Origin: Candidatus Micrarchaeota archaeon
GTDB taxonomy: Archaea > Micrarchaeota > Micrarchaeia > Anstonellales > Bilamarchaeaceae
Assembly (NCBI GenBank): GCA_964588555.1
Contig: CAZPPT010000002.1
Location: 101,979 to 165,978 of the forward strand
Direction: 5' to 3'
Length of the DNA: 64,000 bases
In this document: positions 1 to 64,000 of the stretch, piece after piece
Layout of the letters: every line of letters begins with the position of its first letter
How positions within the stretch are numbered: the first letter of the stretch is position 1
The notes under the pieces: model-generated
The model's input: only the letters and a program-made list of their open reading frames with translations
Databases searched by the model: none
What the model was told of the DNA's origin: nothing
Position numbers and translations under genes: made by a program

Positions 1-26
1 TTTCAGTCAAGGAATACGGCTCGCAC

Positions 27-449
27 GTGGACATGCTTGGTGCGGATATCCGCAGGATCAAAAAGGAAAACGAACGCGCACTTGCCGATCTTGAGCGTGC
101 GCAAGCCGAATACCAGTCAAAAATAAAAAAACAAGAGGCAGTAGACATCTTAAAGGCAGCACAGGAAATCGAAGACAAAAAGGGACTTCTTGAGGATATC
201 GCAATTTCGCTTGAGAGCCTTGAGCAATCATCGGAAGACATACAGCGCAAATTAGCAGTGCTTGCAAAGGAGGCCCAGCTTGTTGAACTACGGACAAGTA
301 CTGCAGGTGCGCAGATTACCTCGGGAATGGTGGAGAAAGAAAAGGAACTGATACAAACAGTCCAGCTTACGCGGCAGGAGGAGGCCGAATTCAAGCGCAA
401 GCGCGAGGAACTGCGGGATCTCATCAAAAAATTATGGGAGGAGGCATGA
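27..449 (+). CDS. coiled-coil hypothetical protein; may extend upstream of the window
   Basis: 140-aa ORF rich in K/E/L heptad-like sequence (LADLERAQAEYQSKIKKQEAVD). It sits directly upstream of, and co-oriented with, the pilus ATPase. Confidence 0.35.
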   Translation: MDMLGADIRRIKKENERALADLERAQAEYQSKIKKQEAVDILKAAQEIEDKKGLLEDIAISLESLEQSSEDIQRKLAVLAKEAQLVELRTSTAGAQITSGMVEKEKELIQTVQLTRQEEAEFKRKREELRDLIKKLWEEA

Positions 450-489
450 AGCAGTTTTAAAAAGAGGTTATGTATATAGGTAAACAACG

Positions 490-2337
490 GTGAAACCCAT
501 GGCAAAGGACCCAAAAGATAAAAACAAGAAAAAGAGTTCATCAATTAAGGAAAAAATACGCGAAAAGCTTAAGGAGACAGAAAACGAAGAGCCGACCCTT
601 GAAACCGTGCCTGAAGAGACCTCTCTTGAGGCCGCCACGCCTACTGAAGAACCAGTTATTGAGTCGCAACCGCAAGAGGAGTTTCCAGCCATGGAAGAAA
701 CTGTCGATGCCGAGCCTGCGGCTGAAAATTCACCACCAAGCGGCATGCCATCCGATAATCCGGAGGAACCGCCCGCACCGCATGTCGAAGAGGTGCCAGT
801 TGAGAAGTCGGAAGAACGGGCACGGCCTAGAATCCCAGTTCTTGCACAGTATTCATTTACTACTGAGGGGATCCCAGTACAGGTAAAGATAGTAAAGATA
901 GGCGAATTCGTGCCGCACTACGAGATCACCATGCCGTCTGTCGATGCATGGACAAGAAAGATGCTTGAAGGAAAGCTGCGTGGCGAACTGGTAAGCGAAG
1001 TAAAGCTTGACTTAAGCGAAATCCTTGACCCGAAAAGATACGACGAAGTAAAGGCAAAGTTCATGCAGGGTGCACGGCATATCATAGACCGAAACTTCAA
1101 GGAACAACTCCCTGACGAACATGCACGCCATGTGCTGTCCGTATATCTTATGCAGAACGCACTTGGGCTTGGCAAACTTGAGGGACTTCTTGCTGATGAA
1201 AACCTTGAGGAAATCGTCATCAACAACGCCCGGGAACAGGTTTGGGTGTACCACAAGAAAATCGGCTGGTGCAAGACGAACATATCACTTGAAAGCGAGG
1301 GCCAGGTGTATGATTATGCATCGATGATCGCACGAAAAATCGGCAGGCAGATCAACGTGCTTAACCCAACGCTTGATGCGCACCTCCCAAGCGGGGACCG
1401 TGTCAATGCAACGCTCTTTCCGATATCCCATTTTGGGAACACAATCACAATCAGAAAATTCTCAAAGAACCCCTGGACTATTACAAACCTCATACGGTCT
1501 TCGACGGTTTCTCCAGAAGCTGCGGCACTCATCTGGCTGTGCATGCAAAATGAGCTTTCGCTTCTTGTCGCAGGCGGTACTGGGAGCGGTAAGACTAGTT
1601 TCCTAAACGCAATGTCTGCATTCATCCCGCCAAACCACCGCATCATCAGCATTGAAGACACGCGCGAACTTACGCTCCCTAAATACCTGCACTGGGTACC
1701 GATGGTCACCCGTGAGGCTAACCCCGAAGGAAAGGGGGAGGTCACCATGCTCGACCTCCTCGTAAACGCATTACGGCAGCGTCCTGACCGGATCCTTGTC
1801 GGCGAAATCAGGCGCCAGCGGGAAGCTGAGATCCTTTTTGAAGCAATACACACCGGCCACTCCGTATATGCGACACTTCATGCGGATAATACAGAGCAGG
1901 CAATATCGCGCCTCACCAACCCGCCAATCAACATACCTCCACAGATGCTTGACGCAGTGTCAGGCGTCATCGTCACATTCAGGCACAGGAGGTTCAATAT
2001 CAGGCGGGTGCTTGAGATATCCGAAATGCTAAAACAGGGCAAGTTCAATTCCCTATACCGCTGGACGATCAAGGAATCCGGAAGCGGGTTTACTGATAAG
2101 ATAAAACAGGTTTCAAAAATGACCCGCCTTGCCGACCAGCTTTCTCTCTATGCGGGCATGGATGAACGGGAAATCGCAGATGATGTCGGTGAAAAAAGTT
2201 CAATACTTAAATGGATGGTTGACAACGATTATAGTGACGTAGACCAGGTCGGCCGCATCGTCTCGCACTATTACATGGACCCTGACTCCATTCTTGAGGC
2301 AGTCAAGAAAAACAGGCCATGGGATTTCAGTGAATAG
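490..2337 (+). CDS. type IV pilus / archaellum-type assembly ATPase (FlaI/TadA/VirB11 secretion-ATPase family) with acidic low-complexity N-terminus
   Basis: Walker A LLVAGGTGSGKTSFLNA, Asp/Glu boxes ISIEDTRELTLP and ILVGEIRRQREAE, His box HTGHSVYATLHADN. SD-like GGTGA lies upstream of the ATG. Confidence 0.85.
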   Translation: MKPMAKDPKDKNKKKSSSIKEKIREKLKETENEEPTLETVPEETSLEAATPTEEPVIESQPQEEFPAMEETVDAEPAAENSPPSGMPSDNPEEPPAPHVEEVPVEKSEERARPRIPVLAQYSFTTEGIPVQVKIVKIGEFVPHYEITMPSVDAWTRKMLEGKLRGELVSEVKLDLSEILDPKRYDEVKAKFMQGARHIIDRNFKEQLPDEHARHVLSVYLMQNALGLGKLEGLLADENLEEIVINNAREQVWVYHKKIGWCKTNISLESEGQVYDYASMIARKIGRQINVLNPTLDAHLPSGDRVNATLFPISHFGNTITIRKFSKNPWTITNLIRSSTVSPEAAALIWLCMQNELSLLVAGGTGSGKTSFLNAMSAFIPPNHRIISIEDTRELTLPKYLHWVPMVTREANPEGKGEVTMLDLLVNALRQRPDRILVGEIRRQREAEILFEAIHTGHSVYATLHADNTEQAISRLTNPPINIPPQMLDAVSGVIVTFRHRRFNIRRVLEISEMLKQGKFNSLYRWTIKESGSGFTDKIKQVSKMTRLADQLSLYAGMDEREIADDVGEKSSILKWMVDNDYSDVDQVGRIVSHYYMDPDSILEAVKKNRPWDFSE

Positions 2338-2338
2338 C

Positions 2339-3898
2339 ATGGAAGATTTTTACGCTGCACTTGACACTGCAAAGAGGATAGAAAAGAATGCGTTAGCCCG
2401 CAGTGAATTTTCCGAAAAAATCGAGATAGTAAAAACAATTGACCTTGAACCGCGGGAATTCGAGGACATGACGTATGCGGACCTCGTCAACATGTATGAG
2501 CGCGCGCAGAAGGTAATCAGCGCAACCAAGTCGTTTCAGTCCATGCCCACCGTAACCGCTGGATCAACCGTTCGCTCGGCAGAAGTCAAAAAAATAGACG
2601 TTGAAAGTAAGGTAAAACAAATAACAAATGAAAGCCTTGAAAAGGCGGAGGAATTAAGCCGCGAATTTGAGAAAAAGGCTGAAATCCCCGCACCCTCCAT
2701 AGCGCCACAGCCTGCACCTAAAAAGCCGATTGACGATTTAATGGACCTTGACCTTACGTTTGAAAAGGACACTGCCACCGCGCCGCAAAAAGAATCGGAA
2801 ATTATGTTTGAACGGGAGGCACCTGAGCTCCCAATGGAAAAGGAAGTGCTTCCTGCTGTTGAAATAGAGGAACGAAAAGAAGAAAAACGACCACGCATCA
2901 TGGAAGAGGCAGCCCCCATCGATGAAATGCCTGCGCCGTCCCACGTTAAGCCGATGCCGGGCATTCTTGCTGCAACCGAGGCAAAGCATGCAGAAGGCAA
3001 ATACAGCGAAATAGAGGGACTCCTTCGCCAGGAATTGGGGGGCGAGGGGGATGATGAAAAGATTAAGAAACGGATGCTCAGCCTTACAAAGGATCTTTTC
3101 AGGGAAAAAAGCACGACACAGCGCGAACAAATAAAGCTCCAGATAGTAGTCCTTAAAAACATGCTTGGCAAGTCTAAAAAGCCTCCGAAGGCACGTGCAC
3201 GGCAGGAACAAGATTATTCGGCAGACGTCTATACCACGCTTATGTCAACGCAGCGTATGGAGCTTTCATCTGCAAAGGATACGATACAGACGGAATTCAG
3301 TGAAAAGATAAGCGCTGCAAAGCACAGGTATTTTGATGCGATTCGGGAAGGGCAGGGGGACGACAGTGCGCTCCGTGCTGCATACGATGCGCTTGTAGGC
3401 GAGCTTAACGCCCTTGAGGAACGTGTTGGCGCAGTAACTGCCAGGACAGGCGGCCTGCTTGCGCAAAAACACAGTGCAGAGCTCAAGGGGCTTGGGGGAT
3501 CAGGGTCCCTCCCTACAAAAACCGCACGGGAAATCGAAAAGGCAATTGCCCAAATGAACGGACAATATATGGCTGATCTTGACAACCTAAAGGAAATGCT
3601 TTTCAAGCGTGTCGAATCACTTAAGGAAAGTGCGGCACAGGAAGTACAGGGTACGAAGGCACAAAAAAATACGGCTTCCCAACTAAACTCAGTCATATTT
3701 GAAATAAACGAAACCGACGAAGGCACGCTTCTTTATTACCTTCATTCTAAAAATCCCGCATATTACAAGAAATATGAGCGCCACCATGTATCGCGTGCCG
3801 AAGCAATCGCATACGCAAAAATACTCATGGCAAAGGAGCGCGGGCTCAATGACGCAAGCATACAAAAATATTTCGGGACAATAAATGAAGAAGCGTGA
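2339..3898 (+). CDS. acidic coiled-coil hypothetical protein (pilus-operon member)
   Basis: ORF 2294..3898. The internal Met at 2339 immediately follows the ATPase stop. The protein is E/K-rich with predicted long helices and no recognisable catalytic motif. Confidence 0.45.
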   Translation: MEDFYAALDTAKRIEKNALARSEFSEKIEIVKTIDLEPREFEDMTYADLVNMYERAQKVISATKSFQSMPTVTAGSTVRSAEVKKIDVESKVKQITNESLEKAEELSREFEKKAEIPAPSIAPQPAPKKPIDDLMDLDLTFEKDTATAPQKESEIMFEREAPELPMEKEVLPAVEIEERKEEKRPRIMEEAAPIDEMPAPSHVKPMPGILAATEAKHAEGKYSEIEGLLRQELGGEGDDEKIKKRMLSLTKDLFREKSTTQREQIKLQIVVLKNMLGKSKKPPKARARQEQDYSADVYTTLMSTQRMELSSAKDTIQTEFSEKISAAKHRYFDAIREGQGDDSALRAAYDALVGELNALEERVGAVTARTGGLLAQKHSAELKGLGGSGSLPTKTAREIEKAIAQMNGQYMADLDNLKEMLFKRVESLKESAAQEVQGTKAQKNTASQLNSVIFEINETDEGTLLYYLHSKNPAYYKKYERHHVSRAEAIAYAKILMAKERGLNDASIQKYFGTINEEA

Positions 3899-4773
3899 AA
3901 TATATGGATACCGACACAATAAAAAGCAGACGGAAGCGCGATGAGGCAAGGGGGCCGCTTACTGCCCTTGCGGAAGTGTTGTCGCCACGGTTTCCACTTC
4001 TTAAGAAGAAGCTCACCCTTGCAAACATCCATTATAGCCCAACCGTATTTCTCGAGCGTGTCCTTCTTTCAACCTTGTTTGTGTCCCTTGGGCTCCTTAT
4101 AGCAACTGCAATTTTTTTCCTCCAGACAAATACGTGGTTTGGATACCTGATAATACCGCTTATCGTGTATCCGATCGTTGTGTTCAAATACCTTATGCTT
4201 TACCCTGATGCACTCATCATAAAAAGAAGACGGGCAATCGATTATGAGCTCGTATTTGCAGGACGGCACATGGTCATCGCCCTTAAGTCGGGCATGCCGC
4301 TCTTTGACAGCCTTGTCGGCGTACGGAAAGGATATGGTGAAGTAAGTAAGGAATTTGACAAGATCGTTGAGATGGTGACGCTTGGAACCCCGCTTTCACA
4401 GGCAATACGGGAAGTTGCTGCAGTAAACCCGTCACAATATTTCGTGCGGATACTTATGCAGATCGCAAACTCACTTTCAAGCGGTGCGGATGTCGGCGAG
4501 TCGCTTGAAGTGGTGCTTAACCAGATATCCGAGGAGCAAAAAATTCAGCTTAAGGAATACGGGCAAAAACTGACGCCCATCGTCATGTTCTTCATGGTAT
4601 TTGGGATTATCATGCCCTCGATCGGCATCGTCCTTATTACCGTCATATTTTCCGTGCTTGGCGGCGGGAAGGTGACCTCCTCGATCCTTATCTTGATTGC
4701 GGCATTCATAACCATAACGCAGCTCCTCTTCGTCGGACTGATTGAAAGTTCAAGACCAAAATACCTTATGTGA
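3895..4773 (+). CDS. TadB/FlaJ N-half-like polytopic membrane protein (T2SS-F-like domain)
   Basis: Hydrophobic helices (LLSTLFVSLGLLIATAIFFL, IVMFFMVFGIIMPSIGIVLITVIF) flank a soluble domain. Stop/start overlap with neighbours suggests translational coupling. Start may be the ATG at 3904. Confidence 0.55.
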   Translation: MKYMDTDTIKSRRKRDEARGPLTALAEVLSPRFPLLKKKLTLANIHYSPTVFLERVLLSTLFVSLGLLIATAIFFLQTNTWFGYLIIPLIVYPIVVFKYLMLYPDALIIKRRRAIDYELVFAGRHMVIALKSGMPLFDSLVGVRKGYGEVSKEFDKIVEMVTLGTPLSQAIREVAAVNPSQYFVRILMQIANSLSSGADVGESLEVVLNQISEEQKIQLKEYGQKLTPIVMFFMVFGIIMPSIGIVLITVIFSVLGGGKVTSSILILIAAFITITQLLFVGLIESSRPKYLM

Positions 4774-5840
4774 GTCATATGGCACAAAAACTGTTGGAAG
4801 CGATTGGAAGGTTGTTTTACAACCGCGAGTATATACGAATGCTTGACTACCGGATAAATACTGCCGGCCTGCACCGTTCTGCGGAGGAGTTTGCAGGCGT
4901 GCTCATCCTTGTCACGCTCCTAGGCGGCCTTGCAGCCACGCTGTTTGTGTTAGGTTCAGGCCAATTATCAGGGTCGCTTCAGGGAGTTGCAAATTCCCTC
5001 ATACGCGGTTTTCCTTATGCGCTTCTCGCACTTATTGTGTTTATCGTAATGCTTGTCTTGTCCTATTTTGGGGTAATCGTACTCACCATGTCGGTGCTTG
5101 CAATACAAGGGGATGCGCGACGAAACTCGCTTGAGACCGCGCTTCCTGATTTTCTACTGCTTGTGTCCGCAAACATAAAGGCAGGCATGCCCCTTGACCA
5201 GGCAATGTACCATGCCGCAAAGCCCGAATACGGCCTTATGGCAATAGAAGTGCAGGACATCATCAAACGCTCATTTAGCGGGGAATCGCTTGAAAACTCC
5301 CTTGATATGCTTGCAGAACGGTTTGACTCGCGGATCTTCAAACGGACGATCCTTCTTATAAAGCAGGCATCCGCAACTGGCGGCGAGGTGGCAGCGGTAC
5401 TTGAGCGGACATCGCAGGAAGTAAGAAACACGCTTCTTATCAAAAAGGAAGTTGCCGCATCGCTTATCCTCTATGAAATTTTCATATTATTTGCAGCGAT
5501 CGCAGGGACGCCGTTCCTGTTTGCAGTGTCCGGAAAGCTTATCGAGGTGTTTGAGAAGACGCCGGTCATATCGACAATACCTCAAAGCACAAGCGGGTTT
5601 GCAGGCCAGCTGCCGGGGATCGGGTTTACCGGCGTTGTCATCAGTTCAACTGAGTTTTTCTACTTTACCATACTTACCATATTGATTACGTCGCTCTTTT
5701 CATCATTTATTGTGGGGATTATCCGCAAGGGTACCAAGAACGAAGGTATAAAATACTTCCCGTTCGTATTAGGTGCGTCCTATGTGATGTTTGCGCTTGT
5801 AAACCTAGGGCTTAATGCAGTATTTACAACGATATTATAG
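4770..5840 (+). CDS. TadC/FlaJ C-half-like polytopic membrane protein
   Basis: Second T2SS-F-like repeat with the same TM-soluble-TM architecture. It overlaps the upstream gene by 4 nt. Confidence 0.55.
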   Translation: MSHMAQKLLEAIGRLFYNREYIRMLDYRINTAGLHRSAEEFAGVLILVTLLGGLAATLFVLGSGQLSGSLQGVANSLIRGFPYALLALIVFIVMLVLSYFGVIVLTMSVLAIQGDARRNSLETALPDFLLLVSANIKAGMPLDQAMYHAAKPEYGLMAIEVQDIIKRSFSGESLENSLDMLAERFDSRIFKRTILLIKQASATGGEVAAVLERTSQEVRNTLLIKKEVAASLILYEIFILFAAIAGTPFLFAVSGKLIEVFEKTPVISTIPQSTSGFAGQLPGIGFTGVVISSTEFFYFTILTILITSLFSSFIVGIIRKGTKNEGIKYFPFVLGASYVMFALVNLGLNAVFTTIL

Positions 5841-5854
5841 TAAGAGGTGAAATA

Positions 5855-6454
5855 ATGGTTAGAAAAAAGAGCCGAAGCAAGGCAGCGGCTAAAAAAATAA
5901 AAACCACCGTGCGCGGTCAGGCAGCAATGGAATACCTGATGACATACGGGTGGGCAATATTGGTCATATTGATTGTACTTGCAGTACTTGCGTTCTACCT
6001 GCCCCAATTCTTACGGGCGCAGGACCAGTGTGCGTTTGCACAGCCTGGATTTACGTGCGGGGATGTACGGCCGTTTATACAAAACACAGGCAATACAGTA
6101 AACCTGCGAGCTTCCATATTTAATCAAAATGGCCAGGCAATACATATCCAAAGGGTACTCTGTACCGCTGATGCGCCAGGAAATGTGAATTCTGTCTGGG
6201 GCGAAGTGCCAGCAGAAGGAACAATCACGTCCGCACCATCTGTAACGACCCTAGACCCAGCAAGCGGAGCGCGCATGGAAGTAAATGTAAATTGTTACAG
6301 GGGCGGAAGCGGTACGAACCGTGGATCTGCGTTAAACCTCGCTAAAAACAATGAATTCAGAGGGTACCTATTTATCTGGTACAACTTTGGCAATGAAAAT
6401 CCAGCCCTAGTAACAAGGCAAGTTCAGGCAACCATAACAGGTACGGTAAACTAG
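5855..6454 (+). CDS. type IV pilin-like protein with class III (prepilin) signal peptide
   Basis: N-terminus MVRKKSRSKAAAKKIKTTVRG|QAAMEYLMTYGWAILVILIVL: basic stretch, G-Q cleavage motif, Glu at +5, hydrophobic helix. Strong SD GAGGTGA 8 nt upstream. Confidence 0.6.
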   Translation: MVRKKSRSKAAAKKIKTTVRGQAAMEYLMTYGWAILVILIVLAVLAFYLPQFLRAQDQCAFAQPGFTCGDVRPFIQNTGNTVNLRASIFNQNGQAIHIQRVLCTADAPGNVNSVWGEVPAEGTITSAPSVTTLDPASGARMEVNVNCYRGGSGTNRGSALNLAKNNEFRGYLFIWYNFGNENPALVTRQVQATITGTVN

Positions 6455-6500
6455 TTTTTTTCTTTTTTTATTTTTCTTCTTTTTTATTGTTTTATCTTTA
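6455..6500 (+). terminator. T-rich intrinsic terminator region after the pilin gene
   Basis: tttttttcttttttatttttcttcttttttattgtttt follows the stop directly. Oligo-T tracts are the usual archaeal termination signal. Confidence 0.4.
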
Positions 6501-6505
6501 GCGCT

Positions 6506-6537
6506 CAGTAGAACATAAAGAGGATCGAATTCTACTG
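6506..6537. repeat. 8-bp inverted repeat CAGTAGAA(N16)TTCTACTG
   Basis: Perfect inverted repeat read directly in the sequence. Function unknown. Confidence 0.3.
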
Positions 6538-6729
6538 AAGGAGCATTAGTTAAAAATGAGTCGACGTCCATATAGAAAATCTAGGGGAAGCGATTTTTGT
6601 GCAAGAATGAAAATAGTAGAAATGCAACCTGTTACAAACATTTATATATTCATTTTACCTAATGTGTTTATAAGTAAATGGAGGTGTAGGCTATGGTTAA
6701 GAAAATTGAAGCACGGAACAGAAACCTAA

Positions 6730-6939
6730 GTGGTGAGTCTTACCTTTGGCGCTGCACCATTTATACTAACTGATTCTGAAAAACGCCGCGGCATCTTGAC
6801 TGGTGAGACGCTTGGCGAAGTCTTACGGCTTTATTTCTTTGAAAGGCGTACGGTGAGGGATATCGCTGCCATATTCGGCGTGTCGCATATGACCGTATAC
6901 CGTGCGGTTACTGATAAACGGATAGCAGCAATCATGTAA
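6730..6939 (+). CDS. small helix-turn-helix protein
   Basis: C-terminal RRTVRDIAAIFGVSHMTVYRAV resembles an HTH (resolvase/sigma-region-4/transposase-type) recognition helix. The start codon is uncertain. Confidence 0.3.
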   Translation: MVSLTFGAAPFILTDSEKRRGILTGETLGEVLRLYFFERRTVRDIAAIFGVSHMTVYRAVTDKRIAAIM

Positions 6940-6942
6940 GGG

Positions 6943-7464
6943 GTGGTTATGATGAATAAAGGGGTAATACGAAAAGGAGAGGTAGCAAGAGTAACACGAC
7001 CAGCAAGGCAAATGGAGCCTATGGTTGACCATATATGCAACGACGCATCAGTTGAAACGCGGGCGGCAGTTACGGAACTTCGCGCCTTGTTTAGGCAAGC
7101 GGAAGAAAGGCAAGTAGAGAAGAAATGTATTCCACGCGTTGCATTTGACAACGATCCTGAGGAACGGCAGGTAGAGGTACCAACAGCAAGTGCATGTGGC
7201 GCTTACTCGCAAGCACTGCAAAAGATTGAGGCAATACTAAAGCCAGGTCATAAGCTTCATCGTGATGCCATAGTGGCAGTAGCTGCCCATAACCTGCTTT
7301 CCACAAGCAGCATGGTCGAAATCGAGTTTGCCGAGCGAACGGTTGATGCGGACGGGGTGCGCGTTGCACGAATGACGGCAGACCACATCGCAACCCTCCT
7401 TCTTAAAAAAGTAGAGGCGGAAGTGCCAAGAAGCAAAAATGGGGGATTTGACGTGGTGGTGTAA
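6943..7464 (+). CDS. hypothetical protein
   Basis: 173-aa ORF with no recognised motifs. Its GC is higher than that of the flanks. Confidence 0.3.
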   Translation: MVMMNKGVIRKGEVARVTRPARQMEPMVDHICNDASVETRAAVTELRALFRQAEERQVEKKCIPRVAFDNDPEERQVEVPTASACGAYSQALQKIEAILKPGHKLHRDAIVAVAAHNLLSTSSMVEIEFAERTVDADGVRVARMTADHIATLLLKKVEAEVPRSKNGGFDVVV

Positions 7465-7547
7465 TGGAAGCTTAGCTTCCATACATCTTACTTTTTTCAA
7501 TTTTTGAAAGCGCAAACATTTAAATAGTTCATTACATAAATGTTTTC

Positions 7548-7775
7548 ATGAAAAATGCAAACATAAATGTAAGGATTGAAGATTCGCTTTTTAAAGAGGT
7601 TAAGGAATACGAATTAGATATCTCAGAAGTGGTCCGTGCTGCACTTATTAGTGAAATAGAAAAGAAAAGGGTAGATAGAATAATGAGAGCACTTGTGAAG
7701 GCAAGCGAAGCAGTAAAAAAGATGAAGGTGAAACAAATTGTAGCAGACGTCAGGGAGATGCGTGAAACGCGATGA
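7548..7775 (+). CDS. antitoxin-like small protein (putative VapB, ribbon-helix-helix-like)
   Basis: 75 aa, charged and helical. It overlaps the downstream PIN gene by 4 nt (ATGA). Confidence 0.45.
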   Translation: MKNANINVRIEDSLFKEVKEYELDISEVVRAALISEIEKKRVDRIMRALVKASEAVKKMKVKQIVADVREMRETR

Positions 7776-8149
7776 AAATCTACGACGCTTCCGCGTTCTT
7801 TGAGCGGATTTTAAAAAAAGAGATAGAACCTGATGCATTTGTTATAGACCTTACGGTCTATGAAATGGGGAACATTACCCTAAAACATGAAAGGAAATTA
7901 AAAACGATAAGTAGGGAAGAGGCCATATCTATACTTACGATCCTAAGTGAATGGTCGCCAGTTATTTTTATCCGCCCGGAGGAAACTCCATTTATATATC
8001 AAACTGCTTCTAATCTTGAACTTACGTTCTACGATGCCGCATACATTTTTTTCTCGCAAAAATTTAATGCAACTTTGGAGACATGTGATAAAACGCTGTA
8101 TGAAAGGGCAAAAAAGCATTGCAGAATTGTTTTAATGAAAATGGAATAA
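7772..8149 (+). CDS. PIN-domain nuclease (VapC-type toxin)
   Basis: MKIYDASAF (N-terminal acidic D), TFYDAAYIF and ETCDKTL fit the conserved PIN acidic residues. Confidence 0.6.
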   Translation: MKIYDASAFFERILKKEIEPDAFVIDLTVYEMGNITLKHERKLKTISREEAISILTILSEWSPVIFIRPEETPFIYQTASNLELTFYDAAYIFFSQKFNATLETCDKTLYERAKKHCRIVLMKME

Positions 8150-8155
8150 CACAAA

Positions 8156-9385
8156 TCAGCTTCCATACATCTTACTTTTTTCAATAAGATTAAGAATAAT
8201 TGGCATAACATCGCTTCCTTTTAAGTGGCCTAAGCCACCCTGCATACAAGAAACTTCATCAAATTTTTTCACTGTATCGACTCGCTCATTATCTCCGTAA
8301 AGAAGGATCGGAACTTCGTGTCCACTGTGAGCTTTACGGATGCAGGGAGTCGAGTGATCGCCGGTAACGATAAGGTACGCACCACTCTTCATTAGGATTG
8401 GGAGGAGTTCTTTATCAATACGCTCTAGCATTTTTACTTTTCCCTTAAAATCGCCGTCATGGCCGCAGCTGTCGCATGCCTTAACGTGGAGGAAGACAAG
8501 ATCGTGATCATTAAGCGCCTTAACGACCGCTTCGCCTTTCGCTCTCAGATCAGTGTTCATCGTTCCCGTTGCGCCTGGAACATCAATGACGTGCATCCCA
8601 ACATAACGTGCGATTCCCTTATAGAGCGCACCGCCTGCAACACAGGCAGCGTTTAGTTCAAATCGATCACGTATTGAGTCTACCTTCTTATAGGTTCCCG
8701 CCCCGCGCAATAAAACAATATTTGCCTTAAGTTGCCTTTTCGCCTCGCGTGATTTATTGAGAGGGGCACTGTTAAGAAGCGAAAAAACTCGAGACGTATA
8801 ATCATTAATAATTTGAGCGGTCCGTAATGCATTTTTTTCCTCGTTCTCGTCAACATTTGAGAAGGGAATGCTTGCAAGAATTTCATTTCCGTGTCCATGC
8901 GGATCAGTATCAGTGATGTGCGCACTCAAACGAGGTCCACGCAATACGACAATGCCACGGTGCTCAACCGTGCTCTTGAAAAATACGTCTACATTTCCAA
9001 GTTTCATGCTTGCATATCGTTCGAGAGCCTTGCCAACCGCACTGTCAATGCGCCCTGCCCTCCTGTCAAGAATCGTTTTTCCATCATCCATTACAGTGGC
9101 AAAATTTGCGCGAAACGCAATGTCCCCTTCGCGTAAGTCAAAACCGACGCCAAGTGCCTCAAGAGGGCCTCGCCCCGGATAGTAAGTATGCGGGTCGTAT
9201 CCAAATAGTTGCAAGTGTGAAACGTCGCTTCCAGGCACTACGCCATTTGAAATGGTAGAAACCAGGCCAGTAATGCCCTCTTTTGCCAATGTATCAAAGT
9301 TTGGCTTTTTTGCAGCCTGTAACGGTGTTTTTGGTGTTGGGAGGTCACCTAAGCCATCAATGATAAAGAGGATTGCCTTTTTCAT
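8156..9385 (-). CDS. apgM: 2,3-bisphosphoglycerate-independent phosphoglycerate mutase, archaeal type
   Basis: MKKAILFIIDGLGD N-terminus, LIVTGDHSTPC and CDSCGHDGDF metal-site motifs. ORF listed as 8156..9448; the internal Met at 9385 was chosen as start. Confidence 0.8.
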   Translation of the reverse strand: MKKAILFIIDGLGDLPTPKTPLQAAKKPNFDTLAKEGITGLVSTISNGVVPGSDVSHLQLFGYDPHTYYPGRGPLEALGVGFDLREGDIAFRANFATVMDDGKTILDRRAGRIDSAVGKALERYASMKLGNVDVFFKSTVEHRGIVVLRGPRLSAHITDTDPHGHGNEILASIPFSNVDENEEKNALRTAQIINDYTSRVFSLLNSAPLNKSREAKRQLKANIVLLRGAGTYKKVDSIRDRFELNAACVAGGALYKGIARYVGMHVIDVPGATGTMNTDLRAKGEAVVKALNDHDLVFLHVKACDSCGHDGDFKGKVKMLERIDKELLPILMKSGAYLIVTGDHSTPCIRKAHSGHEVPILLYGDNERVDTVKKFDEVSCMQGGLGHLKGSDVMPIILNLIEKSKMYGS

Positions 9386-9496
9386 GAATGGAATGATTAA
9401 AATATACTTAAATAACTTTCCATAAATTTTCCTTTTGTCTTTAAGCAAGTTAGGACGTGTAACGATAACTATTTAAAGTAAGAAAGTAAGATTATA

Positions 9497-9790
9497 TTGG
9501 TGATGGTAATGTCAAATATAGTAATAACACATATGTCGTCAAAAGGCCAAGTAGTTATTCCACAGGATATTCGGAAGGAGATACACGCAGAAGAAGGTAC
9601 TGCGTTTGCCGTGTTTGGAAGCAAAGACACAATACTTCTTAAGAAGATTCATAAACCAAACAAAGAGGAACTCAAGAAGGACTGGGAACGGCTTGTTGAA
9701 GAAGGAAATAAAAGAGTAAAGGAACTTGGTATAAAGGAAACGGATGTCGCAAAAATCATTCACCGCGGACGCGGGATTAAATATGATTAA
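9497..9790 (+). CDS. AbrB/SpoVT-family (swapped-hairpin) antitoxin-like protein
   Basis: KGQVVIPQDIRKEI is typical of the AbrB/MazE-like fold. It overlaps the downstream PIN gene. Confidence 0.55.
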   Translation: MVMVMSNIVITHMSSKGQVVIPQDIRKEIHAEEGTAFAVFGSKDTILLKKIHKPNKEELKKDWERLVEEGNKRVKELGIKETDVAKIIHRGRGIKYD

Positions 9791-10106
9791 GATTTTTCTT
9801 GATACAAATGTATTGGTATCCGCTACCTTTTGGAAGGGTAGCGCCTATATCCTAAGAGATTTCAATGCAACTGAAGAAAAGGCAGACGAATACATTCAAA
9901 AATTACTTGAATTTCTGGAAGTAGTTTCACCGACTGAGTATTTCGATATTATAAAAAACGATCCTTCTGATAACAAAATACTTGCAGGGGCTGTTAAATC
10001 TAAATCTGATTTTATTGTTTCCTACGATCGTAAACATGTTTTGGCTCTAAAAAATTTTAAAGGAATATGTATCGTAACGCCGGAAGAGGTTCTTGAAAAG
10101 ATATAA
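9783..10106 (+). CDS. PIN-domain protein (VapC-like toxin)
   Basis: MIKIFLDTNVLVSA N-terminal PIN motif, and SYDRKHV near the C-terminus. ORF listed from 9744; the internal Met at 9783 is preferred. Confidence 0.55.
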   Translation: MIKIFLDTNVLVSATFWKGSAYILRDFNATEEKADEYIQKLLEFLEVVSPTEYFDIIKNDPSDNKILAGAVKSKSDFIVSYDRKHVLALKNFKGICIVTPEEVLEKI

Positions 10107-10114
10107 GTGGTTTT

Positions 10115-11392
10115 ATGACAAAAGTATACATTCAAACATACGGCTGCACACTAAACCAGGCAGATACGGACATGATGAAGGCGATACTTCTTGAACGCGG
10201 GTACAAGATAACTGAAAACGAAGAGGAAAGCGATGCAATAATCCTAAATACATGCACCGTAAAAGGAGCGACCGAAAGCAAAATCACGGAAAAAATCAAA
10301 GCGCTTACGGCGAAACGTAAAAAGGTGGTGGTTGCGGGCTGCCTTACTGCAAATGAAGAACGGATAAGGAAAATTGCACCCTATGCACCGATTGTCGGGA
10401 CATCGTCCCTTAAATCAATTGATAGTGCGGTAGAAGCTGCATTTCATGAAAAACCGCGCGTATTCAAATCATTTGAATCAAAGGATGCCCTCCCCAAACT
10501 AATCACCGCACCGATCATGCGCATCCCAATTAATGACGGGTGCACATCCGCATGCCACTTCTGCCAAACAAAGCTTGCACGGCCGTTCCTAAGGAGCTAT
10601 TCGCCAAAGACGATTGCAAAATGGATAGATGAAAGCATACGAAAGGGGGCGCGTGAAATCCAGCTCACAAGCATGGATTCCGGCGCATATGGGATTGATT
10701 TGAAAACAAATTTGATTGAGCTTCTCAAATCAATCTCGCATGATGACAGTGAAACCGTGGCGCGCGAACCGTTCCTTATCCGTTTAGGGATGATCAACCC
10801 AAACCACGCGTACCGTATGCGTACGGATCTCATTCTGGCATTAAAGCATCCCCGATTCTATAAGTTTCTTCATCTTCCCGTACAGGCAGGAAGCGAACGG
10901 GTATGTAATGAAATGAACCGGGACCACGGCATACGGGAGTTTGTAGAGGTTGCGCGCGATTTTAGGAACGAATTTCCCGAAGGCACGCTTGCAACTGACA
11001 TCATTGTAGGTTATCCAACTGAAACCGAATCTGATTTTGAAGAAACCATGGAACTCCTAAGGACAATACGGCCTGATGTAACGAACGTTTCAAAATTCAG
11101 CCCGCGGCCGGGGACGGAGGCAAAAAAACTTAAGCAATTAAACACAGAAGAGCTCAAGCGAAGGAGCATGCTGGTAAGTGCGCTTGCAAAAAAAATAAGC
11201 GGCGAAAGAAACAGAGAATGCGTCGGTAAAATATACCGCGTCCTCGTAATTGAAAAGGCAGCGGATTTCAAGGCAAGAAATGAAAACTATAAACAGGTAG
11301 TGATAAAGGATTTTGAGGGAAAACGAGGGGATGTGGTAGAAGTAAAAATATATAATGCGAAAGATACTGCACTATTTGGCAAACTGATCTAG
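10115..11392 (+). CDS. MiaB-like radical-SAM methylthiotransferase (tRNA t6A/i6A methylthiotransferase family) with C-terminal TRAM-like domain
   Basis: MTTase N-domain YIQTYGCTLNQADTD, radical-SAM CTSACHFCQT (CxxxCxxC), C-terminal beta-rich TRAM-like region. Confidence 0.8.
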   Translation: MTKVYIQTYGCTLNQADTDMMKAILLERGYKITENEEESDAIILNTCTVKGATESKITEKIKALTAKRKKVVVAGCLTANEERIRKIAPYAPIVGTSSLKSIDSAVEAAFHEKPRVFKSFESKDALPKLITAPIMRIPINDGCTSACHFCQTKLARPFLRSYSPKTIAKWIDESIRKGAREIQLTSMDSGAYGIDLKTNLIELLKSISHDDSETVAREPFLIRLGMINPNHAYRMRTDLILALKHPRFYKFLHLPVQAGSERVCNEMNRDHGIREFVEVARDFRNEFPEGTLATDIIVGYPTETESDFEETMELLRTIRPDVTNVSKFSPRPGTEAKKLKQLNTEELKRRSMLVSALAKKISGERNRECVGKIYRVLVIEKAADFKARNENYKQVVIKDFEGKRGDVVEVKIYNAKDTALFGKLI

Positions 11393-11944
11393 TTACTGGT
11401 ACACGAACACGTCCATAACTGCAAGCTGTTCGCGGTCAATTTCATCATATGCGCCGCTGACAGCAGGCTTGATAACCGTAATGACACGGCGTACGCGTGC
11501 AATGTTCCTGTTATTTCGGTTAATGGATTGGATGTTCTCCCCGACCCGCAGTACGACTGCTTCACGGCTTAGGGGATCCGTTTCCTGCAACGTCACTTCG
11601 GCAGTCATAAAATAAGGGGTTGCAAGCTTGCTTCTGACATCTTCAGGCGCAAGGCTAATTGCACATTCGATCTTATCGCGATCAAGGCGGCGGTCTTCCC
11701 AGCTTACAGCAAAGCCAAGCTGGGCCATTGCAGCGCAGTCCGCGGGATTTTGACCCGAGGGCAGGTAGCCCGGGGTAAGAAGTGCATCGCTTATACGGAT
11801 TGCCTCCTTTGTAAGGTCGCCACTCTGCACATCCAGGGAGGTACGAAGGCTCTGCCAATAGGAAAGAAGTGCAAGTAGTGCAAGGATAAAAATAACCGTT
11901 GCGATGATCGCGTCAAAACTAAAATATTGTCCCTTGTACATACG
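11393..11944 (-). CDS. pilin-like protein with class III signal peptide
   Basis: MRMYKG|QYFSFDAIIATVIFILALLALL when started at the internal Met. ORF listed to 12025. Confidence 0.45.
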   Translation of the reverse strand, partial: RMYKGQYFSFDAIIATVIFILALLALLSYWQSLRTSLDVQSGDLTKEAIRISDALLTPGYLPSGQNPADCAAMAQLGFAVSWEDRRLDRDKIECAISLAPEDVRSKLATPYFMTAEVTLQETDPLSREAVVLRVGENIQSINRNNRNIARVRRVITVIKPAVSGAYDEIDREQLAVMDVFVYQ

Positions 11945-11951
11945 CATAAGT

Positions 11952-12449
11952 TCACCTTGGTTGCTCAACATATACGGTGGTTCCGTCATTATAGAAAACA
12001 AGCCGATTTGAACAACGGACGCCACCTATGGCCTTGTCACTGGCCAGAACCCCATCGCCTTCAATGCACCCCGGGGAAGCGGGCGGAGGCTCGTCAAATT
12101 GGTAATTATATGTCGCAAGCGGATACGCGATGGTTATGGGACCGTACGTCCCTTGCCAGTTAAACAAAAGCCTCCCATTTTGGGGTTGGAACTCAACCGT
12201 ATACGGCCTTCCTTCAAGATTGACCCTAAATGTCATGTTGGCGTGGAACCCCCTGCCGCTTCGCACGGCAAGATTAGCCGCATCTGCAAAACCCGCGCCG
12301 GTCTCCTGTGCAAGAATCCCTTCCCTTCGCTGGACTTCCTGCGCCTGAATAAATGCGGTCACTGAGAATGCGACGATAAGCACAATAAGAAAGACGCTTG
12401 CATAGATGAAAAATTCCGTCGCGACTTGTCCACGTACCATAGTAATCAA
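11952..12449 (-). CDS. pilin-like protein with class III signal peptide
   Basis: MITMVRG|QVATEFFIYASVFLIVLIVAF. Confidence 0.5.
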   Translation of the reverse strand: MITMVRGQVATEFFIYASVFLIVLIVAFSVTAFIQAQEVQRREGILAQETGAGFADAANLAVRSGRGFHANMTFRVNLEGRPYTVEFQPQNGRLLFNWQGTYGPITIAYPLATYNYQFDEPPPASPGCIEGDGVLASDKAIGGVRCSNRLVFYNDGTTVYVEQPR

Positions 12450-12868
12450 CTTTTGATAATCACCGGTTGACCCGCTGATTGGCTATCTACTTCAAGCACA
12501 ATGCGGGTAAGCCCGATGCTGCCCGTAATTAAGCGGGGCTCTACCTTTGCAAAAAAAGGCGATGATGCTTCGTATACCCCGGTTGACGTCCTGAGTGTAA
12601 GCGTGACCTCATTATCAGCAATGCGAAGCGATTCGGTATTGCTTGGAAGCGCAACTGAAAGCACCCGTTGTGCATACGGGCCCTGCGTATACACCTCGTT
12701 TATGCTGTCCGCAATGGTCTTTGAGACTGCGTTTGCCTGTGCACGTGCGGCATCCTCATACCCATATTGTGAAACCGTAAGCATAAGGATTATGATTGGC
12801 ACGGTGAATGCAAGAAGTATGCCAAACGTAACAAGAAGCTCAAGCGATATCTGGCCGCGCATGGTCAT
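12446..12868 (-). CDS. pilin-like protein with class III signal peptide
   Basis: MTMRG|QISLELLVTFGILLAF, the classic QxSxE prepilin motif. ORF listed to 12898. Confidence 0.55.
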   Translation of the reverse strand: MTMRGQISLELLVTFGILLAFTVPIIILMLTVSQYGYEDAARAQANAVSKTIADSINEVYTQGPYAQRVLSVALPSNTESLRIADNEVTLTLRTSTGVYEASSPFFAKVEPRLITGSIGLTRIVLEVDSQSAGQPVIIKS

Positions 12869-14490
12869 CCGCACTCCGCCCCGACTCCCGGCACACACGC
12901 AAGTGTGTCACGTTGTGGGCCAAGAAAATCGTCTTGTGCCCCTGTCCCAAGCCTGAAATGCCCAACAAGCGATGGCTGGGAACACATCTCAAAATCCTTG
13001 CAGCCAGGCATTCCACGGACTTTAGTGCCCTGAATGCCGGTAAATAGTTCGCGCGCCGCCCTGCTTACGTCATCAGGATAGGTGGTTTGAGGCGATGAAA
13101 TGACAGCGGAATGCCCGCCTATATACGAGCCAACCATGAATGTCTCAATGCCATAATTTGAGCTTGAGCGCGTGAAACTGTTGCTAAAGAGGCGCTGGAA
13201 ATAGGAGGGAGAACGTTCGTTTCCGGTGTAATAGCTGCATGCGGCAAAATCGCGCAGGTTTTCAATGTTAAAAAGGCGCCCGTTTGCCGAAAGCTTGTTT
13301 TCAGGCGTGGCAAGCACTTCACGCGGGCTATAACGGGTTACAAAAAGCGCACAGTGTGAGGCGTTCTGGTTTCCTTCAAGGTCAGGGCACAGTGCGCCAT
13401 GGTCGCTTGTAAAGCCGGATATTACGACAAACGGCTTGTCAGTCTGCTCAAAGCCGGCACTCAGCGAGGCGACGCAGAGCGAGTTATACTGGATTGCGTT
13501 AAATGTATCTTCCTCATCAGGACTTGTAGGGCATGCCGATGCGACAAGCCGTGGTTTTTCAACAAGAATATACGCGCCAAACTCAGTGTGGTCAACTGCG
13601 TTATTAGTTCGTGCACCTATATTAAGGATGTCACCATAAGTGCCAAAGAGGATGTATTTTTCACGGTCAATCGGATCGATTGCGCCAGGATTATTCGCAA
13701 CCTCGTCCGCTGAAACCAAAAGCCCATAAAACCACCCTTGGCCTTCGGCCCCGCCAAATACCTGTGCCGGGACAAGGTCGCTGTCCTTTGAATAGGGGGA
13801 ATAAAAGAAGAACTGTTTTTCTATGTTTCCTGACTTTTGGGTTTTCCATGCCCGCGTTATTGCCGGATCAATAAGGCCGGAAATAGGAAGGTCGCCACTG
13901 ACGGCATAATCCCGCTCAATGAATGAAATGCGGTTTTTCTCCTCAAGGATAAGATGGAGGTTGAACGAATAGCTTACGTTTTCACGCGTGTTTTGGAACA
14001 CGTCAAAATTTGAGATTGAATAATTGCTTACCTGCATGCCGGTTTGGGAGATGGACGTGTTTAACCGGTCTATCCAAGCGCGAAACGTTGCAGACTGCCT
14101 CATGGAGGGAAGCTGTGCCAGCGGATTTTCAAAGTGGGTGCCTTCGGTAGTACCATGTGAAAAAAGGTCGTACATGATTGCCCGTATCTGAGTGCGCTCG
14201 GCAGGCGAATCCGCACCTCCGCCTGAACGCACAGGGTTGTCAACTGAATAACCGTTAAGCGTTTTCAATGCGTCGTAAAGCGCAATGTCGCTGAATTGCC
14301 GTATCTCTTCATCGGTTATTTGCATTGCGATAAGCTCAAGGTTTGACGTCCGAAAGCGGTCTGCATAGCGACGTTCGCTTTCCTGTAATGCGCTTGTCCA
14401 CACGGAAAGCGAGACGAGGATATACCCAAGAATAACAAATACGATGATAACAAAGAAAAAACCCTTTTTAGATGAGATGTTGCCGTGCAT
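12865..14490 (-). CDS. large N-terminally anchored hypothetical protein inside the pilin operon (possible pilus-associated adhesin/assembly protein)
   Basis: 541 aa with N-terminal TM FFFVIIVFVILGYILVSLSVW and no enzymatic motifs. Flanked by pilin-like genes on both sides. Confidence 0.4.
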   Translation of the reverse strand: MHGNISSKKGFFFVIIVFVILGYILVSLSVWTSALQESERRYADRFRTSNLELIAMQITDEEIRQFSDIALYDALKTLNGYSVDNPVRSGGGADSPAERTQIRAIMYDLFSHGTTEGTHFENPLAQLPSMRQSATFRAWIDRLNTSISQTGMQVSNYSISNFDVFQNTRENVSYSFNLHLILEEKNRISFIERDYAVSGDLPISGLIDPAITRAWKTQKSGNIEKQFFFYSPYSKDSDLVPAQVFGGAEGQGWFYGLLVSADEVANNPGAIDPIDREKYILFGTYGDILNIGARTNNAVDHTEFGAYILVEKPRLVASACPTSPDEEDTFNAIQYNSLCVASLSAGFEQTDKPFVVISGFTSDHGALCPDLEGNQNASHCALFVTRYSPREVLATPENKLSANGRLFNIENLRDFAACSYYTGNERSPSYFQRLFSNSFTRSSSNYGIETFMVGSYIGGHSAVISSPQTTYPDDVSRAARELFTGIQGTKVRGMPGCKDFEMCSQPSLVGHFRLGTGAQDDFLGPQRDTLACVPGVGAECG

Positions 14491-14498
14491 ATGATCAA

Positions 14499-15116
14499 CT
14501 ACGTAAAGACGATTAATTCGACAACCGCCGTCTCTGCCGCCGCACCCTCATCAACGATTTGCGGCAGGTCGCATAGCGGAATTCCTGCACCGCCTATTCC
14601 CTGGCACGTGTTGTGCCGATAGGGATTCTCAGGCGGTTTGACTGCCTCATTATACTGGAACACGAGTATATGTGCCGAAGCGCTCAGGCGGTCCTTGTGC
14701 GGTTTATGGGTTCGGAATGCCGGAGTCTCATCGGCAGTTGAATAAACTTTAGTCGGGATACCGCTTTGGTCAAGAATATTTACCGTGTACCCATATTGCG
14801 GCGGAATGAGCTGATCAAGGAAAAACTTAAATTCCCTATCCGGATCCTGTGCCCTGAACGTAAGATACTCAAGAAACGTTGCGTCCCCGACCGCGTCGCA
14901 ATAACTCGGGGTCCCCGGGTAAAGGGCTCGGTCGCAATAGGTCTGGGAAAGCGAGACGAGCGAATCCTTTGCAAGAAAATGCGCCTGCGTGAGCGTATTA
15001 TAATACGCTGAAGGGATGCTTGAGAAAAAAATCATGGTATATATTGCCGCAAGGGAAAGCGTGAACGCTACAAATGCATCAAGTGAGAAGATAAACCCCT
15101 TTTGTGATTTCTGCAT
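14499..15116 (-). CDS. pilin-like protein with class III-type signal peptide
   Basis: MQKSQKG|FIFSLDAFVAFTLSLAAIYTMIFF. First gene of the minus-strand pilin operon. Confidence 0.45.
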   Translation of the reverse strand: MQKSQKGFIFSLDAFVAFTLSLAAIYTMIFFSSIPSAYYNTLTQAHFLAKDSLVSLSQTYCDRALYPGTPSYCDAVGDATFLEYLTFRAQDPDREFKFFLDQLIPPQYGYTVNILDQSGIPTKVYSTADETPAFRTHKPHKDRLSASAHILVFQYNEAVKPPENPYRHNTCQGIGGAGIPLCDLPQIVDEGAAAETAVVELIVFT

Positions 15117-15252
15117 CAGAATATATTCGGTTAGAACGTTTAAAAAGGATAGCGAAAAGGGGATTATAGTTCGGCTGCCTTCATTTATAAGAAAAGGACA
15201 TCTGCAAATGGAAAAGAATATTAATTAAAACTTAAGATTGTAAAGAGTATTC

Positions 15253-16479
15253 ATGCTCATCAGAAACGGCAACGTATTTTTCAATAATGAAGTGAGGCGG
15301 ACGGACCTTTTGATTGCTGATGGCACGATCAAAAAAATAGGGAGGCTCGAAACGAGCGAACGCGAGATGGAAGATGAAATTATCGATGCCCGCGGGCAAC
15401 TTCTCCTTCCGGGCCTTATAGACGTACATGTCCACCTCCGCGAGCCGGGCGATACGTATAAGGAGGATTTTGCAACTGGCAGCCGCGCGGCACTTGCAGG
15501 CGGAATCACCACAGTTATGGATATGCCAAACAATAGGGTTCCGACAATCACGGTGACTCGCTTAAGGGAAAAGGAAGAGCTCGCCAGAAAAAAATCGCTT
15601 TGTGATATCTTTTTCCATTTTGGATCAACAAACAATAATTTCGACCAGATACGCGCCGCAAAACCGCGGTCAATCAAGATATACATGAGCGAAACCACGG
15701 GAAATATGGCCGTTGATGAAAATGCATTTGTGAAACATTGCAACGAGTTCGACTCGAAAAAACCGATCGTAGTCCACGCTGAAGGTGAAAAGTTGGTTAA
15801 ACGGCTCGCCTCGCTTACGAAACGGAAATTGCATTTGGCACACACGACGGCAAAAAATGAGGTCGAAATCGTGAAATCGCACGGGTGGAGTGCGGAAGTG
15901 GCGCCCCATCACCTGTTCCTATCAAAAAAACATGCTGAAAAGTTGGGAAAACGGGCGCTTGTAAAACCGCCATTACGTGACGAGGCTGAGCGAAAGGCGC
16001 TCTGGGGCATGCTTGACACGATTGATTGCATTGCAACTGATCATGCGCCGCATACGCTTGAGGATAAGGAAGAAGGCGCATACGGGTTTCCCGGACTGGA
16101 AACGTCACTTGCGCTTATGCTCGATGCATACAATAAAAAAAATATATCGCTTGAATGGCTTGTAACACGCATGGCCATTAATCCTGCCAAGTTATTTGAT
16201 TTAAATGACCGCGGGGGGATTTCAATTGAAAAGAAAGCAGACCTCATTTTTGTTGATCCGAGGCATGCGTGGACGATTAAGGGCGAAGAGCTGCAAACAA
16301 AATGCAAATGGACGCCATTTGATCGCTGGCAGGTAAAAGGAAAGGTAATGCGCGTAATACGGGATGGAAAGCTTGTTTTTGAAGAAGGGGAATTTGTAGG
16401 CGAGAACCTAAAAAAGTGGGGTGAACGCAATGGTGAAAAAAACATCCGGCGGGTCGGGGGAAGCGACAGAGAAGAGTAA
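15253..16479 (+). CDS. pyrC: dihydroorotase
   Basis: Metal-binding HxH (GLIDVHVHLREPG), DHAPH, and the amidohydrolase-fold pattern. Confidence 0.8.
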   Translation: MLIRNGNVFFNNEVRRTDLLIADGTIKKIGRLETSEREMEDEIIDARGQLLLPGLIDVHVHLREPGDTYKEDFATGSRAALAGGITTVMDMPNNRVPTITVTRLREKEELARKKSLCDIFFHFGSTNNNFDQIRAAKPRSIKIYMSETTGNMAVDENAFVKHCNEFDSKKPIVVHAEGEKLVKRLASLTKRKLHLAHTTAKNEVEIVKSHGWSAEVAPHHLFLSKKHAEKLGKRALVKPPLRDEAERKALWGMLDTIDCIATDHAPHTLEDKEEGAYGFPGLETSLALMLDAYNKKNISLEWLVTRMAINPAKLFDLNDRGGISIEKKADLIFVDPRHAWTIKGEELQTKCKWTPFDRWQVKGKVMRVIRDGKLVFEEGEFVGENLKKWGERNGEKNIRRVGGSDREE

Positions 16480-17041
16480 CCTCAATAAAAAAGAGTTGCC
16501 ACCGGAACAACGTGAAGAACTGCTAAGCGTATTGAAAGCCCGTTTTGATAAATATATACATCGCCATGGAAGCATTGCATGGGCTGCCGTACAGGCACGG
16601 CTTAAAGCCGATCCTAAAAAACTGTGGTCACTTAACGAAATGGAACGAACTGGCGGTGAACCGGATGTTGTAGCTCATGATACAAAAACAGGCGAATACG
16701 TCTTTTATGATTGTTCAACGGAAAGCCCAAATGGCCGAAGGTCCCTCTGTTATGACCGTGAGGCGCTCAATTCAAGAAAGGAACATAAGCCACAAAATAG
16801 CGCACTTGAAATGGCGGCTTCCATGGGCATTGAACTTTTGACAGAGGCGCAATACCGAGAGTTGCAGAAGCTTGGAACGTTCGATACAAAAACATCGAGC
16901 TGGGTGAAAACACCGCCCCCCATTAGAAAACTCGGCGGTGCCCTCTTTTGTGATCGCCGCTACAGTCATGTTTTTGTCTATCACAACGGTGCGGAATCAT
17001 ATTACGCCGCAAGGGGTTTCCGTGGTGAGCTTCGAGTCTAA
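16421..17041 (+). CDS. conserved hypothetical protein (possibly DUF4256-like)
   Basis: 206-aa ORF overlapping the pyrC 3' end by 59 nt. Cys-containing YVFYDCSTESPNG...LFCDRRYSHVFVYHNG. Start codon uncertain. Confidence 0.35.
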   Translation: MNAMVKKTSGGSGEATEKSNLNKKELPPEQREELLSVLKARFDKYIHRHGSIAWAAVQARLKADPKKLWSLNEMERTGGEPDVVAHDTKTGEYVFYDCSTESPNGRRSLCYDREALNSRKEHKPQNSALEMAASMGIELLTEAQYRELQKLGTFDTKTSSWVKTPPPIRKLGGALFCDRRYSHVFVYHNGAESYYAARGFRGELRV

Positions 17042-17067
17042 TTTTGTATAGACGGTTTTTTGACAAT

Positions 17068-18243
17068 TCAAAACACAAGTGACGCAATCCACGGAAGCGC
17101 AATGAACGTGCCAATGCTTGCGCCGATGTTCGTATACATGACAACAAGAAGTATGCGCGTTACTTTGTTTTGTTCAAAATCCCGGTAGCTGTTGAGATTA
17201 TTGAGGCCTTCAAAATCTTTCACTTGAGGAAGGGACATCTTTGCCTGCGCAAGCCCTGAAAACCACCCTGCTGCAAGGAGCGGATGAAGCGTCGTAACGG
17301 GCGCACTTGCAAATGCCGCCGCAATGGCAATGGGATGCGCACGGGCAAGAAGCGCGCCAATCGCTGCCAGCGTGCCGGTTACAAGCGTCCACAAGATAAT
17401 CGTATTGAGGCCGGCAGTAACGCCCTGCGTAAGAAATGCATAACCGATCAAGCCAAGGACAAGAAGTGGGATAACAAGTGTTATAAGGTGCAGGCCCGGC
17501 CTTTCCTTTGGAACGGTGATTATTTCCGCAATCGAATAATCCTGTGCAATATGCGACGCAATACCGTCAACGTGGCCCGCGCCGACCACTGCGACGATCT
17601 TGTTGCCTGACAGGTCACGGATCTTGCGCGCAATAAAAAGGTCGCGTTCATCAATAAGAACCTTTTTAATGGTCGGAAAATCGCGCCCGAGCTTTTGCAA
17701 AAGCGCGCTTAGCGTGTCGTGCTCCTTTAATTTCTCGACAGTCTGTTCGTTGATCTCCTGCCTGTTTGGGGAAAAGAGGCCCCCCACAAGGTCGGCAAGG
17801 AAACGAACCTTTTCCCAAAGAGTAAGGAAATGAAACGCGCGCTTAAGCGTGATACGGACATCGCGGTCAAGAAGTGCAACGGGTACCTTGTTCCTGCTCG
17901 CCGTATCAATTGCCTCAAGCATCTCGGAACCGGGTTTCTCATGAAGCCGCGCGCCGATCTGCCGCTGAAAGTTCTTAAGGATAAGCGTAAGGAGAAATAC
18001 CCAGACCTGGCCGGTTTTTATGAGTTCCGCAACATTAAGCTCCTGGAATTTTTTTTCGTTCCGAAGTGCGTCATACCTGCCTGCGTCAAGCTCCACTCCC
18101 ACGACATCCGGCTTCTGTGCCTCGATGGTCGCGGCGACAAGCTCACGGGATTTTTTTGAAACGTGTGCGGTGCCGACAAGGATGATCTCCTTTCCATTAT
18201 AACTGACCCTTTTAAGTACCATGCCATTCGCCAAGTCATTCAA
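17068..18243 (-). CDS. TraB/PrgY-family protein
   Basis: LVGTAHVSKKS motif plus a C-terminal polytopic membrane domain. Confidence 0.6.
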   Translation of the reverse strand: MNDLANGMVLKRVSYNGKEIILVGTAHVSKKSRELVAATIEAQKPDVVGVELDAGRYDALRNEKKFQELNVAELIKTGQVWVFLLTLILKNFQRQIGARLHEKPGSEMLEAIDTASRNKVPVALLDRDVRITLKRAFHFLTLWEKVRFLADLVGGLFSPNRQEINEQTVEKLKEHDTLSALLQKLGRDFPTIKKVLIDERDLFIARKIRDLSGNKIVAVVGAGHVDGIASHIAQDYSIAEIITVPKERPGLHLITLVIPLLVLGLIGYAFLTQGVTAGLNTIILWTLVTGTLAAIGALLARAHPIAIAAAFASAPVTTLHPLLAAGWFSGLAQAKMSLPQVKDFEGLNNLNSYRDFEQNKVTRILLVVMYTNIGASIGTFIALPWIASLVF

Positions 18244-18661
18244 GTTTTACATGTATGAGGAGGCCGTCGTACGTAATGTTAAATCGCCGCAGTCCCGGAG
18301 AGGGCGTGTCAAGTATGACAGATTCCTCGAGTGGGAAACGCACCGTATCGACAATATCCGTATCGCCGCTTCTTGTAGATGCCTGGACAATGACTTCGCC
18401 GCCGCCCCCAAGGTTTCGCACCTCGACCTTCTTTACACGAGGAGGAATAAATATTTCCGCAACCACGGATGAATCCGTCCCCAGGTTTCCGACCGAATTT
18501 ATGAGGTATGCAAGACGGGTTGAAACAAGTTCCGCCTGCACTTGGTAAAGTTGTTCGTAGCTCTCAGTACTCTTTAGGTAAATAGTAAATAAAAGAGGGA
18601 TAAAAATAACGAGTATTGCCGCGATAATGACCATTAATTCAGTACTGATCTGCCCTTTCAT
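18236..18661 (-). CDS. pilin-like protein with class III signal peptide
   Basis: MKG|QISTELMVIIAAILVIFIPLLF. Confidence 0.5.
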   Translation of the reverse strand: MKGQISTELMVIIAAILVIFIPLLFTIYLKSTESYEQLYQVQAELVSTRLAYLINSVGNLGTDSSVVAEIFIPPRVKKVEVRNLGGGGEVIVQASTRSGDTDIVDTVRFPLEESVILDTPSPGLRRFNITYDGLLIHVKLE

Positions 18662-19800
18662 GGTTCTTCCCGCTCTCGTTTCTTGAGTAGTTTTTTCATG
18701 CTTTTCTTCTTTGATAAAACAGTGGTAAGCTCATCCACGACGCGATCGACTGCGGTTTGAAGGTCGTATTCCTCACTTGAAACGACAATGTGCTCCTTAT
18801 CTGCGGTAAGTGAAAGGTTGAGATGGTATACGGATTTCCCGCGCTTCGCATGCACGCTTACATCAGTTAATGAGAAAGACTTGGAAAATTTGGCGAGCTT
18901 TTCGCCGATTGTGTCTTTTATGTAATCATAACTTGCAAGGTCATCTTCACCAAGCCCGCTAATCACAAGAGGACGCTCATCCCTGCTTAGGGCCATAACT
19001 TCCTTAAAAAGATCAACTGCGGTCAGCACACCTGCCGGCTTTTTCCTTAGCAGAACAAGAATATGGGCGCTGTCATTCTGTACCATCTTTTGTGCTGCCT
19101 CCTGAAGCGATGCGCCTGCATCAATGGTAACGAGGTCGGGCCGCAAGAAATCTGAAATCCGGTGGTGGTCGGGCCGCCATATTTCCTTTATGAACTGTTC
19201 TCCTGCACGTCCCTTAGGCTCAGTAAATACAAGTGCAAGGTCGAGTGTTGAAAGCACGCCGACGGGTTGATCCTTGTCCATTACGACAAGATGGCGCGCG
19301 TTATATTCCTTCATGGCGCTTTTTACCTCACCGACGCTTGCATGGATGCCAATGGTGTATACTGGCGAGTTCATAAGTTCCGCCACTGCCTTTTTTGGAA
19401 TTGCGTTAAATGTAAGAAGGTCATTAATAAGCTCAATACGGGTGCTCAAACCAAGGAGCTTGTTGTTTCGCTCTTCAAATACCGGAAGTGCCTTGAAATG
19501 GCCTGCCATAAACGCATGAACGCGGTCAAGGATAGAGCTCGTTGGATAAAGGAATGGTGCCTTTACGCACACCGTGTCGCATTTCGTCTTGCTTACATCA
19601 GCAAGTCCAAGACGGATATTACGGTCATCAATAATCCCCTGGTACGCCTTGCCCTTCATGACAACAACAGTGGTTCCGGCGCGTACCACTTCGCCAAGGG
19701 CCTTTGACACAGGTTCATCCGAATCAAATACACGGGTTGATTTTATATCCATAGCCATACCTCCTTTTGCCATCCGCAAATATATAAATACATAATACAT
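18658..19800 (-). CDS. CBS-domain protein with C-terminal ribosome-hibernation-factor (HPF/RaiA)-like domain
   Basis: Repeated CBS-like segments. The last ~100 aa (ISGLGEDDLASYDYIKDTIGEKLAKF...SLTDVSVHAKRGKSVYHLNLSL...YDLQTAVDRVVDELTTVLSKKKS) align by eye to E. coli HPF (ITGNNVEITEALREFVTAKFAKL...VYVVLKVEK...MYAAIDGLIDKLARQLTKHKDK). Confidence 0.55.
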   Translation of the reverse strand: MYYVFIYLRMAKGGMAMDIKSTRVFDSDEPVSKALGEVVRAGTTVVVMKGKAYQGIIDDRNIRLGLADVSKTKCDTVCVKAPFLYPTSSILDRVHAFMAGHFKALPVFEERNNKLLGLSTRIELINDLLTFNAIPKKAVAELMNSPVYTIGIHASVGEVKSAMKEYNARHLVVMDKDQPVGVLSTLDLALVFTEPKGRAGEQFIKEIWRPDHHRISDFLRPDLVTIDAGASLQEAAQKMVQNDSAHILVLLRKKPAGVLTAVDLFKEVMALSRDERPLVISGLGEDDLASYDYIKDTIGEKLAKFSKSFSLTDVSVHAKRGKSVYHLNLSLTADKEHIVVSSEEYDLQTAVDRVVDELTTVLSKKKSMKKLLKKREREEP

Positions 19801-19811
19801 TATAAAGAATT

Positions 19812-20543
19812 ATGGCGACCAGTAGCGATGAACTCCCAATAGCAGTTACGGAAACACTACCGCTAAAACATGAACGGTTCAACCTGGACAAGATCATCAC
19901 AAAGCCGACGTGGAAGGAAATACTCCTTGAGCTGATCGCAACAAGGCGCCTTGACCCTTGGAACGTGGACATAGTACTTATTGCGGAGGGCTTCCTAAAA
20001 AAAATACGCGAAATGGAAAAACTTGACCTCCTTGTTCCGGCAAACATTATCCTTGCGGCCTCGATACTTCTCAGGTATAAAAGCGATTACATACGGTTTG
20101 AGGAGCCGCAAGCAGAAGTTATCATGCCCCTTGACGAAGGTGAACGCGTGTTTGAAAGCGTACCCCAGCTTGAACTCTCTGCCCGCATCCCGCCAAAACG
20201 ACAGATCACCCTTGACGAGCTTATGGGGGAAATGGAACGAGTGATCAAATATGACAACGGCGAACGTACCATACGGCAGCCAAAACCGATCGACATCGTG
20301 CACATTGCCGTGAAAGATTTTGACATTGACAAAAAAATGGAAGAAGTATTTGCACAAATAGAGACAAGTATAGACGAGCAGGGCTGGACCATGTTTTCGC
20401 GAATTATCCCAAAGAACGAACGTACTGAAATAATGTATGTGCTCCTTTCGCTTCTTCACCTTACCCAAAGCCAAAAGGTGGACATACGGCAGGACGAGAT
20501 TTTTGGGGATATTTTTATCCAGGTATTAAAGGAGAAAAAGTAA
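19812..20543 (+). CDS. scpA: segregation and condensation protein A (kleisin)
   Basis: LDPWNVDIVLIAEGFL and the ScpA-like N-terminal pattern. Confidence 0.65.
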   Translation: MATSSDELPIAVTETLPLKHERFNLDKIITKPTWKEILLELIATRRLDPWNVDIVLIAEGFLKKIREMEKLDLLVPANIILAASILLRYKSDYIRFEEPQAEVIMPLDEGERVFESVPQLELSARIPPKRQITLDELMGEMERVIKYDNGERTIRQPKPIDIVHIAVKDFDIDKKMEEVFAQIETSIDEQGWTMFSRIIPKNERTEIMYVLLSLLHLTQSQKVDIRQDEIFGDIFIQVLKEKK

Positions 20544-20778
20544 AATAAAGTTGAGAAATAAGGGCAAAATAGACAAGTGCAATGAAAATATCCGTATATA
20601 GAGACTACTTACAATAAAGGAATAACGAAGCGGAGTTTCAGTATAGTCGGTTTTTAAAAAATAATGCCCATTATCAGGTGCAGGCTTTGTTTGGCTGATT
20701 GGAAAAAGATAAAAACGTAATAAAAATGAGAAAAAGGTCGATGGGCAACAATATATGAAAATGAAAATTCTCAGCTTT

Positions 20779-20790
20779 CATATCAAAAAA
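20779..20790 (-). terminator. oligo-T terminator (minus strand) preceded by hairpin, downstream of sepF
   Basis: Hairpin tgaaa...tttca, then A10 on the plus strand (T10 on the minus strand), about 25 nt past the sepF stop. Confidence 0.35.
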
Positions 20791-20813
20791 AAAACCGTTG
20801 CCAAAATAAAAAA

Positions 20814-21179
20814 TTACGCCCGTGGAGCCTTTGGTTTTGATTTGACAATCTTCACGTTTGAAGGGGTCAAGAGCACCGCATCCTGTGAAAGAAGTGCAAT
20901 GTCGCCATTCATTTTTGAAGCCTGCATTTTGAGGCTTGCAAGTATTCCCTTCAACCGATTTGGCTGCTTTGAAAGCGGAAATATATTCATGATGATGATG
21001 TTCTTGCTTGCGAGCTCCTTTACGGCTAGTTCCGCGTCGCCTTCGTTTCGTAAATCAATGCGCTTTACGTAAAAATCAGCAGGAGGATTAATGATGTCCC
21101 CTTCGCTATCGATCAATTCTTCGATATCGGGAACTTCCTGTGTTTCGTTTTTACCAAAAAGTTTATCTAACAAACCCAT
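20814..21179 (-). CDS. sepF: cell division protein SepF
   Basis: MGLLDKLFGK start, FYVKRIDLRNEGDAELAVKELASKNIIIMNI and ALLSQDAVLLTPSNVKIV match the SepF fold signature. ORF listed to 21191. Confidence 0.7.
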   Translation of the reverse strand: MGLLDKLFGKNETQEVPDIEELIDSEGDIINPPADFYVKRIDLRNEGDAELAVKELASKNIIIMNIFPLSKQPNRLKGILASLKMQASKMNGDIALLSQDAVLLTPSNVKIVKSKPKAPRA

Positions 21180-21257
21180 CGTACCACCCAATAATTATTA
21201 TACCCGCTAATGTAATAATACAATTGATTTTTAAATGCTCGCCCCTCTGAGAGAAAA

Positions 21258-22034
21258 TTGCATGAGTACTTAAAATTTTCCGTGCATAAAATAGTGATGG
21301 CAACGCACAAAATCGTAAAGCGTGACGGGCACGCATACATTGAATTGCCACCGCAATTCCTTAATGAGGAGGAAGTGGAACTATTCATGCTCCGTGACGG
21401 CTATTACTTGCTCACATACGCGCTTGCAACGCTTGGAACAACAAAACAACAAGAGATACCTGCTGAAAGGCCGGCCGGACGCGCGAAGGGCATAACGGAT
21501 GCCGAGAAGGCGGTGCTGAAAAAAATGCTTGCCGTAAAGTTTGAACTGCGTACGCCGCCAAATATCCAAAAACAGCTTACTCCTGAAGAACGCCAGACGC
21601 TTGAAAACCTTGTCCAAAAGAATATGATAAATGTCTTCAAGAGCAAGAAATATCCCGAAGGGGTATACAACGTGCGGGATTCCGTGTACGGGATGCTTAA
21701 GGAAACGCCGGGACAACCGCGGGAGACACCGGATTACTTCATAACATCAGACCAAAAGGAGGCATACTTCTTTTCACAAAATGCAAAAAAGGCGGGGCAC
21801 GACAAGGAGATAATCGCGGTGAAGGGGTTTGACGGCAGGTTTTATGCAGTTACAAAAAAATACCTTCAGCGAGTACAGCCGGTTATTAAAGATGCGCTCA
21901 CAAGCGAAACCGAGCTAAGTAAAGTTGCAAAAAAGGCAGGCCTTGAACCTGAGGCGGTACGCGCAGTATTGACCATCCTTTCAGAGCGTGGCGAAGTAAT
22001 AGAAAAGAGAAGGGACACGTTTGCGCTTGCATAA
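21258..22034 (+). CDS. hypothetical protein, divergent from sepF
   Basis: 258-aa ORF with no motifs recognised. Start codon uncertain. Confidence 0.3.
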   Translation: MHEYLKFSVHKIVMATHKIVKRDGHAYIELPPQFLNEEEVELFMLRDGYYLLTYALATLGTTKQQEIPAERPAGRAKGITDAEKAVLKKMLAVKFELRTPPNIQKQLTPEERQTLENLVQKNMINVFKSKKYPEGVYNVRDSVYGMLKETPGQPRETPDYFITSDQKEAYFFSQNAKKAGHDKEIIAVKGFDGRFYAVTKKYLQRVQPVIKDALTSETELSKVAKKAGLEPEAVRAVLTILSERGEVIEKRRDTFALA

Positions 22035-22081
22035 GTGGTAAAAGAAGTATTTTTATAAATATTTCTATTATAAAAAATAAT

Positions 22082-22888
22082 ATGAAAGAAACCATTCAAA
22101 GTCGTTTACATATTTTTAGAGGCTCAGTACGGAAAAGGATATCCGAAACATTAAAACCAACGGCAGAAGGTTTAATTCTCCCAAAGGCAGCCGTAAGCAC
22201 TGCAGTGGTTGCTAAACTAAAAACAGCATATGGGGAATTTGATATGCTAGAACAAGATAATGCTATTGTCATAAACCCAGTATGCCTTGCTGATGAAAAG
22301 CTTGAAAAATTGATACTAGATTTGTTCTTTTTGATAAACAACCCAAACCTTCCTTTAGAAAATCTATCTAATTATTTAGATACGTACGACCCAAAAAATG
22401 ATAGCCAAAGAGAACTCTTAAGGTTTGCAAATAAACTTTTGGGAGTTGCGCGGGATGATCCTGCACTTAAAGGAGGGTTGTTTATACAGGGGCGTGCGGG
22501 TGTTGGAAAAAGCCATATTGCAGTTGCAGTAACAAAAGAAGCGATAAAACTGGGATTAATAGCTCATTTTGTAAGTTCAGATAGGCCCGGGTCATCAGAA
22601 TCTAAACTAGGCCCGGGCCAAGTATGGGTTATTGATGATTTTAATAATGGATACGGAAACGGGGCACATCTCTTTAAAAGTGTGATACTAAATGCACATG
22701 AAAGGGGAGGAGTGGTATTTGTAACAAGTAATTCAACTTACGAAAAGTTACTAGATGAAATGTTTCCGGCGTATTCAGGACCTCATCCAGAAAGGCAGCG
22801 ATATGAGGACCGAACAAGAGGGATGTTTAAAGTGCTAAAAATTGAAGGGGATAGCCATAGGGAGGAACATGCATGGTGGAAAGGCTAG
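22082..22888 (+). CDS. DnaC/IstB-like AAA+ P-loop ATPase
   Basis: Walker A LFIQGRAGVGKSHIAVAV and Walker B VWVIDDF, as in DnaC/IstB helper ATPases. Confidence 0.5.
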   Translation: MKETIQSRLHIFRGSVRKRISETLKPTAEGLILPKAAVSTAVVAKLKTAYGEFDMLEQDNAIVINPVCLADEKLEKLILDLFFLINNPNLPLENLSNYLDTYDPKNDSQRELLRFANKLLGVARDDPALKGGLFIQGRAGVGKSHIAVAVTKEAIKLGLIAHFVSSDRPGSSESKLGPGQVWVIDDFNNGYGNGAHLFKSVILNAHERGGVVFVTSNSTYEKLLDEMFPAYSGPHPERQRYEDRTRGMFKVLKIEGDSHREEHAWWKG

Positions 22889-22997
22889 ACCCACTCTTTT
22901 TAAGAAGTTAGCCCATTATATAGTCTAAAACTGGTTAGTTGGATTACTAGGTGTTATTTAACGAACTAGTTTTGGAAAATAAGTTTTGGTCAAACTT

Positions 22998-23048
22998 CCC
23001 AATTGTTCGGGTTCGAACAATGGGCATCATGTCCGTGCTACGGACATG
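22998..23048. repeat. two adjacent perfect hairpins (ATTGTTCG/CGAACAAT stem and CATGTCCG/CGGACATG stem)
   Basis: Both hairpins were read directly. They lie between the ATPase stop and the tRNA 5' end. Confidence 0.5.
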
Positions 23049-23108
23049 CTTGTTCCTAAAAGTTTGAAGCAGGGATGGCAGAGTCCGGTCAAATGCGCGG
23101 GACTTAAG

Positions 23109-23163
23109 TTGCGCCTTTTCAAAAAGGCGCCCCAAAATTGGTTCGCTAAATGCGAAATAAGTT
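23109..23163 (+). other. tRNA intron 1 (55 nt, canonical position 37/38)
   Basis: It interrupts the anticodon loop after CUUAAG and contains the hairpin GCGCCTTTTCAAAAAGGCGC. Confidence 0.45.
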
Positions 23164-23195
23164 ATCCCGTGACTTAGTGTCTGCGACGGTTCAAA

Positions 23196-23334
23196 GGCTT
23201 TTTGACTTCAGCATTTCTGATGGCAAAAACCCTGGAAAAAGCCCTGAGGGTCAACTCTGATCCTTTTGGTTTTTGGGTCAAGCCTTTTTGATACTAGAAA
23301 ACTAGTTGATAGTAAAAAGGCTTGAACTGATAAT
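23196..23334 (+). other. tRNA intron 2 (~139 nt, non-canonical T-loop position 59/60)
   Basis: It separates GACGG-TTCAAA from T-CCGTC. The exact boundary is ambiguous by 1-2 nt. Confidence 0.4.
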
Positions 23335-23349
23335 CCGTCTCCCTGCATT

Positions 23350-23511
23350 TTATTTTCTCTTTACTGCATGCTTCGTAATCTCAACCGAGCACGAGTGGTG
23401 TTTTTTGCAAAAATCCTCGCAACGCTGCGCGATATCCTTTTCAGAGTATGCAAAGCCGCATGATTCACAGACGAAAACGCTGCCTTCGTTACAGACCTCT
23501 TGTTTCACCAT
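23350..23511 (-). CDS. small zinc-ribbon protein (53 aa)
   Basis: MVKQEVCNEGSVFVCESCGFAYSEKDIAQRCEDFCKKHHSCS has two Cys pairs. It starts 11 nt after the upstream gene's stop and is convergent with the tRNA. Confidence 0.35.
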   Translation of the reverse strand: MVKQEVCNEGSVFVCESCGFAYSEKDIAQRCEDFCKKHHSCSVEITKHAVKRK

Positions 23512-23521
23512 TGCAATCGCC

Positions 23522-24499
23522 TTACAAAATTTTCGCATTCTTTCCGTCAAAATAAACTGTCTCCTCATACCGTAAGCCGTAGTCGTCAAAATAAACTGCC
23601 GGCTCAATTGCAACCGTGGCTCCGTTGATCGGATCCGTCGATTTTTTTCCCAAGCGCGGAGCCTCGTGGACTTCAAGGCCGATACCGTGACCAATGGAAT
23701 GAATCATTTCAGGAAGTGAAAATTGTTTGATAAGTTGGGCGCTGTAAAGTGCAACACCTTTTCCCGTTTTTAATTTTGGCATGTTCGAAACGATTGAGCG
23801 GGTCATTTTAATTAGTTGATTATAAATTCGTTTTCGTTCAGTATTCTTTTTTGTATTTTTTAAGAAAAAACATCTTGTCAAATCAGCGCAATACTGTTTG
23901 TACCTCACGCCATAATCAATAAGCACCATTTCGCCAAGCTTTACATCCCCGCTTCGATAATGGGGGAAGCGTGCGTTTCTGTCTGTTGCGACGATCGGCT
24001 CAAATGCCGGCTCGCAGCCATGCTTTAGGGTTTCAATAAGGAGGTATTTTTTTATATCGACCTCAGTTTTCATTTTTGAAAAATCGATGGAATTGAATAT
24101 TTTTTTGGTGATCGACACGGCGCGGGCAATTTTTGAAACTTCGTCTTTTCTTTTTGTTGTCCGTGCACGCGCGAAAAAATCGCTTTCGTCACGAAGTTTA
24201 CACATTGTTTTTAAGCGCGCCGCAAGGCGTAATGTGATTGTGGTCCCATCGATTCCAACCGCCTTATTTTTTAAGAGCGGCTTGAGCGTTTCAAGTACGC
24301 TTCCTTCATACACGACAACGTCCCCATTAAATCGCTCTTTTGCCAATTTTTCATTGAGGCGCGGCACAATAAGCGTCTTTTTTCCATTTTCCAAAAGTAA
24401 AAACGCATGGTCAATGTCCATGCCTGCATAATAATAGAAGTTCGGATCAAACGCCTCGCCGCGATACAAAAGAAGTGGATGCATGAAAATTGAACGCAA
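23522..24499 (-). CDS. M24-family metallopeptidase (Xaa-Pro aminopeptidase/prolidase-like)
   Basis: HSIGHGIGLEVHEAP and the pita-bread-fold metal ligand pattern. Confidence 0.7.
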   Translation of the reverse strand: MRSIFMHPLLLYRGEAFDPNFYYYAGMDIDHAFLLLENGKKTLIVPRLNEKLAKERFNGDVVVYEGSVLETLKPLLKNKAVGIDGTTITLRLAARLKTMCKLRDESDFFARARTTKRKDEVSKIARAVSITKKIFNSIDFSKMKTEVDIKKYLLIETLKHGCEPAFEPIVATDRNARFPHYRSGDVKLGEMVLIDYGVRYKQYCADLTRCFFLKNTKKNTERKRIYNQLIKMTRSIVSNMPKLKTGKGVALYSAQLIKQFSLPEMIHSIGHGIGLEVHEAPRLGKKSTDPINGATVAIEPAVYFDDYGLRYEETVYFDGKNAKIL

Positions 24500-24513
24500 A
24501 TAAGGAATAAAAA

Positions 24514-27342
24514 CTAGGCGGATAGAACCTTTTTCAAAAATTCCCCTGTATAACTTCGCTTGTTCCCTGCAAGCTCCTCAGGGGTACCGGTTGCAATAAT
24601 TTCGCCGCCCCCACTGCCGCCTTCTGGCCCGAGATCAATGATATAATCGGATGATTTGATCACATCTAAATTGTGCTCAATAATGAAAATCGAGTTGCCC
24701 TTGTCAACCAAGCGATTCAGTACTGCAATAAGCTTTTTCACATCCTCAAAGTGAAGGCCGGTTGTGGGCTCGTCAAGAATATATACGGTATGCCCCTTGT
24801 TTGACTTTGAAAGCTCGCGAGTGATCTTGATGCGCTGCGCTTCGCCGCCTGAAAGCGTGACTGAGGATTGCCCAAGCTTGATATAGCCAAGGCCGACATC
24901 GATTAACGTGCGAAGTTTGCGTTCGATGCGCGGAATGTTCTTGAAGAACTCATATGCCTCCTCGACACTCATGTCAAGGACATCTGCGATGGTCTTGCCC
25001 TTATATGTGACAAGAAGCGTTTCGGAATTGTACCGCTTCCCCTTGCACACCTCGCACTGAATATACACGTCTGGAAGGAAATTCATTTCAATCTTGATTT
25101 GTCCGTCGCCTCTGCAGTTTTCGCAGCGTCCGCCGAAGACGTTAAATGAGAAACGCCCAAGGTCGTAGCCAAGCTCCTTTGCCTCTTTTGTTGCCGCAAA
25201 CAGTTCGCGCATATAGTCAAACACCTTTGTGTAGGTCGCGGGGTTGCTTCGGGGGGTTCGCCCAATCGGCTCCTGGTCAATGTTGATGACTGCGTCAATC
25301 GGAACATTGTATGAAATACGCGCGTGCTTACCGACGCGAAGCACTGAGGAGTATATCGTTTTCATAAGCTGTGCATAGAGGACGTCGTGGACGAGTGTCG
25401 ACTTGCCACTCCCACTTACGCCGGTAATTGCGCAAATGACGTGCGTGGGGAGTTTTATATTTATTTTTTTGAGATTATGCTCCTCGACTCCTTCTAAGAA
25501 TATTGCCCCCTTTTGGATACGGCGTATTTTTGGTATGGGGATCGTGAGATTTCTTGAAAGATACTGGCCGGTAAGGCTTTTTGGATCCGTTTCGACATCA
25601 CGGGGCGTACCTTCTGCAACAATAGTGCCACCGTGAACGCCTGCGCCAGGGCCCATGTCAACAAGCCAATCAGCTGCACGCATCGTGTCCTCGTCATGTT
25701 CAACAACTAAGAGCGTGTTTCCCAAATCACGCAAGCGATGGAGCGTGTCGATCAATTTATGGTTGTCGCGCTGGTGTAGCCCGATTGACGGTTCGTCAAG
25801 CACATAAAGCACACCCATAAGGTTTGAGCCGATCTGTGTTGCAAGCCGGATGCGCTGTGCCTCGCCGCCTGAAAGCGTCCCCGCGCTTCTGGATAAAGTA
25901 AGGTAGCCGACGCCGACGTTTACAAGGAATGCAAGACGTGAATCGATTTCCCTTAGTATGAGGCGCGCAATTTCTTTTTCCTTATCCGTAAGCGTAATCG
26001 ACTTAAAAAAAGCATGTGTATCGACGATTGCCATCTCAGTAACATCGCTGATTGATTTTTCATTGACCCACACAAAGAGCACTTCCTTCTTAAGGCGCTT
26101 TCCGTTGCATGCCGGACAATCGCTTGAACGCATAAATTTCTCCATTTCTTCCCTTCGGTACTCGGATTCGGTCTGCTTGTACAAGCGCTCTGCCTGCGGT
26201 ATGACCCCTTCCCATCCGTTTTCCATATGCATGCTTGCGCCATTGCTCCATCTGCCGTAAAGCGGCTTGGTAATCCCGTACAATAATGCGTCAAGCTGCT
26301 TTTTGCCAAATTCAGACAGTGGCGTATCAAGATCAAAGCCCGCCTCCTTGCCAACGATACGCAATTGTTGGGCACGCCACGTTAAATCAACATTTCCATA
26401 GATTGCGAGTGCGCCCTCGCGTATTGTCTTGCGTTTGTCAGGGATGATAAGATCAGGATCAAACTCCTGCTTAAACCCTAACCCATGACACGCCTCACAC
26501 GCACCAAAGGGAGAGTTAAAGGAAAACATACGCGGCTGCAGTTCCTCAAAACCGATCTCGTGATCCGGGCACGTCGCAAGCGTGGTGAAGAGCTTTTCCC
26601 CCCATATTTCCCCTTGCTCGTAAAGCACAACTACAATACCTTTTGCAAGCACGGTTGCGCTTTCAAGTGCCTGGTGGAGGCGCGAAAGCGTTTGTTTGTC
26701 CTTAGCCACCTGGATTCGGTCGACGACAATTTCAATGGTGTGCTGCTTGTAACGGTCAAGCGTTAATTTCTCGTCAGTTTCCTTTATTTCGCCATTGACG
26801 CGCATACGTGTAAATCCTTGCTTTTTAAATTGGTCGCCGATCCGCTCGTAGGTCCCTTTTTTCTTCCGGATGACAGGTGAAAGTATTTGTATCCGCTTTC
26901 CGTCAAAGCGTTCGAGAACCTGGTCGCGAAGCTGTTCTATCGTTTGCGGCTTAAGCGGCTTTTCACATGCAGGGCAGTGCGGCGTGCCGATACGGGCAAA
27001 AAGGAGACGGAGATAGTCGTATATTTCAGTAACCGTGCCGACTGTTGAACGCGGGTTCTTTGAAGTCGTTTTCTGCTCAATTGAAATTGCAGGAGAAAGT
27101 CCGTCAATTGAATCAACATCCGGCTTATCCATGACGCCTAAGAATTGCCGTGCATATGCGGAGAGCGATTCGACATACCTGCGCTGCCCTTCAGCATAAA
27201 TGGTATCAAACGCAAGCGTTGACTTGCCCGACCCTGAAAGGCCGGTAATGACAATGAACTTGTCACGCGGCAGCGTAACGGTGATGTTTTTGAGATTGTG
27301 TTCTCTTGCGCCTCGTACGATTATGTCTTTCATAAAAGTCAA
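24514..27342 (-). CDS. uvrA: excinuclease ABC subunit A
   Basis: Two ABC modules with Walker A GLSGSGKSTLAFDT and GVSGSGKSTLV, signature LSGGEAQR twice, and zinc-finger Cys clusters. Confidence 0.9.
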   Translation of the reverse strand: MTFMKDIIVRGAREHNLKNITVTLPRDKFIVITGLSGSGKSTLAFDTIYAEGQRRYVESLSAYARQFLGVMDKPDVDSIDGLSPAISIEQKTTSKNPRSTVGTVTEIYDYLRLLFARIGTPHCPACEKPLKPQTIEQLRDQVLERFDGKRIQILSPVIRKKKGTYERIGDQFKKQGFTRMRVNGEIKETDEKLTLDRYKQHTIEIVVDRIQVAKDKQTLSRLHQALESATVLAKGIVVVLYEQGEIWGEKLFTTLATCPDHEIGFEELQPRMFSFNSPFGACEACHGLGFKQEFDPDLIIPDKRKTIREGALAIYGNVDLTWRAQQLRIVGKEAGFDLDTPLSEFGKKQLDALLYGITKPLYGRWSNGASMHMENGWEGVIPQAERLYKQTESEYRREEMEKFMRSSDCPACNGKRLKKEVLFVWVNEKSISDVTEMAIVDTHAFFKSITLTDKEKEIARLILREIDSRLAFLVNVGVGYLTLSRSAGTLSGGEAQRIRLATQIGSNLMGVLYVLDEPSIGLHQRDNHKLIDTLHRLRDLGNTLLVVEHDEDTMRAADWLVDMGPGAGVHGGTIVAEGTPRDVETDPKSLTGQYLSRNLTIPIPKIRRIQKGAIFLEGVEEHNLKKINIKLPTHVICAITGVSGSGKSTLVHDVLYAQLMKTIYSSVLRVGKHARISYNVPIDAVINIDQEPIGRTPRSNPATYTKVFDYMRELFAATKEAKELGYDLGRFSFNVFGGRCENCRGDGQIKIEMNFLPDVYIQCEVCKGKRYNSETLLVTYKGKTIADVLDMSVEEAYEFFKNIPRIERKLRTLIDVGLGYIKLGQSSVTLSGGEAQRIKITRELSKSNKGHTVYILDEPTTGLHFEDVKKLIAVLNRLVDKGNSIFIIEHNLDVIKSSDYIIDLGPEGGSGGGEIIATGTPEELAGNKRSYTGEFLKKVLSA

Positions 27343-27472
27343 TCCGTTAAAAGTGAGTATTCACTTCTTTTTGGAGGCGTTATAATAAAAAACAACGCCA
27401 AACAAAGGTTTTAACCCATCTACAACAATCATCAATCACAAAGAATATAAATTTTGAAGCATTGATGGAACT

Positions 27473-29437
27473 TTATAAATACGTCCTCAGTTCCGCAGCC
27501 TCATCCCGTAACCGGATTGCCTCTTCAAATTGCAAGCTCTCTGCGGCAATCTGCATCTGCGTTTCAAGCTCAACAATCTTCTTATGCAGTTCCTCTTTAG
27601 AAAGGGTTGTTTTTCCCTTCTTGGTAATCTTACGAATCGGGCTTGCCTCAATTTCAGGGTCAAGCGCAACCTGGGATATATTTTTGCGAATTGTCCGTGG
27701 GGTAATGCCGTGCTTTTTGTTATATTCAATCTGCTTTTCACGCCTTATTTTTGTAGTTTCAACTGCCCCTTTGATCGAGCGCGTAATCGTATCTGCATAG
27801 AGGATGACCCGCCCGCGCTCATTGCGTGCCGCCCTTCCTATAGTCTGGATAAGTGAACGTTCATTCCGTAAAAATCCTTCCTTGTCCGCATCAAGTATTG
27901 CAACAAGGCTTACCTCTGGCAGATCCAATCCTTCACGCAAGAGATTGACACCAACAAGGCAGTCAAACACCCCTAAGCGCAATTGCTGGATGAGTTTATT
28001 ACGCTCAATCGTATCGATCTCAGAATGAAGGTACTTAGCCTTTACATCCTTCTCATTTAAGTAGCGTGCAATCTCCTCAGCCATCTTCTTGGTGAGTGTG
28101 GTAACAAGAACGCGTCCTTTTTGTGCAACCTCTTTACGAATTTCTTCGATTGCATTATTTACCTGGTTTGTAAGTGGCCGGATCTCGACACTTGGGTCTA
28201 GGAGGCCGGTTGGCCTGATGATTTGTTCAACAACTTGCCCCGAAATTTTCAATTCATACTCAGCAGGAGTTGCAGATACGAAGATGACATGATTGAAATA
28301 CTTTTGAACTTCTTCAAATTTAAGAGGCCGGTTGTCAAGCGCACTTGGGAGCCTAAACCCATAGTCTACCAGGGTCTGCTTTCGGGAGCGATCGCCCTTG
28401 TACATGCCGTGGAGTTGGGGGACAGTAACGTGTGATTCGTCGATAACAAGAAGAAAGTCCTTTGGAAAGTAATCAAGCAGGCAAAAGGGAGGTTGCCCTT
28501 CGCTTCGGTTTTCAAAATGCCGCGAATAGTTCTCAATGCCATTACAGTAGCCAAGTTCCTGGATCATCTCCAAATCATAGAGCGTGCGCTGCTTTAGGCG
28601 GTGTGATTCAAGTAATTGAAGTTGTGGCAAGCGTTCTTCAAGCTCTGCCTTAATGGAAGTTACTGCATTGGCAAGTTCATCATCACTGACCATATAGTGC
28701 TTTGCAGGGAAAATAAGGAGCTGGTCGCTCCTAAATTTTTCAGTATAGTTGATCGGGTCTAGGGTGCGGATGGACTCAATTTCATCACCAAAATACTCAA
28801 TGCGGATGATGTCCTCATCATAGCCAAGGATAAGGTCGATAACGTCGCCCTTTACCCGAAAACGGCCTGGCACAAGCGCTGCGTCATTTCGTTCGTATTG
28901 TAGGTCGACAAGGCGGGAAATGAGTTCGCTGCGGACAATTGATTTACCTTTTTTAACAAGGATGCTGAATTTTTCAAAATTCGCAGGCGAACCTAAGCCA
29001 TAGATGCATGAGACGCTCGCAACAATAATAACGTCCCGACGAGACAAAAGTGACGCGGTCGCGCGCAAGCGAAGCTGCTCTATTTTCTCATTAACCTTTG
29101 AATCCTTCTCGATATACGTATCGGACGCAGGCAGGTAGCTTTCAGGTTGGTAATAGTCATAATAGGAAACGAAATATTCAACCCGATTATTTGGAAATAA
29201 CTCCTTAAACTCCAGAAAAAGTTGTGCTGCAAGCGTCTTATTGTGCGCAAGCACGAGTGTTGGCATTTTAAGCTGCCTAATGACGTGTGAGACGGTAAAG
29301 GTTTTACCTGAGCCGGTAATGCCAAGAAGCGTCTGAAGGCTATGCTTTTGCGCCCCTTCCACGAGCTTCTTTATTGCATCAGGCTGCGAGCCCATCGGCA
29401 TCTTGTCAGTAACAATCTCAAAATCCATGTGCATCAA
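27473..29437 (-). CDS. uvrB: excinuclease ABC subunit B
   Basis: Helicase motif I LLGITGSGKTFT, DESH box (VIDESHVT), and the C-terminal UvrB/UvrC-interaction helix. Confidence 0.9.
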   Translation of the reverse strand: MMHMDFEIVTDKMPMGSQPDAIKKLVEGAQKHSLQTLLGITGSGKTFTVSHVIRQLKMPTLVLAHNKTLAAQLFLEFKELFPNNRVEYFVSYYDYYQPESYLPASDTYIEKDSKVNEKIEQLRLRATASLLSRRDVIIVASVSCIYGLGSPANFEKFSILVKKGKSIVRSELISRLVDLQYERNDAALVPGRFRVKGDVIDLILGYDEDIIRIEYFGDEIESIRTLDPINYTEKFRSDQLLIFPAKHYMVSDDELANAVTSIKAELEERLPQLQLLESHRLKQRTLYDLEMIQELGYCNGIENYSRHFENRSEGQPPFCLLDYFPKDFLLVIDESHVTVPQLHGMYKGDRSRKQTLVDYGFRLPSALDNRPLKFEEVQKYFNHVIFVSATPAEYELKISGQVVEQIIRPTGLLDPSVEIRPLTNQVNNAIEEIRKEVAQKGRVLVTTLTKKMAEEIARYLNEKDVKAKYLHSEIDTIERNKLIQQLRLGVFDCLVGVNLLREGLDLPEVSLVAILDADKEGFLRNERSLIQTIGRAARNERGRVILYADTITRSIKGAVETTKIRREKQIEYNKKHGITPRTIRKNISQVALDPEIEASPIRKITKKGKTTLSKEELHKKIVELETQMQIAAESLQFEEAIRLRDEAAELRTYL

Positions 29438-31029
29438 CTAAGTGGCATACGCCTTATTTCTTTCTGGCGCAATAGCCTATTATATGAAATTGCAAATCGG
29501 TGCGCCTCGTTTCTGACCTGCTCAAGAAGAAGAAGCCCGCGGGATTTTTGGTCAAGAAGGATCGGTGCTGAATCAGGCCGTACATATATGGACTCAAACT
29601 CCTTTGCAAGGCCGATACACGGGACATTCACGTTCAATTCCTCAAGACTCTGGAGCGCAAAACGTAGCTGCGGCGAACCACCATCAATGACTATTAAATC
29701 GGGGAGCGCTTTTTTCTCGTCAAGTAAGCGCCTATAGCGTCGATACACGACCTCACGAATCGATGCAAAATCATCCTGATAAGATACAGTCCTAATTTTG
29801 AAGCGTCGATACTGGGATTTATTTGCTTTTCCATTCCTGAACTGGACCATCGACCCGACGATAAACTGATCTCCAGTATTCGAAATATCAAAACACTCGA
29901 TGACGTGCGGAATGGTTGGAAGCGATAAGGCGTCTTGAAGTTCCTGCAATGCAGGGTATTCTGAGACAAGCTGCATCTGTGCATTCTTATATGCAATGGC
30001 AAGGAGCTCCTTTTTTGTTCCTTTTTGTGGGACTGTAATGGAGATAGTTGAATTTCCCTGATTTTCCTTCTTAAGTGTCGAAAGTGTCTCAAGCACAAGG
30101 GACTGGTTAGGTAGCTCGGATGCAAGAAGTAGTTCCTGCGGGATCGGGTTTGAGGCATAATAGCGGATAATAAAATCCTCAAAGAACTGCTCGCCTACTT
30201 CTTGTTTTGAATAGAGGAACGGCTGGAGTTGGGTGATGACCCCCTTCTGGATCTTGAGGACGACAAGTGCGATTTGAGTTCTCGAGCTATCGATTACAAT
30301 AACATGTTGGTCGTACGGAATTGAAGTTTCGACAACCTGTTTTTCCAAAAGCCCTTCAAGCGCCTGGTAGTTGTCGCGATATTCACGCGCCTTTTCATAA
30401 TTTTTATTTTTTGATGCGTTGTTCATCCCTTCTTTATACTGGGCGATTAGCTCGTTTACGTTCCCGTTAAGGACCCGGACCGCGTCGCGGACATTTTTAC
30501 CATACTCATCACTCGAAATGCGCGCAATGCACGGGGCAGAACACATCCCAATGTCAAAATAAAGGCAGGGCCGCTTTGGCATAGTGGTGCAGCTTCGTAT
30601 CTTATAGACGCGTTTAATGACTTCCATAAGCCTGTTTCGGTATTGGGCTGAAGTAAACGGCCCAAAACGCTTTCCCTTGTCTTTTTTGTTTCGTGAGACA
30701 AAAATACGCGGGAATTGACCATCAGAAAGCATGATCCACGATAAACGTTCGGCATCCTTAAGCTGGATATTAAATGGCGGCCGGTGATTTCTAATAAGAC
30801 GAGCTTCCAAAATCCATGCCTCGCGCTCGTTGCGAACAGCAATTGTTTCAAGATGTGCAATATTCGCCACAAGTTCAGCCGTTTTTCCCGTTTGTGTACC
30901 GTTAAAATAGGATGAAACGCGTTTCTTTAGGTCCTTTGCCTTGCCGATGTATAATATTTCGCCCTCGCTATTCTTATAGATATAGCAGCCCGGCTCGTGC
31001 GGAATAGTATAGAGAGAAAAGTCAATCAC
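29434..31029 (-). CDS. uvrC: excinuclease ABC subunit C
   Basis: GIY-YIG N-terminus (PGCYIYKNSEGEILYIGKAKDLKKR), Cys-rich UvrBC domain, and C-terminal HhH. It overlaps uvrB by 4 nt. Confidence 0.85.
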   Translation of the reverse strand: MIDFSLYTIPHEPGCYIYKNSEGEILYIGKAKDLKKRVSSYFNGTQTGKTAELVANIAHLETIAVRNEREAWILEARLIRNHRPPFNIQLKDAERLSWIMLSDGQFPRIFVSRNKKDKGKRFGPFTSAQYRNRLMEVIKRVYKIRSCTTMPKRPCLYFDIGMCSAPCIARISSDEYGKNVRDAVRVLNGNVNELIAQYKEGMNNASKNKNYEKAREYRDNYQALEGLLEKQVVETSIPYDQHVIVIDSSRTQIALVVLKIQKGVITQLQPFLYSKQEVGEQFFEDFIIRYYASNPIPQELLLASELPNQSLVLETLSTLKKENQGNSTISITVPQKGTKKELLAIAYKNAQMQLVSEYPALQELQDALSLPTIPHVIECFDISNTGDQFIVGSMVQFRNGKANKSQYRRFKIRTVSYQDDFASIREVVYRRYRRLLDEKKALPDLIVIDGGSPQLRFALQSLEELNVNVPCIGLAKEFESIYVRPDSAPILLDQKSRGLLLLEQVRNEAHRFAISYNRLLRQKEIRRMPLS

Positions 31030-31074
31030 ACTGTATGTATGAAAAGGAAAAAATAAATGGGTTTGCCAGAGCGC

Positions 31075-31872
31075 CTACCTGGGAAACCCAAGCGCCGCTT
31101 TCTTCATTTTATATGCAAACTCCATAAGGAGTCTGAGGTTCTCGATATCTGCACTATTGTAGCGGATAAGCGTTTCAAGCGCTCCGCTGTCGCCTTTCTT
31201 ATACTTACGCCAGAGACGAACTGCATCAAATCCAGTAAGGTGTGCTATATCGCCATCACGCTCAAACCCGAATTCTTTCTCAATCTTCTTAAGCCCGCCC
31301 TTGTACCCGAGTGATCGAAGAACAAACCGTAAATCAATATGAAGTAAGGGGATTTGGATTTCAGGAACTTGTGCGCGCAAAAATGGGATATCAAACATCG
31401 TCCCGTTAAATGTTATGACTGCTTTATATGGCGCGAGCGCATGCGGGAGTTCGTCGATATTTTTTCCTTGTACGAACGTTTTGGTCGTTTTTCCATCATA
31501 TAAGCCAACAACAGTTACCTCGCTATGGTGCGGCACAAGACCGGTTGTCTCAATATCTAAAAATACAGTTTTCTCTGCAAAGTGGGGCCATGAGCGCCAT
31601 GTCTCTTTTGATGGAATAACTGATGAAAAATAGGTGCTGTTTAATTCATGGAGCGCCACTTTTGATGAGAAAATTTCGGGGATAAATCGGCTAAATTTCG
31701 CATGGTTCTGACATGTGTCAAGAAACTGATCCCATGTTCTGATCCCTTCTTCCCATAATTTTAATTCAGTTTTTTGTCCTACTGACGGAAGATGAATGAA
31801 TGTGTTTTCGAGCATGTGACTGTTTATCAGACAAATGATAAAAAGCTTTATGCGCTCTGAAGCGATTTCCAT
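31075..31872 (-). CDS. RNase H-like (DEDD-type) 3'-5' exonuclease domain protein, YprB/COG3359-like
   Basis: FLDIETTGL (Exo I) and HSEVTVVGLYDG, as seen in exonuclease family members. Confidence 0.5.
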   Translation of the reverse strand: MEIASERIKLFIICLINSHMLENTFIHLPSVGQKTELKLWEEGIRTWDQFLDTCQNHAKFSRFIPEIFSSKVALHELNSTYFSSVIPSKETWRSWPHFAEKTVFLDIETTGLVPHHSEVTVVGLYDGKTTKTFVQGKNIDELPHALAPYKAVITFNGTMFDIPFLRAQVPEIQIPLLHIDLRFVLRSLGYKGGLKKIEKEFGFERDGDIAHLTGFDAVRLWRKYKKGDSGALETLIRYNSADIENLRLLMEFAYKMKKAALGFPR

Positions 31873-33083
31873 TCAACTAATCCAAAAAAGAAAAGAGGCC
31901 GTCGAACGCGATCAACGATTCCTGGATGAGTCAAGATTATTTTTTTTCGTGCCTTAAAATTCTTAAACTGTGAAATACCTTTTTTGGTACCCCCGATTTC
32001 AATAATCGTATCGGCAAAAAGATAATCTGGTGTCTTGCCTCCACGTGTAGATTTTAAATAAAAATACTCCTGACCTGAAAAGCGGAGTGTTTCAACAAAA
32101 AAATCCTCACGAAGTGCGCCAATACAGTCGTCTTTACTTTTGTAAAGTAATCTAAATGGAAGGGAAAGAAGTATTTTAGGTTCCTTAAGTACATTTGTTC
32201 CGGTAGGGAATACCTGTGTAAGCACAAACGACTGTTCAAGCAGTTTTACATATTTTTCTGCCTTATATTTTGTAATACCCAAATTGCGGCTTAGTGATGT
32301 ATAATTTAGATCTTCTGCAGGTGATTTACCAATAAATGAAACGATATTTCTGATGTCGCGGATTTCTTCTGGTACAATAAGACCTGCTTTTGGCAGATCA
32401 TTTGCAATGATACGTTCAAGCATAGTACTAAATAAGGACATATAATCACTTTTTCCAAGAGTGAATGGATAACTCCTTCCGACTAGGTACGATTCGAATA
32501 GTGTCTCGTACGTAAGCACTTTTCCATAATATTCCCGTGATTTTTTCTCCTCAAACAGGTGAGCAAAAGAAAATTCTGGAATAATTTCGCCTTTTTCGAA
32601 TGTAATAAATTCTCTAAAGGTAAATGGCGGACACAATACAATTCGTACGCGTCGCGAAAGGTCAACTGCCGCCTGTGATAGTGAAAGTGCAACTGAGCCA
32701 CTAAAGATAACCATAATTGCAAGTACATCAAATATTTTTTTTAGATCTTCCTGAAAACGAGGATAAAACTGTATTTCATCTAAAATAAGATATCGGACCC
32801 CGCGACTTTCTAATTCCCTTGCAAGTTCGTAGAGTGACGGAACGGAACTGTTGTCAAGTGAAACGTAGAACGCGTTTTCCGTTTCAGCCAAGAGCTGCTT
32901 TAAAAGAATTGTTTTTCCGACACCTCGCGGTCCAACAAGACCGATAAAAATACGCTCGTTAAGGTGAGAACGAAGATACGAATAGATTGATCGCTTTTTT
33001 GTATAGCGCTTTCCTTCTTCGCGCGCCTTTTCGTTGAGTTCGATTAATTCCTGCTGCATAGAAATATAATAAATAGAAAACAT
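31848..33083 (-). CDS. AAA-superfamily ATPase of the archaeal ATPase/DUF4143 type
   Basis: Walker A LVGPRGVGKTILLKQ and Walker B YLILDEIQ. Confidence 0.6.
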   Translation of the reverse strand: MFSIYYISMQQELIELNEKAREEGKRYTKKRSIYSYLRSHLNERIFIGLVGPRGVGKTILLKQLLAETENAFYVSLDNSSVPSLYELARELESRGVRYLILDEIQFYPRFQEDLKKIFDVLAIMVIFSGSVALSLSQAAVDLSRRVRIVLCPPFTFREFITFEKGEIIPEFSFAHLFEEKKSREYYGKVLTYETLFESYLVGRSYPFTLGKSDYMSLFSTMLERIIANDLPKAGLIVPEEIRDIRNIVSFIGKSPAEDLNYTSLSRNLGITKYKAEKYVKLLEQSFVLTQVFPTGTNVLKEPKILLSLPFRLLYKSKDDCIGALREDFFVETLRFSGQEYFYLKSTRGGKTPDYLFADTIIEIGGTKKGISQFKNFKARKKIILTHPGIVDRVRRPLFFFGLVEWKSLQSA

Positions 33084-33089
33084 TAAAAT

Positions 33090-33150
33090 ACTATCATTTT
33101 AGTAAATTCATTGACCAGAATGATAGTCATTTTAGTCAATTGATTTGACA
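33090..33150. promoter_or_regulatory. repeat-rich putative operator upstream of the DUF4143 ATPase gene
   Basis: Perfect palindrome GTCAATTGATTTGAC. A direct repeat TCATTTTAGT occurs twice. TGAC/GTCA half-sites are spaced around them. Confidence 0.3.
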
Positions 33151-33345
33151 AAATGTAATTAGCTAAAAGGCTCGTCGAACTTCGCAATAATTCTTTTTCT
33201 CAATTTGTATGTATTTGCAAATTCCGCATATGCAAGCCAGCCCCCAAGACTTTGTAAGATTTATAAAAGCATCTTTTGCCATTATTATAAACTAATTCGG
33301 CCCAGTACCCGAAGCTTACTGCCCAATGCAGATAGCTCACGGCTG

Positions 33346-33732
33346 TTACACCATCCCAATCTTCGCACGCGATTTCATAGTAATTGTGCGAAGGTCAGCC
33401 TGTTTAGAGCGTAAACGCAATACCTTGTCATTCGTGCAAACAATAGCACGGTGCTCTTTAGCATAATTCAAAATCCACTTGTCTACGTGCCCCTCTGATT
33501 CTACATACGTAATCCATTTTTCATGTGCGTCAAGTATCTTAAGCGCAAGCCGCGCCCCAAGTGCATGCCTGCCCTTGTGATTTGCAATTTTTTCAAGCTC
33601 TGTCCGCACACCGGTTGGGACGATAACATCATATGCCCCTTCTACGAGTTGATGAAGCTCTGAAAAAATATCAATATGGAACTGATATGGGATAAGGAGG
33701 AAATTCGTATCGAGGATTACCTTTTTTTTCAT
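33346..33732 (-). CDS. PIN-domain nuclease (Fcf1/VapC-like)
   Basis: MKKKVILDTNFLLIPYQF N-terminal PIN motif, and IVCTNDKVL near the C-terminus. Confidence 0.5.
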   Translation of the reverse strand: MKKKVILDTNFLLIPYQFHIDIFSELHQLVEGAYDVIVPTGVRTELEKIANHKGRHALGARLALKILDAHEKWITYVESEGHVDKWILNYAKEHRAIVCTNDKVLRLRSKQADLRTITMKSRAKIGMV

Positions 33733-33810
33733 GGTAATACTTCAAGACGAAAAAATATAAATAGGCCGATTCAGCCAAGGGGCGTTTTCTTGTGACGGAC
33801 TTACGTGCAG

Positions 33811-34203
33811 TTACTGTACCTGAAGCGCTTCCTTTGCCTTTTCATAATCCCCTGGTGCCGGCTTTACCGCAACTTCGGTAAATTCATTTGAACGCGTCAC
33901 GATATAGACGCTTTGAAGGTTGACATTGCGTGCCGCAAGCTTTCGGGTTATTTTGCCAAGCTCGCCGGGACGGTTATGGAGCCTAAGGACGATGATGTCC
34001 GACTCGGTGACACGTATTGAAGGGAGCCTGGAAAGTGTCTTCTTTGCGGTGGCGCTGTCGTTTGTGACAAGGCGGAAAATTGCCGAATCCTCGTGTTCCT
34101 GCGTTGAGATTGCCTCGATATTGACGCCTATCTTGCCCAATGCCTCTGCGATGTCGGCAAGCGTGCCTACTTGGTTCTTTGATATGATTGTCAGCTCTTT
34201 CAT
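33811..34203 (-). CDS. ACT-domain pair protein
   Basis: Two beta-alpha-beta-beta-alpha-beta units (IISKNQVGTLADIAEALG and LRLHNRPGELGKITRKLA). Confidence 0.5.
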   Translation of the reverse strand: MKELTIISKNQVGTLADIAEALGKIGVNIEAISTQEHEDSAIFRLVTNDSATAKKTLSRLPSIRVTESDIIVLRLHNRPGELGKITRKLAARNVNLQSVYIVTRSNEFTEVAVKPAPGDYEKAKEALQVQ

Positions 34204-34275
34204 AAGACCACCAAACCCAATAATATAAGGAATTACTTATTAAAAACAGTTTGTCTCATATTAAAGTGAATTACT

Positions 34276-34578
34276 ATGGTAAACCACGAACAGGTAATGG
34301 AAGCGCTTTCCACGGTTGAAGACCCAGAAATAGGAATAAACATAGTTGACCTCGGACTCGTGTACGACGTATTCATCAATGAACTTCACAAGAAGGTAGT
34401 CGTACGGATGACACTTACTACTCCTGCGTGCCCGCTCTTGGGACAAATTGTTGCAGAGATAGAGGACAAGGTAAAGGCACTTGGTGCAAAGGAAGTGACC
34501 GTAGACCTCGTGTGGGACCCGCCGTGGAACCCTGAAAAGATGAGCGAGCGCGCGAAGATGATGCTTGGGATTGTATGA
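34276..34578 (+). CDS. MIP18/DUF59-family Fe-S cluster assembly protein
   Basis: VEDPEIGINIVDLGLVYDV, TLTTPACPL and VWDPPWNPEKMS, the hallmark DUF59 pattern. Confidence 0.7.
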   Translation: MVNHEQVMEALSTVEDPEIGINIVDLGLVYDVFINELHKKVVVRMTLTTPACPLLGQIVAEIEDKVKALGAKEVTVDLVWDPPWNPEKMSERAKMMLGIV

Positions 34579-34626
34579 AAAAAGCGAGCAATTGCAAAAC
34601 GGCATGGCATTAAGTGATCGGTCACT

Positions 34627-35934
34627 ATGAAACTCACATTTTTTGGCGGTGCGGGAGAAGTGGGACGGAGTTCTTTTCTTCTAGAAGACAAAGAGAAAAA
34701 CCTCCTTCTTGACTGCGGCATAAAGCTTGGTGAAAAAACCGAATACCCGCTTATCGGGGACAGCGAGCTAAAACGCATAGACAACATTTTTATTTCACAC
34801 GCACACCTTGACCATTCGGGCTACTTGCCGCACGTATTTGCACGCGACAGAAAAGCGAATATATTTTTAACAAAACCAACGCGCGACCTGCTTGGTGTTC
34901 TCTTAAGCGACTACCATCGCCTGCAAAAGGAAAAGGATGAACCAAACAAGTTCAGCCAAAAGGACGTGAACTCAATAATGGAAACTGCTTCAATTGTTGA
35001 ATTTGGCACCCCTGCTGCGATACCGTTTGAAAGCACGCTTCATAATGCCGGCCATGTGCTTGGAAGCGCAATGCTTCGGATCAATGAAAAAAACGGCATC
35101 CTTTATACGGGGGACATATGCGTTCGTAATACGCGCATTCTTGATGGGTGCGAACGAAATATCGCGGCAGAAACGCTTATTATTGAGAGCACGTACGGAA
35201 ACAAGGAAGATACGATTCCAAGCTACAAAGAAGCTGGTGCGAAACTTGTTGCAAGCATAAACAAGACGCTTGACGCAGGCGGGCATGTGATTATCCCAAG
35301 TTTTGCAATTGGACGGGCGCAGGAACTCCTCCTCATGCTAGATGATTATATGCGAAGTGGCGCACTCCGAAAAGCAAGTATATTTGTTGAAGGCATGATA
35401 ACAAAGGCACTCCGTATTTATCGCCATAACGCATATTATGCAAATGAGGACATCAAAAAAAGAATCCTCATGAGCGAGGACGACCCGTTCAAAAGCAAGT
35501 TCTTTCATGTATCTCGAAGCAAGGAACGGCTTGACGTACTCCGCGAGCCATCGATAATCGTTACAACATCGGGTATGCTTACTGGCGGGCCGGTTCACTT
35601 TTATTTAGACAAGCTTGGGAACGACCCAAAAAACAAGCTCATATTTGTAGGATACCAGGCAGAAGGGACGCCGGGGCGAAAAATCATTGAGGGCGAACGC
35701 GAAATCATGCTTGGCCCCAAGGGAAAGGAACATGCGCTTAAGATCGGCCTCCAGGTTGAATCGGTCAGGATGTCCGGGCATGCTGATTACAATGAGCTTC
35801 TCCAATTTATAAAAAGCGTACGGAACCTAAAGCGCGTCATTCTTGTCCATGGCGAAAAGCAGGACCTCCGAACGGCATTGGAAAGAAAATACGAAGTCAT
35901 AGCCCCAAAACTTGGGGAGACGATCTCGTTTTAG
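34627..35934 (+). CDS. beta-CASP metallo-beta-lactamase-fold ribonuclease (aCPSF/RNase J-like, short form)
   Basis: MBL motif II HAHLDHSG, downstream beta-CASP Asp/His motifs, about 435 aa. Confidence 0.65.
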   Translation: MKLTFFGGAGEVGRSSFLLEDKEKNLLLDCGIKLGEKTEYPLIGDSELKRIDNIFISHAHLDHSGYLPHVFARDRKANIFLTKPTRDLLGVLLSDYHRLQKEKDEPNKFSQKDVNSIMETASIVEFGTPAAIPFESTLHNAGHVLGSAMLRINEKNGILYTGDICVRNTRILDGCERNIAAETLIIESTYGNKEDTIPSYKEAGAKLVASINKTLDAGGHVIIPSFAIGRAQELLLMLDDYMRSGALRKASIFVEGMITKALRIYRHNAYYANEDIKKRILMSEDDPFKSKFFHVSRSKERLDVLREPSIIVTTSGMLTGGPVHFYLDKLGNDPKNKLIFVGYQAEGTPGRKIIEGEREIMLGPKGKEHALKIGLQVESVRMSGHADYNELLQFIKSVRNLKRVILVHGEKQDLRTALERKYEVIAPKLGETISF

Positions 35935-38900
35935 ATAAAGTCCTGGCATATCTGGTCCGAAACAGTTACCTGAACACTGCAATCTGCTTGTGGGTCTGAA
36001 TCGATATTTGCACTAACCGTCCCTTGTCCCGAAGTTGTGCTGGCATCGATGACAATAAATTCATCCCCGCTTGACACAAAAGATCCCACGCTCGGATCAA
36101 CAGTAAAGACAGGATTATTGCACACTTCATTTAGCTCATTAGGACACCTTAAACCAAGGCGTATAGAGCCGCCTGTTCGGACCTCAGCTACAGATGGAAT
36201 AAATGTACAATCATCTGAATCCTGGCCTGGCGGTGGCGGGGGTGGCCGGCCATTGCCAAGCGTAATTTGTGCATTGCAGATAAGCCCCTGGCTCGTAGTT
36301 GCCGTAAGCGTGCCGCTTCCGGTGGATGCCTGTGCAACAACGGATGTAGAAGTATCAGTTGAACTTGCAATGACTGCGGGAATGCCCTGGCTTAATTTCC
36401 ATTGGGTCATGCCAAAGCAAGGTTGTGGGACGCCACCGGTTCCAAAGCACTCAAGGGCAAAGGAAGCAGTCTGGCCTTGGCCAATGGTGGCTGTCGCAGG
36501 GTTGATCGCACATGAAGGTGCAGCAGGCGGTGCCTGAACGGTGATCGCCGAAGTGCACGAAAATGAATTTGCACGTGCCGTAAGCGTGCCGCTTGAGCCA
36601 GGTGCCGAAGTTGGTTGCAGTTGTGCACCAAGTGAGTTACGCTGGAAAAAGTTCGCGGTGATCCCTGAGACGGACCAAGTAAGCTGTGCCGGACATGGAA
36701 CAACGAGGTTGGCAGCATCGCGGCAGGTAAGGCCAAAGAACTGAACTGAGTTCTGAGGCACTGCAGCCTGGCTTGGGTTGATTACGCATGAAGTTGCCTG
36801 CGCAGGAAGCGGCTGAAGCGTGATTTGTGCGCTACACGTAAGGCCTTGACGGCTTGTGATTGCGTCAAGCGTGCCAGTGCCTGCCGGACCTTGTGCAAGC
36901 ACTGTTGCAGAGGTGGCGCTCTGTATTGTAATACTTGCCGGAAGACCGGTACTTAACCTCCATTGGGTATTTGGAGGGCATTGTTGGGGCGCACCTGCCG
37001 GATCAAAACATTGTAAGCTAAATACCTGACTTTGGGTTTCAGAAATAATGGCAGGGGAAGGGTTAACCGTACAAAACGGGATCCCCCGTGCGCCTACTGC
37101 AACAGATGCAGTACAAGAAAAACCATTTCCGCTTGCTACCACGTCCCCAACCGAACCGGGAGGTGAACTGATCTGCACCTGCGCACCCGTATCGCTTCGT
37201 TGTAAAAATGAACCGCTCAATCCGGCTGAGAGGGCCCAATTAACCTGTGAACAAGGGACCGTTGCACCGCTTTGGGAAGTGCAGCTTACTCCAAAAGTTT
37301 GTATGCCATTCTGTGTAACTGTTGCACTTGAGGGAGAAAGTGTGCATGCGACGGCCTGTTGCGAAACCATAGTTACAGCTGCACTACATTGGATGTTTCC
37401 CTCGCCCACGCGTGCATTGACGCTTCCCGTACCTGAAGGGGACGTAAGCTGGACACGTGCATGAGTATTGTCTCGGCTGACGAAATTGCCCATAACCCCG
37501 TTTATAGACCATGTTACGCCCAGACAGGGAATGCTTGCATTTGTGGCATCCGAACATTGGATGTCAAAACGGGTCGGCGGGTCAGTAACCCGCGCATTTA
37601 CTGCTGAAGGGATGAGCTGGCACGAAGTAACCGTTGGCTGGCCTGGGCCGGGGATAAAAAGGCCTGCACTACATGCTGCATTATCTACAGTAGCCGACAG
37701 TGTGCCGCTTCCGCTTGTTGAGGTAACGGTCACAAATGCAAGGTTTGCCTGGTCATTGGGTGTTACACTACCCCGAAGGCCAGTAAGTTGCCACTGTTCA
37801 TTATTGCATTGTGTGGGCGTGCCCACCTGATCCCGGCATCGAATGTCGAACTGTTGTGCCTGGTTTGGCTGCACATTTTGCGGGTTTGGCGTTATGGAAC
37901 AAAATGCCGCCGGCTGGACTGGTGCAGGACGCGCAGTGATGGTTGAGTGGCACGAGTAACGGCCATCAACGGTTGCATTTAGTATTGTCGTCCCTGACGA
38001 GGCAAGCATCTGAAGGGTTGCCTGCTGGTTGTCCTGTGAGGCAATTGTGCTTTGTGCCCCTGTTGCGCTCCACTGGACATTCTGGCAACTTGGAAGCGGG
38101 TTGTTGTTCCCGTCAACACAAGTTATGGGGAAGCTTCTGATTTCGTTCTGACGCATGGCAGTGCTTGCAGGGGTGATAAAACAGCTTTCCTGCTGCGGAG
38201 TTACATCGCCGCGAACATTATATGTAACGATAAAGTTCCGGACGTCTGGCTGAAATGACGAGCACGTGGGACCTTGTGCCCTATATGAGAACGTAATATC
38301 TGCAAGACTTGTTTGCCCACTTGGAACGCCGCCGGTTGCCGGATTGGTGAGGATAACGCATAAATCTTCGAAACCAAATCGTATGATATTCTGGTTAAAC
38401 CCGTTAAGAAAAGGACAAGGCGTAACCTGGAGCGGGGCATTTACGCTGACGCCGGTTGCCTGTACCGTAACGTCACCGGTATTTCGCACATTGATGACAA
38501 TGCGCTGGGACTGTCCAGGTGCAAGCTGGATCGTTGATCCTGCTTGAGGGGTTACTGAGTTTACTGAAAGGGCTGGCTGTATGTCCTGCACATGGATAGT
38601 GGTTTGAAGCGTCGGCAATGCAAGGGAATATTCAGGGGCATTTGCATCGCCAGTTGCCGCAGTCCTGCCGTATATACGCTCGTGATTATAATTAGCACAC
38701 TGGGGGTAACGAATAATGCCAAGACAACCCTCTACATCGAATTGTGAGTCGATCGTATAGGTGCCTTCCTGGGTAAGTAAGATACCGCCATGGGAGAACA
38801 CAGTCCCACTTGTTGTTTGCCGCTGCCGGTTTGCAACAGTGGTCGTTCCACGGCGAACGGTAATGCTGTCTTCACCAGTACAGATAAAATTAACGTCCCC

Positions 38901-39482
38901 GCGCCTATTTGACTGGCTACCCCAAACAACTGAGTCATACTCTACTGGTTGAGGTGCAAGCGAGCCCTCCTGCCCGTAACAGGACTCTGAAGCAGTGCAG
39001 AGGTCTTCATCAATAAACGTATTGTATGCATTGGTACTCCATAACACAGGCTGATTCTGGTTTATGGACGAATATGTCGGGATATACGTACATGCCTGAT
39101 TAAGCGTGTAACCCGGAGGCTCTGGAATGCGGTTGCCTGCAAAACCGTTTCTTACAGCCCAATAGGATAGGATATTATCCTGAACCGTTATAACCCCCGG
39201 ACAAATAACTGCCCCATCCGACAGGCTGCTGCCGCTCGTACCGCCGGAAATCACATTGGATGAAGTAGAAACGGTGCTTGAATAGATGTGGTCAAAATTA
39301 GTCTCAACGTTACTATATGACGCAGAGGGAACGGTATTAATACGATATAAGCGCACGTTGTCTGCAGGCGTTGTAGCGGTTATGGAAAATCCGCTTGCTA
39401 AAAGTACGAAAAATACAATGCCCACCAATACTACGTTAAAATGTCTTGCCACTAAAATCCACCTGGAGGATACCTCCAACAA
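35931..39482 (-). CDS. giant secreted/cell-surface protein with ~8 tandem ~95-aa Ig-like domains, each carrying 4 conserved Cys
   Basis: N-terminal anchor VVLVGIVFFVLLASGF. Repeating unit C.I.P....V.....Q.F...C.D..G....C....W.L..G..GS......A.L.......SG.GTL.A......C.A.I.L. Composition is T/S/Q/N/G-rich with a PPPPPP linker near the C-terminus. Confidence 0.55.
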   Translation of the reverse strand: MLEVSSRWILVARHFNVVLVGIVFFVLLASGFSITATTPADNVRLYRINTVPSASYSNVETNFDHIYSSTVSTSSNVISGGTSGSSLSDGAVICPGVITVQDNILSYWAVRNGFAGNRIPEPPGYTLNQACTYIPTYSSINQNQPVLWSTNAYNTFIDEDLCTASESCYGQEGSLAPQPVEYDSVVWGSQSNRRGDVNFICTGEDSITVRRGTTTVANRQRQTTSGTVFSHGGILLTQEGTYTIDSQFDVEGCLGIIRYPQCANYNHERIYGRTAATGDANAPEYSLALPTLQTTIHVQDIQPALSVNSVTPQAGSTIQLAPGQSQRIVINVRNTGDVTVQATGVSVNAPLQVTPCPFLNGFNQNIIRFGFEDLCVILTNPATGGVPSGQTSLADITFSYRAQGPTCSSFQPDVRNFIVTYNVRGDVTPQQESCFITPASTAMRQNEIRSFPITCVDGNNNPLPSCQNVQWSATGAQSTIASQDNQQATLQMLASSGTTILNATVDGRYSCHSTITARPAPVQPAAFCSITPNPQNVQPNQAQQFDIRCRDQVGTPTQCNNEQWQLTGLRGSVTPNDQANLAFVTVTSTSGSGTLSATVDNAACSAGLFIPGPGQPTVTSCQLIPSAVNARVTDPPTRFDIQCSDATNASIPCLGVTWSINGVMGNFVSRDNTHARVQLTSPSGTGSVNARVGEGNIQCSAAVTMVSQQAVACTLSPSSATVTQNGIQTFGVSCTSQSGATVPCSQVNWALSAGLSGSFLQRSDTGAQVQISSPPGSVGDVVASGNGFSCTASVAVGARGIPFCTVNPSPAIISETQSQVFSLQCFDPAGAPQQCPPNTQWRLSTGLPASITIQSATSATVLAQGPAGTGTLDAITSRQGLTCSAQITLQPLPAQATSCVINPSQAAVPQNSVQFFGLTCRDAANLVVPCPAQLTWSVSGITANFFQRNSLGAQLQPTSAPGSSGTLTARANSFSCTSAITVQAPPAAPSCAINPATATIGQGQTASFALECFGTGGVPQPCFGMTQWKLSQGIPAVIASSTDTSTSVVAQASTGSGTLTATTSQGLICNAQITLGNGRPPPPPPGQDSDDCTFIPSVAEVRTGGSIRLGLRCPNELNEVCNNPVFTVDPSVGSFVSSGDEFIVIDASTTSGQGTVSANIDSDPQADCSVQVTVSDQICQDFI

Positions 39483-41100
39483 ACAGTTTATTTAACTCAG
39501 GTAAAGCGCCAAGCGTTGCAGCGCTTTGTTTTGTAATATCAAATCCCAGTGTGAGTCCCCCGTTATATGTATAAACAAGACCGCCGCCGATAAGCTCGTC
39601 GCCTATAATAAATCGCCCGCCAAACGTATGGGCTGATCCTTGGAGTTTTGCACCCACTGAAAGGGTTTTGTCAGCAACGGGGAGTGCCCGCCCGCCGCTT
39701 AGGACAAGTGACCAGTCAATGACGGGCATTACCGCAAAATCACCAAGCCTAAAAAGGGAAGCCGCAAGTGCGCCCTTGTGGCGCCACATGTCAGGAGCAT
39801 TTCCTCTAAAGTAGTTTTCTGATTCTATGGAAAGCGCGGAATAAACCGGAAAGCGGCCAAATGGAACCACCTTGCCGCTTACATCCGTAAATGAAACCTT
39901 AAGTCCAAGGCCAAATGGCGGATAATCAGGTAAGCCGATATTTCCAATAAGGGTTGTGTCAAATGAAAGTTCCGTGCCTTTTGAGCCAAAGAGTTCAATT
40001 GCGGCACGGATGCCGCCGCGCAGGACAATGTCCGAATTGGTATTGCCAGTTGGCTCGATCGAAATGGAGCGTCTTTTTTCATCATACATGCCGCCCCACT
40101 CCTCATTTACCAATATGTCAAGTGCCGCAATACCTGAAAGGTACAGTGAGCCATTCTTAAATGGCCGAAGACGGGGACTTTCACCGCCAAGCGCGATGGC
40201 AAATATGGGAGTTTCAAACCGGATCTCACGAACAAGGTCCGGCAGGTTTTCAATTAAGGCGCTTTTTTCTGTTGCCTCTGAGATCCTGCCGTCACGGTAC
40301 AACTGAAGTATTTCATCGCCTGACACTTGGTCATTTCCTAAAAAGTCATTGGGATCCCCTGGGATTCGTTTGAAAAGGTCTGCAATCTTTTTGCCCTGTT
40401 CCTTTGCCTCCTTGCTGCCTGGCGAATAAATTGCCTCAACCCGTATGCCTTCGGCAAGTGATGTCGAAAATGAGGGGTGATCCGCTGCAGGAATGCGCGT
40501 CCTCCAGTCTGGCGTCAGCTGGACCTCCGGAACACCGACGTTAATGGTCCTTCTGATAGATAAGCCTTCAGGAAAGAAGGTAAGTGACGGGCGTGGGACT
40601 TCGTCTTCAAGACGCACCGGGACCGAGACTGTGCGTACTGATCTTGCGCCTGCGTCGCGCACTTGTGTTGCGCTTCCGGTAAGGATGCCTGCAACAACAA
40701 GCTGGGCACGCTGGGTCGAAGTAAGAGGTAACCCAAGAAGCCCCCGTTGTGAATCAAAAAAGAGGTTATTGAAGAGGCGCATTTGTTCTGGAGACATTGC
40801 ATCGCGCTCCTGTTTCCAGGTAGTCCATATTGCAACCATTCGGTCAAGGTCTGGCATGCTGACAGATTTTGCCTCTTTTGAACGGACAATGATTTCTGCA
40901 GCGCTGCGCATGTCCTGGAGGAATTGCGGTTCGTCAAAAGATTTTGTTTTCACGGCAGCCATGGGTTCACCAGCCGGCACCTCCTGTGCCTTTGAGATAA
41001 GCGGGGTTGTGATGGAAAGAATGCATGCAAGGGTGCTTGCTGTAATACGGGGAACCTTGCGACGAGTAGTGCGATGAAATTTCAGAACCATATCCATCAT
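39436..41100 (-). CDS. secreted beta-rich protein with C-terminal Phe (porin/OMP-like features)
   Basis: Signal-like N-terminus ITASTLACILSITTPLISKAQE. The C-terminal half has alternating hydrophobic dyads (LVYTYNGGLTLGFDI, FVGGILQVDFSGKTF) and a terminal F. Confidence 0.45.
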   Translation of the reverse strand: MMDMVLKFHRTTRRKVPRITASTLACILSITTPLISKAQEVPAGEPMAAVKTKSFDEPQFLQDMRSAAEIIVRSKEAKSVSMPDLDRMVAIWTTWKQERDAMSPEQMRLFNNLFFDSQRGLLGLPLTSTQRAQLVVAGILTGSATQVRDAGARSVRTVSVPVRLEDEVPRPSLTFFPEGLSIRRTINVGVPEVQLTPDWRTRIPAADHPSFSTSLAEGIRVEAIYSPGSKEAKEQGKKIADLFKRIPGDPNDFLGNDQVSGDEILQLYRDGRISEATEKSALIENLPDLVREIRFETPIFAIALGGESPRLRPFKNGSLYLSGIAALDILVNEEWGGMYDEKRRSISIEPTGNTNSDIVLRGGIRAAIELFGSKGTELSFDTTLIGNIGLPDYPPFGLGLKVSFTDVSGKVVPFGRFPVYSALSIESENYFRGNAPDMWRHKGALAASLFRLGDFAVMPVIDWSLVLSGGRALPVADKTLSVGAKLQGSAHTFGGRFIIGDELIGGGLVYTYNGGLTLGFDITKQSAATLGALPELNKLFVGGILQVDFSGKTF

Positions 41101-41143
41101 TTATCATATTTATACCCTTTAAATATTTAATCATATGTTACGG

Positions 41144-44100
41144 TCATTTGTTGGAAACGCGTGCAGGTGCGTTATATGAAACAATAACTGCACCATAGGT
41201 TTCACCAATGCGCGCACGGACTGACGGTGCTGCTGCAACGGATAGTGTAACTTCCTTCTCGCGAGGGTCGTCAGGCACTACTGTTGCGCCCTTGACGGTA
41301 CCAAATACATATTGTTCGTATTCAGGCCGTGTAATCGTAAGGCTTAGTGTTGCACCGCTGCTGCTTAAAAGTGGCGTGTATTCAAACGTACCGATTGCGG
41401 TCGGGCGTAATTTACGTGCTTCACCTTCCTCTGCGTCTACGAGGCGGTTGCGGTCAAGATAGATAAGTATTGAGCCAGTATCATCAAGGCGTGCAACTGA
41501 CCGTATGTTTTCATTTCCAGGTCCCGCATACGTTTGAGGTAAAAGAAGATAATGCCGCGCATCTTCCCCCTCACCGGTTTTCTTGAATAAGGCATATGTT
41601 ATCGTGGTTGAAGGGTCTGCAAGCACGCTTGTAAGCGGTGCTGCCTTTGTGGCAGTTACGACAAACTCGGCCTCAATCCTGCTGCCCGGGCTTGCGGAGA
41701 CGGACTTGGCAGTAACGGGAAATGTAAGTTCTGCTTCCAGGTATTCCACATCCTGGGTTGCAAGCGCACGGAGAAGGTCTTTTGCACCGGAGGAGATTTC
41801 CTCAGGCGCCGCAGTATGTGTAGCAGTACGTACCGGCGGAGTCGCAGCAGGTGGCGCAAACTTTGCCCGGTTCTTTGGATTAAGTGCATAAAGGGCGATA
41901 TTTTCTGCCGATCGATAGTTGCCTTCATTATATTTTTCACGCGCGCCGGAAAGTGAACTTTTAAACCTGCTGGTATCTCCTTTTTGTTCATCAATAAGGG
42001 CTTCAAGCCGTATGATTGCATTATACGCATGCGCGCGGGCACTTAGTTCACGAAGGGAATCGACTGTACCCTTTGGTATTCTAGCCCCGGAATTTGCGAT
42101 TTGGGATAATAATCTTGCACGTGTGCCCTCCAGTTCACCATATTCCTTTCTACGAGGGTGAGTTGTACCAACTTTAGTAATGGTTTTCTGAAGGGCTACA
42201 AGCGCATTTGCCGCAGCAACGCTTGAGGTGGCTACTTCCGTAGAAAGCTCGCCAGTTATTGCTTCGTCGACAGGCAATTCCAATTCTTTAATGCGTCCAA
42301 GCACAGCCTCGCGGTGCTTCGCAGTAAAGTCACCACCACGCGAACGTTCCGAATCCTGAAGATACCTGTCCTTTATTAAAAGCTCTTCCAAACGGGCAAA
42401 TGCAGCTTGATAACTCGATTCAGTTTTATCCGAAGTAACCGGAACCTTTGCAAGCGGCCTGCCCTTATCGTCAACGAGATAATTAAGGTCGATAAGTGCA
42501 TTGATAACATTTTTTGCAGCCTCAACATTATTTTGTGCAAGGGTGCGCTTGCCGCCTGGGTCCGTAGAAATGGAGATTGAATCTTCAGTATTCTCAATTT
42601 CTGCAATAAGGGTTTTGATCTGATCCTGTATTTCCTGATTAGGCACCATAGTACTTGTCACGGCAGGACGTGCGACCTGTGTTGCCGTTTGTATTTCATT
42701 ATTAACGCGTGCAAGCTGTGCAGCGTACGTTTGTTTTTCTTTTGAAGACAACGGTTCAAATGCAGTAAGCCGTTCAAGAAGTTCACGCGAAGTATTGAGA
42801 AGCGCACGTGCCTCGTCAGGCTTTTTCCTGGCCAGTTTCTTCCCTTTTTCATACAGGTCTTTTGCGATTTTAAATACCGAAGCGTGATCACCAACTGAAA
42901 GGAACGCAGTGGCAGCTTCGCCGTACTTGCCTTGATCTGCAAGGGCTTTTGCCTGCAGTACCGTGTCTTCCTGTTGTTGTTTCTCCTGCGCAAGCGCTAC
43001 CTCATTTTGAAGAAGCGGAAGGATTACGTCCTTATCTCGTATGACGTTTTCATATCGCTGGGCCGCAGTTAGCCACCTGTACTGTGCAAGATTGCGACGA
43101 GCTTGCACCAACTCGTCTTCATAAGAATCAAGCACTTTTTTTAATGACTGTCTTCGTTTGGTGCCTCTTGCTTCTACCAATATCTCATTAAGCCGTTTAT
43201 TTCCGATAAGTTTTGCGGCTTTTTGCATTTCCGCATATACGGGCATCGTTCTTGCATGTGCATCAAGTGCCTGAAATGCCTCATCGACTTCTTTTTTAAA
43301 CTGAGTTATGATTTTCGCAGGGCTTTGTGCATTAAGTTTTTCAAATCGCCCCTCAAAATAATCAATCGCTGATTCAACCACTTTCGGATCGTATCCTTCC
43401 TTACCCTTAAGTTGGCGTATTTTTTCGATCTGAAGCCTGGCGGTTTGAAGCAACTCGGCATTTCCGCGCGAAGGCATCGGTATAATTATTTCTTCAGCCA
43501 CTACTTGCGGTGTGCCGGTTGAAGTCCGCGTACCCAATGGCCCGAGAGCCGGCTTTGGTATCTGCGCAAGACGCTCTGCTTCCTGTGCGAGGCGAACTGC
43601 ATCTGAAAAATCCGTACCCCGTGCACGAAGCGTTTTTTCATATGCTTTCCTCGCCGCATCGAGCTTCTTTTGGGCAGCTCTTTTCTTCCCTTTATCCTTC
43701 AATGCCTGTATGGAAGATTCCGCTTGCGCAAATAATTGATTAAAACTCTTTGCTGCGTCTTCTGAAACGCGGAGAAGATCAGCATCAGTTTGTTTTTCAA
43801 TGAGTGAATCAAGCCGCCGTTTATTCCGTGAATCACCAAGTACCGCGTAAATATCCCGTGCAACCCGCATATTTTTGTTTTTTTCTGCATCAGATGCAAG
43901 AGAGCGCGCAATATGGTCTGCCCCAAGACTATGAAATATCTTCGCACTTTCAGTAATCCTACCAGCTGTAAGGTGTCCATTTGCTTTTGATAGCTCGCCT
44001 GCCACGTCATTTACGCATGCAAGCGTAGCAGTGTCAAAAAACCCCGCATTTCCCCGTTCATAAGAAGAAGCAACGGTCACATCTTCTAAGTATTTTTGCA

Positions 44101-44458
44101 TTGAGGAAATAGCCGCGCGCGTCGCCTTGTCAAGCACGCCATCTGTGCTAATGGGTCTGCCTTTGATAAACCCATTGGTAACAAAGGAATTGTATAATTG
44201 CTGAACAAGTTTTACGTTTTCACTCGGGGAATTATCCCATGTACCAATAACAACGGGGTGCGTACTAGAAACAACCTGCGCGTTATTTAACTGCTTGATA
44301 CTGTCAATAATTGACTGGGGATCCACACTTGCCTGCGCCGGAACAAGGAGCGCCAACCGCTGAGCCTGACTGATCATCATCGTATTTGGCATTGCATTTA
44401 CCCCGCCATACGGCCAGAATGCGATAACCGCCCCTGCAATTCGTGCGAGCAGTGGCAT
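41144..44458 (-). CDS. large secreted protein: peptidoglycan-binding-like domain, then ~900 aa coiled-coil/helical-repeat region
   Basis: N-terminal hydrophobic segment. LVQQLYNSFVTNGF...STDGVLDKATRAAISSMQKYL...GFFDTATL resembles a PG_binding_1 motif. The rest is K/E/A/L-rich helical sequence. Confidence 0.45.
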   Translation of the reverse strand: MPLLARIAGAVIAFWPYGGVNAMPNTMMISQAQRLALLVPAQASVDPQSIIDSIKQLNNAQVVSSTHPVVIGTWDNSPSENVKLVQQLYNSFVTNGFIKGRPISTDGVLDKATRAAISSMQKYLEDVTVASSYERGNAGFFDTATLACVNDVAGELSKANGHLTAGRITESAKIFHSLGADHIARSLASDAEKNKNMRVARDIYAVLGDSRNKRRLDSLIEKQTDADLLRVSEDAAKSFNQLFAQAESSIQALKDKGKKRAAQKKLDAARKAYEKTLRARGTDFSDAVRLAQEAERLAQIPKPALGPLGTRTSTGTPQVVAEEIIIPMPSRGNAELLQTARLQIEKIRQLKGKEGYDPKVVESAIDYFEGRFEKLNAQSPAKIITQFKKEVDEAFQALDAHARTMPVYAEMQKAAKLIGNKRLNEILVEARGTKRRQSLKKVLDSYEDELVQARRNLAQYRWLTAAQRYENVIRDKDVILPLLQNEVALAQEKQQQEDTVLQAKALADQGKYGEAATAFLSVGDHASVFKIAKDLYEKGKKLARKKPDEARALLNTSRELLERLTAFEPLSSKEKQTYAAQLARVNNEIQTATQVARPAVTSTMVPNQEIQDQIKTLIAEIENTEDSISISTDPGGKRTLAQNNVEAAKNVINALIDLNYLVDDKGRPLAKVPVTSDKTESSYQAAFARLEELLIKDRYLQDSERSRGGDFTAKHREAVLGRIKELELPVDEAITGELSTEVATSSVAAANALVALQKTITKVGTTHPRRKEYGELEGTRARLLSQIANSGARIPKGTVDSLRELSARAHAYNAIIRLEALIDEQKGDTSRFKSSLSGAREKYNEGNYRSAENIALYALNPKNRAKFAPPAATPPVRTATHTAAPEEISSGAKDLLRALATQDVEYLEAELTFPVTAKSVSASPGSRIEAEFVVTATKAAPLTSVLADPSTTITYALFKKTGEGEDARHYLLLPQTYAGPGNENIRSVARLDDTGSILIYLDRNRLVDAEEGEARKLRPTAIGTFEYTPLLSSSGATLSLTITRPEYEQYVFGTVKGATVVPDDPREKEVTLSVAAAPSVRARIGETYGAVIVSYNAPARVSNK

Positions 44459-44627
44459 CTGGCCACGGAAAAATTTACCGGTCTATGGGCATGCCTTGTC
44501 TTTTTTTCTGTGGTCACTGTTGCCATATTTACACCATAGAATAGTATATCACGAATAGTATTTAAATGAAACAGCCCCGACGTGGCATACATGTACTAAG
44601 AACACCGTATTCATTTATTAACCTAAC

Positions 44628-44939
44628 TTGGGAAAAACGTACATGTACATGAAAATACATGAGAACCACGCAGGCAAGGTTGTAGCAGTCTGCGAGAAAA
44701 CCCTTATTGGCACAAAAATCCAAGAAGGGGACATGGTTCTTGACCTCAAGGCATACAAGGAATTCTATTGTGGCGACCTCGTGGATGAAACGCACGTAAG
44801 AAAGGCGCTCCAGTCATTCACCTCTGCCAACCTCGTAGGGAAAAATGCAGTTGCAATCGCCATTTCATTAAACCTTATAAAAGAAAGCGAAGTCCTCCGC
44901 ATAGACGGGATCCCACACGTACAGATCTATCGCATATGA
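44628..44939 (+). CDS. DUF424-like small archaeal protein
   Basis: MYMKIHENHAGKVVAVCEKTLIGTK. True start probably the Met at 44643. Confidence 0.45.
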   Translation: MGKTYMYMKIHENHAGKVVAVCEKTLIGTKIQEGDMVLDLKAYKEFYCGDLVDETHVRKALQSFTSANLVGKNAVAIAISLNLIKESEVLRIDGIPHVQIYRI

Positions 44940-44948
44940 GGTGGAACT

Positions 44949-45356
44949 ATGAAAACAATAACAATCGTTGCAGAAGACCGTGTTGGGCTCCTTGCAGACA
45001 TATCGTATCTTCTTGGTAAGGCAAAAATCAACATCGAATCAATCAGCGTTGATGTGGTTGCAGGCAAGGCGATCATCAGCATGATCATTAAGGATTATGA
45101 AAAGGCAAAGGAAATGCTTGCAAATGCAGGTTTTACCGTCAGTGAGATGAACTCGCTTATCATTAAGCTAGTCGACCAGCCGGGTGAACTCAATAAGATT
45201 ACAAGCATGCTTGCAAAGGAAGGCGTCAAGATAGAGAATGTCCACATCGTCTCAAAGGAAAACGGGTATACGGTGCTCTCGGTTGCGGTTGATAAGATAA
45301 AAAAAGCGGCAAAACTCCTTGACCAGTATCTTTTGAACAAGGAAACATACCAATAA
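44949..45356 (+). CDS. ACT-domain pair protein
   Basis: ITIVAEDRVGLLADISYLLG and LIIKLVDQPGELNKITSMLA. Confidence 0.5.
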   Translation: MKTITIVAEDRVGLLADISYLLGKAKINIESISVDVVAGKAIISMIIKDYEKAKEMLANAGFTVSEMNSLIIKLVDQPGELNKITSMLAKEGVKIENVHIVSKENGYTVLSVAVDKIKKAAKLLDQYLLNKETYQ

Positions 45357-46358
45357 CTAGATGTCAACTTCAATTTCTTTTTCCTTCTTGCGCACTTTTA
45401 GATGCGGAAATTTATTTTCAATATTCCCGATCGGGAGCCCGCGGACTGACCCAAGGAGCGATTCGATCTTTTCGTATTGTTCATAGATATAATCGCCCGT
45501 TTGTTTATGGAGAAGCTCCTCACCTTTTAGCAATAAGAGTCTTTTTTCCTGCTCCTCAAGCCTCTTTTTTAGCTTTTCAAGCTTTTCGTTTCTTACTTCC
45601 TTATTATGGAAATAGTATTCGTCAAGTGCTTCATTTAGTGTTGGAAATTCTTTTGCGTTCGGGTCAGTTTTCACAAGCGAAACGGCGTTCACCACATCCT
45701 GCGCATAGCTCGCGTAGGGACGTGCATTTTTTAAGATAGTTTCATATCCCGCCTCAAGTGCAACAATCTCCTTTTCCGTAAGCTCGCGTACTCCTTTTTT
45801 TTCATCAATAGTTAGTCGGCGCAATAGCTCAAGCACATATTCCTTCCCGAGGGGCAGCTGAAGGAGGGCAACAACCACATATTTAGCTGGCGCGCTTGCA
45901 AGCGCATCACGTACGCTTGTCTTGACATTTGATTTTGGAAATGAATATGGCTTATTGCGTGCAATAACGCGGTCGCTCCATTCCTCCTGCTTAAGCGCAG
46001 CAGTCGTTTTTCCATTTTCAACAAGGATGACGTTTCCCTTTGCAAACATTTCGCAGACCAGCTGCATTTCACCAAAATCAAAGACCACGATGCGGTCGTT
46101 GTTATGGAGATACAGGGCGCGGAGGCGTGCATTTCTTATATATTGGCGAAGTGTTGTTACAAACGATGACGGTTCTTCATCTTTTTCAATATATTTTGTC
46201 GTGTGAGCCCGTATGCCTGGCTCAATTATGATGTCCTTGCCGCCAATTTTTAGGCGGACAAGGTTTCCAATTGAATAGATATTCTCAAGATGAGTGCCGA
46301 TAAGCGATTGTAATTCCTGTACAACTACGGAATATTCAAGGTTTGACATGGGCCGCAT
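45357..46358 (-). CDS. NFACT-N (Rqc2/FbpA N-terminal)-like protein
   Basis: YSVVVQELQSLIGTHLENIYSIGNLVRLKIGGKDIIIEPGIRAHTTKY resembles the NFACT-N start. It is shorter than full-length homologues. Confidence 0.35.
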   Translation of the reverse strand: MRPMSNLEYSVVVQELQSLIGTHLENIYSIGNLVRLKIGGKDIIIEPGIRAHTTKYIEKDEEPSSFVTTLRQYIRNARLRALYLHNNDRIVVFDFGEMQLVCEMFAKGNVILVENGKTTAALKQEEWSDRVIARNKPYSFPKSNVKTSVRDALASAPAKYVVVALLQLPLGKEYVLELLRRLTIDEKKGVRELTEKEIVALEAGYETILKNARPYASYAQDVVNAVSLVKTDPNAKEFPTLNEALDEYYFHNKEVRNEKLEKLKKRLEEQEKRLLLLKGEELLHKQTGDYIYEQYEKIESLLGSVRGLPIGNIENKFPHLKVRKKEKEIEVDI

Positions 46359-46750
46359 ATAAGTACATAGGACAAAAAGAAATAAGAGATTACCTGCCAG
46401 CGTCTAAAATAATAGACAAACGTATATTTTTTTGAGCACGTATCCGAATAACGAGGAAGTAACGTATTCCAGAATTTCTGGACTTTCTTCTGTCATTAGG
46501 GGCTTCTCTTATGATAAACCCGGGAGACGTCGTCCTCTGCGCGTCACCAGCTCCGTCGGTCTTTACGGCCTTCTCCAAAGGTCAAAATTTCCTGCTTGGT
46601 TTCCTATAAGAACTGCCTAGAAGCGCCTTGCCGCACTTATTGATACAAAAACAGGCTCCGAGTACTTTGTCAAGAACAAAGTATGAAAATAGACTTCAAG
46701 GCCGATAACTGCCATCATATATAAATATCTTTTTTGGCATTAGGAAACCC

Positions 46751-47707
46751 ATGGACGTCTACGCGACACTGGAATCAAGCCTCGGCAAGGACCGTATAGA
46801 GGAGGAGATAGGCAAAAAGCTTGCTGATTTCCATGGCCTCCTCACGCGTGATGTTGCACTCAAGCTTATTGCGAAGGAACACGGCATTATAAAGGAGGAA
46901 TCGGTGCAGATCAGTGAGATACGGCCGGGCATGAAACGCGTCACGCTCAAGGGGACGATCAGGCAAATCCATAAGATAGTTGAGTACAGCTTTGGAAAAA
47001 AATGCAGGAGCATGACAATTGCAGACCGGACAGGAACGACTACGCTGACTGTATGGAACGACGATGTGGAGCTTTTTTCAAGGCTTAAGGTCGGGGACGA
47101 AATAGAGGTAAAAAACGCATATGAACGCCTCGGCAGCCTCAATCTTGGGTACAACGGATCGGTAGGGGTGGTAAAGGCTGCGCCCTATAACGAATGCAAC
47201 CAACTGCCTGAAAACCAGCCGGTGAATGTCCGTGCATTCATCAGCCACATCCAAGGCACGCGAGAATACGAAAAAAATGGGATAAAAAAACAATATTACA
47301 TATTCACTGTTTCGGATGGGCGGGCTGAAGTGCGTTGCGTCGTATGGGACGGGCTTGAGCGGACGGGGAGGCTCGCCGTTGGGGACGAAGTCATAGTCCA
47401 GAACGCGATGGCTCGGAAAGGCGAGCTCCATATTAACACACATACACGCCTCCTTGCGCGAAAGCTTGCAAACCTCATAAGCGGCACGGTAACTAACATG
47501 CACGTACAGGCGAATAAGCTCCTCATCACAATTGGGGGGCGGGAGCTTGCATTCAATAGGGAACATGCACTTAAATTTTTTGGGGTCAAGATTGGTGACG
47601 ACATAACGCTTGAGACACTTGTCCAGCTTAAAAAGGAAAGCCTCCTTAATACTACAACGCATGTGCGTTGCAAGGAGGAAAACGGGGAATGGAAAATTAT
47701 TGATTGA
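46751..47707 (+). CDS. OB-fold (RPA-like) single-stranded nucleic-acid-binding protein with two OB repeats
   Basis: KRVTLKGTIRQI...TIADRTGTTTLTVWND...VGDEIEV and AEVRCVVWDG...VGDEVIVQNA fit the RPA DBD pattern. Confidence 0.4.
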   Translation: MDVYATLESSLGKDRIEEEIGKKLADFHGLLTRDVALKLIAKEHGIIKEESVQISEIRPGMKRVTLKGTIRQIHKIVEYSFGKKCRSMTIADRTGTTTLTVWNDDVELFSRLKVGDEIEVKNAYERLGSLNLGYNGSVGVVKAAPYNECNQLPENQPVNVRAFISHIQGTREYEKNGIKKQYYIFTVSDGRAEVRCVVWDGLERTGRLAVGDEVIVQNAMARKGELHINTHTRLLARKLANLISGTVTNMHVQANKLLITIGGRELAFNREHALKFFGVKIGDDITLETLVQLKKESLLNTTTHVRCKEENGEWKIID

Positions 47708-47717
47708 TGGTGGTTGC

Positions 47718-49862
47718 ATGGCTGAAAACGTCTCGCTTAAGGTTGCTGAAGCATATCAAAATGATATTGGAAGGGGCATTGCACGCCTTGACTCAAAGGC
47801 AAAGGACAAGCTCGGTGTCTCAACCGGGGACATCATTGTACTTAAGGGAAAGAAATCCGCGCTCGCAATAGTCTGGCAGGCACAGCCGGACGACGAAGGG
47901 CTTGAAATCATCCGTATGGACGGGATACTACGGCAAAACGCAGGCGTCGGCCTTGGGGACAAAGTGCATGTGGAGGCAGTTGAGGTAAAGGAGGCAAAAA
48001 AGATAATGCTTGCGCCAAAAGAGCCGATGCGGTATTCCATGGGATTTGACCAGTACGTAAAACGAAGGCTTGTCGGAAAACCGGTGCTTAAGGGAAACCT
48101 GCTTCCGGTCGGGATTTTTGGCACGTCAATTCCGCTTGTCGTTGCGCAGGTATTCCCACAGGGGCCAGTCATCATCACTGAAGAGACCGAACTAAGGATC
48201 AAAAAGGAGCCTGTCAAGGACTTAACGTCAGTGCCAAACGTCACCTACGATGACGTCGGGGGGTTACGCGACGCAATGCAGAAAATGCGCGAGATGATCG
48301 AGCTTCCGCTTCGCCATCCCGAATTGTTTGAGCGCCTTGGCATAGAACCGCCAAAAGGGGTGCTCCTCTACGGTCCGCCAGGCACTGGGAAAACGCTTCT
48401 TGCAAAGGCGGTTGCAAATGAAAGTGATGCAAACTTCTTTTACATCGGGGGGCCCGAGGTAATCAGCAAGTACGTGGGTGAAAGCGAGGAGCGATTAAGG
48501 AAGCTCTTTAGGGAGGCGGAGGAAAATGCGCCAAGCATAATCTTTGTTGATGAAATTGATTCGATCGCGCCAAAGCGTGAAGAGGTATTTGGCGAGGTTG
48601 AAAAACGGCTCGTATCTCAGCTCCTTACGCTTATGGACGGCCTTAAGGCACGCGGCCAGGTCATCGTAATTGGTGCGACAAACCGGCCGGATTCGCTTGA
48701 CCCTGCGCTTCGAAGGCCTGGCAGGTTTGACCGCGAAATTGAGATAGGGGTACCTGACCGCATCGGAAGAAAGGAGATACTCTTTATCCATACGCGGAAC
48801 ATGCCGCTTGCAAAAGACGTAAACATTGAGGAGCTTGCAAACATATCGCACGGATATACCGGTGCGGACCTCTCATTCCTTGTAAAGGAGGCGGCGCTTA
48901 AGTCGCTTCGGCGGATCCTTCCGGAGATCAACCTTGAGGAGGAGTTTATCCCGCAGGAAGTGCTTGAGAAAATAACGGTTACACGGGATGATTTCTTTGA
49001 TGCGCTTCGTGAGGTGCAGCCAAGTGCGCTTCGTGAGGTGTTTGTTGAGCGTCCAACGACGACATGGAATGACATTGGCGGCCTTGAGCGGGTCAAGGCG
49101 GAGATACAGGAAGCGGCGGAGCTTCCGCTTAAAAAGCCGGAGATATTTGAACGCATGGGAATCCGACCGGTCAAGGGAATACTGCTTTATGGTCCGCCAG
49201 GCACTGGGAAAACGCTTCTTGCAAAGGCGGTTGCGCATGAAACCGAGGCAAACTTTATTGCGATCAGCGGCGCGCAGGTGCTGAGCAAATGGGTGGGGGA
49301 TTCTGAAAAAATGGTCCGCGAGCTCTTCAAGAAAGCGCGCATGTCGGCACCGTGCATCCTCTTTATCGATGAAATAGACGCAGTTGCGCCCGTACGGGGG
49401 GCTGAAGAAGGCCACCGCGTCACGGAGCGGATCGTTGATACTATGCTTACTGAAATGGACGGGCTGAAAACGCTCAAGAATGTCGTGATAATCGCGGCGT
49501 CGAACCGGCCAGACATCATAGACCCCGCACTTCTTCGTGCAGGGCGATTTGACCGGGTTATTGAAGTCCCGCTTCCTGAGGAAACGACGCGGGTGCGCAT
49601 CCTCAAGATACATAGCAAAAAGATGCCGCTTGCAGGCGATGTTGACCTTAAGGAAGTTGCGCGGATGGCCGAGAACTACACGGGTGCGGACCTTGAAAAC
49701 CTCTGCAGGGAGGCAGGCATGGGCGCGATCCGCGAGGAGAAGAAAGAAGTAAGCATTGCGCACTTTATGGAAGCGATTAAAACGATACTGCCGACGCTAC
49801 GAAAACGGGATATCGAAAGCGTCGAGAAATTCAAGACGACCGTTGCAACGATGTACAGGTAA
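47718..49862 (+). CDS. cdc48: Cdc48/VAT-type AAA+ ATPase with N-domain and two AAA modules
   Basis: N-domain LKVAEAYQNDIGRGIARLD, Walker A LLYGPPGTGKTLLAKAVA twice, Walker B IIFVDEIDS and ILFIDEIDA, SRH arginines. ORF listed from 47610; start chosen at MAENVSLK. Confidence 0.85.
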   Translation: MAENVSLKVAEAYQNDIGRGIARLDSKAKDKLGVSTGDIIVLKGKKSALAIVWQAQPDDEGLEIIRMDGILRQNAGVGLGDKVHVEAVEVKEAKKIMLAPKEPMRYSMGFDQYVKRRLVGKPVLKGNLLPVGIFGTSIPLVVAQVFPQGPVIITEETELRIKKEPVKDLTSVPNVTYDDVGGLRDAMQKMREMIELPLRHPELFERLGIEPPKGVLLYGPPGTGKTLLAKAVANESDANFFYIGGPEVISKYVGESEERLRKLFREAEENAPSIIFVDEIDSIAPKREEVFGEVEKRLVSQLLTLMDGLKARGQVIVIGATNRPDSLDPALRRPGRFDREIEIGVPDRIGRKEILFIHTRNMPLAKDVNIEELANISHGYTGADLSFLVKEAALKSLRRILPEINLEEEFIPQEVLEKITVTRDDFFDALREVQPSALREVFVERPTTTWNDIGGLERVKAEIQEAAELPLKKPEIFERMGIRPVKGILLYGPPGTGKTLLAKAVAHETEANFIAISGAQVLSKWVGDSEKMVRELFKKARMSAPCILFIDEIDAVAPVRGAEEGHRVTERIVDTMLTEMDGLKTLKNVVIIAASNRPDIIDPALLRAGRFDRVIEVPLPEETTRVRILKIHSKKMPLAGDVDLKEVARMAENYTGADLENLCREAGMGAIREEKKEVSIAHFMEAIKTILPTLRKRDIESVEKFKTTVATMYR

Positions 49863-49866
49863 TGCC

Positions 49867-50247
49867 ATGAAGCTGGGCCTTTTTGTAAAGCTGTTCCTCG
49901 TATCGAGCGCCCTTGCGCTTCTTGCATTTGCACTTACCCCAAGCACGGACATTTTATTTCTCCTTAAGGCCCTTGCGCTTGGTATGGCAATAAGCATTAT
50001 CGGCGCGCTTGCGTATCCGGAAATCCGGGGCGTAAAGAGGGGAGACGCTGTTTCCGTAGTCATATCAAATTCGATCCCCTCGTTTATCGGGCGCGTTGGC
50101 AGGGCGCTCTCGAATGCACGGAAAAACAGCGAACTACGGGTACGGTTTGACAATGGGGAGGAAGCAGTGGGCATAGTGGAAAGTTATGCCGGACTTATCT
50201 CGCTGCCAAAGATTCGAATCATTTACGAAGAAAAGATGATCGAGTGA
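49867..50247 (+). CDS. small membrane protein
   Basis: Two hydrophobic helices (LGLFVKLFLVSSALALLAFAL, LKALALGMAISIIGALAY). ORF listed from 49756. Confidence 0.35.
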   Translation: MKLGLFVKLFLVSSALALLAFALTPSTDILFLLKALALGMAISIIGALAYPEIRGVKRGDAVSVVISNSIPSFIGRVGRALSNARKNSELRVRFDNGEEAVGIVESYAGLISLPKIRIIYEEKMIE

Positions 50248-50287
50248 GTTGCCAAAGGCATATAAACCACAAAAGGGTAATGCAGGT

Positions 50288-50977
50288 ATGCAAATATATG
50301 TTGAAGAAGACGAGGCAAAGCAGATTCTCATATCCGTGCTTGCGCTTTCAGTCGCATTTACGATCCTTTACAGCGGGGGCATCAGCGAGGCGCTTCGCTA
50401 CCCGACCGCATTTCTTGTGTTTGTCGCACTTTCACTTGTAACCGTTGGAAGCGGATTTATCCTCCATGAGATGGCGCATAAGCTCCTTGCGATCAGGTAC
50501 GGCGCATACGCCCGGTTTAACATGTGGATGCAGGGGCTTGTCCTTATGTTCATTACGTCGCTCTTTGGCTTTCTGTTTGCGGCACCGGGCGCAGTATACA
50601 TCTATTCGCAGCGGATTACGCAACGGCAGAACGGCATGATATCGCTTGTCGGGCCGCTCGTAAATGTTGCACTTGCACTTGTGTTCCTGGTGCTCCAGGC
50701 CATACGGCCGGTCACGTTCAATTTTCCTTTTTTTAATGAACCGTTTCCGGTCTGGCAGTTCGGGGTTCAGATAAACACGATACTTGCGCTTTTCAACATG
50801 ATACCCGCATTTCCGCTTGATGGAAGCAAGGTATTTGCGTGGAGCAAGGTAGCGTGGGGCGCGTTTATCGCAATTACCCTTCTCTTTGGCCTTATCGTGT
50901 TTGGGGTCGGCCTTGTCCTTTCCTGGCTTATGCTCCTTCTTATTATGCTTGCGCTTTCAAGGCTCATATTCCGGTGA
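50288..50977 (+). CDS. site-2-protease-family (M50) intramembrane metalloprotease
   Basis: HExxH inside a TM helix (FILHEMAHKL) and the second S2P motif FPLDGSKV. Confidence 0.6.
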   Translation: MQIYVEEDEAKQILISVLALSVAFTILYSGGISEALRYPTAFLVFVALSLVTVGSGFILHEMAHKLLAIRYGAYARFNMWMQGLVLMFITSLFGFLFAAPGAVYIYSQRITQRQNGMISLVGPLVNVALALVFLVLQAIRPVTFNFPFFNEPFPVWQFGVQINTILALFNMIPAFPLDGSKVFAWSKVAWGAFIAITLLFGLIVFGVGLVLSWLMLLLIMLALSRLIFR

Positions 50978-51000
50978 TTAGAAGGTAAAAAAAGCACGGC

Positions 51001-51558
51001 CTAGAAATAGCGGACTCTTGATTTTACGACGTCCATCCGTTTCATGACTGCGTCATATGAACCATAATTTGCGTACCCCTGTAGGAACGCGTCCCGAAAC
51101 GATTTTTCTGAAAGCGAATTAAGCATCGTTAATACGTCCACCGCCTTGTCCTCAACATCGTCGCTAAAAAACCCAAGGCCAAAATCAATGACATGCAAAG
51201 AGCGAGAAAAAATGAGGTTTGCAAATGTAAAATCCCCATGGATAATGTCCGCTTCATGAAGTTTAGCAAGAAGCATCCCTGCTCCTTTTGCGTTCTCAGT
51301 ATGTACTTCTGGCCGAGTCCCATCTATAAAGGTAAGATAAAGGGATGATGGGCCAACATATAATACAGTCGGGCACAAAACGCCTCCCTTTTTTGCCTTA
51401 TGTAAGAGACGCGCCTCGATCCTCGTGCGGGTTTTTCTTAAACGGATATCAAGCTCCTTAGCGCGATACGATTTTGGAATACGGTCCTTGACGGCGATTT
51501 TTTTACCGATGAATTCTGAAAATGAAACAACTGCTTCTGCGCCTTTCATAAATGTCAA
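51001..51558 (-). CDS. bud32: Bud32-type atypical protein kinase (KEOPS subunit)
   Basis: IIHGDFTFANLIF, VIDFGLGFFS and EDKAVDV match the Bud32/RIO-like catalytic loop and DFG region. Confidence 0.7.
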   Translation of the reverse strand: MTFMKGAEAVVSFSEFIGKKIAVKDRIPKSYRAKELDIRLRKTRTRIEARLLHKAKKGGVLCPTVLYVGPSSLYLTFIDGTRPEVHTENAKGAGMLLAKLHEADIIHGDFTFANLIFSRSLHVIDFGLGFFSDDVEDKAVDVLTMLNSLSEKSFRDAFLQGYANYGSYDAVMKRMDVVKSRVRYF

Positions 51559-51570
51559 CTATTGTAGGGT

Positions 51571-51960
51571 TCATTTCAAAAATAATACCTTTTTTTCACC
51601 TTTAAAGTGATTTTCATCACCTGTAATGATAGTTAAATCATGTAAACGAGCTTGCGCCATTATAATAACGTCCACGATGCCAATATCCTTGAATACTTTT
51701 CTCTTTTCGACGTATAGGTAGGCCGCATATTTACTTACCTCGTTATCAACTGGAATAGATTTTGAAAAAGAGTTTATTGTTACATACGCTTCATCTGGAA
51801 CTTTACCGTTTTTCAATAGTTTTATCATTACTTCAGCAATTGACAGAGTAGAGGTAAAAATTTCATTTGAGTTATTTTCTATCAATTGTTTTACCTTTTC
51901 TCCTTTACTACTTCCATCAAAATATTCGATCCACGCATACCTGTCAAGAATATATTTAGT
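51571..51960 (-). CDS. PIN-domain toxin (VapC-like)
   Basis: MTKYILDRYAWIEYF, and VDVIIMAQARLHDLTIITGDENHF near the C-terminus. ORF listed to 52017. Confidence 0.5.
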   Translation of the reverse strand, partial: TKYILDRYAWIEYFDGSSKGEKVKQLIENNSNEIFTSTLSIAEVMIKLLKNGKVPDEAYVTINSFSKSIPVDNEVSKYAAYLYVEKRKVFKDIGIVDVIIMAQARLHDLTIITGDENHFKGEKKVLFLK

Positions 51961-52153
51961 CATGAATATGCAACTCGTCTTCTTTTGTGAATGAACCAAT
52001 GCCCCGATATAACCCAAAACCGCTCTTCTTGACTTTTTTAACCGCTATTTCAACTGGCTCATTTGGATGAATATTGAGAAGTTCTACGAGCTGTTTTGGG
52101 ATAGTAACCATAAGAGAACCTCCAACACTTACGGTCTTAGATATGAATTCCAT
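51956..52153 (-). CDS. AbrB/SpoVT-type antitoxin-like protein
   Basis: GGSLMVTIPKQLVELLNI swapped-hairpin motif. It overlaps the PIN gene start. Confidence 0.5.
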   Translation of the reverse strand: MEFISKTVSVGGSLMVTIPKQLVELLNIHPNEPVEIAVKKVKKSGFGLYRGIGSFTKEDELHIHD

Positions 52154-52347
52154 TTAATCACCTGTTTAATTTAATTAAACAAAGTATTTAATAAACTAGT
52201 GGTAATCAGACCATATGTTGAAAAAGTATTTCATTATGAAAGCACCGATGAAGGAAAATACAAAAAAGGAAAATCCGACAACAATGGCATAATACAAATT
52301 ATGCCTGCGACAGCAACCTAAATCATAAAAATACGCTCGTCAAACTG

Positions 52348-52509
52348 CTCTCAAACGCAGTTAATCCGTTTCTTATTCCCCGATGTGCAAAATAAATCGT
52401 AATTTAATTTCTCATTTATTGCAGCGGATAAAACAAGAAAAAAGATGCCGAGCAGAATAAGCGCAAGCGCTTGTAGCTCAGCCACCTTGAAAAATTTTTT
52501 ATCTTCCAT
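52348..52509 (-). CDS. candidate 53-aa single-TM micro-protein (below the ORF-track length cutoff)
   Basis: MEDKKFFKVAELQALALILLGIFFLVLSAAINEKLNYDLFCTSGNKKRINCV, with SD-like AAGGTGA 8 nt upstream. Confidence 0.25.
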
Positions 52510-52583
52510 AAACAAATTCACCTTTTAATCTTTCTTCTACTTTGCCTACCAATAACGCAGTAAAGGAAAAACAATAAATGACG

Positions 52584-53894
52584 TCAATCCAAAAGCCATT
52601 TCCAGATCGGTTTTATAGTTATTTTTTTACCATTCACGGTGAGTTCTTCTGTTTGGTCTTTTGTTAGTATCAGCCCGCCTTGTAATTTAAAAAAGTTGAG
52701 TGCCCCAAGCAACCCGTTTATTTCACGATCATGGGTTTTTTCATCCAGTTTGTAGCATACTTGTATCGCCTGGCTGATTTTTCCTTTTTTATTTATAACA
52801 AAATCGCATTCCAGATTGTTGTCTGATTTATAATAAAATATACTTTTGTTTTCCACATTCCCCTCTCTTCTGAATAGTTCTATAAAAACAATATTTTCGC
52901 ATATCCTGCCGAAATCCTCTGCTTCATTCGTAAGAAAATGAATATACCCTGTATCGAATAGGTATATTTTTGATTTTGAAAACTCGCTTTTCTTAAATGA
53001 TTTGGAATACTCTCGCACATAGCAAAGCATAAATACGTCTTCTAATGCGGCAAGAATGTGGTATATGTCCTCTAAGCTATATGGTAATTTATTTGATTTG
53101 AGATAGCGTTCATATGCAGAAATGGAAAAAGTATTGCCAAAAAGATTAAGAAGGTATTTCATTGTTACTTCAACTAACCGTATATTTTTCAAGGCAAGCC
53201 GCTCAACAAGATCTTTATAGAGTACTGAATCAAAATAATTGTTTATTATTTTATTCTTAAGTGCCAGTTCAGTGCTTAAGACCACTTCGGGAAACCCGCC
53301 ATATTTTGCGTATTCATCAAACTGTTTTTTTATTTCAAATGCAGTATCCCCATATTCAAAATTCTTTTCTGGTGTGATCCCTCTTGTTTTTAGATATTCG
53401 AAAAAAGAAAATGGTAAAAGCAGATAAGAGAGCGACTTGCCCCGGAGAGCCGTTGCTATCTCTTTACTTAATAACTTTGAATTTGACCCTGTAATCGTTA
53501 CCGGATAATGCTCGTTTAGCAGACCAACAATAAACGGTTCCCAGTTTTTTACATTCTGAAGTTCATCAAAAAAGAAAACCAGTTTTTCTTTTGAAAAAAA
53601 CTCCTTTGAGTAGTCTAAAATTTTACTTAGATCACGTGCTGTTATTTCACTTAAGAGATTGTCATCAAAATTTATGAATACCCAGTCTTTGTCTTTTTGT
53701 TTTTTTATCATATTATACGTATAGTATGTTTTGCCTGCCTTTCGTGGACCGATAAGGATAGTTGCTTTATCGAGCTTTGTTTCGTATATTTGTAGATCTC
53801 TTTCATAAATACGTTCTGGCAGTAATTGCCGGTACTTAAGTATTATCCGTTTGATATCATCGTCGATCATATATACATTAGAAAGTAGCAACAT
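52584..53894 (-). CDS. AAA-superfamily ATPase, archaeal ATPase/DUF4143 type (paralogue of 31848..33083)
   Basis: Walker A LIGPRKAGKTYYT and Walker B FFFDELQN. Confidence 0.6.
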   Translation of the reverse strand: MLLLSNVYMIDDDIKRIILKYRQLLPERIYERDLQIYETKLDKATILIGPRKAGKTYYTYNMIKKQKDKDWVFINFDDNLLSEITARDLSKILDYSKEFFSKEKLVFFFDELQNVKNWEPFIVGLLNEHYPVTITGSNSKLLSKEIATALRGKSLSYLLLPFSFFEYLKTRGITPEKNFEYGDTAFEIKKQFDEYAKYGGFPEVVLSTELALKNKIINNYFDSVLYKDLVERLALKNIRLVEVTMKYLLNLFGNTFSISAYERYLKSNKLPYSLEDIYHILAALEDVFMLCYVREYSKSFKKSEFSKSKIYLFDTGYIHFLTNEAEDFGRICENIVFIELFRREGNVENKSIFYYKSDNNLECDFVINKKGKISQAIQVCYKLDEKTHDREINGLLGALNFFKLQGGLILTKDQTEELTVNGKKITIKPIWKWLLD

Positions 53895-53967
53895 ATAAAG
53901 CTTACGCTTTTCCGTAAGAAATTAACTATTTTTCTTACGCTTTTCCGTAAGTTTTATCCAACGGCAA

Positions 53968-55011
53968 TTACATCTTGATTTTCCGCCTAAACTTAATATA
54001 AGTTGCATAGGAGATGTACTGTTTTCGCGCAACGTGGTCCTTGACAAGCGGCGCCTTATTCCTTTTTTCCTCAATACGGTCAGTAACCGTAAGTGCAAAC
54101 GAATCGCTTCCCGCACCGCTTCCATAGGAAGTTACCAGTATCCGGTTTCCCGTTTTCGCTTCGTCAAGCACTGCCGCAAGGCCAAGGATGCTTGCACCAG
54201 AATAAGTATTCCCAATAATAGGGGTAAGCAGCCCCGCCTTCATCTTCTCAGGCGCAATGCCCATCTGCTTACCAAGCTGGATTGGGAATTTTGCATTTGG
54301 CTGGTGGAACACGATATAGTCGAAATCATTTGCCTTCATACCGACTTTCTCAAGAAGCCCCTCAGTTGCCTTGCCAACGTGCTTAAAGTATGCCGGTTCA
54401 CCAGTGAACCTACCGCCATGGAGCGGGTAATCACTTCCTTGCCTTCGCCAGAAGTCAGGAGTGTCGGTCGTGTACGAGTATGTCGCATCGATAGTTGCAA
54501 GTGACTCCTTTTCCGGGCCGACAATATATGCTGCTGCACCGCTTCCTGCACTGTACTCAAGTGCGTCACCAGGCCTTCCCTGCGCAGTGTCTGCACCGAT
54601 CGCTAAGCCATACGCAATGTGGCCTGCGGACACCATGCCGCTTACCATCTGAATACCGGCAGTACCTGCCTTGCATGCAAACTCTAGGTCCGCGGCAGTT
54701 GTCGCAGGCGTTGCACCGATCGCCTCCGCAACAATGGTTGCAGTCGGCTTGACTGCATACGGGTGTGACTCGCTTCCAACATACACCGCACCGATACGGG
54801 AGGGATTTATCCCTGCACGCAAAAGTGCACCTCGTGACGCTTCTGTGGCAAGCGTTGCCGCATCCTCATCAACTCCGCCCACTGCCTTTTCAAGAATCCC
54901 AAGTCCTTTTTCGATGCGTGCCGTCTCTTCGCCCCATACGGAGGCGATTTCAGCAGTCTTGATCCGATAAGATGGGATATAAACGCCATAACCTACAATG
55001 CCTGTTTTCAT
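53968..55011 (-). CDS. hydroxymethylglutaryl-CoA synthase, archaeal type
   Basis: [18 protein letters not shown]-terminus, active-site Cys context [12 protein letters not shown], thiolase-fold His/Asn region. ORF listed to 55131. Confidence 0.7.
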
Positions 55012-55159
55012 AATAACACCTAAGATGAGTAATAAAGACATATGCACGCAAAGGAATAAAAGGATGTTTATATGGCGATGGCGGCTACGGCAGATGTCGA
55101 TACGAAAAGAAGTGGAAATCCACCGATCCATTTTTATTTATTGTGAGCGCACTCATTCC

Positions 55160-55651
55160 ATGGCATACACGCTTGGAGACGCCCAAAAACAGCTCCGGGC
55201 AGGAAAACTGCGCGACGCAGGCAGGGCGCTCGATTACCTTATAAGTCAGGATAGGTCAAACAGCAAGCTATGGTACCTGCGCGGCCTTGTGTCACTTCGT
55301 ACAAAGAATTATGACTATGCGCATGAATGCTTCGTACACGCCCTTGAACTTGAGAAGAAGGCGGCATACTACAAGATACGCGGCATGGCACATATGGAAA
55401 AATACGAATTTGAGGATGCGCTTGAACAGTTTGAGGCTGCTCGGGCGCTTGAGGAAAACGATACTGAAAATTATTTTTACATTGCATTATGCCACCTGTT
55501 CCGTAACAACCCTGCTGCAAAGACATACCTGGAAAAGGCATATCGGCACAACAGTACAAAAACAAAAAAAATGATACGGGATTTTTTTGAAACGTTCTTT
55601 CATAGCAGCGGTGATGCGCACCGGTTTCTTGGTAAGTTAAACCGCCTTTGA
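55160..55651 (+). CDS. TPR-repeat protein
   Basis: Three 34-aa units with the W/Y-LG-Y-A-F-P-like pattern (WYLRGLVSL...YDYAHECFVHALEL, YKIRGMAHM...FEDALEQFEAARAL). Confidence 0.45.
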   Translation: MAYTLGDAQKQLRAGKLRDAGRALDYLISQDRSNSKLWYLRGLVSLRTKNYDYAHECFVHALELEKKAAYYKIRGMAHMEKYEFEDALEQFEAARALEENDTENYFYIALCHLFRNNPAAKTYLEKAYRHNSTKTKKMIRDFFETFFHSSGDAHRFLGKLNRL

Positions 55652-56557
55652 ATCCCTAAGGCGTTTCTTGATCTTTGCAAGCCATACTCTCTCATTTATT
55701 TCCGCTATGCTAATTTTTTGAAGGATTGATGAGAAAAGGACGTTCATGGAAGACGTATCACGCCACGTCCGCTTTTGTTTTTTAAGGGTAAGCAGGTACG
55801 AGTAACTTGCAAGAAGCATATGGCGAAGGCGGCGCAGAAGTCTGCGCTCCTCGTGTTCGGTACGGGCGGCTTCCTTAAGAAGGACCTCCTGGTTATAGAT
55901 GCCTTTTGTGCTCTTTTTGAGTTCCTGCCTTTTTTCAAGCGCCTCTGCCCGAAGCTCCTTTATCCGTTCAAGAAACTTGTTGATGACCGGTTCGATAAAC
56001 GGCTCATGAAGGATAATAAGCCAGCCCTCCTTACGCAGTTCGCGGTTTTTCCGTTTTATCACCATGAGGACTTCGTCTTTATCCATCCGGTCCTCAAGAA
56101 GGCCCAAAAGCACCGGCCAGGTGGCCTCAAGGGACCTGCGGTCTATCGAGCCGGACCACTGCCGCAGAAAGTCGCGCGCCTCATAGAGCTGCCTGCGAAG
56201 GGATTTAATGCGCAGGAGTTCCTTCTGGCAGGTGGGGGAATCCATTTTCTTAAAATCAAGAAGCCAGGTGACGCGCTTAAGAATTTCCGAGAGGTGCGGG
56301 TCGTCAAGAAGCGATGTGACATATAATGGAAAATGCTTTTGCAAAAGCCCGAGTTCCTGGAGATTTTCGTAAAGGTACTCAAGGACCTCAAAGCGCTTTT
56401 TCTTTATGTCCTTTTTTGCCTGTGCAAGGCGCTCGCGGGTTTCCGCATCGCGCATAACCTGGTATTCCTTGCCAAGCAATGCCTGCTTTTCCTCAAGCAC
56501 CGCAAGTTCTCCTGCCGCATCCTCAAGATAGTCGATAAGCATGGCAATTACTTGCAT
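55637..56557 (-). CDS. coiled-coil hypothetical protein
   Basis: 306 aa, E/K/L/R-rich. It overlaps the upstream Cys-rich gene by 10 nt. Confidence 0.35.
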   Translation of the reverse strand: MQVIAMLIDYLEDAAGELAVLEEKQALLGKEYQVMRDAETRERLAQAKKDIKKKRFEVLEYLYENLQELGLLQKHFPLYVTSLLDDPHLSEILKRVTWLLDFKKMDSPTCQKELLRIKSLRRQLYEARDFLRQWSGSIDRRSLEATWPVLLGLLEDRMDKDEVLMVIKRKNRELRKEGWLIILHEPFIEPVINKFLERIKELRAEALEKRQELKKSTKGIYNQEVLLKEAARTEHEERRLLRRLRHMLLASYSYLLTLKKQKRTWRDTSSMNVLFSSILQKISIAEINERVWLAKIKKRLRDSKAV

Positions 56558-57432
56558 GTATGCGATTTCTCATCGCACACTTCTCCCTGCACGCAGTCCT
56601 CATCAACGGAACAAAATCCAAGCTTTGCATCGCACACGTGCGTTATGCGGTCGCAGGTTTCCCACGTATTACAGTCGTTGTTGCTTGAACAGAACCCGCG
56701 ACGTGCTACGCATGCATGGGACTTGTCATCGCAGTACTCCCACTCTGAGCACTCATTGTCATGGTCGCAGAAACCCTGCACTGCAACGCAGCGCCTGTTT
56801 TCAAGGTCGCAGGTCTGCCATTTGCCGCAATCGCCGTCATTGTCGCAAAAGCCCTTCCGTGGTTCGCAGATATTGGTCTTAAGGTCGCACTCCTGCCATG
56901 CACCGCAGTTTGCATTCTCATTACACCTGCCTTCAAGCACCTGGCATTTTCCCTGCTCAATGTTGCATCGTTCATGGCCTTGGCAATCGAGGTTCGTTTT
57001 ACAAAGGCCGGGCTTCGGAGTACATTTATGGAATGTGGGGTTACAATATTCCTGCGCCTCGTCGCACTGGTTGTTGTTTGAGCAAAAGCCGGGTGCGGGG
57101 TTGCACGTATTGTTTGCACCGCACACCTGCCACGTATCGCAGTCGGCAGTTACGCGGCACCGGTCCTGCTTAAATTCACAAAGGTGCGTGGTTTGGTCAC
57201 ACCGTAAAAGAGTATCGTTGCATGCCGCATCAGCAGTGCAAAACCCTTCGCGTGTCTCGCATACCTTTTTTTCCAGGTTGCACCGCTGCCAATCCTTGCA
57301 GTTCTTGTCCGTCGTACAGCCGGCTGAAGTGCCGCTACACCCAAACGCAACGAGCAAAAAAACAAATCCAATAAAAAGTACCAGTCTTGAATTCATAGGA
57401 TCACTTAACCTAGTTACAATTGTTGTAGTCAT
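56548..57432 (-). CDS. Cys-rich tandem-repeat secreted lipoprotein-like protein (~10 repeats of ~27 aa)
   Basis: Signal and lipobox-like LVLFIGFVFLLVAFGCSG. Repeats of the form GFC-x3-[DN]C-x2-W[QE]xCD-x5-C. It overlaps the HAD gene by 4 nt. Confidence 0.5.
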   Translation of the reverse strand: MTTTIVTRLSDPMNSRLVLFIGFVFLLVAFGCSGTSAGCTTDKNCKDWQRCNLEKKVCETREGFCTADAACNDTLLRCDQTTHLCEFKQDRCRVTADCDTWQVCGANNTCNPAPGFCSNNNQCDEAQEYCNPTFHKCTPKPGLCKTNLDCQGHERCNIEQGKCQVLEGRCNENANCGAWQECDLKTNICEPRKGFCDNDGDCGKWQTCDLENRRCVAVQGFCDHDNECSEWEYCDDKSHACVARRGFCSSNNDCNTWETCDRITHVCDAKLGFCSVDEDCVQGEVCDEKSHTCK

Positions 57433-58148
57433 AGCTTTTTAAGGATTTCCAAAAGCGAGGAAAAATCCCCAAGTGATGCAGTAGCACGAGTCTTCTTTAC
57501 TCTTTCTTGTTTTTCTCGGCGCACAAGGATGGCGTGCATCCCTACGTGGCGGGCTGGCGCAATGTCAAATTCCTCCTTGTCGCCGACCATGACGCACGAC
57601 TCAGGGGGGACACGAAGGCGCAGAAGCACCTTTTCAAAGAACTGCGTGCTTTTCTCAATGCCGACTTCATCAGATACGAATACGTCCTCAAAATAAAGGG
57701 CAACACCAAGGCGGATGAGCTTGTCCCATTGCTTTATCGCATTTCCGTTTGTCGCCACATACAGCTTGTACCCGTTTTCGCGCAACTGAAGAAGCGTGCG
57801 CGGGACGTCGGGATAGGGAAGTATGCTTGCCTTTGCGTTATGGTATGCTGCAACTGCCGCTGCAATAAAACGCGCCGGACTTTGTATCTTAAGCTCCTTA
57901 AGCAATGCATCAAAATGATGGGGGTCGTTTGAACCGCGCCGTTTGATGATGGCAAGAAGCTTTTCATAGAGCGCATCGCTATTCCTAAACGGCAGGCCAA
58001 GCTCAATCATGGAACGGATCGCATTTTTGCGTGCAAGAAGGGCAAACTCGCTTGTGGGAAAGAGGGTATTGTCGATATCAAAAAACAGGTGACCGACGGG
58101 CATACTAGAAACTAGAACGGCTGCATTTTTATTTATGCCCTTTGTCAA
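57429..58148 (-). CDS. HAD-superfamily hydrolase
   Basis: Motif I FFDIDNTLF, motif II VATNG, motif IV VGDKEEFDI. Confidence 0.65.
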   Translation of the reverse strand: MTKGINKNAAVLVSSMPVGHLFFDIDNTLFPTSEFALLARKNAIRSMIELGLPFRNSDALYEKLLAIIKRRGSNDPHHFDALLKELKIQSPARFIAAAVAAYHNAKASILPYPDVPRTLLQLRENGYKLYVATNGNAIKQWDKLIRLGVALYFEDVFVSDEVGIEKSTQFFEKVLLRLRVPPESCVMVGDKEEFDIAPARHVGMHAILVRREKQERVKKTRATASLGDFSSLLEILKKL

Positions 58149-59421
58149 GATTGCGCGGCTGCGGGAGATTTTCCATGTACGTAAGGTAAGAACGCCCCAC
58201 TAAGCCGCCAAATAAAAATGCGGGGACTACAAATGCAATGGTAGCGCCAACCATCCCAAAAGAAGCGGTAATGAATGCTCCTGCGCAGCTTAAACCGGTA
58301 AGAACAGACGTAGTAATAGAAGCCGTATTCCAAAGTGAGATGCCATTTTCTTTTCCAATGCGTCTCTGTATCACGCCTGCACTCAGGCGAAATTGCCGCA
58401 CAAGGGAGGTATAATGTTGATGCCGTTCCGAATAAGTAAAAATGTGGTCAAGTGCGCCCGTATCGCCGATAATTTCAAGGCAGCGCAAAAACGGGGAAAC
58501 CGTTTCCTTTGTTGTTGCGTCCGCAAGCCCTTTAAGGAGTTCTTCCTGTACGTAACTGCGGCCCTGCGGCTGATCACGGATAAGCCGAACAATATCAAAA
58601 ATAGCCCGGTTAACAACAGGGGGCTCAACTGAAGAAAGAAGCCTTAGGTTATGCGTAACTTGTTCATAAAATGTATGATCGATACGAGCCGGGCCGCCTC
58701 TCTGCTGCCGAGGCCTGACGACTGAAGTCGGTTCTCGTGGCGCTCTTGAAGAAGGCGTTTCTTCGGGGGGAAAAGCATGTTCTGGCGGAAGTGGTTCCCT
58801 AAATCCAAGCGCACGGGGCGCTTTAGGTGCCTGGTCTGTTGCCTCTTCTGCAGGATCAGCTGGAGGTTGCGCCCGTACTTCTGACCGAGCAAAAGATGAC
58901 AAAGGTAACATAGGGGCTGGTGCATCTGCATCAGAACTGGGAAGTTCAACCTCCACGGATATGATCCCATCGCTAATCGTGGCACCGTCGCTTGCCCTAA
59001 CATTCGATGGAAGCCGTGATGCTGAAGCTTGAGGAGTTACATCACCCGTACGCGGATCAGTGTCACGCTCATCACGGGTAGCCAAAACGGTAGGGCGTGC
59101 TAAACTTGGTGCCCGGGGCTCAGTCGGCTCAGGGACTTCGACCGTTGTAGGGATACCATCCGGCACATCCGGGTCATCGTCAGGATGCACGTCGTGCGTG
59201 GCAGCAAGATCATCATAAGGAATCATTCCGGGCGGAAGTGGACCACGGGGTGCGGTAATGTCTGACCGCTCACGGGGCTTCGGTTGAACTTCAGGCTCAG
59301 GTTTTGAACTGTCCGCACTATGTTTCATACCCGTGGAAGCAGGCCGTGAAACTGCCGGAACAGGAGTTGTTCCTTTCGTACCTGGCGCTCCGCTCCCCCC
59401 ATCTTTTAATTTTTGGTTCAT
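58129..59421 (-). CDS. proline-rich hypothetical protein with C-terminal transmembrane helices
   Basis: About 280 aa of P/T/S/A/E-rich low complexity, then a globular region and the TM pair LSCAGAFITASFGMVGATIAFVVPAFLFGGLVG. Confidence 0.4.
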   Translation of the reverse strand: MNQKLKDGGSGAPGTKGTTPVPAVSRPASTGMKHSADSSKPEPEVQPKPRERSDITAPRGPLPPGMIPYDDLAATHDVHPDDDPDVPDGIPTTVEVPEPTEPRAPSLARPTVLATRDERDTDPRTGDVTPQASASRLPSNVRASDGATISDGIISVEVELPSSDADAPAPMLPLSSFARSEVRAQPPADPAEEATDQAPKAPRALGFREPLPPEHAFPPEETPSSRAPREPTSVVRPRQQRGGPARIDHTFYEQVTHNLRLLSSVEPPVVNRAIFDIVRLIRDQPQGRSYVQEELLKGLADATTKETVSPFLRCLEIIGDTGALDHIFTYSERHQHYTSLVRQFRLSAGVIQRRIGKENGISLWNTASITTSVLTGLSCAGAFITASFGMVGATIAFVVPAFLFGGLVGRSYLTYMENLPQPRNLDKGHK

Positions 59422-59434
59422 GTCAATCAGCAAA

Positions 59435-61312
59435 TTATTGTAGTGAATAAAATATATTTTGAAGGAAATTTGTCGTGCCCGTTGCAGGTATCGTATAGGT
59501 GATGCGCGCACCGACGCCAGGCGGTTCCTCAAAGGAAATGGCAGTCAATGCACTTTTTATTTCATCCGCTAACGGACCAGGTATTGATTTTCCGTTCATT
59601 GACGTGAGTGCGACAGATGCAGGCACCACATTACCGTTAATCTTATTGCTTGGGTCAAGGGAGACCTCAACCATAACCCCGTCGCAGTAATTGACCATTG
59701 ATTGAAAACGTTCGCTGATAGGCGCTAACGTATCCGAAATAATAGGTGTAACCTTTCGTGCATATGAATCCTTCTCTGCATCAAATTGTGCTATGCCCGG
59801 GTTAAGGTCAATACCGCGTGGCTGCGTTGGGCGAATAGGAACACCGCGTCGTGCAAATTGCCGAAGCGCAGGGCGTCGGGTTGTTCCGTCAGAACATTCG
59901 CCCATGTCGTACGCTTCTTCAAGCAGTTCGGCCATAGTAAAAGCAGTTCTTGAAAGGGCAGTATTCGTATTAAGCCGGACGTACCTTTCAGTGATATCGG
60001 TAAATCGATCGTATGTATCCTCAAAACTTTGAGTGCCACGCGCCCGAATATAATCGCATGCTGTCCGAAGTGCAGGCGACATGCGTACAACGACCCCTGC
60101 AACTGCCGTATCTTCAGGCACATCACGGGGGGCTTTAACGTCTCTATAAAGCGTTCCAAGCCCGTTATCCTCAATAAACGTAGATACGGCCGAATCAAGT
60201 TTTTCTGCTGCGAGGGGAATTGCCTTTTCCAAAAGCACGATAAGTGGTGCAAATTCAGGGGGTACAAGGCCGGTTTCCCGAAACTTATATAGCGTAAGCG
60301 CTGAATTAAGCTCCCCATTTGCAAGTCTCTGTGCGTATGATTCTATAAGCCTGGCTTTTTCATTTTTGTCAGTAAGTGCTGCATCTGCACCCGCAAGAGA
60401 AACATGTTCTTGTGTTTGGTCAGCGATTTTAAGAAGCAGCGAATATGCCTTTCCGATATGCCCTGCATTGTAATAGCTGTACGCGGCAGTTTCCAAATCG
60501 CCTTTGGACTCAGCGTCTTGTGCCTTTGTGTATTGGGCAGAACGGGATTCTTCAGTAGTTCCAAAGCGTGGGTCAAAAAGGTTGCCAAGGACTTCTTTAA
60601 CAACCGGTGCATCGGATACCGCAGTATAAACGCTTTTATGCACAAGGGCAATTTCATCCGAGCGCGCAATGCAGAAAAGTTCAACTGCAACATCAGCAAT
60701 TTCATGAGAAATTTTTCCTACGTTTTCAGCCAAATCGCCTCTCCGTATGAGCTTTCGTAATGATGCGACTTTATTAACTAATGCAAGATGTGCATCCTTG
60801 ACATCGTCGCCAAGATCGGGTGGTTCACCAGGACCCACAAACTTTGCTGACCGTTCCAATGCAGCGACGGTATTAAGCAAAGCTGTCCGCACGTCGCCTT
60901 TAGTTTCAGAAGTTATTCCATCAATCTTCTGTTCGACCTCTTCCTTAATGAGCGTATATACTGGGGCATATGCTACACCATTGCCCTCACGGATAAGGAT
61001 ATTTGCCATCAATTTTGCACGTGCATGTGCTTTTGGATCTTCGCGGTTATCCATATACGTAGTAAGCGCATCAGCTATTTTTCCCTCGCGCTCAAGTGCT
61101 GCTCCGTGTGTGAGGTAATCCTTGGAACTAGATATGACTATCGGGGCTTCTTCAATTACGGGTTTAGGAACAGTTGAAGTGGCAACAGGTGGTGCATGGC
61201 CAGGGGTCTGCTCTTCTTGTTGTTTATAGCGAATAAGCACTGTTGTCGCAACGGCAATCGTAGCAATCCCAACCGCTCCTGCAACTAGTCTTTTTCTCAT
61301 GAATGACCCCAT
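59435..61312 (-). CDS. N-terminally anchored hypothetical protein (625 aa)
   Basis: Signal-anchor LVAGAVGIATIAVATTVLI. The rest is mostly helical with no enzymatic motifs. Confidence 0.4.
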   Translation of the reverse strand: MGSFMRKRLVAGAVGIATIAVATTVLIRYKQQEEQTPGHAPPVATSTVPKPVIEEAPIVISSSKDYLTHGAALEREGKIADALTTYMDNREDPKAHARAKLMANILIREGNGVAYAPVYTLIKEEVEQKIDGITSETKGDVRTALLNTVAALERSAKFVGPGEPPDLGDDVKDAHLALVNKVASLRKLIRRGDLAENVGKISHEIADVAVELFCIARSDEIALVHKSVYTAVSDAPVVKEVLGNLFDPRFGTTEESRSAQYTKAQDAESKGDLETAAYSYYNAGHIGKAYSLLLKIADQTQEHVSLAGADAALTDKNEKARLIESYAQRLANGELNSALTLYKFRETGLVPPEFAPLIVLLEKAIPLAAEKLDSAVSTFIEDNGLGTLYRDVKAPRDVPEDTAVAGVVVRMSPALRTACDYIRARGTQSFEDTYDRFTDITERYVRLNTNTALSRTAFTMAELLEEAYDMGECSDGTTRRPALRQFARRGVPIRPTQPRGIDLNPGIAQFDAEKDSYARKVTPIISDTLAPISERFQSMVNYCDGVMVEVSLDPSNKINGNVVPASVALTSMNGKSIPGPLADEIKSALTAISFEEPPGVGARITYTIPATGTTNFLQNIFYSLQ

Positions 61313-61372
61313 ATATATTTAGATGCGATATGTTTATAAACTCATATTTTATCACATTCATCAACTAAATAA

Positions 61373-62620
61373 CTAATTCGAAGAGGACGTGACAAATGAG
61401 AATACATGCGGCTTCTTTTGTGGAAGCTCAATAGTGAATGGCAGTAGTGACTGATATAACGCATCCTCAATTTCCCTAAGCTTTCCGTTTAATCGCAAAT
61501 CAGGCGGGTTAAGTGCAAGGTTCACGGACTCAACACGTCCTGATTCACTTACGTTCACAGTGAACTTCATACTGGATGCGGCTGGAAACTGGTCAGCATA
61601 TCTGCGAAGCACGCGTAGGACAGCGTCTTGTGCAATGCGATTCTTAAACTCATCCTTTGTTACCGTGCGTGCTTCTGGCACCATGAGCCTGCGTACAGAT
61701 GATGGAGTTGATTTAGGGCGCGAGCCCGTACCAGACGTAGGGGCCACGGCTTGCACCGCTTGAACTTTAGGTGTCCCTGGATCTTCGGAAGGGAGGGCGG
61801 GCGGATTTTGACGTCTTTCGGTTTGTGCAAATACAACGCCGGCATCAGCGGGAGCACGAGAAGTAGGATCTGAAGCAAGATATGCATCCTCACTTCTTGT
61901 GCCTGCATCAACTGCAATGGTTCGTTGATAGGTTGGATCAAGCGCTACGAGTTTTTCCTCCCAGGATCCAAGGTCATTTTTGACAACTTCACGATATGCA
62001 GGCTGTTCTTGTGCAACAGACTTATAAAAAGCGACAACTTGGTGAAGCAAAGTTGCATTGTTCCCCTCCACCGCCTTATTTGCGGCACGTGTCGCATAGT
62101 CCAATGCGTTGCTAATGTTTTTACCTTCAAGGTAAAGGGTTGCCATGGTAAGATAATCCTGATTATCTTCCGCTATTCTTAAGTCGGCATCACGTACCCT
62201 CTTTTTTACCTGTTCGAGTATCGGTGGCGAAAAATTATGTCTTTTGGCTATATCGATAAGCGTACGCATTTGAGGGATAGCGTTTTCTTCCAAAACGGCA
62301 GGAACAAGTATCTCAACAAGCTTTGTTGCTCGACCTGAATTACCAGCATTAAGCGCATTCGTTAGGTCACTAAGCGCACTTGGTATATGCAGACGTGCAG
62401 CGGGTTCTGCCGGTGCGACGGCTGCCTTAGTAGTTGCGGCACCATGTCCGGCATCTGTTTTTTTTGGTACGTGTACAGGCACCTCAACAGCAGGAGGCAC
62501 CTTGGAAAACCGGCTTTCAGAAGTATAGAAATTAACCATGGTAAATGCAGTAACTGTTGATGCAAGCGCAAGTGAAACAAATTGTATGGTTCTACCAGGA
62601 CTATTTAAAACCTGTTTCAT
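61373..62620 (-). CDS. N-terminally anchored protein with proline-rich linker and TonB-C-like C-terminal domain
   Basis: TM VSLALASTVTAFTMV, Pro-rich PPALPSEDPGTPKVQAVQAV. C-terminal FTVNVSESGRVESVNLAL...LREIEDALYQSLLPFTIE resembles the TonB C-terminal fold. Confidence 0.35.
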   Translation of the reverse strand: MKQVLNSPGRTIQFVSLALASTVTAFTMVNFYTSESRFSKVPPAVEVPVHVPKKTDAGHGAATTKAAVAPAEPAARLHIPSALSDLTNALNAGNSGRATKLVEILVPAVLEENAIPQMRTLIDIAKRHNFSPPILEQVKKRVRDADLRIAEDNQDYLTMATLYLEGKNISNALDYATRAANKAVEGNNATLLHQVVAFYKSVAQEQPAYREVVKNDLGSWEEKLVALDPTYQRTIAVDAGTRSEDAYLASDPTSRAPADAGVVFAQTERRQNPPALPSEDPGTPKVQAVQAVAPTSGTGSRPKSTPSSVRRLMVPEARTVTKDEFKNRIAQDAVLRVLRRYADQFPAASSMKFTVNVSESGRVESVNLALNPPDLRLNGKLREIEDALYQSLLPFTIELPQKKPHVFSFVTSSSN

Positions 62621-63987
62621 ATTCTTCCACCCCTGGATTTGAAATATTTAATGTAATATGCACGCCTGTTTTTAACTGAACCAATGACGGTGCCTGTAAG
62701 TGATACGACCCCACTTACAACTCCAATACTAATGCCTGCTGCTGAACCATAAGTCATTCCCGCATATGCGCCGCTAAGTGCGGACATGCCCATGGCAACT
62801 GCAGGGGATAAAACGGATATCAGCCCGTCATCAGTAGTACGGTACAATTTATTGTGCTCCTTTGCATAGCGCCTGCCAAGGCGTACCCGTGCAGATTGAA
62901 GCAAGGTACGTAATTGGGTACGAAGAGGCGTATCGACGGAGACTGTTGCAAGCCCGTCGATAACTCGGCCATCTCCCGCAAGTGCAAGCGCCTCAATATA
63001 TGGGAAAACATCCCTGCCGTTATGCAAAAGCATGTCCTCAAGCCGTTTGATAAGCGTATCGATATGTTCATCAGGGAACGATTCGATGTCGGCACGGAGG
63101 CGAGTCATGGCAACAGTCCTGCTTCTGCCGGTTTTTTTGCTTGCTTCAATAATCCTGTTTTCAAGGGAAACGACTTCTGGATCATCTGCATGTGCCACTG
63201 CACTTACGGGGGAGGTATGTCGCACAGGTGCTGCGGGAACTGCTCTTGAAGGGGAGTCCACTGGTGCCCGCAGTGGTTGCACTGGCTTTCCATTTCTACC
63301 AGCACCATTTCTTTTAAGGCGCCGCACGTTTTCAAGTTCCCTTGCTATTACTTCTTGGACTTCTTGCTCAAGATCACGTTCTCTTGCGTTACGTTGTAGG
63401 GCCTCAAATGTTGATACAAGGTTTCCCGCCAGGACTCTTTCTTTGAGGCGTTCAACTGCACGTATTGCGGCAGCAGGTGTACGACTGTTTCTATCAAGGA
63501 TGGCGGCTTGAAGCGCGTCTGTATCGCCTAAAGTATTTAACTGCTCAATTTGGGTAATGTCCATCACCCGAGTTGTTCGAGCTGCACCATATACTTTGAC
63601 TCGGGGGTCGGGAAAACTAACTATCTCTTGCGGACCTGTTGGCGGTACGGGGGGAGGCCTCGCGCGTAGCGGTGGCAATGTTGCTTCGCTAGTCCCGCGT
63701 GCAAGCGGATGCGTCGCATCTGAATCGGCACGCGGCATGGGGGCAGTGCGTTCGGTTGGTTCTTCGATACGTCGGGCGATGGTTCTCATCCTATCTTGTA
63801 GTTCGGTTGGATAACCAGATGACGTATCCCGCGCAAATCCATTACGAAGTGCAGCACGAATGTCGTCATCAGTTGAATATGCGGCGATTGTGTCAAGAGC
63901 CTCAAGCACGCGAGCGGCATGAGGCGAAATTACCGGGCCGGCAGAGTCATGCACATAGCCGTCAAGAAGTGAAAAAAGCGTGTGCAC
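62617..63987 (-). CDS. hypothetical protein with C-terminal transmembrane/glycine-zipper segment
   Basis: C-terminus AVAMGMSALSGAYAGMTYGSAAGISIGVVSGVVSLTGTVIGSV. It overlaps the downstream gene by 4 nt. The N-terminus lies 13 nt from the window edge. Confidence 0.4.
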   Translation of the reverse strand: MHTLFSLLDGYVHDSAGPVISPHAARVLEALDTIAAYSTDDDIRAALRNGFARDTSSGYPTELQDRMRTIARRIEEPTERTAPMPRADSDATHPLARGTSEATLPPLRARPPPVPPTGPQEIVSFPDPRVKVYGAARTTRVMDITQIEQLNTLGDTDALQAAILDRNSRTPAAAIRAVERLKERVLAGNLVSTFEALQRNARERDLEQEVQEVIARELENVRRLKRNGAGRNGKPVQPLRAPVDSPSRAVPAAPVRHTSPVSAVAHADDPEVVSLENRIIEASKKTGRSRTVAMTRLRADIESFPDEHIDTLIKRLEDMLLHNGRDVFPYIEALALAGDGRVIDGLATVSVDTPLRTQLRTLLQSARVRLGRRYAKEHNKLYRTTDDGLISVLSPAVAMGMSALSGAYAGMTYGSAAGISIGVVSGVVSLTGTVIGSVKNRRAYYIKYFKSRGGRI

Positions 63988-64000
63988 GTCCTGTACCGTA

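What the first reader, a model, noticed from the sequence alone, without database searches (positions are those of the whole stretch)
23069..23348. tRNA-Leu(UAA) interrupted by two introns, including a ~139-nt intron at non-canonical T-loop position 59/60
The exon pieces reconstitute a canonical class-II tRNA-Leu. The acceptor stem is 7 bp, GCAGGGA/TCCCTGC, with its halves 270 nt apart. The D-arm GCAGAGTCCGGTCAAATGCG is nearly identical in pattern to archaeal tRNA-Leu. The anticodon arm is CGGGA-CUUAAGA-UCCCG, and the T-arm is GACGG-TTCAAAT-CCGTC. A 55-nt intron sits at 37/38, and a much larger one splits the T-loop. Non-canonical and multiple tRNA introns are restricted to particular archaeal lineages, and a 139-nt T-loop intron is unusually long.
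Basis: seen in the sequence. Interest (0 to 1): 0.7.

Follow-up and report, generated by a model that had tools for sequence, protein, structure and literature searches.

The report
Twice-interrupted tRNA-Leu gene in a Micrarchaeote
This is a real leucine tRNA gene of a tiny DPANN archaeon (Micrarchaeota), split by two protein-spliced introns, one of them a long one in the T-loop; this gene layout is already known for the lineage, so the main value is recovering a gene that standard tRNA finders miss.

Summary
Window 23069-23347 (+) holds three colinear exons (40, 32 and 14 nt). Joined, they give an 86-nt class-II tRNA-Leu(UAA) that ARAGORN accepts. ARAGORN and Rfam find no tRNA anywhere in the native 64 kb.

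- **Intron 1:** 55 nt at 37/38.
- **Intron 2:** 138 nt (not 139) at 59/60 in the T-loop.
- **Splice motifs:** both junctions form a relaxed bulge-helix-bulge motif. This is an outer helix, a 3-nt bulge holding the 3' cut, a 4-position central helix, and the 5' cut in a multiloop.
- **Junction proof:** intron-less tRNA-Leu(UAA) genes from metagenomes run uninterrupted across both predicted junctions.
- **Conserved cores:** Micrarchaeota orthologs carry 57-nt and 90-nt introns at 37/38 with the same CUUA/UAAG core. Ten tRNA-Leu genes, counting this one, carry 59/60 introns of 23-274 nt with the same core.

Neighbouring proteins place the window in Micrarchaeota. In that lineage, 59/60 introns, multi-intron tRNAs and a broad-specificity epsilon2 endonuclease are already published (ARMAN-2).

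Verdict: a genuine intron-containing tRNA gene and a new member of a known kind. The T-loop intron is long but not the longest in the lineage. Splicing itself is inferred; no RNA data were available and no endonuclease gene lies in the window.

The parts
23069..23108 (+). Exon 1: tRNA positions 1-37. It holds the acceptor 5' strand, the D arm, the anticodon-stem 5' strand and anticodon-loop bases C32-G37 with anticodon UAA.
   Evidence: Sequence. ARAGORN on the spliced product. The D arm and anticodon arm are identical to the intron-less L150 gene.
23109..23163 (+). Intron 1: 55 nt at the canonical position 37/38. It folds into three small hairpins.
   Evidence: ARAGORN -i reports this exact intron once intron 2 is removed. 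Folding z-score is -3.7. Orthologs L049 and L143 carry 90-nt and 57-nt introns at the same site.
23103..23106 (+). Central helix of the intron 1 splice motif, 5' strand CUUA (positions 32-35). It is followed by the bulge A36 G37 | U that holds the 5' cut.
   Evidence: The unconstrained minimum-energy fold of 23098-23169 pairs CUUA with UAAG. L049 and L143 show the same core.
23158..23161 (+). Central helix of the intron 1 splice motif, 3' strand UAAG. It is followed by the 3-nt bulge UU | A38 that holds the 3' cut, then the anticodon stem.
23164..23195 (+). Exon 2: positions 38-59. It holds A38, the anticodon-stem 3' strand, the 15-nt variable arm, the T-stem 5' strand GACGG and T-loop bases UUCAAA.
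23196..23333 (+). Intron 2: 138 nt at the non-canonical T-loop position 59/60. It folds into three hairpins with G+C-clamped A/U-tract stems.
   Evidence: Folding z-score is -4.5. There is no second copy in the window or in the fetched loci. An independent Logan contig is 100% identical over intron bases 19-138 and the 3' exon.
23190..23193 (+). Central helix of the intron 2 splice motif, 5' strand U54 U55 C56 A57. It is followed by the bulge A58 A59 | G that holds the 5' cut. The T stem 23185-23189 / 23335-23339 is the outer helix.
23328..23331 (+). Central helix of the intron 2 splice motif, 3' strand UGAU. It pairs A57-U, C56-G and U55-A, with a U54-U mismatch. It is followed by the bulge AA | U60 that holds the 3' cut.
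   Evidence: The other nine 59/60 introns have UGAA, UGGA, CGAA or AGAA at this spot, followed by the 3' bulge (AA|U in seven, AG|U and UG|U in two).
23334..23347 (+). Exon 3: U60, the T-stem 3' strand CCGUC, the acceptor 3' strand UCCCUGC and the discriminator A73. No CCA is encoded.
23348..23363 (+). T-rich trailer TTTTATTTTCTCTTTA directly after the discriminator. It is the presumed oligo-T transcription stop.
   Evidence: Sequence. Related Micrarchaeota tRNA-Leu genes have a T run at the same place. Function is inferred.

Best explanation
Window 23069-23347 (+) is a functional tRNA-Leu(UAA) gene of a Micrarchaeota (DPANN) archaeon, interrupted by two protein-spliced introns.

**Proposed pathway**
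1. The gene is transcribed as a precursor of about 280 nt or more, ending at the T run after the discriminator.
2. The exons fold into the cloverleaf.
3. Each exon-intron boundary forms a relaxed bulge-helix-bulge motif.
   - Intron 1: the anticodon stem is the outer helix, CUUA/UAAG is the 4-bp central helix, the 5' cut lies in AG|U and the 3' cut in the bulge UU|A.
   - Intron 2: the T stem is the outer helix, UUCA/UGAU is the central helix (3 bp plus a U-U mismatch), the 5' cut lies in AA|G and the 3' cut in the bulge AA|U.
4. The archaeal splicing endonuclease EndA cuts after the second base of each 3-nt bulge. In this lineage the enzyme is probably the broad-specificity epsilon2 type.
5. 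An RtcB-type ligase joins the exons.
6. CCA is added, giving an 89-nt tRNA that reads UUA (and UUG).

**What is shown:** gene anatomy, junctions, motif geometry, conservation in relatives and the need for the tRNA.

**What is inferred:** the identity of the enzymes, the cuts themselves and expression.
For: 1. Removing 23109-23163 and 23196-23333 yields an 86-nt sequence that ARAGORN calls tRNA-Leu(taa). It has 7-bp acceptor, 5-bp anticodon and 5-bp T stems, a class-II variable arm and discriminator A.
2. Intron-less homologs L150/L154 and L151-L153 read ...CGGGACTTAAGATCCCG... and ...GGTTCAAATCC... without interruption, exactly across both predicted junctions. The spliced window tRNA is 75/87 identical to L150.
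3. On nine tRNA-Leu(UAA) orthologs the cloverleaf has 98.6% of cells paired and 16 of 23 pairs with changes on both sides. None of 500 shuffles reached this, and slid controls gave 36-58% paired. The window's own T stem, GACGG/CCGTC, carries lineage-specific compensated pairs on either side of the 138-nt intron.
4. The intron 1 motif appears in the unconstrained minimum-energy fold. The same CUUA/UAAG, AG|N, NN|A core is seen in orthologs with unrelated 57-nt and 90-nt introns.
5. For intron 2, 35 of 111 parsed tRNA-Leu-like genes have a T-loop insertion; the set includes the window gene and comes mostly from Micrarchaeota and other DPANN archaea. Ten of these sit at 59/60 with T stem + UUCA (UUCG in one, L056) paired to 4 intron bases + a 3-nt 3' bulge (AA|U in eight). 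Their lengths are 23, 23, 25, 33, 42, 76, 95, 96, 138 and 274 nt. All nine relatives, the window gene and five 58/59-class genes give a valid tRNA-Leu once the insertion is removed. L149 has the same 37/38 + 59/60 double-intron layout.
6. A fold constrained to the cloverleaf plus both motifs costs only 7.8 kcal/mol more than the minimum-energy fold (-97.6 against -105.4).
7. TTA makes up 11 per 1000 codons in 16 confident genes of the window, so a UAA-anticodon tRNA is needed.
8. The neighbouring peptidase has its best hits (47-62% identity) in Micrarchaeota. ARMAN-2, a Micrarchaeote, has 56% disrupted tRNA genes, introns at 59/60 and an epsilon2 EndA that cleaves a 59/60 relaxed motif in vitro (PMC3239211; PMC12397907).
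9. A T run follows the discriminator, as in related genes.
Against: - No RNA data were available, so neither expression nor splicing is shown.
- No EndA or RtcB gene lies in the 64 kb (Pfam on 58 ORFs), so the enzyme type in this genome is unknown.
- The central helix of intron 2 has only 3 of 4 pairs (U54-U mismatch). Neither intron has an inner helix, so both 5' cuts sit in a multiloop. Several other 59/60 introns of the class have a strict motif by my reading of the sequences.
- The unconstrained minimum-energy fold of the whole precursor does not form the intron 2 central helix.
- Intron 2 contains three T5 runs that could act as premature archaeal terminators. Related introns carry such runs too.
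- No TATA-like box sits 25-35 nt upstream, where the L150-L153 genes have one. Two hairpins occupy the leader instead.
- Another, uninterrupted tRNA-Leu(UAA) copy elsewhere in the genome cannot be excluded from one window.
Confidence: 0.9

Rival explanations
1. It is a dead tRNA gene. The 138-nt piece is an insertion in the T-loop that cannot be spliced out, and another gene supplies tRNA-Leu(UAA).
For: The intron 2 motif is imperfect, with a U-U mismatch and no inner helix. The intron holds T5 runs, and no obvious promoter sits at the usual distance. The rest of the genome was not available.
Against: All 23 cloverleaf pairs of the spliced product are intact, including lineage-specific compensated T-stem pairs that flank the insertion. 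The 3' end of the insertion carries the same UGAn-AA|U signature as the other 59/60 introns. I estimate a chance match to that signature at well under 1%. Nine related genes carry insertions of 23-274 nt at the same site and give valid tRNAs once these are removed. UUA codons are in regular use.
Confidence: 0.05
2. It is an assembly artefact. Intron 2 is a chimeric join or a mis-assembled repeat inside a normal tRNA gene.
For: The independent Logan contig of run SRR5011273 stops inside intron 2, at window 23214, so the 5' junction of intron 2 is supported by one assembly only.
Against: The Logan contig is 100% identical over 4271 nt, including intron bases 19-138, the 3' junction and exon 3. 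The intron has no other copy in the window or in the fetched loci. A chimera would not be expected to supply a class-typical splice motif at the exact T-loop position used in related genomes.
Confidence: 0.02
3. Intron 2 is more than spacer. After excision it is a functional or mobile RNA, for example a C/D-box guide RNA as in the haloarchaeal tRNA-Trp intron, a stable circular RNA, or a spreading intron family. This adds to the main explanation rather than replacing it.
For: The intron is strongly structured (z -4.5, no shuffle out of 200 as stable). G+C-clamped A/U-tract hairpins run at 6.6 per kb in 23 long DPANN tRNA introns against 0.13 per kb in 1.85 Mb of flanking sequence. Window intron 1 (CCTTTTCAAAAAGG) and an Iainarchaeum tRNA-Ser intron (L112, CCTTTTCAAAAAAGG) share an almost identical hairpin.
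Against: There is no canonical C box (RUGAUGA); the best candidates are CUGAUGG and UUGAUAG. The only C/D-family hit in Rfam is at chance level (snoU61, 14 bits against a threshold of 55, E = 9). Intron 2 has no significant sequence similarity to any other fetched intron. At 138 nt it is too short to encode a homing enzyme.
Confidence: 0.1
4. One or both insertions are self-splicing group I introns, as in the classic bacterial and plastid tRNA-Leu(UAA) intron.
For: tRNA-Leu(UAA) is the best-known host of a group I intron (general knowledge). Group I introns have been reported in archaea, in a paper that mentions Micrarchaeota (PMC6125680, listed, not read).
Against: At 55 and 138 nt, both are far below the size of a group I core. 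Neither the gathering-threshold nor the permissive Rfam search gave an intron-family hit. Both insertions sit at bulge-helix-bulge positions with the matching geometry.
Confidence: 0.01

Closest known systems
ARMAN-2 (Candidatus Micrarchaeum acidiphilum) disrupted tRNA genes: pre-tRNA-Cys(GCA) with a 13-nt intron at 59/60 and pre-tRNA-Pro(GGG) with two T-loop introns, cut by the epsilon2 splicing endonuclease (PMC3239211, PMC3488258, PMC12397907)
   Same: Same phylum-level lineage by protein similarity. Same non-canonical position 59/60. Same relaxed motif in which the 5' cut is not in a closed bulge. Same habit of placing several introns in one tRNA gene.
   Different: The tRNA is different (Leu-UAA). 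The intron is about ten times longer than the tested tRNA-Cys substrate (138 against 13 nt). Here 59/60 is combined with a canonical 37/38 intron. The endonuclease of this genome has not been seen.
Multi-intron tRNA genes of Thermoproteales, Thaumarchaeota and Korarchaeota (up to three introns, non-canonical positions; spliced by (alpha-beta)2 EndA)
   Same: Colinear exons, bulge-helix-bulge or relaxed motifs at each junction, and protein-catalysed splicing. The genes are missed by standard tRNA finders (PMC8450103).
   Different: The lineage is different (DPANN, and the G+C content of 47% does not suggest a hyperthermophile). The likely enzyme architecture also differs.
Micrarchaeota tRNA-Leu T-loop introns found here (58/59 class and 59/60 class; for example L100 95 nt, L056 96 nt, L083 274 nt, L149 double-intron)
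   Same: Identical splice-site core for the 59/60 class: the T stem, UUCA paired to four intron bases, and the bulges AA|N and AA|U. L149 has the same 37/38 + 59/60 layout.
   Different: In this sample the window gene is the only UAA isoacceptor with a T-loop intron. Its central helix has one mismatch, and the interior sequence is unrelated.
Haloarchaeal tRNA-Trp intron (about 100 nt) carrying a C/D-box guide RNA
   Same: A long intron, near or above 100 nt, removed through a bulge-helix-bulge motif.
   Different: That intron sits at the canonical position and has clear C/D boxes. Intron 2 here has neither (and inspection).

Membership tests
Archaeal bulge-helix-bulge (protein-spliced) tRNA intron | Removing the intron restores a canonical cloverleaf tRNA. 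| tested here: met
   ARAGORN calls the joined exons tRNA-Leu(taa). All 23 stem pairs are formed and covary among orthologs. Intron-less homologs are continuous across both junctions.
Archaeal bulge-helix-bulge (protein-spliced) tRNA intron | Both cuts lie two bases into 3-nt bulges on opposite strands, separated by a 4-bp helix, with an outer helix next to the 3' bulge. | tested here: met
   Intron 1: CUUA/UAAG 4/4, AG|U and UU|A, with the anticodon stem as outer helix. Intron 2: UUCA/UGAU 3/4 with a U-U mismatch, AA|G and AA|U, with the T stem as outer helix.
Archaeal bulge-helix-bulge (protein-spliced) tRNA intron | Strict form of the motif: an inner helix closes the 5' bulge. | tested here: not met
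   In both introns the central helix opens into a three-hairpin multiloop. The motifs are therefore the relaxed bulge-helix-loop type, which needs a broad-specificity endonuclease (PMC3239211).
Archaeal bulge-helix-bulge (protein-spliced) tRNA intron | The genome encodes a splicing endonuclease able to cut relaxed motifs at non-canonical positions, plus an RtcB-type ligase. | not testable with these tools
   Pfam scans of 58 ORFs covering the window found neither enzyme. The rest of the genome could not be reached.
Archaeal bulge-helix-bulge (protein-spliced) tRNA intron | A spliced mature tRNA, and an excised intron, are detectable in RNA. | not testable with these tools
   No transcript data were accessible.
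Micrarchaeota 59/60 T-loop intron class | The insertion lies between positions 59 and 60, with the T stem as outer helix and T-loop positions 54-57 paired to the four intron bases that precede the 3' bulge (usually AA|U60). | tested here: met
   The window has UGAU-AA|U. The nine other members have UGAA, UGGA, CGAA or AGAA, followed by AA|U (seven), AG|U (L104) or UG|U (L056). All nine relatives and the window gene give a tRNA-Leu after removal of the insertion.
Micrarchaeota 59/60 T-loop intron class | The host is a Micrarchaeota genome. | tested here: met
   The named homologs of the adjacent M24 peptidase are almost all Micrarchaeota or Bilamarchaeum, at 47-62% identity. The D-arm pattern of this tRNA retrieves mostly Micrarchaeota genomes.
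Group I intron of tRNA-Leu(UAA) | A catalytic core of roughly 200 nt or more that matches the group I covariance model, inserted within the anticodon. | tested here: not met
   The insertions are 55 and 138 nt, at 37/38 and 59/60. Rfam gave no hit at the gathering threshold or up to E = 10.
C/D-box guide RNA housed in a tRNA intron | A C box (RUGAUGA) and a D box (CUGA) brought together by a terminal stem, with guide spacers of about 12 nt. | tested here: not met
   There is no canonical C box. The only C/D-family Rfam match scores 14 bits against a threshold of 55 (E = 9).
Split or permuted tRNA gene | The tRNA pieces are encoded at separate loci or in permuted order. | tested here: not met
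   The three exons are colinear within 279 nt on one strand.

The most novel reading that the evidence does not exclude
The long, highly structured T-loop intron belongs to a loosely related population of DPANN tRNA introns built from G+C-clamped A/U-tract hairpins. These introns would spread between tRNA genes and positions, or persist after excision as stable, probably circular, RNAs with a role of their own. They would then be more than neutral spacers tolerated by a permissive endonuclease.
Probability: 0.1. Interest if true: 0.55.

Novelty: new member of a known kind. Interest (0 to 1): 0.3.

Why it matters
**Practical value.** This is the only credible tRNA gene in the 64 kb, and it is invisible to ARAGORN and to the Rfam tRNA model. 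Such misses make DPANN genomes look as if they lack essential tRNAs, a problem already noted for DPANN and Asgard genomes (PMC5829648). Annotating it restores the decoder for UUA codons, which this genome uses at 11 per 1000.

**Biological value.** It adds one well-supported case, and with the comparison set a small catalogue. In Micrarchaeota tRNA-Leu genes, T-loop introns fall into two sharply defined splice-site classes, 58/59 and 59/60. They range from 10 to 274 nt. This extends the known substrate range that the lineage's endonuclease must handle.

It does not change how tRNA splicing is understood.

Tried and rejected
- **Synteny.** I hoped to find the orthologous tRNA next to the M24 peptidase in relatives. 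The closest homolog (62% identity) sits in a different neighbourhood with no tRNA-Leu beside it.
- **Exact-protein look-ups.** Look-ups for UvrB and for the upstream ORF, meant to fetch further copies of the locus, found nothing on record.
- **Viral contig scan.** The scan with a broad tRNA-Leu pattern served only to learn the tool's behaviour. Its 22 hits were not used.
- **Rfam.** The gathering-threshold search of the window and a permissive search on 22800-23600 gave only chance-level hits such as miRNA and sRNA families.
- **Mobile repeat.** BLAST of both introns against the window and all fetched loci found no other copies.
- **C/D-box RNA.** No canonical boxes are present.
- **Other splice positions for intron 2.** Positions 58/59 and 57/58 give the same product, but no central helix forms.
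- **Other hidden tRNAs.** ARAGORN with lowered thresholds gave only implausible calls with kilobase-scale introns. My structural scans found nothing else credible.
- **Splicing enzymes.** A search of the window for EndA or RtcB found none.

Full report
**1. What is in the sequence**

| Piece | Coordinates | Length | Content |
|---|---|---|---|
| Exon 1 | 23069-23108 | 40 nt | acceptor 5' strand GCAGGGA, U8, D arm GCAGAGTCCGGTCAAATGCG, anticodon-stem 5' strand CGGGA, loop CUUAAG |
| Intron 1 | 23109-23163 | 55 nt | |
| Exon 2 | 23164-23195 | 32 nt | A38, UCCCG, 15-nt variable arm, T-stem 5' strand GACGG, UUCAAA |
| Intron 2 | 23196-23333 | 138 nt | |
| Exon 3 | 23334-23347 | 14 nt | U60, CCGUC, UCCCUGC, discriminator A |

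ARAGORN and Rfam at gathering thresholds find no tRNA anywhere in the native 64 kb. Joined, the three exons give an 86-nt sequence that ARAGORN calls tRNA-Leu(taa). With intron 2 alone removed, ARAGORN in intron mode finds the gene and reports the 55-nt intron by itself.

A loose structural scan of both strands of the window looked for a 7-bp acceptor pair up to 650 nt apart, a D arm and a T stem with TTC. It returned five candidates. Only this one has G+C-rich stems and canonical tRNA features.

**2. Whose genome it is**

The flanking genes are an M24 peptidase (23522-24499, -) and uvrA, uvrB and uvrC (24514-31029, -). The peptidase finds an identical protein on a 166-kb NCBI contig and in a Logan assembly of SRR5011273. 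Its next-best hits are 47-62% identical. The named ones are almost all Candidatus Micrarchaeota or Bilamarchaeum.

Most come from Micrarchaeota and most of the rest from other DPANN archaea; a few lie on contigs labelled as other archaea or bacteria. The host is therefore a Micrarchaeote without a close sequenced relative.

**3. Are the junctions right?**

A metagenome scan with the exact D arm plus the CTTAAG loop returned five contigs. All carry intron-less tRNA-Leu(UAA) genes.
- L150 and L154 have the same anticodon arm, CGGGACTTAAGATCCCG, uninterrupted.
- All five have an uninterrupted GGTTCAAATCC T loop.

These are exactly the products predicted by joining the window's exons. The spliced window tRNA is 75/87 identical to L150.

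On an alignment of nine tRNA-Leu(UAA) orthologs (three intron-less, six spliced in silico), the cloverleaf has 98.6% of cells paired. Sixteen of 23 pairs show changes on both sides. None of 500 shuffles reached these values, and sliding the partners by 1-3 columns drops pairing to 36-58%. The window's T stem GACGG/CCGUC carries its own compensated pairs on the two sides of the 138-nt intron. The halves have therefore been kept complementary.

**4. Can the introns be spliced?**

*Intron 1.* The unconstrained minimum-energy fold of 23098-23169 gives the anticodon stem, then CUUA (32-35) paired with UAAG, and a 3-nt bulge UU|A38 before the stem. The 5' site AG|U lies at the entry to a three-hairpin multiloop. 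Orthologs L049 and L143 have introns of 90 and 57 nt with unrelated interiors but the same core: CUUA/UAAG, AG|N and NN|A.

*Intron 2.* Sequence alone allows 57/58, 58/59 or 59/60. Only 59/60 gives a motif:
- the T stem is the outer helix;
- U54 U55 C56 A57 faces UGAU, with three pairs and one U-U mismatch;
- the 5' site is AA|G;
- the 3' bulge is AA|U60.

A fold constrained to the cloverleaf plus both motifs is 7.8 kcal/mol above the minimum-energy fold (-97.6 against -105.4). Neither intron has an inner helix, so both motifs are the relaxed bulge-helix-loop type.

**5. Comparison with relatives**

I parsed 111 tRNA-Leu-like genes, counting the window gene, mostly from Micrarchaeota and other DPANN archaea. 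Thirty-five have an insertion in the T loop. They fall into two sharp classes.

| Class | Central helix | Bulges | Members |
|---|---|---|---|
| 58/59 | G53 U54 U55 C56 with GAAC-type intron bases (GAAC, GAAU or GGAC) | AA\|N and AA\|A | 19 tRNA-Leu(CAA) genes with 10-15 nt, plus three of 63, 78 and 79 nt |
| 59/60 | UUCA (UUCG in L056) with UGAA, UGGA, CGAA, AGAA or UGAU | AA\|N, and AA\|U in eight (AG\|U and UG\|U in two) | lengths 23, 23, 25, 33, 42, 76, 95, 96, 138 (this gene), 274 |

Three further insertions (33, 61 and 81 nt) have an unclear motif.

Fifteen of these genes were checked: all ten 59/60 members (the window and L083 included) and five from the 58/59 class. All give a valid tRNA-Leu in ARAGORN once the T-loop insertion is removed. 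L149 has the same 37/38 + 59/60 double-intron layout as the window gene. Several short 59/60 members have a strict motif with an inner helix (my reading of the sequences). The window's version is among the more relaxed.

The 138-nt intron is thus a member of a lineage-wide class. It is long, but not the longest.

**6. Other supporting and cautionary points**

Supporting:
- TTA is 11 per 1000 codons in 16 confident genes, so the genome needs this tRNA.
- A T-rich tract follows the discriminator, as in related genes.
- Both introns are more structured than shuffles (z -4.5 and -3.7).
- They have no other copies in the window or in 0.9 Mb of fetched DPANN sequence.
- The Logan contig is 100% identical to window 23214-27484. 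An independent assembly therefore supports intron bases 19-138, the 3' junction and exon 3.

Cautionary:
- The Logan contig ends inside the intron, so it does not cover the 5' junction.
- Intron 2 contains three T5 runs.
- No TATA-like box lies 25-35 nt upstream, where L150-L153 have one.
- No EndA or RtcB gene is in the window.
- No RNA data were available.

**7. What is known already**

- Fujishima et al. 2011 (PMC3239211) showed that 56% of tRNA genes in ARMAN-2, a Micrarchaeote, are disrupted. The cases include tRNA-Cys(GCA) with a 13-nt relaxed-motif intron at 59/60 and tRNA-Pro(GGG) with introns at 53/54 and 59/60. The three-unit epsilon2 endonuclease cuts both canonical and 59/60 substrates in vitro.
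- A structure of that enzyme bound to RNA explains the tolerance for relaxed bulges (PMC12397907).
- Hirata and colleagues noted that tRNA sets of new DPANN genomes are incomplete because disrupted genes go undetected (PMC5829648).
- A review gives less than 100 nt as the usual size of protein-spliced tRNA introns (PMC4033280).

The finding therefore works like, and passes the testable membership criteria of, the Micrarchaeota 59/60 intron class. I could not test the enzyme or the RNA product.

**8. Rivals**

- Pseudogene, about 5%. It is argued against by the intact and compensated stems, the class-typical 3' splice signature and the codon usage.
- Assembly artefact, about 2%. It is argued against by the independent contig and by the motif sitting at the class position.
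- Group I intron, about 1%. It is excluded by size and by the Rfam searches.
- A functional or mobile intron RNA remains possible as an addition to the main explanation, about 10%. The only hints are the strong structure and a roughly 50-fold enrichment of G+C-clamped A/U-tract hairpins in long DPANN tRNA introns over background. There are no C/D boxes.

**9. Verdict**

This is a genuine tRNA-Leu(UAA) gene with a canonical 55-nt intron and a 138-nt T-loop intron at 59/60, both with relaxed bulge-helix-bulge motifs, in a Micrarchaeota genome. It is a new member of a known kind.

Interest is modest (0.3). It is useful for annotation and as part of a small catalogue of T-loop intron classes and sizes, but it is not surprising to a specialist.

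Noticed in passing
window 23005-23052 (+), just upstream of the tRNA: Two adjacent stable hairpins (z -3.4, no shuffle out of 200 as stable) fill positions -64 to -17 of the tRNA leader. No TATA-like box lies at -25 to -35, where the related genes L150-L153 have TTTATAAAA or TTTAAAAA. A/T-rich boxes lie further upstream, near 22953 and 22978. This suggests a structured leader of about 60 nt, or co-transcription with the upstream ORF.
   Followed up: partly
window 23350-23511 (-): A small Cys-rich ORF of 53 aa (MVKQEVCNEGSVFVCESCGFAYSEKDIAQRCEDFCKKHHSCSVEITKHAVKRK) follows the peptidase gene. It converges on the tRNA, and its stop codon lies 3 nt from the tRNA discriminator. It looks like a zinc-ribbon protein; no family search was run.
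   Followed up: partly
window 23214; locus L001 (Logan SRR5011273_107000): The independent Logan contig is identical to the window but ends 19 nt inside intron 2. This could reflect a coverage drop, a hairpin-related problem or a sequence variant in the first intron hairpin. It cannot be resolved without the reads.
   Followed up: partly
window introns 23109-23163 and 23196-23333; introns in L135, L112, L088, L042, L050: Hairpins built as two G/C pairs plus a run of 4-7 U pairing with a run of 4-7 A occur at 6.6 per kb in 23 long DPANN tRNA introns, against 0.13 per kb in 1.85 Mb of surrounding sequence. Window intron 1 (CCTTTTCAAAAAGG) and an Iainarchaeum tRNA-Ser intron (L112, CCTTTTCAAAAAAGG) share an almost identical hairpin. 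The reason is unknown.
   Followed up: partly
loci L030-L149 (mostly Micrarchaeota tRNA-Leu genes): T-loop introns fall into two precise splice-site classes. The 58/59 class has 19 short introns of 10-15 nt, all in tRNA-Leu(CAA), plus three long ones. The 59/60 class runs from 23 to 274 nt. L083 (Micrarchaeota archaeon S014_66_esom) has a 274-nt T-loop intron full of AGAAAGAA/TTCTTTCT hairpins.
   Followed up: partly
L042 (33 nt), L118 (61 nt), L078 (81 nt): A third type of T-loop insertion starts TTC-NN-GC-TTTTT and ends GCCCAAAAA-T. I could not place a convincing bulge-helix-bulge motif on it. The splice position may be 56/57, or the motif may be of another relaxed kind.
   Followed up: no
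L111, L121, L130: tRNA-Leu genes of Woesearchaeota, Nanoarchaeia and Micrarchaeota have insertions inside or next to the anticodon stem, which are other non-canonical positions. They were not parsed further.
   Followed up: no
L063, L093, L039, L108, L115, L129, L134, L138: Contigs labelled Alphaproteobacteria, Saccharimonadales or 'uncultured Methanosarcinales' carry DPANN-type tRNA-Leu genes, some with DPANN-style introns. These contigs are probably mis-binned or mislabelled.
   Followed up: no
window 35931-44458 (-) and 58129-63987 (-): Several large ORFs (1183, 554 and 1104 aa; then 467, 625, 415 and 456 aa) have no Pfam match at E <= 1e-5.
   Followed up: no
window 31848-33083 (-), 52584-53894 (-), 52001-54000: Two AAA_14/DUF4143 ATPase genes and several PIN-domain genes (9744-10106, 33346-33732, 51571-52017) are present. 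The segment 52001-54000 has markedly low G+C (0.34 against 0.47 for the window), which may indicate acquired DNA.
   Followed up: no

What the first reader, a model, noticed from the sequence alone, without database searches (positions are those of the whole stretch)
41144..44458. 1104-aa protein combining a peptidoglycan-binding-like motif with a ~900-aa coiled-coil region
Residues ~80-150 fit the PG_binding_1 pattern (V.LVQQL...GF......STDGVLDKATRAAISSMQKYL...G.FDTATL). Archaea lack murein, though some have pseudomurein. The remainder is a long helical, TPR-like or coiled-coil scaffold.
Basis: partly seen in the sequence, partly recalled or inferred. Interest (0 to 1): 0.5.

Follow-up and report, generated by a model that had tools for sequence, protein, structure and literature searches.

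The report
Orphan archaeal surface-cassette scaffold protein
The 1104-residue protein is real, but its "peptidoglycan-binding" motif is only a below-threshold resemblance and its long middle is not a coiled coil; it is the first gene of a fast-evolving three-gene cassette, probably for cell-surface proteins, known from only three poorly sampled archaeal contigs.

Summary
The ORF (41144-44458, minus strand, 1104 aa) and the quoted motif are there. Pfam PG_binding_1 scores 15.7 bits (E 0.017) against a gathering score of 23. Reversed decoys reach E 0.085-0.098, and the two relatives score worse or not at all. HHalign against true PGB domains gives 4-8% probability, although the motif is the best-matching stretch of the protein. 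No PMBR or TPR hit appeared. A heptad test excludes a canonical coiled coil (10-13% of windows against 92% for tropomyosin).

An exhaustive HMMER search of 1.84 billion representatives found two relatives (883 and 652 aa).

All three are followed by a homologous gene B, which carries a signal-peptide-like N-terminus. Two are also followed by gene C, which has an N-terminal hydrophobic anchor, a Cys-rich domain and 2-8 four-Cys modules. Cassette proteins are 30-35% identical where a neighbouring housekeeping gene is 72%.

Best reading: a lineage-specific envelope or surface scaffold (confidence 0.4). Murein binding is unproven. Interest is modest.

The parts
41144..44458 (-). Gene A: 1104-aa ORF, the finding itself. 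pI 9.0, one Cys.
   Evidence: ORF listing. Exact match to P0001. Two homologues found by exhaustive HMMER, E 3e-25 and 7e-24.
44393..44458 (-). Residues 1-22, a moderately hydrophobic N-terminus (MPLLARIAGAVIAFWPYGGVNA). Possibly a signal peptide; not established.
   Evidence: Best Kyte-Doolittle 8-mer is 2.6. P0002 has a similar segment (2.7) and P0003 has none (1.35). In alignment A1, P0002's start aligns near Met23.
44009..44221 (-). Residues 80-150: family-conserved three-helix module, copy 1. This is the PGB-like motif.
   Evidence: Invariant in all three homologues: V85 N90 F92 V93 D106 T113 A116 Q121 L124 G136 G139 F141 D142 T145 V149. AlphaFold places helices at residues 80-94, 111-127 and 143-170, at pLDDT 58. 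Pfam PG_binding_1 is sub-threshold. HHalign against true PGB domains: score 20.1, probability 4-8%.
41789..43948 (-). Residues 171-890: helix-rich spacer of variable length (about 720 aa here, about 525 in P0002, about 295 in P0003). Not a canonical coiled coil.
   Evidence: A/E/K/Q/L/R make up 43-63% per 100-aa block. There are 26 Pro, and the longest Pro-free stretch is 130 aa. 13% of 28-aa windows pass the heptad threshold, against 92% for tropomyosin. Length variation is seen in alignment A1.
42287..42529 (-). Residues 644-724: second, divergent copy of the three-helix module, inside the spacer.
   Evidence: BLASTP of copy 1 against copy 2 gives E 1e-4. HHalign against the family core scores 17.4 over 74 columns in full register, with 0 of 200 shuffles reaching it. 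The equivalent copy in P0002 scores 24.0, E 5e-4.
41798..41878 (-). Residues 861-887: Pro/Ala/Thr-rich linker (PKNRAKFAPPAATPPVRTATHTAAPEE) before the C-terminal domain.
   Evidence: Sequence and Pro positions.
41147..41779 (-). Residues 894-1104: the most conserved part of the family, a beta-rich C-terminal domain of unknown fold.
39436..41100 (-). Gene B: 554 aa, 43 nt downstream of A. Signal-peptide-like N-terminus, no known domain.
   Evidence: 33% identity, E 1e-90, to the gene after P0002. A partial homologue follows P0003. No Pfam, NCBIfam, PHROG or PADLOC hit. The N-terminus has a basic stretch followed by a hydrophobic stretch.
35931..39482 (-). Gene C: 1183 aa, overlapping the end of B by 47 nt. 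It has an N-terminal hydrophobic anchor or signal, a Cys-rich domain of about 430 aa, then eight four-Cys modules of about 92 aa (about 35973-38195), and ends ...ICQDFI. Acidic (pI 4.7), 0.1% Lys.
   Evidence: E 5e-102 to the 625-aa third gene of L002, which has two modules. Hydrophobic segment at residues 7-40. Cys positions, pI and Lys content. No family hit.
44459..44627 (.). Intergenic region of 169 nt between gene A and the divergent DUF424 gene. Presumed promoter region, with A/T-rich boxes (tttaaata, taaattttt).
   Evidence: Sequence. No archaeal promoter test was run.

Best explanation
Gene A encodes a lineage-restricted, fast-evolving archaeal protein with this layout: a possibly cleaved N-terminal hydrophobic segment; a family-specific three-helix module; a helix-rich spacer of variable length that carries a second copy of the module; a Pro-rich linker; and a conserved beta-rich C-terminal domain of about 210 aa.

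Gene A is the first gene of a conserved cassette, probably co-transcribed, with two proteins that look exported. Gene B has a signal-peptide-like N-terminus. Gene C has an N-terminal hydrophobic anchor and is an acidic, Lys-free, Cys-rich protein with 2-8 four-Cys repeat modules.

The most likely role is an elongated scaffold or spacer of a cell-envelope or cell-surface assembly. The three-helix modules would bind a partner or an envelope polymer. The conserved C-terminal domain would dock onto B or C. The basic A may pair with the acidic C.

Shown: the architecture, the family, the synteny and the rapid divergence.
Inferred: export of A, the helical nature of the spacer, any contact between A, B and C, and any ligand.

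The module resembles PG_binding_1 at the pattern level, but membership and murein binding are not established.
For: - Same architecture in three homologues.
- The module is conserved at 15 positions and is duplicated mid-protein in the two longer homologues.
- The C-terminal domain is the most conserved part.
- The gene order is conserved. A-B-C is seen in the window and in L002 (B: E 1e-90, C: E 5e-102), and A-B in L003, whose contig ends within B. Spacing is the same in both full cassettes: a short A-B gap and a B-C overlap.
- B and C have N-terminal hydrophobic export-type segments. C has the composition of an extracellular protein: S+T 22%, 43 Cys in a regular pattern, pI 4.7.
- Cassette proteins are 30-35% identical while the neighbouring beta-CASP gene is 72% identical. 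This is typical of exposed surface proteins.
- The length of A's spacer and the number of C's modules both differ between genomes.
- No viral, defence or enzymatic family matches.
Against: - Export of A is not shown. P0003 has no hydrophobic N-terminus, and A has no transmembrane segment or known anchor.
- Both AlphaFold models are low confidence (pLDDT 58 and 50) and give no fold match.
- No domain is shared between A and B or C, and no interaction was tested.
- With only three loci, synteny could reflect shared ancestry rather than function.
- The helical character of the spacer rests on composition alone.
Confidence: 0.4

Rival explanations
1. A is a cytoplasmic helical protein, for example an assembly, chaperone or regulatory factor for the exported products B and C. 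The PGB-like pattern is then a chance resemblance of an amphipathic helix-loop-helix motif.
For: - P0003 has no N-terminal hydrophobic segment, and those of the other two are weak.
- Pfam support is at noise level.
- Two registers compete in the relatives.
- A has one Cys and is basic and Lys-rich, unlike C.
Against: - Two of the three homologues do have a hydrophobic N-terminus comparable to that of gene B.
- A diverges as fast as B and C.
- The window's A is depleted in N-X-S/T sequons, as C is (1 observed against 6.2 +/- 2.2 expected), though A of L002 is not.
Confidence: 0.25
2. The module is a genuine, highly divergent PG_binding_1-fold domain that binds bacterial murein. It would tether the cassette's surface apparatus to bacterial cells, for antagonism or for attachment to a bacterial partner.
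For: - The motif region is the best PGB match in the protein and lies well above the shuffle null.
- The family-invariant residues map onto PGB signature positions on all three helices.
- The predicted helices fall where expected.
- The module occurs twice, and tandem PG_binding_1 domains occur in archaeal PG hydrolases (PMC12352652).
Against: - The score is below the gathering threshold in all three proteins.
- HHalign probability is 4-8%, and a profile of true PGB domains scores about 0 bits.
- No PGB chain is found by the family profile or by fold search.
- There is no catalytic wall-hydrolase domain anywhere in A, B or C.
Confidence: 0.12
3. The module binds the archaeon's own wall polymer, such as pseudomurein or another glycan, and so anchors a surface layer.
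For: The overall layout is that of a wall-anchored spacer. The cassette looks like envelope proteins.
Against: - No PMBR hit at E<=1.
- No murein or pseudomurein synthesis gene was recognised among the window's ORFs that were scanned.
- No methanogenesis gene was seen in the window. From general knowledge, pseudomurein is known only in Methanobacteriales and Methanopyrales.
- The rest of the genome could not be examined.
Confidence: 0.06

Closest known systems
PG_binding_1 (Pfam PF01471), a three-helix peptidoglycan-binding domain found in SleB, phiKZ gp144, the Zn D-Ala-D-Ala carboxypeptidase, and the archaeal hydrolases Woldo and Danwoldo
   Same: The size is similar (about 60-70 aa) and there are three helices. 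There is a pattern-level match, V..L...G(F/Y) ... D ... T..A(V/I)...Q..L ... G.F..T...(V/L). It can occur more than once per protein. It is the best-matching region of the protein in HHalign.
   Different: The score is below the curated threshold in all members. The loops are longer. The DG.FG and GL..DG signatures are degenerate. No catalytic partner domain is present. No PGB match is found by PDB profile or fold search. Ligand unknown.
The two-component archaeal S-layer SlaA/SlaB of Sulfolobales (PMC10903991)
   Same: Adjacent genes encode a large beta-rich outer protein and a protein that combines beta domains with a long helical stalk. Charge complementarity between the partners is proposed there; here A has pI 9.0 and C has pI 4.7. 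The outer component is the more variable one.
   Different: There is no sequence similarity: the PDB sequence searches returned nothing relevant. SlaB's helix is a 132-aa trimeric coiled coil that ends in a transmembrane helix. A has no transmembrane helix and no heptad signal. The helical part is 300-720 aa, the domain order is reversed, and the cassette has a third gene.
Modular archaeal peptidoglycan hydrolases (PMC12352652)
   Same: They are archaeal, secreted, and carry tandem PG_binding_1 domains.
   Different: By definition they contain a catalytic domain (M23, glucosaminidase and others). None is detectable here.

Membership tests
PG_binding_1 (PF01471) | Score at or above Pfam's gathering threshold (23 bits) | tested here: not met
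   15.7 bits for the whole protein and 17.7 bits for the N-terminal fragment. P0002 scores 12.6 bits in a shifted register, and P0003 has no hit. Reversed decoys reach E 0.085-0.098, against 0.017 for the real sequence.
PG_binding_1 (PF01471) | Profile-profile similarity to genuine PGB domains | tested here: inconclusive
   HHalign of A2 against four PDB-derived PGB domains gives 4-8% probability and P 0.004-0.009. The score of 20.1 exceeds all 300 column shuffles, and windows clear of the motif score <=14.5. A small PGB HMM scores about 0 bits.
PG_binding_1 (PF01471) | Three-helix bundle fold | tested here: inconclusive
   AlphaFold places helices at residues 80-94, 111-127 and 143-170, but pLDDT is 58 and pTM 0.50. 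The best Foldseek hit against the PDB has E 0.89, and no PGB domain appears.
PG_binding_1 (PF01471) | Extracytoplasmic location or association with wall-modifying domains | tested here: inconclusive
   No catalytic domain is found. An N-terminal hydrophobic segment is present in 2 of 3 homologues only. No dedicated signal-peptide predictor was available.
PG_binding_1 (PF01471) | Binds peptidoglycan | not testable with these tools
   This needs a sacculus pull-down with the purified module.
PMBR, the pseudomurein-binding repeat | HMM match | tested here: not met
   Not among the Pfam hits at E<=1 for A, or at E<=10 for its N-terminal, middle and C-terminal fragments.
Canonical coiled coil | Sustained heptad periodicity of hydrophobic a/d positions | tested here: not met
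   10-13% of 28-aa windows exceed the 95th percentile of the sequence's own shuffles, and the longest run is 19 windows or fewer. Residues 171-890 contain 26 Pro. This is a home-made score, not COILS or MARCOIL.
TPR / Sel1 helical repeats | HMM match to repeat families | tested here: not met
   No TPR or Sel1 family at E<=1 in A, P0002 or P0003. As an internal contrast, a true TPR protein elsewhere in the window (54998-55651) is detected.
SlaB-type S-layer stalk protein | Signal peptide, beta-sandwich domains, trimeric coiled coil and a C-terminal transmembrane anchor | tested here: not met
   No transmembrane segment, no heptad signal, and no sequence match to any PDB chain. Features taken from PMC10903991.
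Modular peptidoglycan hydrolase | A catalytic wall-hydrolase domain plus a wall-binding domain | tested here: not met
   No catalytic domain in A, B or C, or in the homologues.

The most novel reading that the evidence does not exclude
A, B and C form a previously undescribed three-component archaeal surface apparatus in an almost unsampled lineage. A would be a non-enzymatic scaffold whose duplicated, highly divergent PGB-fold modules tether the structure to a glycan polymer, possibly the wall of a bacterial partner or prey. The reach of the apparatus would be tuned by expansion of A's helical spacer and of C's four-Cys modules.
Probability: 0.1. Interest if true: 0.6.

Novelty: new variant of a known kind. 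Interest (0 to 1): 0.3.

Why it matters
If the cassette is an envelope or surface assembly, it adds an uncharacterised architecture to the small set of understood archaeal cell-surface systems. That architecture would comprise a helical scaffold with a reusable three-helix module, an exported protein of unknown fold, and a disulfide-rich repeat protein.

If the module proved to be a true PGB fold without an enzyme attached, it would point to archaeal attachment to murein rather than lysis.

As it stands it is a lineage-specific orphan family. Its small size is at least partly a sampling effect, because every neighbouring housekeeping protein is also a singleton at 90% identity. The finding is of modest interest.

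Tried and rejected
- **Word-indexed homologue searches.** These used A alone, the A alignment and the B alignment. Each returned only the query's own cluster.
- **Scans for more loci.** Genome contigs twice, metagenome contigs twice and viral contigs twice found none.
- **tblastn of A against phages.** No match.
- **PDB sequence searches.** A, the N-terminal profile, the C-terminal profile, C and the B profile gave nothing significant.
- **PHROGs and PADLOC.** Nothing, apart from a CARF hit at E 0.005 with no domain passing on its own, which I treat as noise.
- **Taxonomy.** There are no tRNA or rRNA genes in the window. The accessions SRR5011273, SRR22387786, GCA_053535495 and JAIYJC do not appear in the paper library. 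Cluster look-ups gave no names. The organism can therefore only be called an archaeon, from its gene content.
- **Other negatives.** No paralogues of A, B or C exist in the window. No tandem DNA repeats underlie gene C's modules. A's C-terminal domain shares no domain with B or C.
- **Mobile element or provirus: rejected.** There are no viral or defence hits. The cassette's GC content (0.46-0.53) lies within the window's range. The flanking beta-CASP gene is conserved in both the window and L002.
Full report
**1. Observation**

The window has an uninterrupted ORF of 1104 codons at 41144-44458 on the minus strand. There are no transmembrane-grade hydrophobic segments. The protein is Ala/Leu/Glu/Arg/Lys-rich and has pI 9.0. 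So the ORF and the motif are there.

**2. Is it a PG_binding_1 domain?**

Pfam reports PG_binding_1 at 15.7 bits and E 0.017 (residues 80-123 on profile positions 3-40 of 57). The gathering score is 23. The isolated N-terminal fragment scores 17.7 bits.

- The same scan gives equally good hits to unrelated families: DUF4398 at E 0.018 and YfdX at E 0.033.
- Reversed decoys of the three family members reach E 0.085-0.098. The hit is therefore only about five-fold better than noise.
- No PMBR hit appears at E<=1.
- In the two relatives found later, P0002 scores E 0.16 in a shifted register and P0003 scores nothing.

I collected four genuine PGB domains from PDB chains: SleB, an ErfK/YbiS-family protein, 5tv7 and phiKZ gp144. 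I then ran further comparisons:

- HHalign of the family's N-terminal alignment against these four gives 4-8% probability and P 0.004-0.009, in the same register as Pfam.
- An HMM built from the four scores about 0 bits on all three proteins.
- In favour, the score of 20.1 exceeds all 300 column shuffles (9.3 +/- 1.6). Windows holding the full motif score 20-21.5, and windows clear of it score <=14.5.
- The family profile finds no PGB chain in the PDB.
- The AlphaFold model of residues 40-175 puts helices at 80-94, 111-127 and 143-170, where a PGB-like module would have them. But pLDDT is 58, and Foldseek finds nothing (best E 0.89).

Verdict: this is a pattern-level resemblance above a naive null. 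Family membership is not established, and ligand binding is untested.

**3. Coiled coil or TPR?**

- No TPR or Sel1 family scores at E<=1.
- A heptad-periodicity score was calibrated on each sequence's own shuffles. It flags 13%, 11% and 10% of 28-aa windows in the middle regions of the three homologues, with runs of at most 19 windows.
- Residues 171-890 hold 26 Pro and 32 Gly.

The middle is helix-prone by composition, with A/E/K/Q/L/R at 43-63% per 100-aa block. That is inference. It is not a continuous canonical coiled coil.

**4. The family**

The word-indexed search finds only the protein itself. An exhaustive phmmer search of 1.84 billion representatives finds two relatives:

- P0002: 883 aa, NCBI GCA_053535495.1, E 3e-25.
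- P0003: 652 aa, Logan SRR22387786, E 7e-24.

The matches lie mainly in the last ~200-310 residues. Alignment shows one architecture:

- A conserved module: V..(I/L)(V/Y)N.FV...D...T..A(V/I)..(L/M)Q..L...G..G.FD..T..V.
- A helix-rich spacer of about 720, 525 or 295 aa.
- A Pro-rich linker.
- A beta-rich C-terminal domain with 39-41% identity and 51 invariant columns.

The two longer proteins carry a second, divergent copy of the module inside the spacer. P0002's copy scores 24.0 (E 5e-4) against the family core. The window protein's copy scores 17.4 over 74 columns. None of 200 shuffles reaches either score. The module is therefore a reusable unit.

**5. Surroundings**

Gene A is followed after 43 nt by gene B (554 aa). 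Gene B is overlapped by 47 nt by gene C (1183 aa).

- In L002, P0002 is followed by a 548-aa homologue of B (E 1e-90). That gene is overlapped by a 625-aa homologue of C (E 5e-102).
- In L003, P0003 is followed by a partial homologue of B.
- B has a basic-then-hydrophobic N-terminus and no known domain.
- C has a strongly hydrophobic N-terminal segment and a Cys-rich domain of about 430 aa. It then has four-Cys modules of about 92 aa (C-x20-C-x9-10-C-x44-47-C), eight in the window and two in L002. It ends in IC(Q/A)DFI, is acidic (pI 4.7) and is almost Lys-free.
- No Pfam, NCBIfam, PHROG, PADLOC or PDB match exists for B or C.
- The beta-CASP gene next to the cassette is 72% identical between the window and L002. 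A, B and C are 30-35% identical. The cassette therefore evolves much faster than housekeeping genes.

**6. Organism**

Gene content is archaeal:

- CDC48 (1088 bits).
- Archaeal-type HMG-CoA synthase (552 bits).
- ApgM.
- aCPSF1-like beta-CASP.
- Archaeal RqcH.
- Replication-factor-A-like OB protein.
- FlaI-like ATPase.

No murein or pseudomurein gene was recognised among the ORFs scanned, but the rest of the genome could not be read. Seven neighbouring proteins are singleton clusters at 90% identity. Neither genome is among the GTDB species representatives that were scanned. The lineage is barely sampled, and that alone explains much of the family's rarity.

**7. Mechanism**

My best reading (confidence 0.4) is an envelope or surface cassette in which A is an elongated scaffold. 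The modules would bind a partner or a polymer, the spacer would set the distance, and the C-terminal domain would dock onto B or C.

Supporting points:
- The conserved operon structure.
- The export-type N-termini of B and C.
- The fast divergence.
- The length variation in both A and C.
- The opposite net charge of A and C.

Points against:
- Export of A is unproven, since P0003 lacks a hydrophobic N-terminus.
- There is no confident structure.
- There are no interaction data.

Rival readings:
- A cytoplasmic assembly or regulatory partner (0.25).
- A true divergent PGB module that binds bacterial murein (0.12).
- Binding of the archaeon's own wall polymer (0.06).

**8. Comparison with known systems**

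- **PG_binding_1.** A resemblance only; see the membership table.
- **Archaeal PG hydrolases with tandem PG_binding_1 domains.** These exist in about 5% of archaeal genomes (PMC12352652). A PGB domain in an archaeon is therefore not anomalous, but those proteins have catalytic domains and this one does not.
- **SlaA/SlaB.** This pair offers a functional analogy: adjacent genes, a beta-rich canopy plus a helical stalk, and charge complementarity (PMC10903991). There is no homology, no transmembrane anchor and no coiled-coil signal here.

**9. Verdict**

- This is a real, lineage-specific orphan family within a conserved three-gene cassette.
- The headline claim, a peptidoglycan-binding domain plus a 900-aa coiled coil, does not hold at the curated thresholds.
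- Interest 0.3.

Noticed in passing
window 35931-39482 (-), gene C; also L002 4771-6648 (+): N-X-S/T sequons are strongly depleted although the protein is rich in N, S and T. The window copy has 2 against 14.5 +/- 3.3 expected from shuffles, and the L002 copy has 4 against 10.0 +/- 2.8. The window's gene A is also depleted (1 against 6.2 +/- 2.2), but A of L002 is not (2 against 2.0). This may reflect selection to escape N-glycosylation of exported proteins.
   Followed up: partly
window 35973-38195 (-): Gene C contains eight modules of about 92 aa, each with four Cys (C-x20-C-x9-10-C-x44-47-C). The L002 homologue has two. The modules look Ig-like or Big_2-like by eye, but no Pfam hit appears at E<=1, and there is no DNA-level tandem repeat.
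   Followed up: partly
window 39436-41100 (-), gene B: The C-terminal half is rich in Gly and aromatic residues, with conserved YTY, GFD and MPVID motifs. In the window copy the protein ends in ...DFSGKTF.
   Followed up: no
window 490-6454 (+), perhaps also 12865-14490 (-): An archaeal type IV pilus or archaellum-like locus: a FlaI-like ATPase (T2SSE), a 534-aa ORF without hits, two T2SSF membrane proteins, and a 199-aa ORF whose N-terminus looks like a class III (prepilin) signal (…RGQAAMEYLMTYGWAILVILIVL…). The 541-aa ORF at 12865-14490 also begins …KKGFFFVIIVFVIL.
   Followed up: partly
window 52001-54000: A GC trough (0.339, against about 0.46 for the window) coincides with an AAA_14/DUF4143 ATPase gene at 52584-53894. 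A second AAA_14/DUF4143 gene lies at 31848-33083, next to an RNase_H_2-family gene. These may be islands or mobile elements.
   Followed up: no
window 24514-31029 (-): A complete bacterial-type uvrC-uvrB-uvrA gene run in this archaeal contig.
   Followed up: no
window 58129-63987 (-): Four consecutive large ORFs (467, 625, 415 and 456 aa) have no Pfam hit at E<=1e-5. Several have N- or C-terminal hydrophobic segments and Pro/Ala/Thr-rich stretches. This may be another block of lineage-specific envelope proteins.
   Followed up: no
window 35931-35934: The stop codons of gene C (-) and of the convergent aCPSF1-like beta-CASP gene (34627-35934, +) overlap by 4 nt, which leaves no room for an intergenic terminator. 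A beta-CASP gene also lies near the cassette in L002.
   Followed up: partly
whole window: All seven housekeeping proteins found in the collection are singleton clusters at 90% identity, seen only in one NCBI contig (166 kb) and one Logan assembly (SRR5011273). The window has no tRNA or Rfam hit in 64 kb.
   Followed up: partly
L003 181-998 (+): A nucleotidyltransferase/HEPN (MNT-HepT type) toxin-antitoxin pair lies directly upstream of the P0003 homologue. This differs from the context in the window and in L002.
   Followed up: no

Follow-up and report, generated by a model that had tools for sequence, protein, structure and literature searches.

A putative lipoprotein of ten tandem four-cysteine modules encoded at a Micrarchaeota locus

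Gene content, coding strand, and N-terminus

The window, i.e., the whole 64,000-nt stretch of DNA that was analyzed, carries on its minus strand a gene for a cysteine-rich repeat protein with closely spaced neighbors on the same strand (Table 1). The ORF listing contained both frames named in a preliminary description of this DNA, the minus-strand frame of 294 aa and the plus-strand frame of 369 aa, and the gene callers picked the minus strand on an independent assembly. ORF, gene calls, cysteine spacing, and orthologs agree with the earlier view that the minus strand encodes a protein with a signal peptide, a lipobox, and about ten cysteine-rich repeats; it is the coding strand of the 56333-57442 region, and the gene is real. 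The true start is probably the ATG at 57396 (M13 of the longest ORF), which yields a product of 282 aa; the ortholog N-termini align to M13, and an SD-like GTGATCC lies 1 nt upstream of this ATG.

Table 1. Coordinates of the features at the locus (positions within the window)
Feature	Position	Strand	Basis or remark
HAD-IA phosphatase gene (TIGR02253 family, PH1655-like)	57429..58103	-	Pfam, NCBIfam; directly upstream
Cysteine-rich repeat gene, putative lipoprotein	56548..57432	-	Longest ORF, 294 aa, stop codon included
Putative signal peptide with lipobox	57337..57396	-	MNSR / LVLFIGFVFLLVAF / G-C(32), from sequence
Array of ten 4-Cys modules, residues 36-294	56551..57327	-	Cys spacing, unit HMM, AlphaFold2
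Units 1-5	57327-57250, 57249-57169, 57168-57094, 57093-57013, 57012-56935	-	
Units 6-10	56934-56857, 56856-56779, 56778-56701, 56700-56623, 56622-56551	-	
Charged, helix-rich protein of 301 aa, no family match	55637..56542	-	Gene call; downstream
TPR-like 163-aa gene, convergent	55160..55651	+	Gene list, faint TPR matches
Stop-free antisense frame, 369 codons	56333..57442	+	ORF; judged non-coding

The neighborhood matches the order described earlier (HAD hydrolase gene, cysteine-rich gene, third gene) and is tightly packed: the TGA stop codon of the HAD gene overlaps the ATG of the longest cysteine-rich ORF (ATGA), and 5 nt lie between the stop of the latter and the start of the 301-aa gene. 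The HAD protein matched PDB entry 2HOQ (PH1655) with an E-value of 2e-46, and its gene is found directly upstream of the cysteine-rich gene in 13 of 22 related loci. A link of this phosphatase to lipoprotein or lipid metabolism was considered and set aside as unsupported speculation, the enzyme being soluble and PH1655-like. The 301-aa protein gave no significant match in Pfam, PDB, or PHROG; relatives of its gene occur 0.9-5 kb downstream of the cysteine-rich gene in eight other loci, and tblastn synteny placed the TPR-like gene together with it in five others. A Redoxin gene was seen near one ortholog. Scanning the window for Rfam families and tRNAs found nothing.

At its N-terminus the protein combines a positively charged n-region (MNSR) with a hydrophobic h-region, as expected for a lipoprotein, ahead of the lipobox cysteine, C32, in LLVAFGC. 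Compared to the lipobox pattern [LVI][ASTVI][GAS]C, the A-F-G-C of the window protein fits at -1 and +1 and deviates at -3 and -2, making it non-canonical; the orthologs have L-A-G-C, L-S-G-C, F-A-G-C, L-Y-G-C, or V-F-G-C, and G-C preceded by a K/R-containing n-region and a hydrophobic core is present in all of those with a placeable start. C32 is a putative lipidation site. Predictions place lipobox proteins widely across the archaea, and AliA, the lipidation enzyme (arCOG02177), has been reported in DPANN (PMC12462473).

Repeat modules, predicted fold, and distribution

The minus-strand product contains 41 cysteines (14% of the protein), of which C32 is followed by 40 at a 6-6-7-7 spacing with zero exceptions. 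Alignment of 222 ortholog units gave the consensus pG[YF]C-xxDxD-C-xxW[QE]x-C-[DN]xx[TS]Hx-C-x[PA]K, with all four cysteines kept in every unit and a modal length of 26 aa (127 units). The repeat periodicity thus held on alignment, as did the earlier estimate of about ten repeats, which are exactly ten; the estimated period of about 27 aa is replaced by 26 aa, and the three disulfides once suggested for each unit are too many, because four cysteines allow at most two. One shared unit position is occupied by W or Y in 154 of the 222 (W in 127, Y in 27), and D/N, Q/E, and H are conserved as well. The unit HMM recognized 10 domains in the cysteine-rich ORF (E 4.7e-84) and had no match outside it when the window was translated in all six frames. 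With 45 D/E versus 29 K/R, the mature protein is acidic.

At the DNA level TRF found no tandem array, and the units within the window protein are only ∼33% identical to each other. When compared with ortholog L004, orthologous units were closer than paralogous ones (0.65 versus 0.32), with the best match on the diagonal for 10 of 10. This closer likeness across species than within the protein shows that the array is old and that its unit number is held constant. That number is fixed among orthologs at ten, or at twelve in a sister clade; where starts could be placed, 40 or 48 cysteines follow the lipobox (50 in the outlier L023). A recently expanded DNA tandem repeat, of the kind found in contingency-type surface proteins, was rejected on these three grounds: absence of a TRF array, low identity between paralogous units, and fixed unit number.

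Structure prediction, proposed as a check in the preliminary description, yielded a confident modular AlphaFold2 model (pLDDT 88 overall, 85-98 over the array) in which every unit forms a short helical turn plus a β-hairpin and the modules are stacked; DSSP assigned strands at xWQxC and xxCx in each unit. A sequence search of the PDB with the protein found nothing. Foldseek returned local matches to squash knottins (21-23 residues, rmsd 0.7-0.9 Å, probability ≤0.92, with E-values of ∼1) and also to the cysteine-rich domains of Draxin and Dkk4. Disulfide formation and connectivity within the modules are predicted features; by analogy, C1-C3 plus C2-C4 pairing, which would make each module a DDH-like unit, is the most likely arrangement. 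Among relatives, all four cysteines are present in 815 of 818 units, and their co-loss is too rare to indicate pairing. Going by the MAG isolate labels alone, several of the samples seem to come from groundwater or the subsurface. Such sites may be anoxic, so that extracellular disulfide formation is not guaranteed.

The protein had been called odd for an archaeon, a view that its distribution does not bear out: it represents a conserved, syntenic family with full-length orthologs (31-64% identity) in 20 species-level genomes, of which 19 have Micrarchaeota or Micrarchaeia lineage titles, and with two further metagenomic orthologs. A word-indexed homolog search gave 3 and then 7 matches, and the wider set came from an exhaustive search of representatives together with a genome scan. 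The HMM search suggested earlier was run and identified Pfam DUF5885 (PF19232), an uncharacterized cysteine-rich family with no function attached, at 46.3 bits versus a gathering cutoff of 33.2 (E 4.8e-12, four stretches); the match is partial, its best stretch covering positions 51-108 of the 265-position model. Homologs P0001 and P0002 carry a precomputed DUF5885 annotation, 16 of 67 relatives match this model, and the close ortholog P0004 falls below the cutoff (20 bits). By its sequence, then, the window protein is a further member of an already known, uncharacterized family.

Approximately 210 representative clusters carry the repeat. Many of the relatives have lipobox-like N-termini, with repeats that often begin soon after the lipobox-like cysteine, and some add VWA, Peptidase_C25, RCC1, Malectin, PD40, PPC, or CBM domains; protease and β-propeller domains are thus among those joined to the repeat. 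The related multidomain proteins span 450-2000 aa and have the repeat as a cysteine-rich N-terminal stalk, whereas the Micrarchaeota protein is a stalk only, of 10 or 12 units. All cluster records of the relatives are unnamed or "hypothetical," PHROGs gave no match for the cysteine-rich protein, and a literature search on DUF5885, PF19232, DUF7107, and DPANN cysteine-rich surface proteins turned up nothing relevant.

Candidate functions and the opposite strand

We propose that the minus-strand product is probably a secreted, membrane-anchored, disulfide-stapled extracellular rod of a Micrarchaeota (DPANN) archaeon that acts as an envelope spacer or adhesin, a role suggested by its architecture and by analogy. 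In this proposal, a Sec-type signal peptide ending in the lipobox would direct export, and the lipobox cysteine would be joined to a membrane lipid, which by analogy to Haloferax may be a thioether-linked archaeol. The mature protein would consist solely of ten 26-residue modules (twelve in the sister clade), each a tight turn (CxxDxDC) that leads into a β-hairpin (xxW[QE]xC...C) and is closed by two disulfides, C1-C3 and C2-C4, as the register shared with squash knottins would predict. Together the modules could make up an acidic rod, resistant to proteases and fixed in length, that extends outward from the membrane as an envelope spacer or strut, or as an adhesive stalk toward a host or substratum. 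A stalk role is consistent with the lipobox-like N-termini and, in some cases, fused domains among the clusters that carry the repeat; the lack of a "head" domain in the Micrarchaeota proteins counts against it. A narrower version, in which an archaeol-anchored "ruler" of tandem DDH modules with fixed length sets the distance from membrane to S-layer or from cell to host in Micrarchaeota, is offered tentatively, as something we would not expect to be correct.

DPANN archaea, Micrarchaeota among them, are believed to rely on physical contact with a host, and to our knowledge hardly any of their envelope proteins carry an annotation. A candidate lipoprotein of predicted rigid cysteine-rich modules that is single-copy and syntenic throughout the lineage is a concrete candidate for an envelope or contact component, and it offers a ready substrate with which archaeal lipoprotein biogenesis could be tested outside haloarchaea.

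Function as a glycan-binding adhesin, in which the W/Y and the Asp/Asn/His/Gln positions create a repeated sugar face and the protein serves as a multivalent lectin for the host envelope or an exopolysaccharide, is rather unlikely. The aromatic residue shared by most units and the conserved polar positions are compatible with such a face, as are the Malectin or CBM fusions among relatives and the general view of Micrarchaeota, as DPANN archaea, as living attached to hosts. The Foldseek matches to the Entamoeba Gal/GalNAc lectin and to scytovirin are weak and not significant (E 0.03-0.1), however, no lectin family HMM in Pfam or NCBIfam matched, and in a two-disulfide module of 26 residues the Trp may do no more than provide the hydrophobic core. 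Still less probable is an extracellular metal-binding or redox protein that uses its 40 cysteines as free thiols or ligands for metallothionein-like sequestration of Zn, Cu, Fe, or As. The high cysteine content, the Redoxin gene beside one ortholog, and the impression from MAG isolate labels that several source samples are possibly anoxic groundwater or subsurface would suit this function, but the hairpin modules are predicted at very high confidence without metal, the cysteine spacing fits the knottin/DDH disulfide register, CxxC and CC motifs are absent, and among relatives the module serves to link enzymes.

The local structural likeness to squash trypsin inhibitors also brings to mind a polyprotein that is cut into ∼26-residue disulfide-rich peptides, or a tandem knottin-like protease inhibitor or toxin. 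We consider this improbable: processing sites are not conserved between units, units keep a position-specific identity and a fixed count from ortholog to ortholog, neither the third disulfide of the knot nor the inhibitory loop is present, and the putative lipid anchor favors a protein retained at the surface.

The preliminary description had pointed to the 369-codon antisense frame; it is indeed open, with zero stops, and the significance attached to it did not survive comparison with orthologs. The antisense and sense frames share third codon positions, as follows from their coordinates, and synonymous codon shuffling predicts ∼4 stops, so that an open frame is not typical for this cysteine-rich gene (P(0) ∼0.004). 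On the scale of a genome it is not unusual, the window having many antisense stretches of 150-307 codons free of stops. The frame is open because the protein has few Tyr, uses F for Y in G[FY]C, places Trp before Gln, and lacks NNT codons ahead of His or Gln. The frame is not conserved, since the corresponding frame contains 3-14 stops in all 21 orthologs checked, those in the closest ortholog arising where the sense protein changes conservatively from F to Y. Against L004, the sense protein is 65% identical and the antisense frame 55%. A true overlapping gene on the antisense strand is extremely improbable: its ATG start and 1.1 kb without a stop speak for it, but its openness is explained by the F/Y usage and the W-Q motif, it extends antisense into the neighboring gene, its product has no Pfam or NCBIfam match, no gene was called there on the independent assembly, and in ortholog L014 a different antisense frame is fully open. 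The plus-strand frame is a by-product of composition and no second gene. Its dismissal removes a false lead and illustrates how a protein rich in Cys, Asp, Asn, and Trp and poor in Tyr can leave the wobble-sharing antisense frame open.

Comparison with known cysteine-rich systems

The resemblance to eukaryotic or myxobacterial cysteine-rich modules noted earlier proved to be only weak. A weak signal for Myxococcus TraA (NF033759) was detected for the window protein at 17.2 bits (E 0.0015), far below the cutoff of 750, and the likeness to TraA and Myxo_Cys_RPT repeats extends to P0008, the one of six relatives tested against NCBIfam to give a match, which was to TIGR04201 only and at the cutoff. 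The window protein matched neither Dickkopf_N (PF04706) nor DUF7107 (PF23416) at E ≤ 1; among the relatives, these models match 7 and 9 of 67, respectively. The repeat of a 2026 "CysRRep" preprint was considered and set aside as a different, six-cysteine repeat (Cx6-9Cx5-7Cx8-11Cx7-8CC).

Squash knottins offer another parallel, with a turn and hairpin predicted for each window unit, C-x5-C-x2-W-x2-C-x6-C, the spacing of which presumably lines up with the C9-x5-C15-x5-C21-x5-C27 of EETI-II. The units also agree in register with what we take to be the DDH consensus, C-x(5-19)-C-x5-C-x(6-19)-C, in which the hairpin carries C3 and C4, and their W presumably stands where that consensus has G/P. We know of no description of the DDH fold beyond single peptides, toxin-like, from arachnids and from a sea star. 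Cysteines in DDH are connected I-III, II-IV (PMC11891777). DDH and knottin proteins are single secreted toxin or inhibitor peptides, whereas the window protein has ten covalently tandem units in a putative lipoprotein.

Cysteine-rich transmembrane proteins of giant viruses (Pithovirus, Cedratvirus, and Pandoravirus) were matched by Foldseek in BFVD with E-values down to 4.9e-14 and a probability of 1.0. TM-scores reached only 0.1-0.2, which is what flexible, elongated repeats would be expected to give, and sequence identity was 17-26%. The likeness does not establish common descent. The viral proteins have a TM anchor, whereas the window protein has a lipobox. If the tentative ruler proposal were true, the occurrence of the module both in multidomain relatives and in membrane proteins of giant viruses would suggest that prokaryotes have been an ancient reservoir of the knottin-core fold.

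Repeat architecture and conservation of the Cys-rich protein

The minus-strand product contains 41 Cys residues. The first (C32) ends a hydrophobic N-terminal segment (..FVFLLVAFGC), and the remaining 40 follow a spacing of 6, 6, 7, and 7 residues with no exceptions; by this spacing, residues 36-294 form ten units of 24-27 residues each. The repeat motif given in the preliminary description was correct and its count of about 10 repeats held, but the modal period is 26 residues rather than about 27, and the suggested three or so disulfides per unit must be lowered to two at most because each unit has four Cys. An HMM of the unit identified ten domains in this ORF (E 4.7e-84) and no further match in the six-frame translation of the whole window. 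Because Tandem Repeats Finder detected no nucleotide tandem repeat in the gene, and the units share only ∼33% identity with one another (of which the Cys alone account for 15 percentage points), the array is an old, diverged protein repeat and not a recent DNA expansion.

A scan using one genome per species found full-length relatives at 20 loci, with 31-64% identity and E-values from 1e-117 to 3e-47. The genome titles read Candidatus Micrarchaeota, Micrarchaeia, Anstonellales, or Bilamarchaeaceae for 19 of these loci and "uncultured archaeon" for the other; metagenomes provided two additional orthologs. These sequences are already in public assemblies, and the ones named by their source are labelled "hypothetical protein". 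In every ortholog with a placeable start, the n-region is short and basic and leads into a hydrophobic core and x-G-C; the array behind it has 40 Cys in ten units or 48 in twelve, and 50 Cys in one outlier (L023). Arrays thus seem to come in two discrete sizes, of 10 or 12 units. The consensus derived from the ortholog units is pG[YF]C-xxDxD-C-xxW[QE]x-C-[DN]xx[TS]Hx-C-x[PA]K, and all four Cys are kept in 222 of 222 of them. Orthologous units exhibited 0.65 identity compared to 0.32 for paralogous units, with 10 of 10 best matches lying on the diagonal against the closest ortholog (L004). The fixed unit number and position-specific units argue that the length and unit order of the Micrarchaeota array are under constraint.

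Coding strand and the antisense frame

Both ORFs described earlier for this region are present in the ORF listing, including the antisense frame that is open for 369 codons. Independent evidence of several kinds points to coding on the minus strand, in agreement with the original proposal. Gene callers applied to an independent assembly with an identical protein called minus-strand genes only, the minus-strand product passes the Pfam DUF5885 gathering threshold (46.3 vs 33.2 bits), and the plus-strand product had no match in Pfam or NCBIfam. The orthologs and their retained Cys residues support the same strand. All 21 orthologs checked, GC-rich ones included, have 3-14 stops in the frame left open in the window, and identity to L004 is greater for the sense frame (65%) than for the antisense frame (55%). 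In L004, conservative replacements of Phe by Tyr in the sense product account for two of the three antisense stops; one example is GGT-TTC to GGT-TAT within the G[FY]C motif. A true antisense gene on the plus strand is effectively excluded.

According to the coordinates, the third codon positions of the open plus frame coincide with those of the sense frame; among the antisense frames, it is the one that constraint on the sense strand disturbs least. A stop can arise in it only where the sense strand has an NNY-TAN or NNT-CAN dicodon. The Cys-rich protein has just 2 Tyr, the invariant Trp (TGG) precedes 5 of the 13 Gln, and NNT codons never precede His or Gln in the gene. Shuffling of synonymous codons gave a mean of 4.0 antisense stops and P(0) = 0.004, a value that is unusual for a single gene and of an order expected a few times per genome, which we take to hold a thousand-odd genes. 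Long antisense ORFs are a general feature of the window and not particular to this gene, with stop-free antisense stretches of 150-307 codons being common. The CDC48 gene (47607-49862, plus strand) has a 307-codon stretch of this type at 48873-49796 on the minus strand, and others of 150-225 codons occur elsewhere. In the ortholog from a Candidatus Anstonellales MAG (L014, 5019-5855), a different antisense frame is completely open (0 stops in 278 codons) and the frame open in the window has 10 stops. Both observations fit a chance origin, and we conclude that the composition of the gene left the antisense ORF open by accident. The case cautions that a long antisense ORF can be spurious.

Start codon, gene order, and surroundings

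The ATG of the longest ORF overlaps the stop codon of the HAD gene (ATGA, 57429-57432). The true start, however, is probably the ATG at 57396, because the ortholog N-termini line up with M13 (MNSRLVLF...) and GTGATCC, a match to the complement of the 16S rRNA 3' end, stands before this codon. The operon-like packing noted earlier for the HAD, Cys-rich, and 301-aa genes is real in that their same-strand order is tight, with the ATGA overlap and a 5-nt gap. When the window neighbors were run by tblastn against all fetched loci, 13 of the 22 related loci had the HAD gene immediately before the Cys-rich gene on its upstream side. They comprise nearly all members of the ten-unit clade (L021 being an exception) and none of the twelve-unit clade. 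This sister clade, which lacks the upstream HAD gene, consists of Micrarchaeia MAGs (L015-L020, in which 48 Cys follow the lipobox, and L023). The 301-aa gene has relatives 0.9-5 kb downstream in 8 other loci, 5 of which also possess the convergent TPR-like gene. By its NCBIfam match (177.5 vs 169.75 bits), the HAD protein belongs to the TIGR02253 family of HAD-IA phosphatases; it is closest to Pyrococcus PH1655 (PDB 2HOQ, E 2e-46), and no functional link to the Cys-rich protein is evident beyond conserved gene order. In a low-GC relative (L001, 3456-6090), an AP_endonuc_2 gene lies between the Cys-rich gene and the 301-aa homolog, and a Redoxin-family gene is found ∼3 kb downstream.

The window is ordinary archaeal chromosomal DNA. 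Its genes include CDC48, UvrABC, a beta-CASP nuclease, NFACT, and HMG-CoA synthase, along with several very large ORFs without a family match; no tRNA, rRNA, or any Rfam family was detected at the gathering threshold across the 64 kb. The GC content falls to 0.34 in the trough (window average ∼0.47), and both AAA_14/DUF4143 genes may be mobile or recently acquired. The PIN-domain gene and the MazE-like gene preceding it are a probable toxin-antitoxin pair. The three consecutive large ORFs had no Pfam match at E <= 1e-3 and may encode orphan surface or giant proteins, which are often reported in DPANN genomes. The four ORFs upstream of the HAD gene had no significant Pfam match: one of 430 aa is Pro/Asp/Ala-rich with C-terminal hydrophobic segments, one of 625 aa has an N-terminal TM-like segment, and the other two are ∼415 aa and >460 aa, the latter running off the window. 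The longest ORF at 58129-59532, of 467 aa, has an overlap with the 625-aa gene; for this ORF the gene caller chose a start at 59421.

Coordinates of the Cys-rich gene and other features of the window
Feature	Position	Strand	Remarks
UvrA-UvrB-UvrC	24514-31074	minus	complete bacterial-type nucleotide-excision-repair cluster in archaeal context
RNase_H_2-superfamily gene	31075-31872		after Uvr cluster
Second AAA_14/DUF4143 gene	31848-33098	minus	low-GC stretch (0.40)
Three consecutive large ORFs	35931-44482	minus	1186, 554, and 1112 codons stop-to-stop
PIN-domain gene	51571-52044	minus	preceded by MazE-antitoxin-like 65-aa gene (independent assembly's gene list)
AAA_14/DUF4143 ATPase gene	52584-53894	minus	in GC trough 52001-54000
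TPR-like gene	55160-55651	plus	convergent
301-aa gene	55637-56542	minus	gene call; start 5 nt past stop of Cys-rich gene
Antisense frame	56333-57442	plus	369 aa
Cys-rich repeat protein	56548-57432	minus	ORF listing, 294 aa
HAD gene	57429-58103	minus
Four more same-strand ORFs	58129-63999	minus	upstream of HAD gene

Module relatives, predicted structure, and possible role

HMMER, run exhaustively against 1.84 billion cluster representatives, revealed 210 proteins at E <= 1e-3, 80 at <= 1e-10, and 13 at <= 1e-30. The close relatives are short and share the architecture of the Cys-rich protein; most others are 450-2000 aa, and many have a lipobox-like N-terminus with the repeats soon after. Domain matches among the 67 relatives scanned included DUF5885 (16), DUF7107 (9), and Dickkopf_N (7), and some contained VWA, Peptidase_C25, RCC1, Malectin, PD40, PPC, CBM, or dockerin domains. 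Informative names for the relatives were absent from the source databases, and the papers searched contained nothing on DUF5885 or DUF7107. The Cys-rich protein is a DUF5885 member by the family's own threshold, the match being partial and the family uncharacterised; it did not reach the Dickkopf_N, DUF7107, or TraA thresholds.

The AlphaFold2 model (17-sequence alignment) had a mean pLDDT of 88 (85-98 over the array) and a pTM of 0.53, and every unit displayed a short helical turn at xDxDC followed by a two-stranded hairpin (xWQxC / xxCx). Foldseek returned no significant global PDB match to the model. Its local matches included the squash knottins EETI-II and MCoTI-II (21-23 residues, rmsd 0.7-0.9 Å, 30-43% identity, probability up to 0.92) and the Cys-rich domains of Draxin and Dkk4. 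The best matches among predicted viral structures were Cys-rich membrane proteins of Pithovirus, Cedratvirus, and Pandoravirus, with E down to 5e-14 and TM-scores of just 0.1-0.2, as expected for flexible rods. The unit resembles the core of disulfide-directed beta-hairpin (DDH) and knottin folds locally. In an alignment with EETI-II, the four Cys of a unit, C1 to C4, fall on C9, C15, C21, and C27, and this register suggests C1-C3 and C2-C4 pairs. Such pairs would give the I-III/II-IV connectivity of the DDH fold (PMC11891777). Analysis of Cys co-loss gave no pairing signal, as all four Cys are present in 815 of the 818 units detected among the relatives.

At the level of the N-terminal motif, the protein has a Sec-type signal peptide for export, and lipid is probably attached at the lipobox Cys. 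Haloferax lipobox proteins are thioether-linked to archaeol; lipobox proteins are predicted to occur broadly across archaea, and AliA enzymes have been reported in DPANN (PMC12462473). Oxidative folding would then generate ten two-disulfide hairpin modules, forming an acidic rod (45 D/E vs 29 K/R) that projects from the membrane. Because the relatives appear to use the repeat as a stalk and the unit number is conserved, we infer a role as envelope spacer or strut, or as adhesive stalk. Competing readings are a multivalent lectin, a thiol- or metal-binding protein, and a knottin-like inhibitor or polyprotein. The protein is a plausible component of the cell envelope in a symbiotic archaeal lineage that has received little study. 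Its use may be likened to that of the Cys-rich stalks in longer relatives, where the repeat appears to link a membrane anchor to a functional head; the Micrarchaeota proteins consist of the stalk only.
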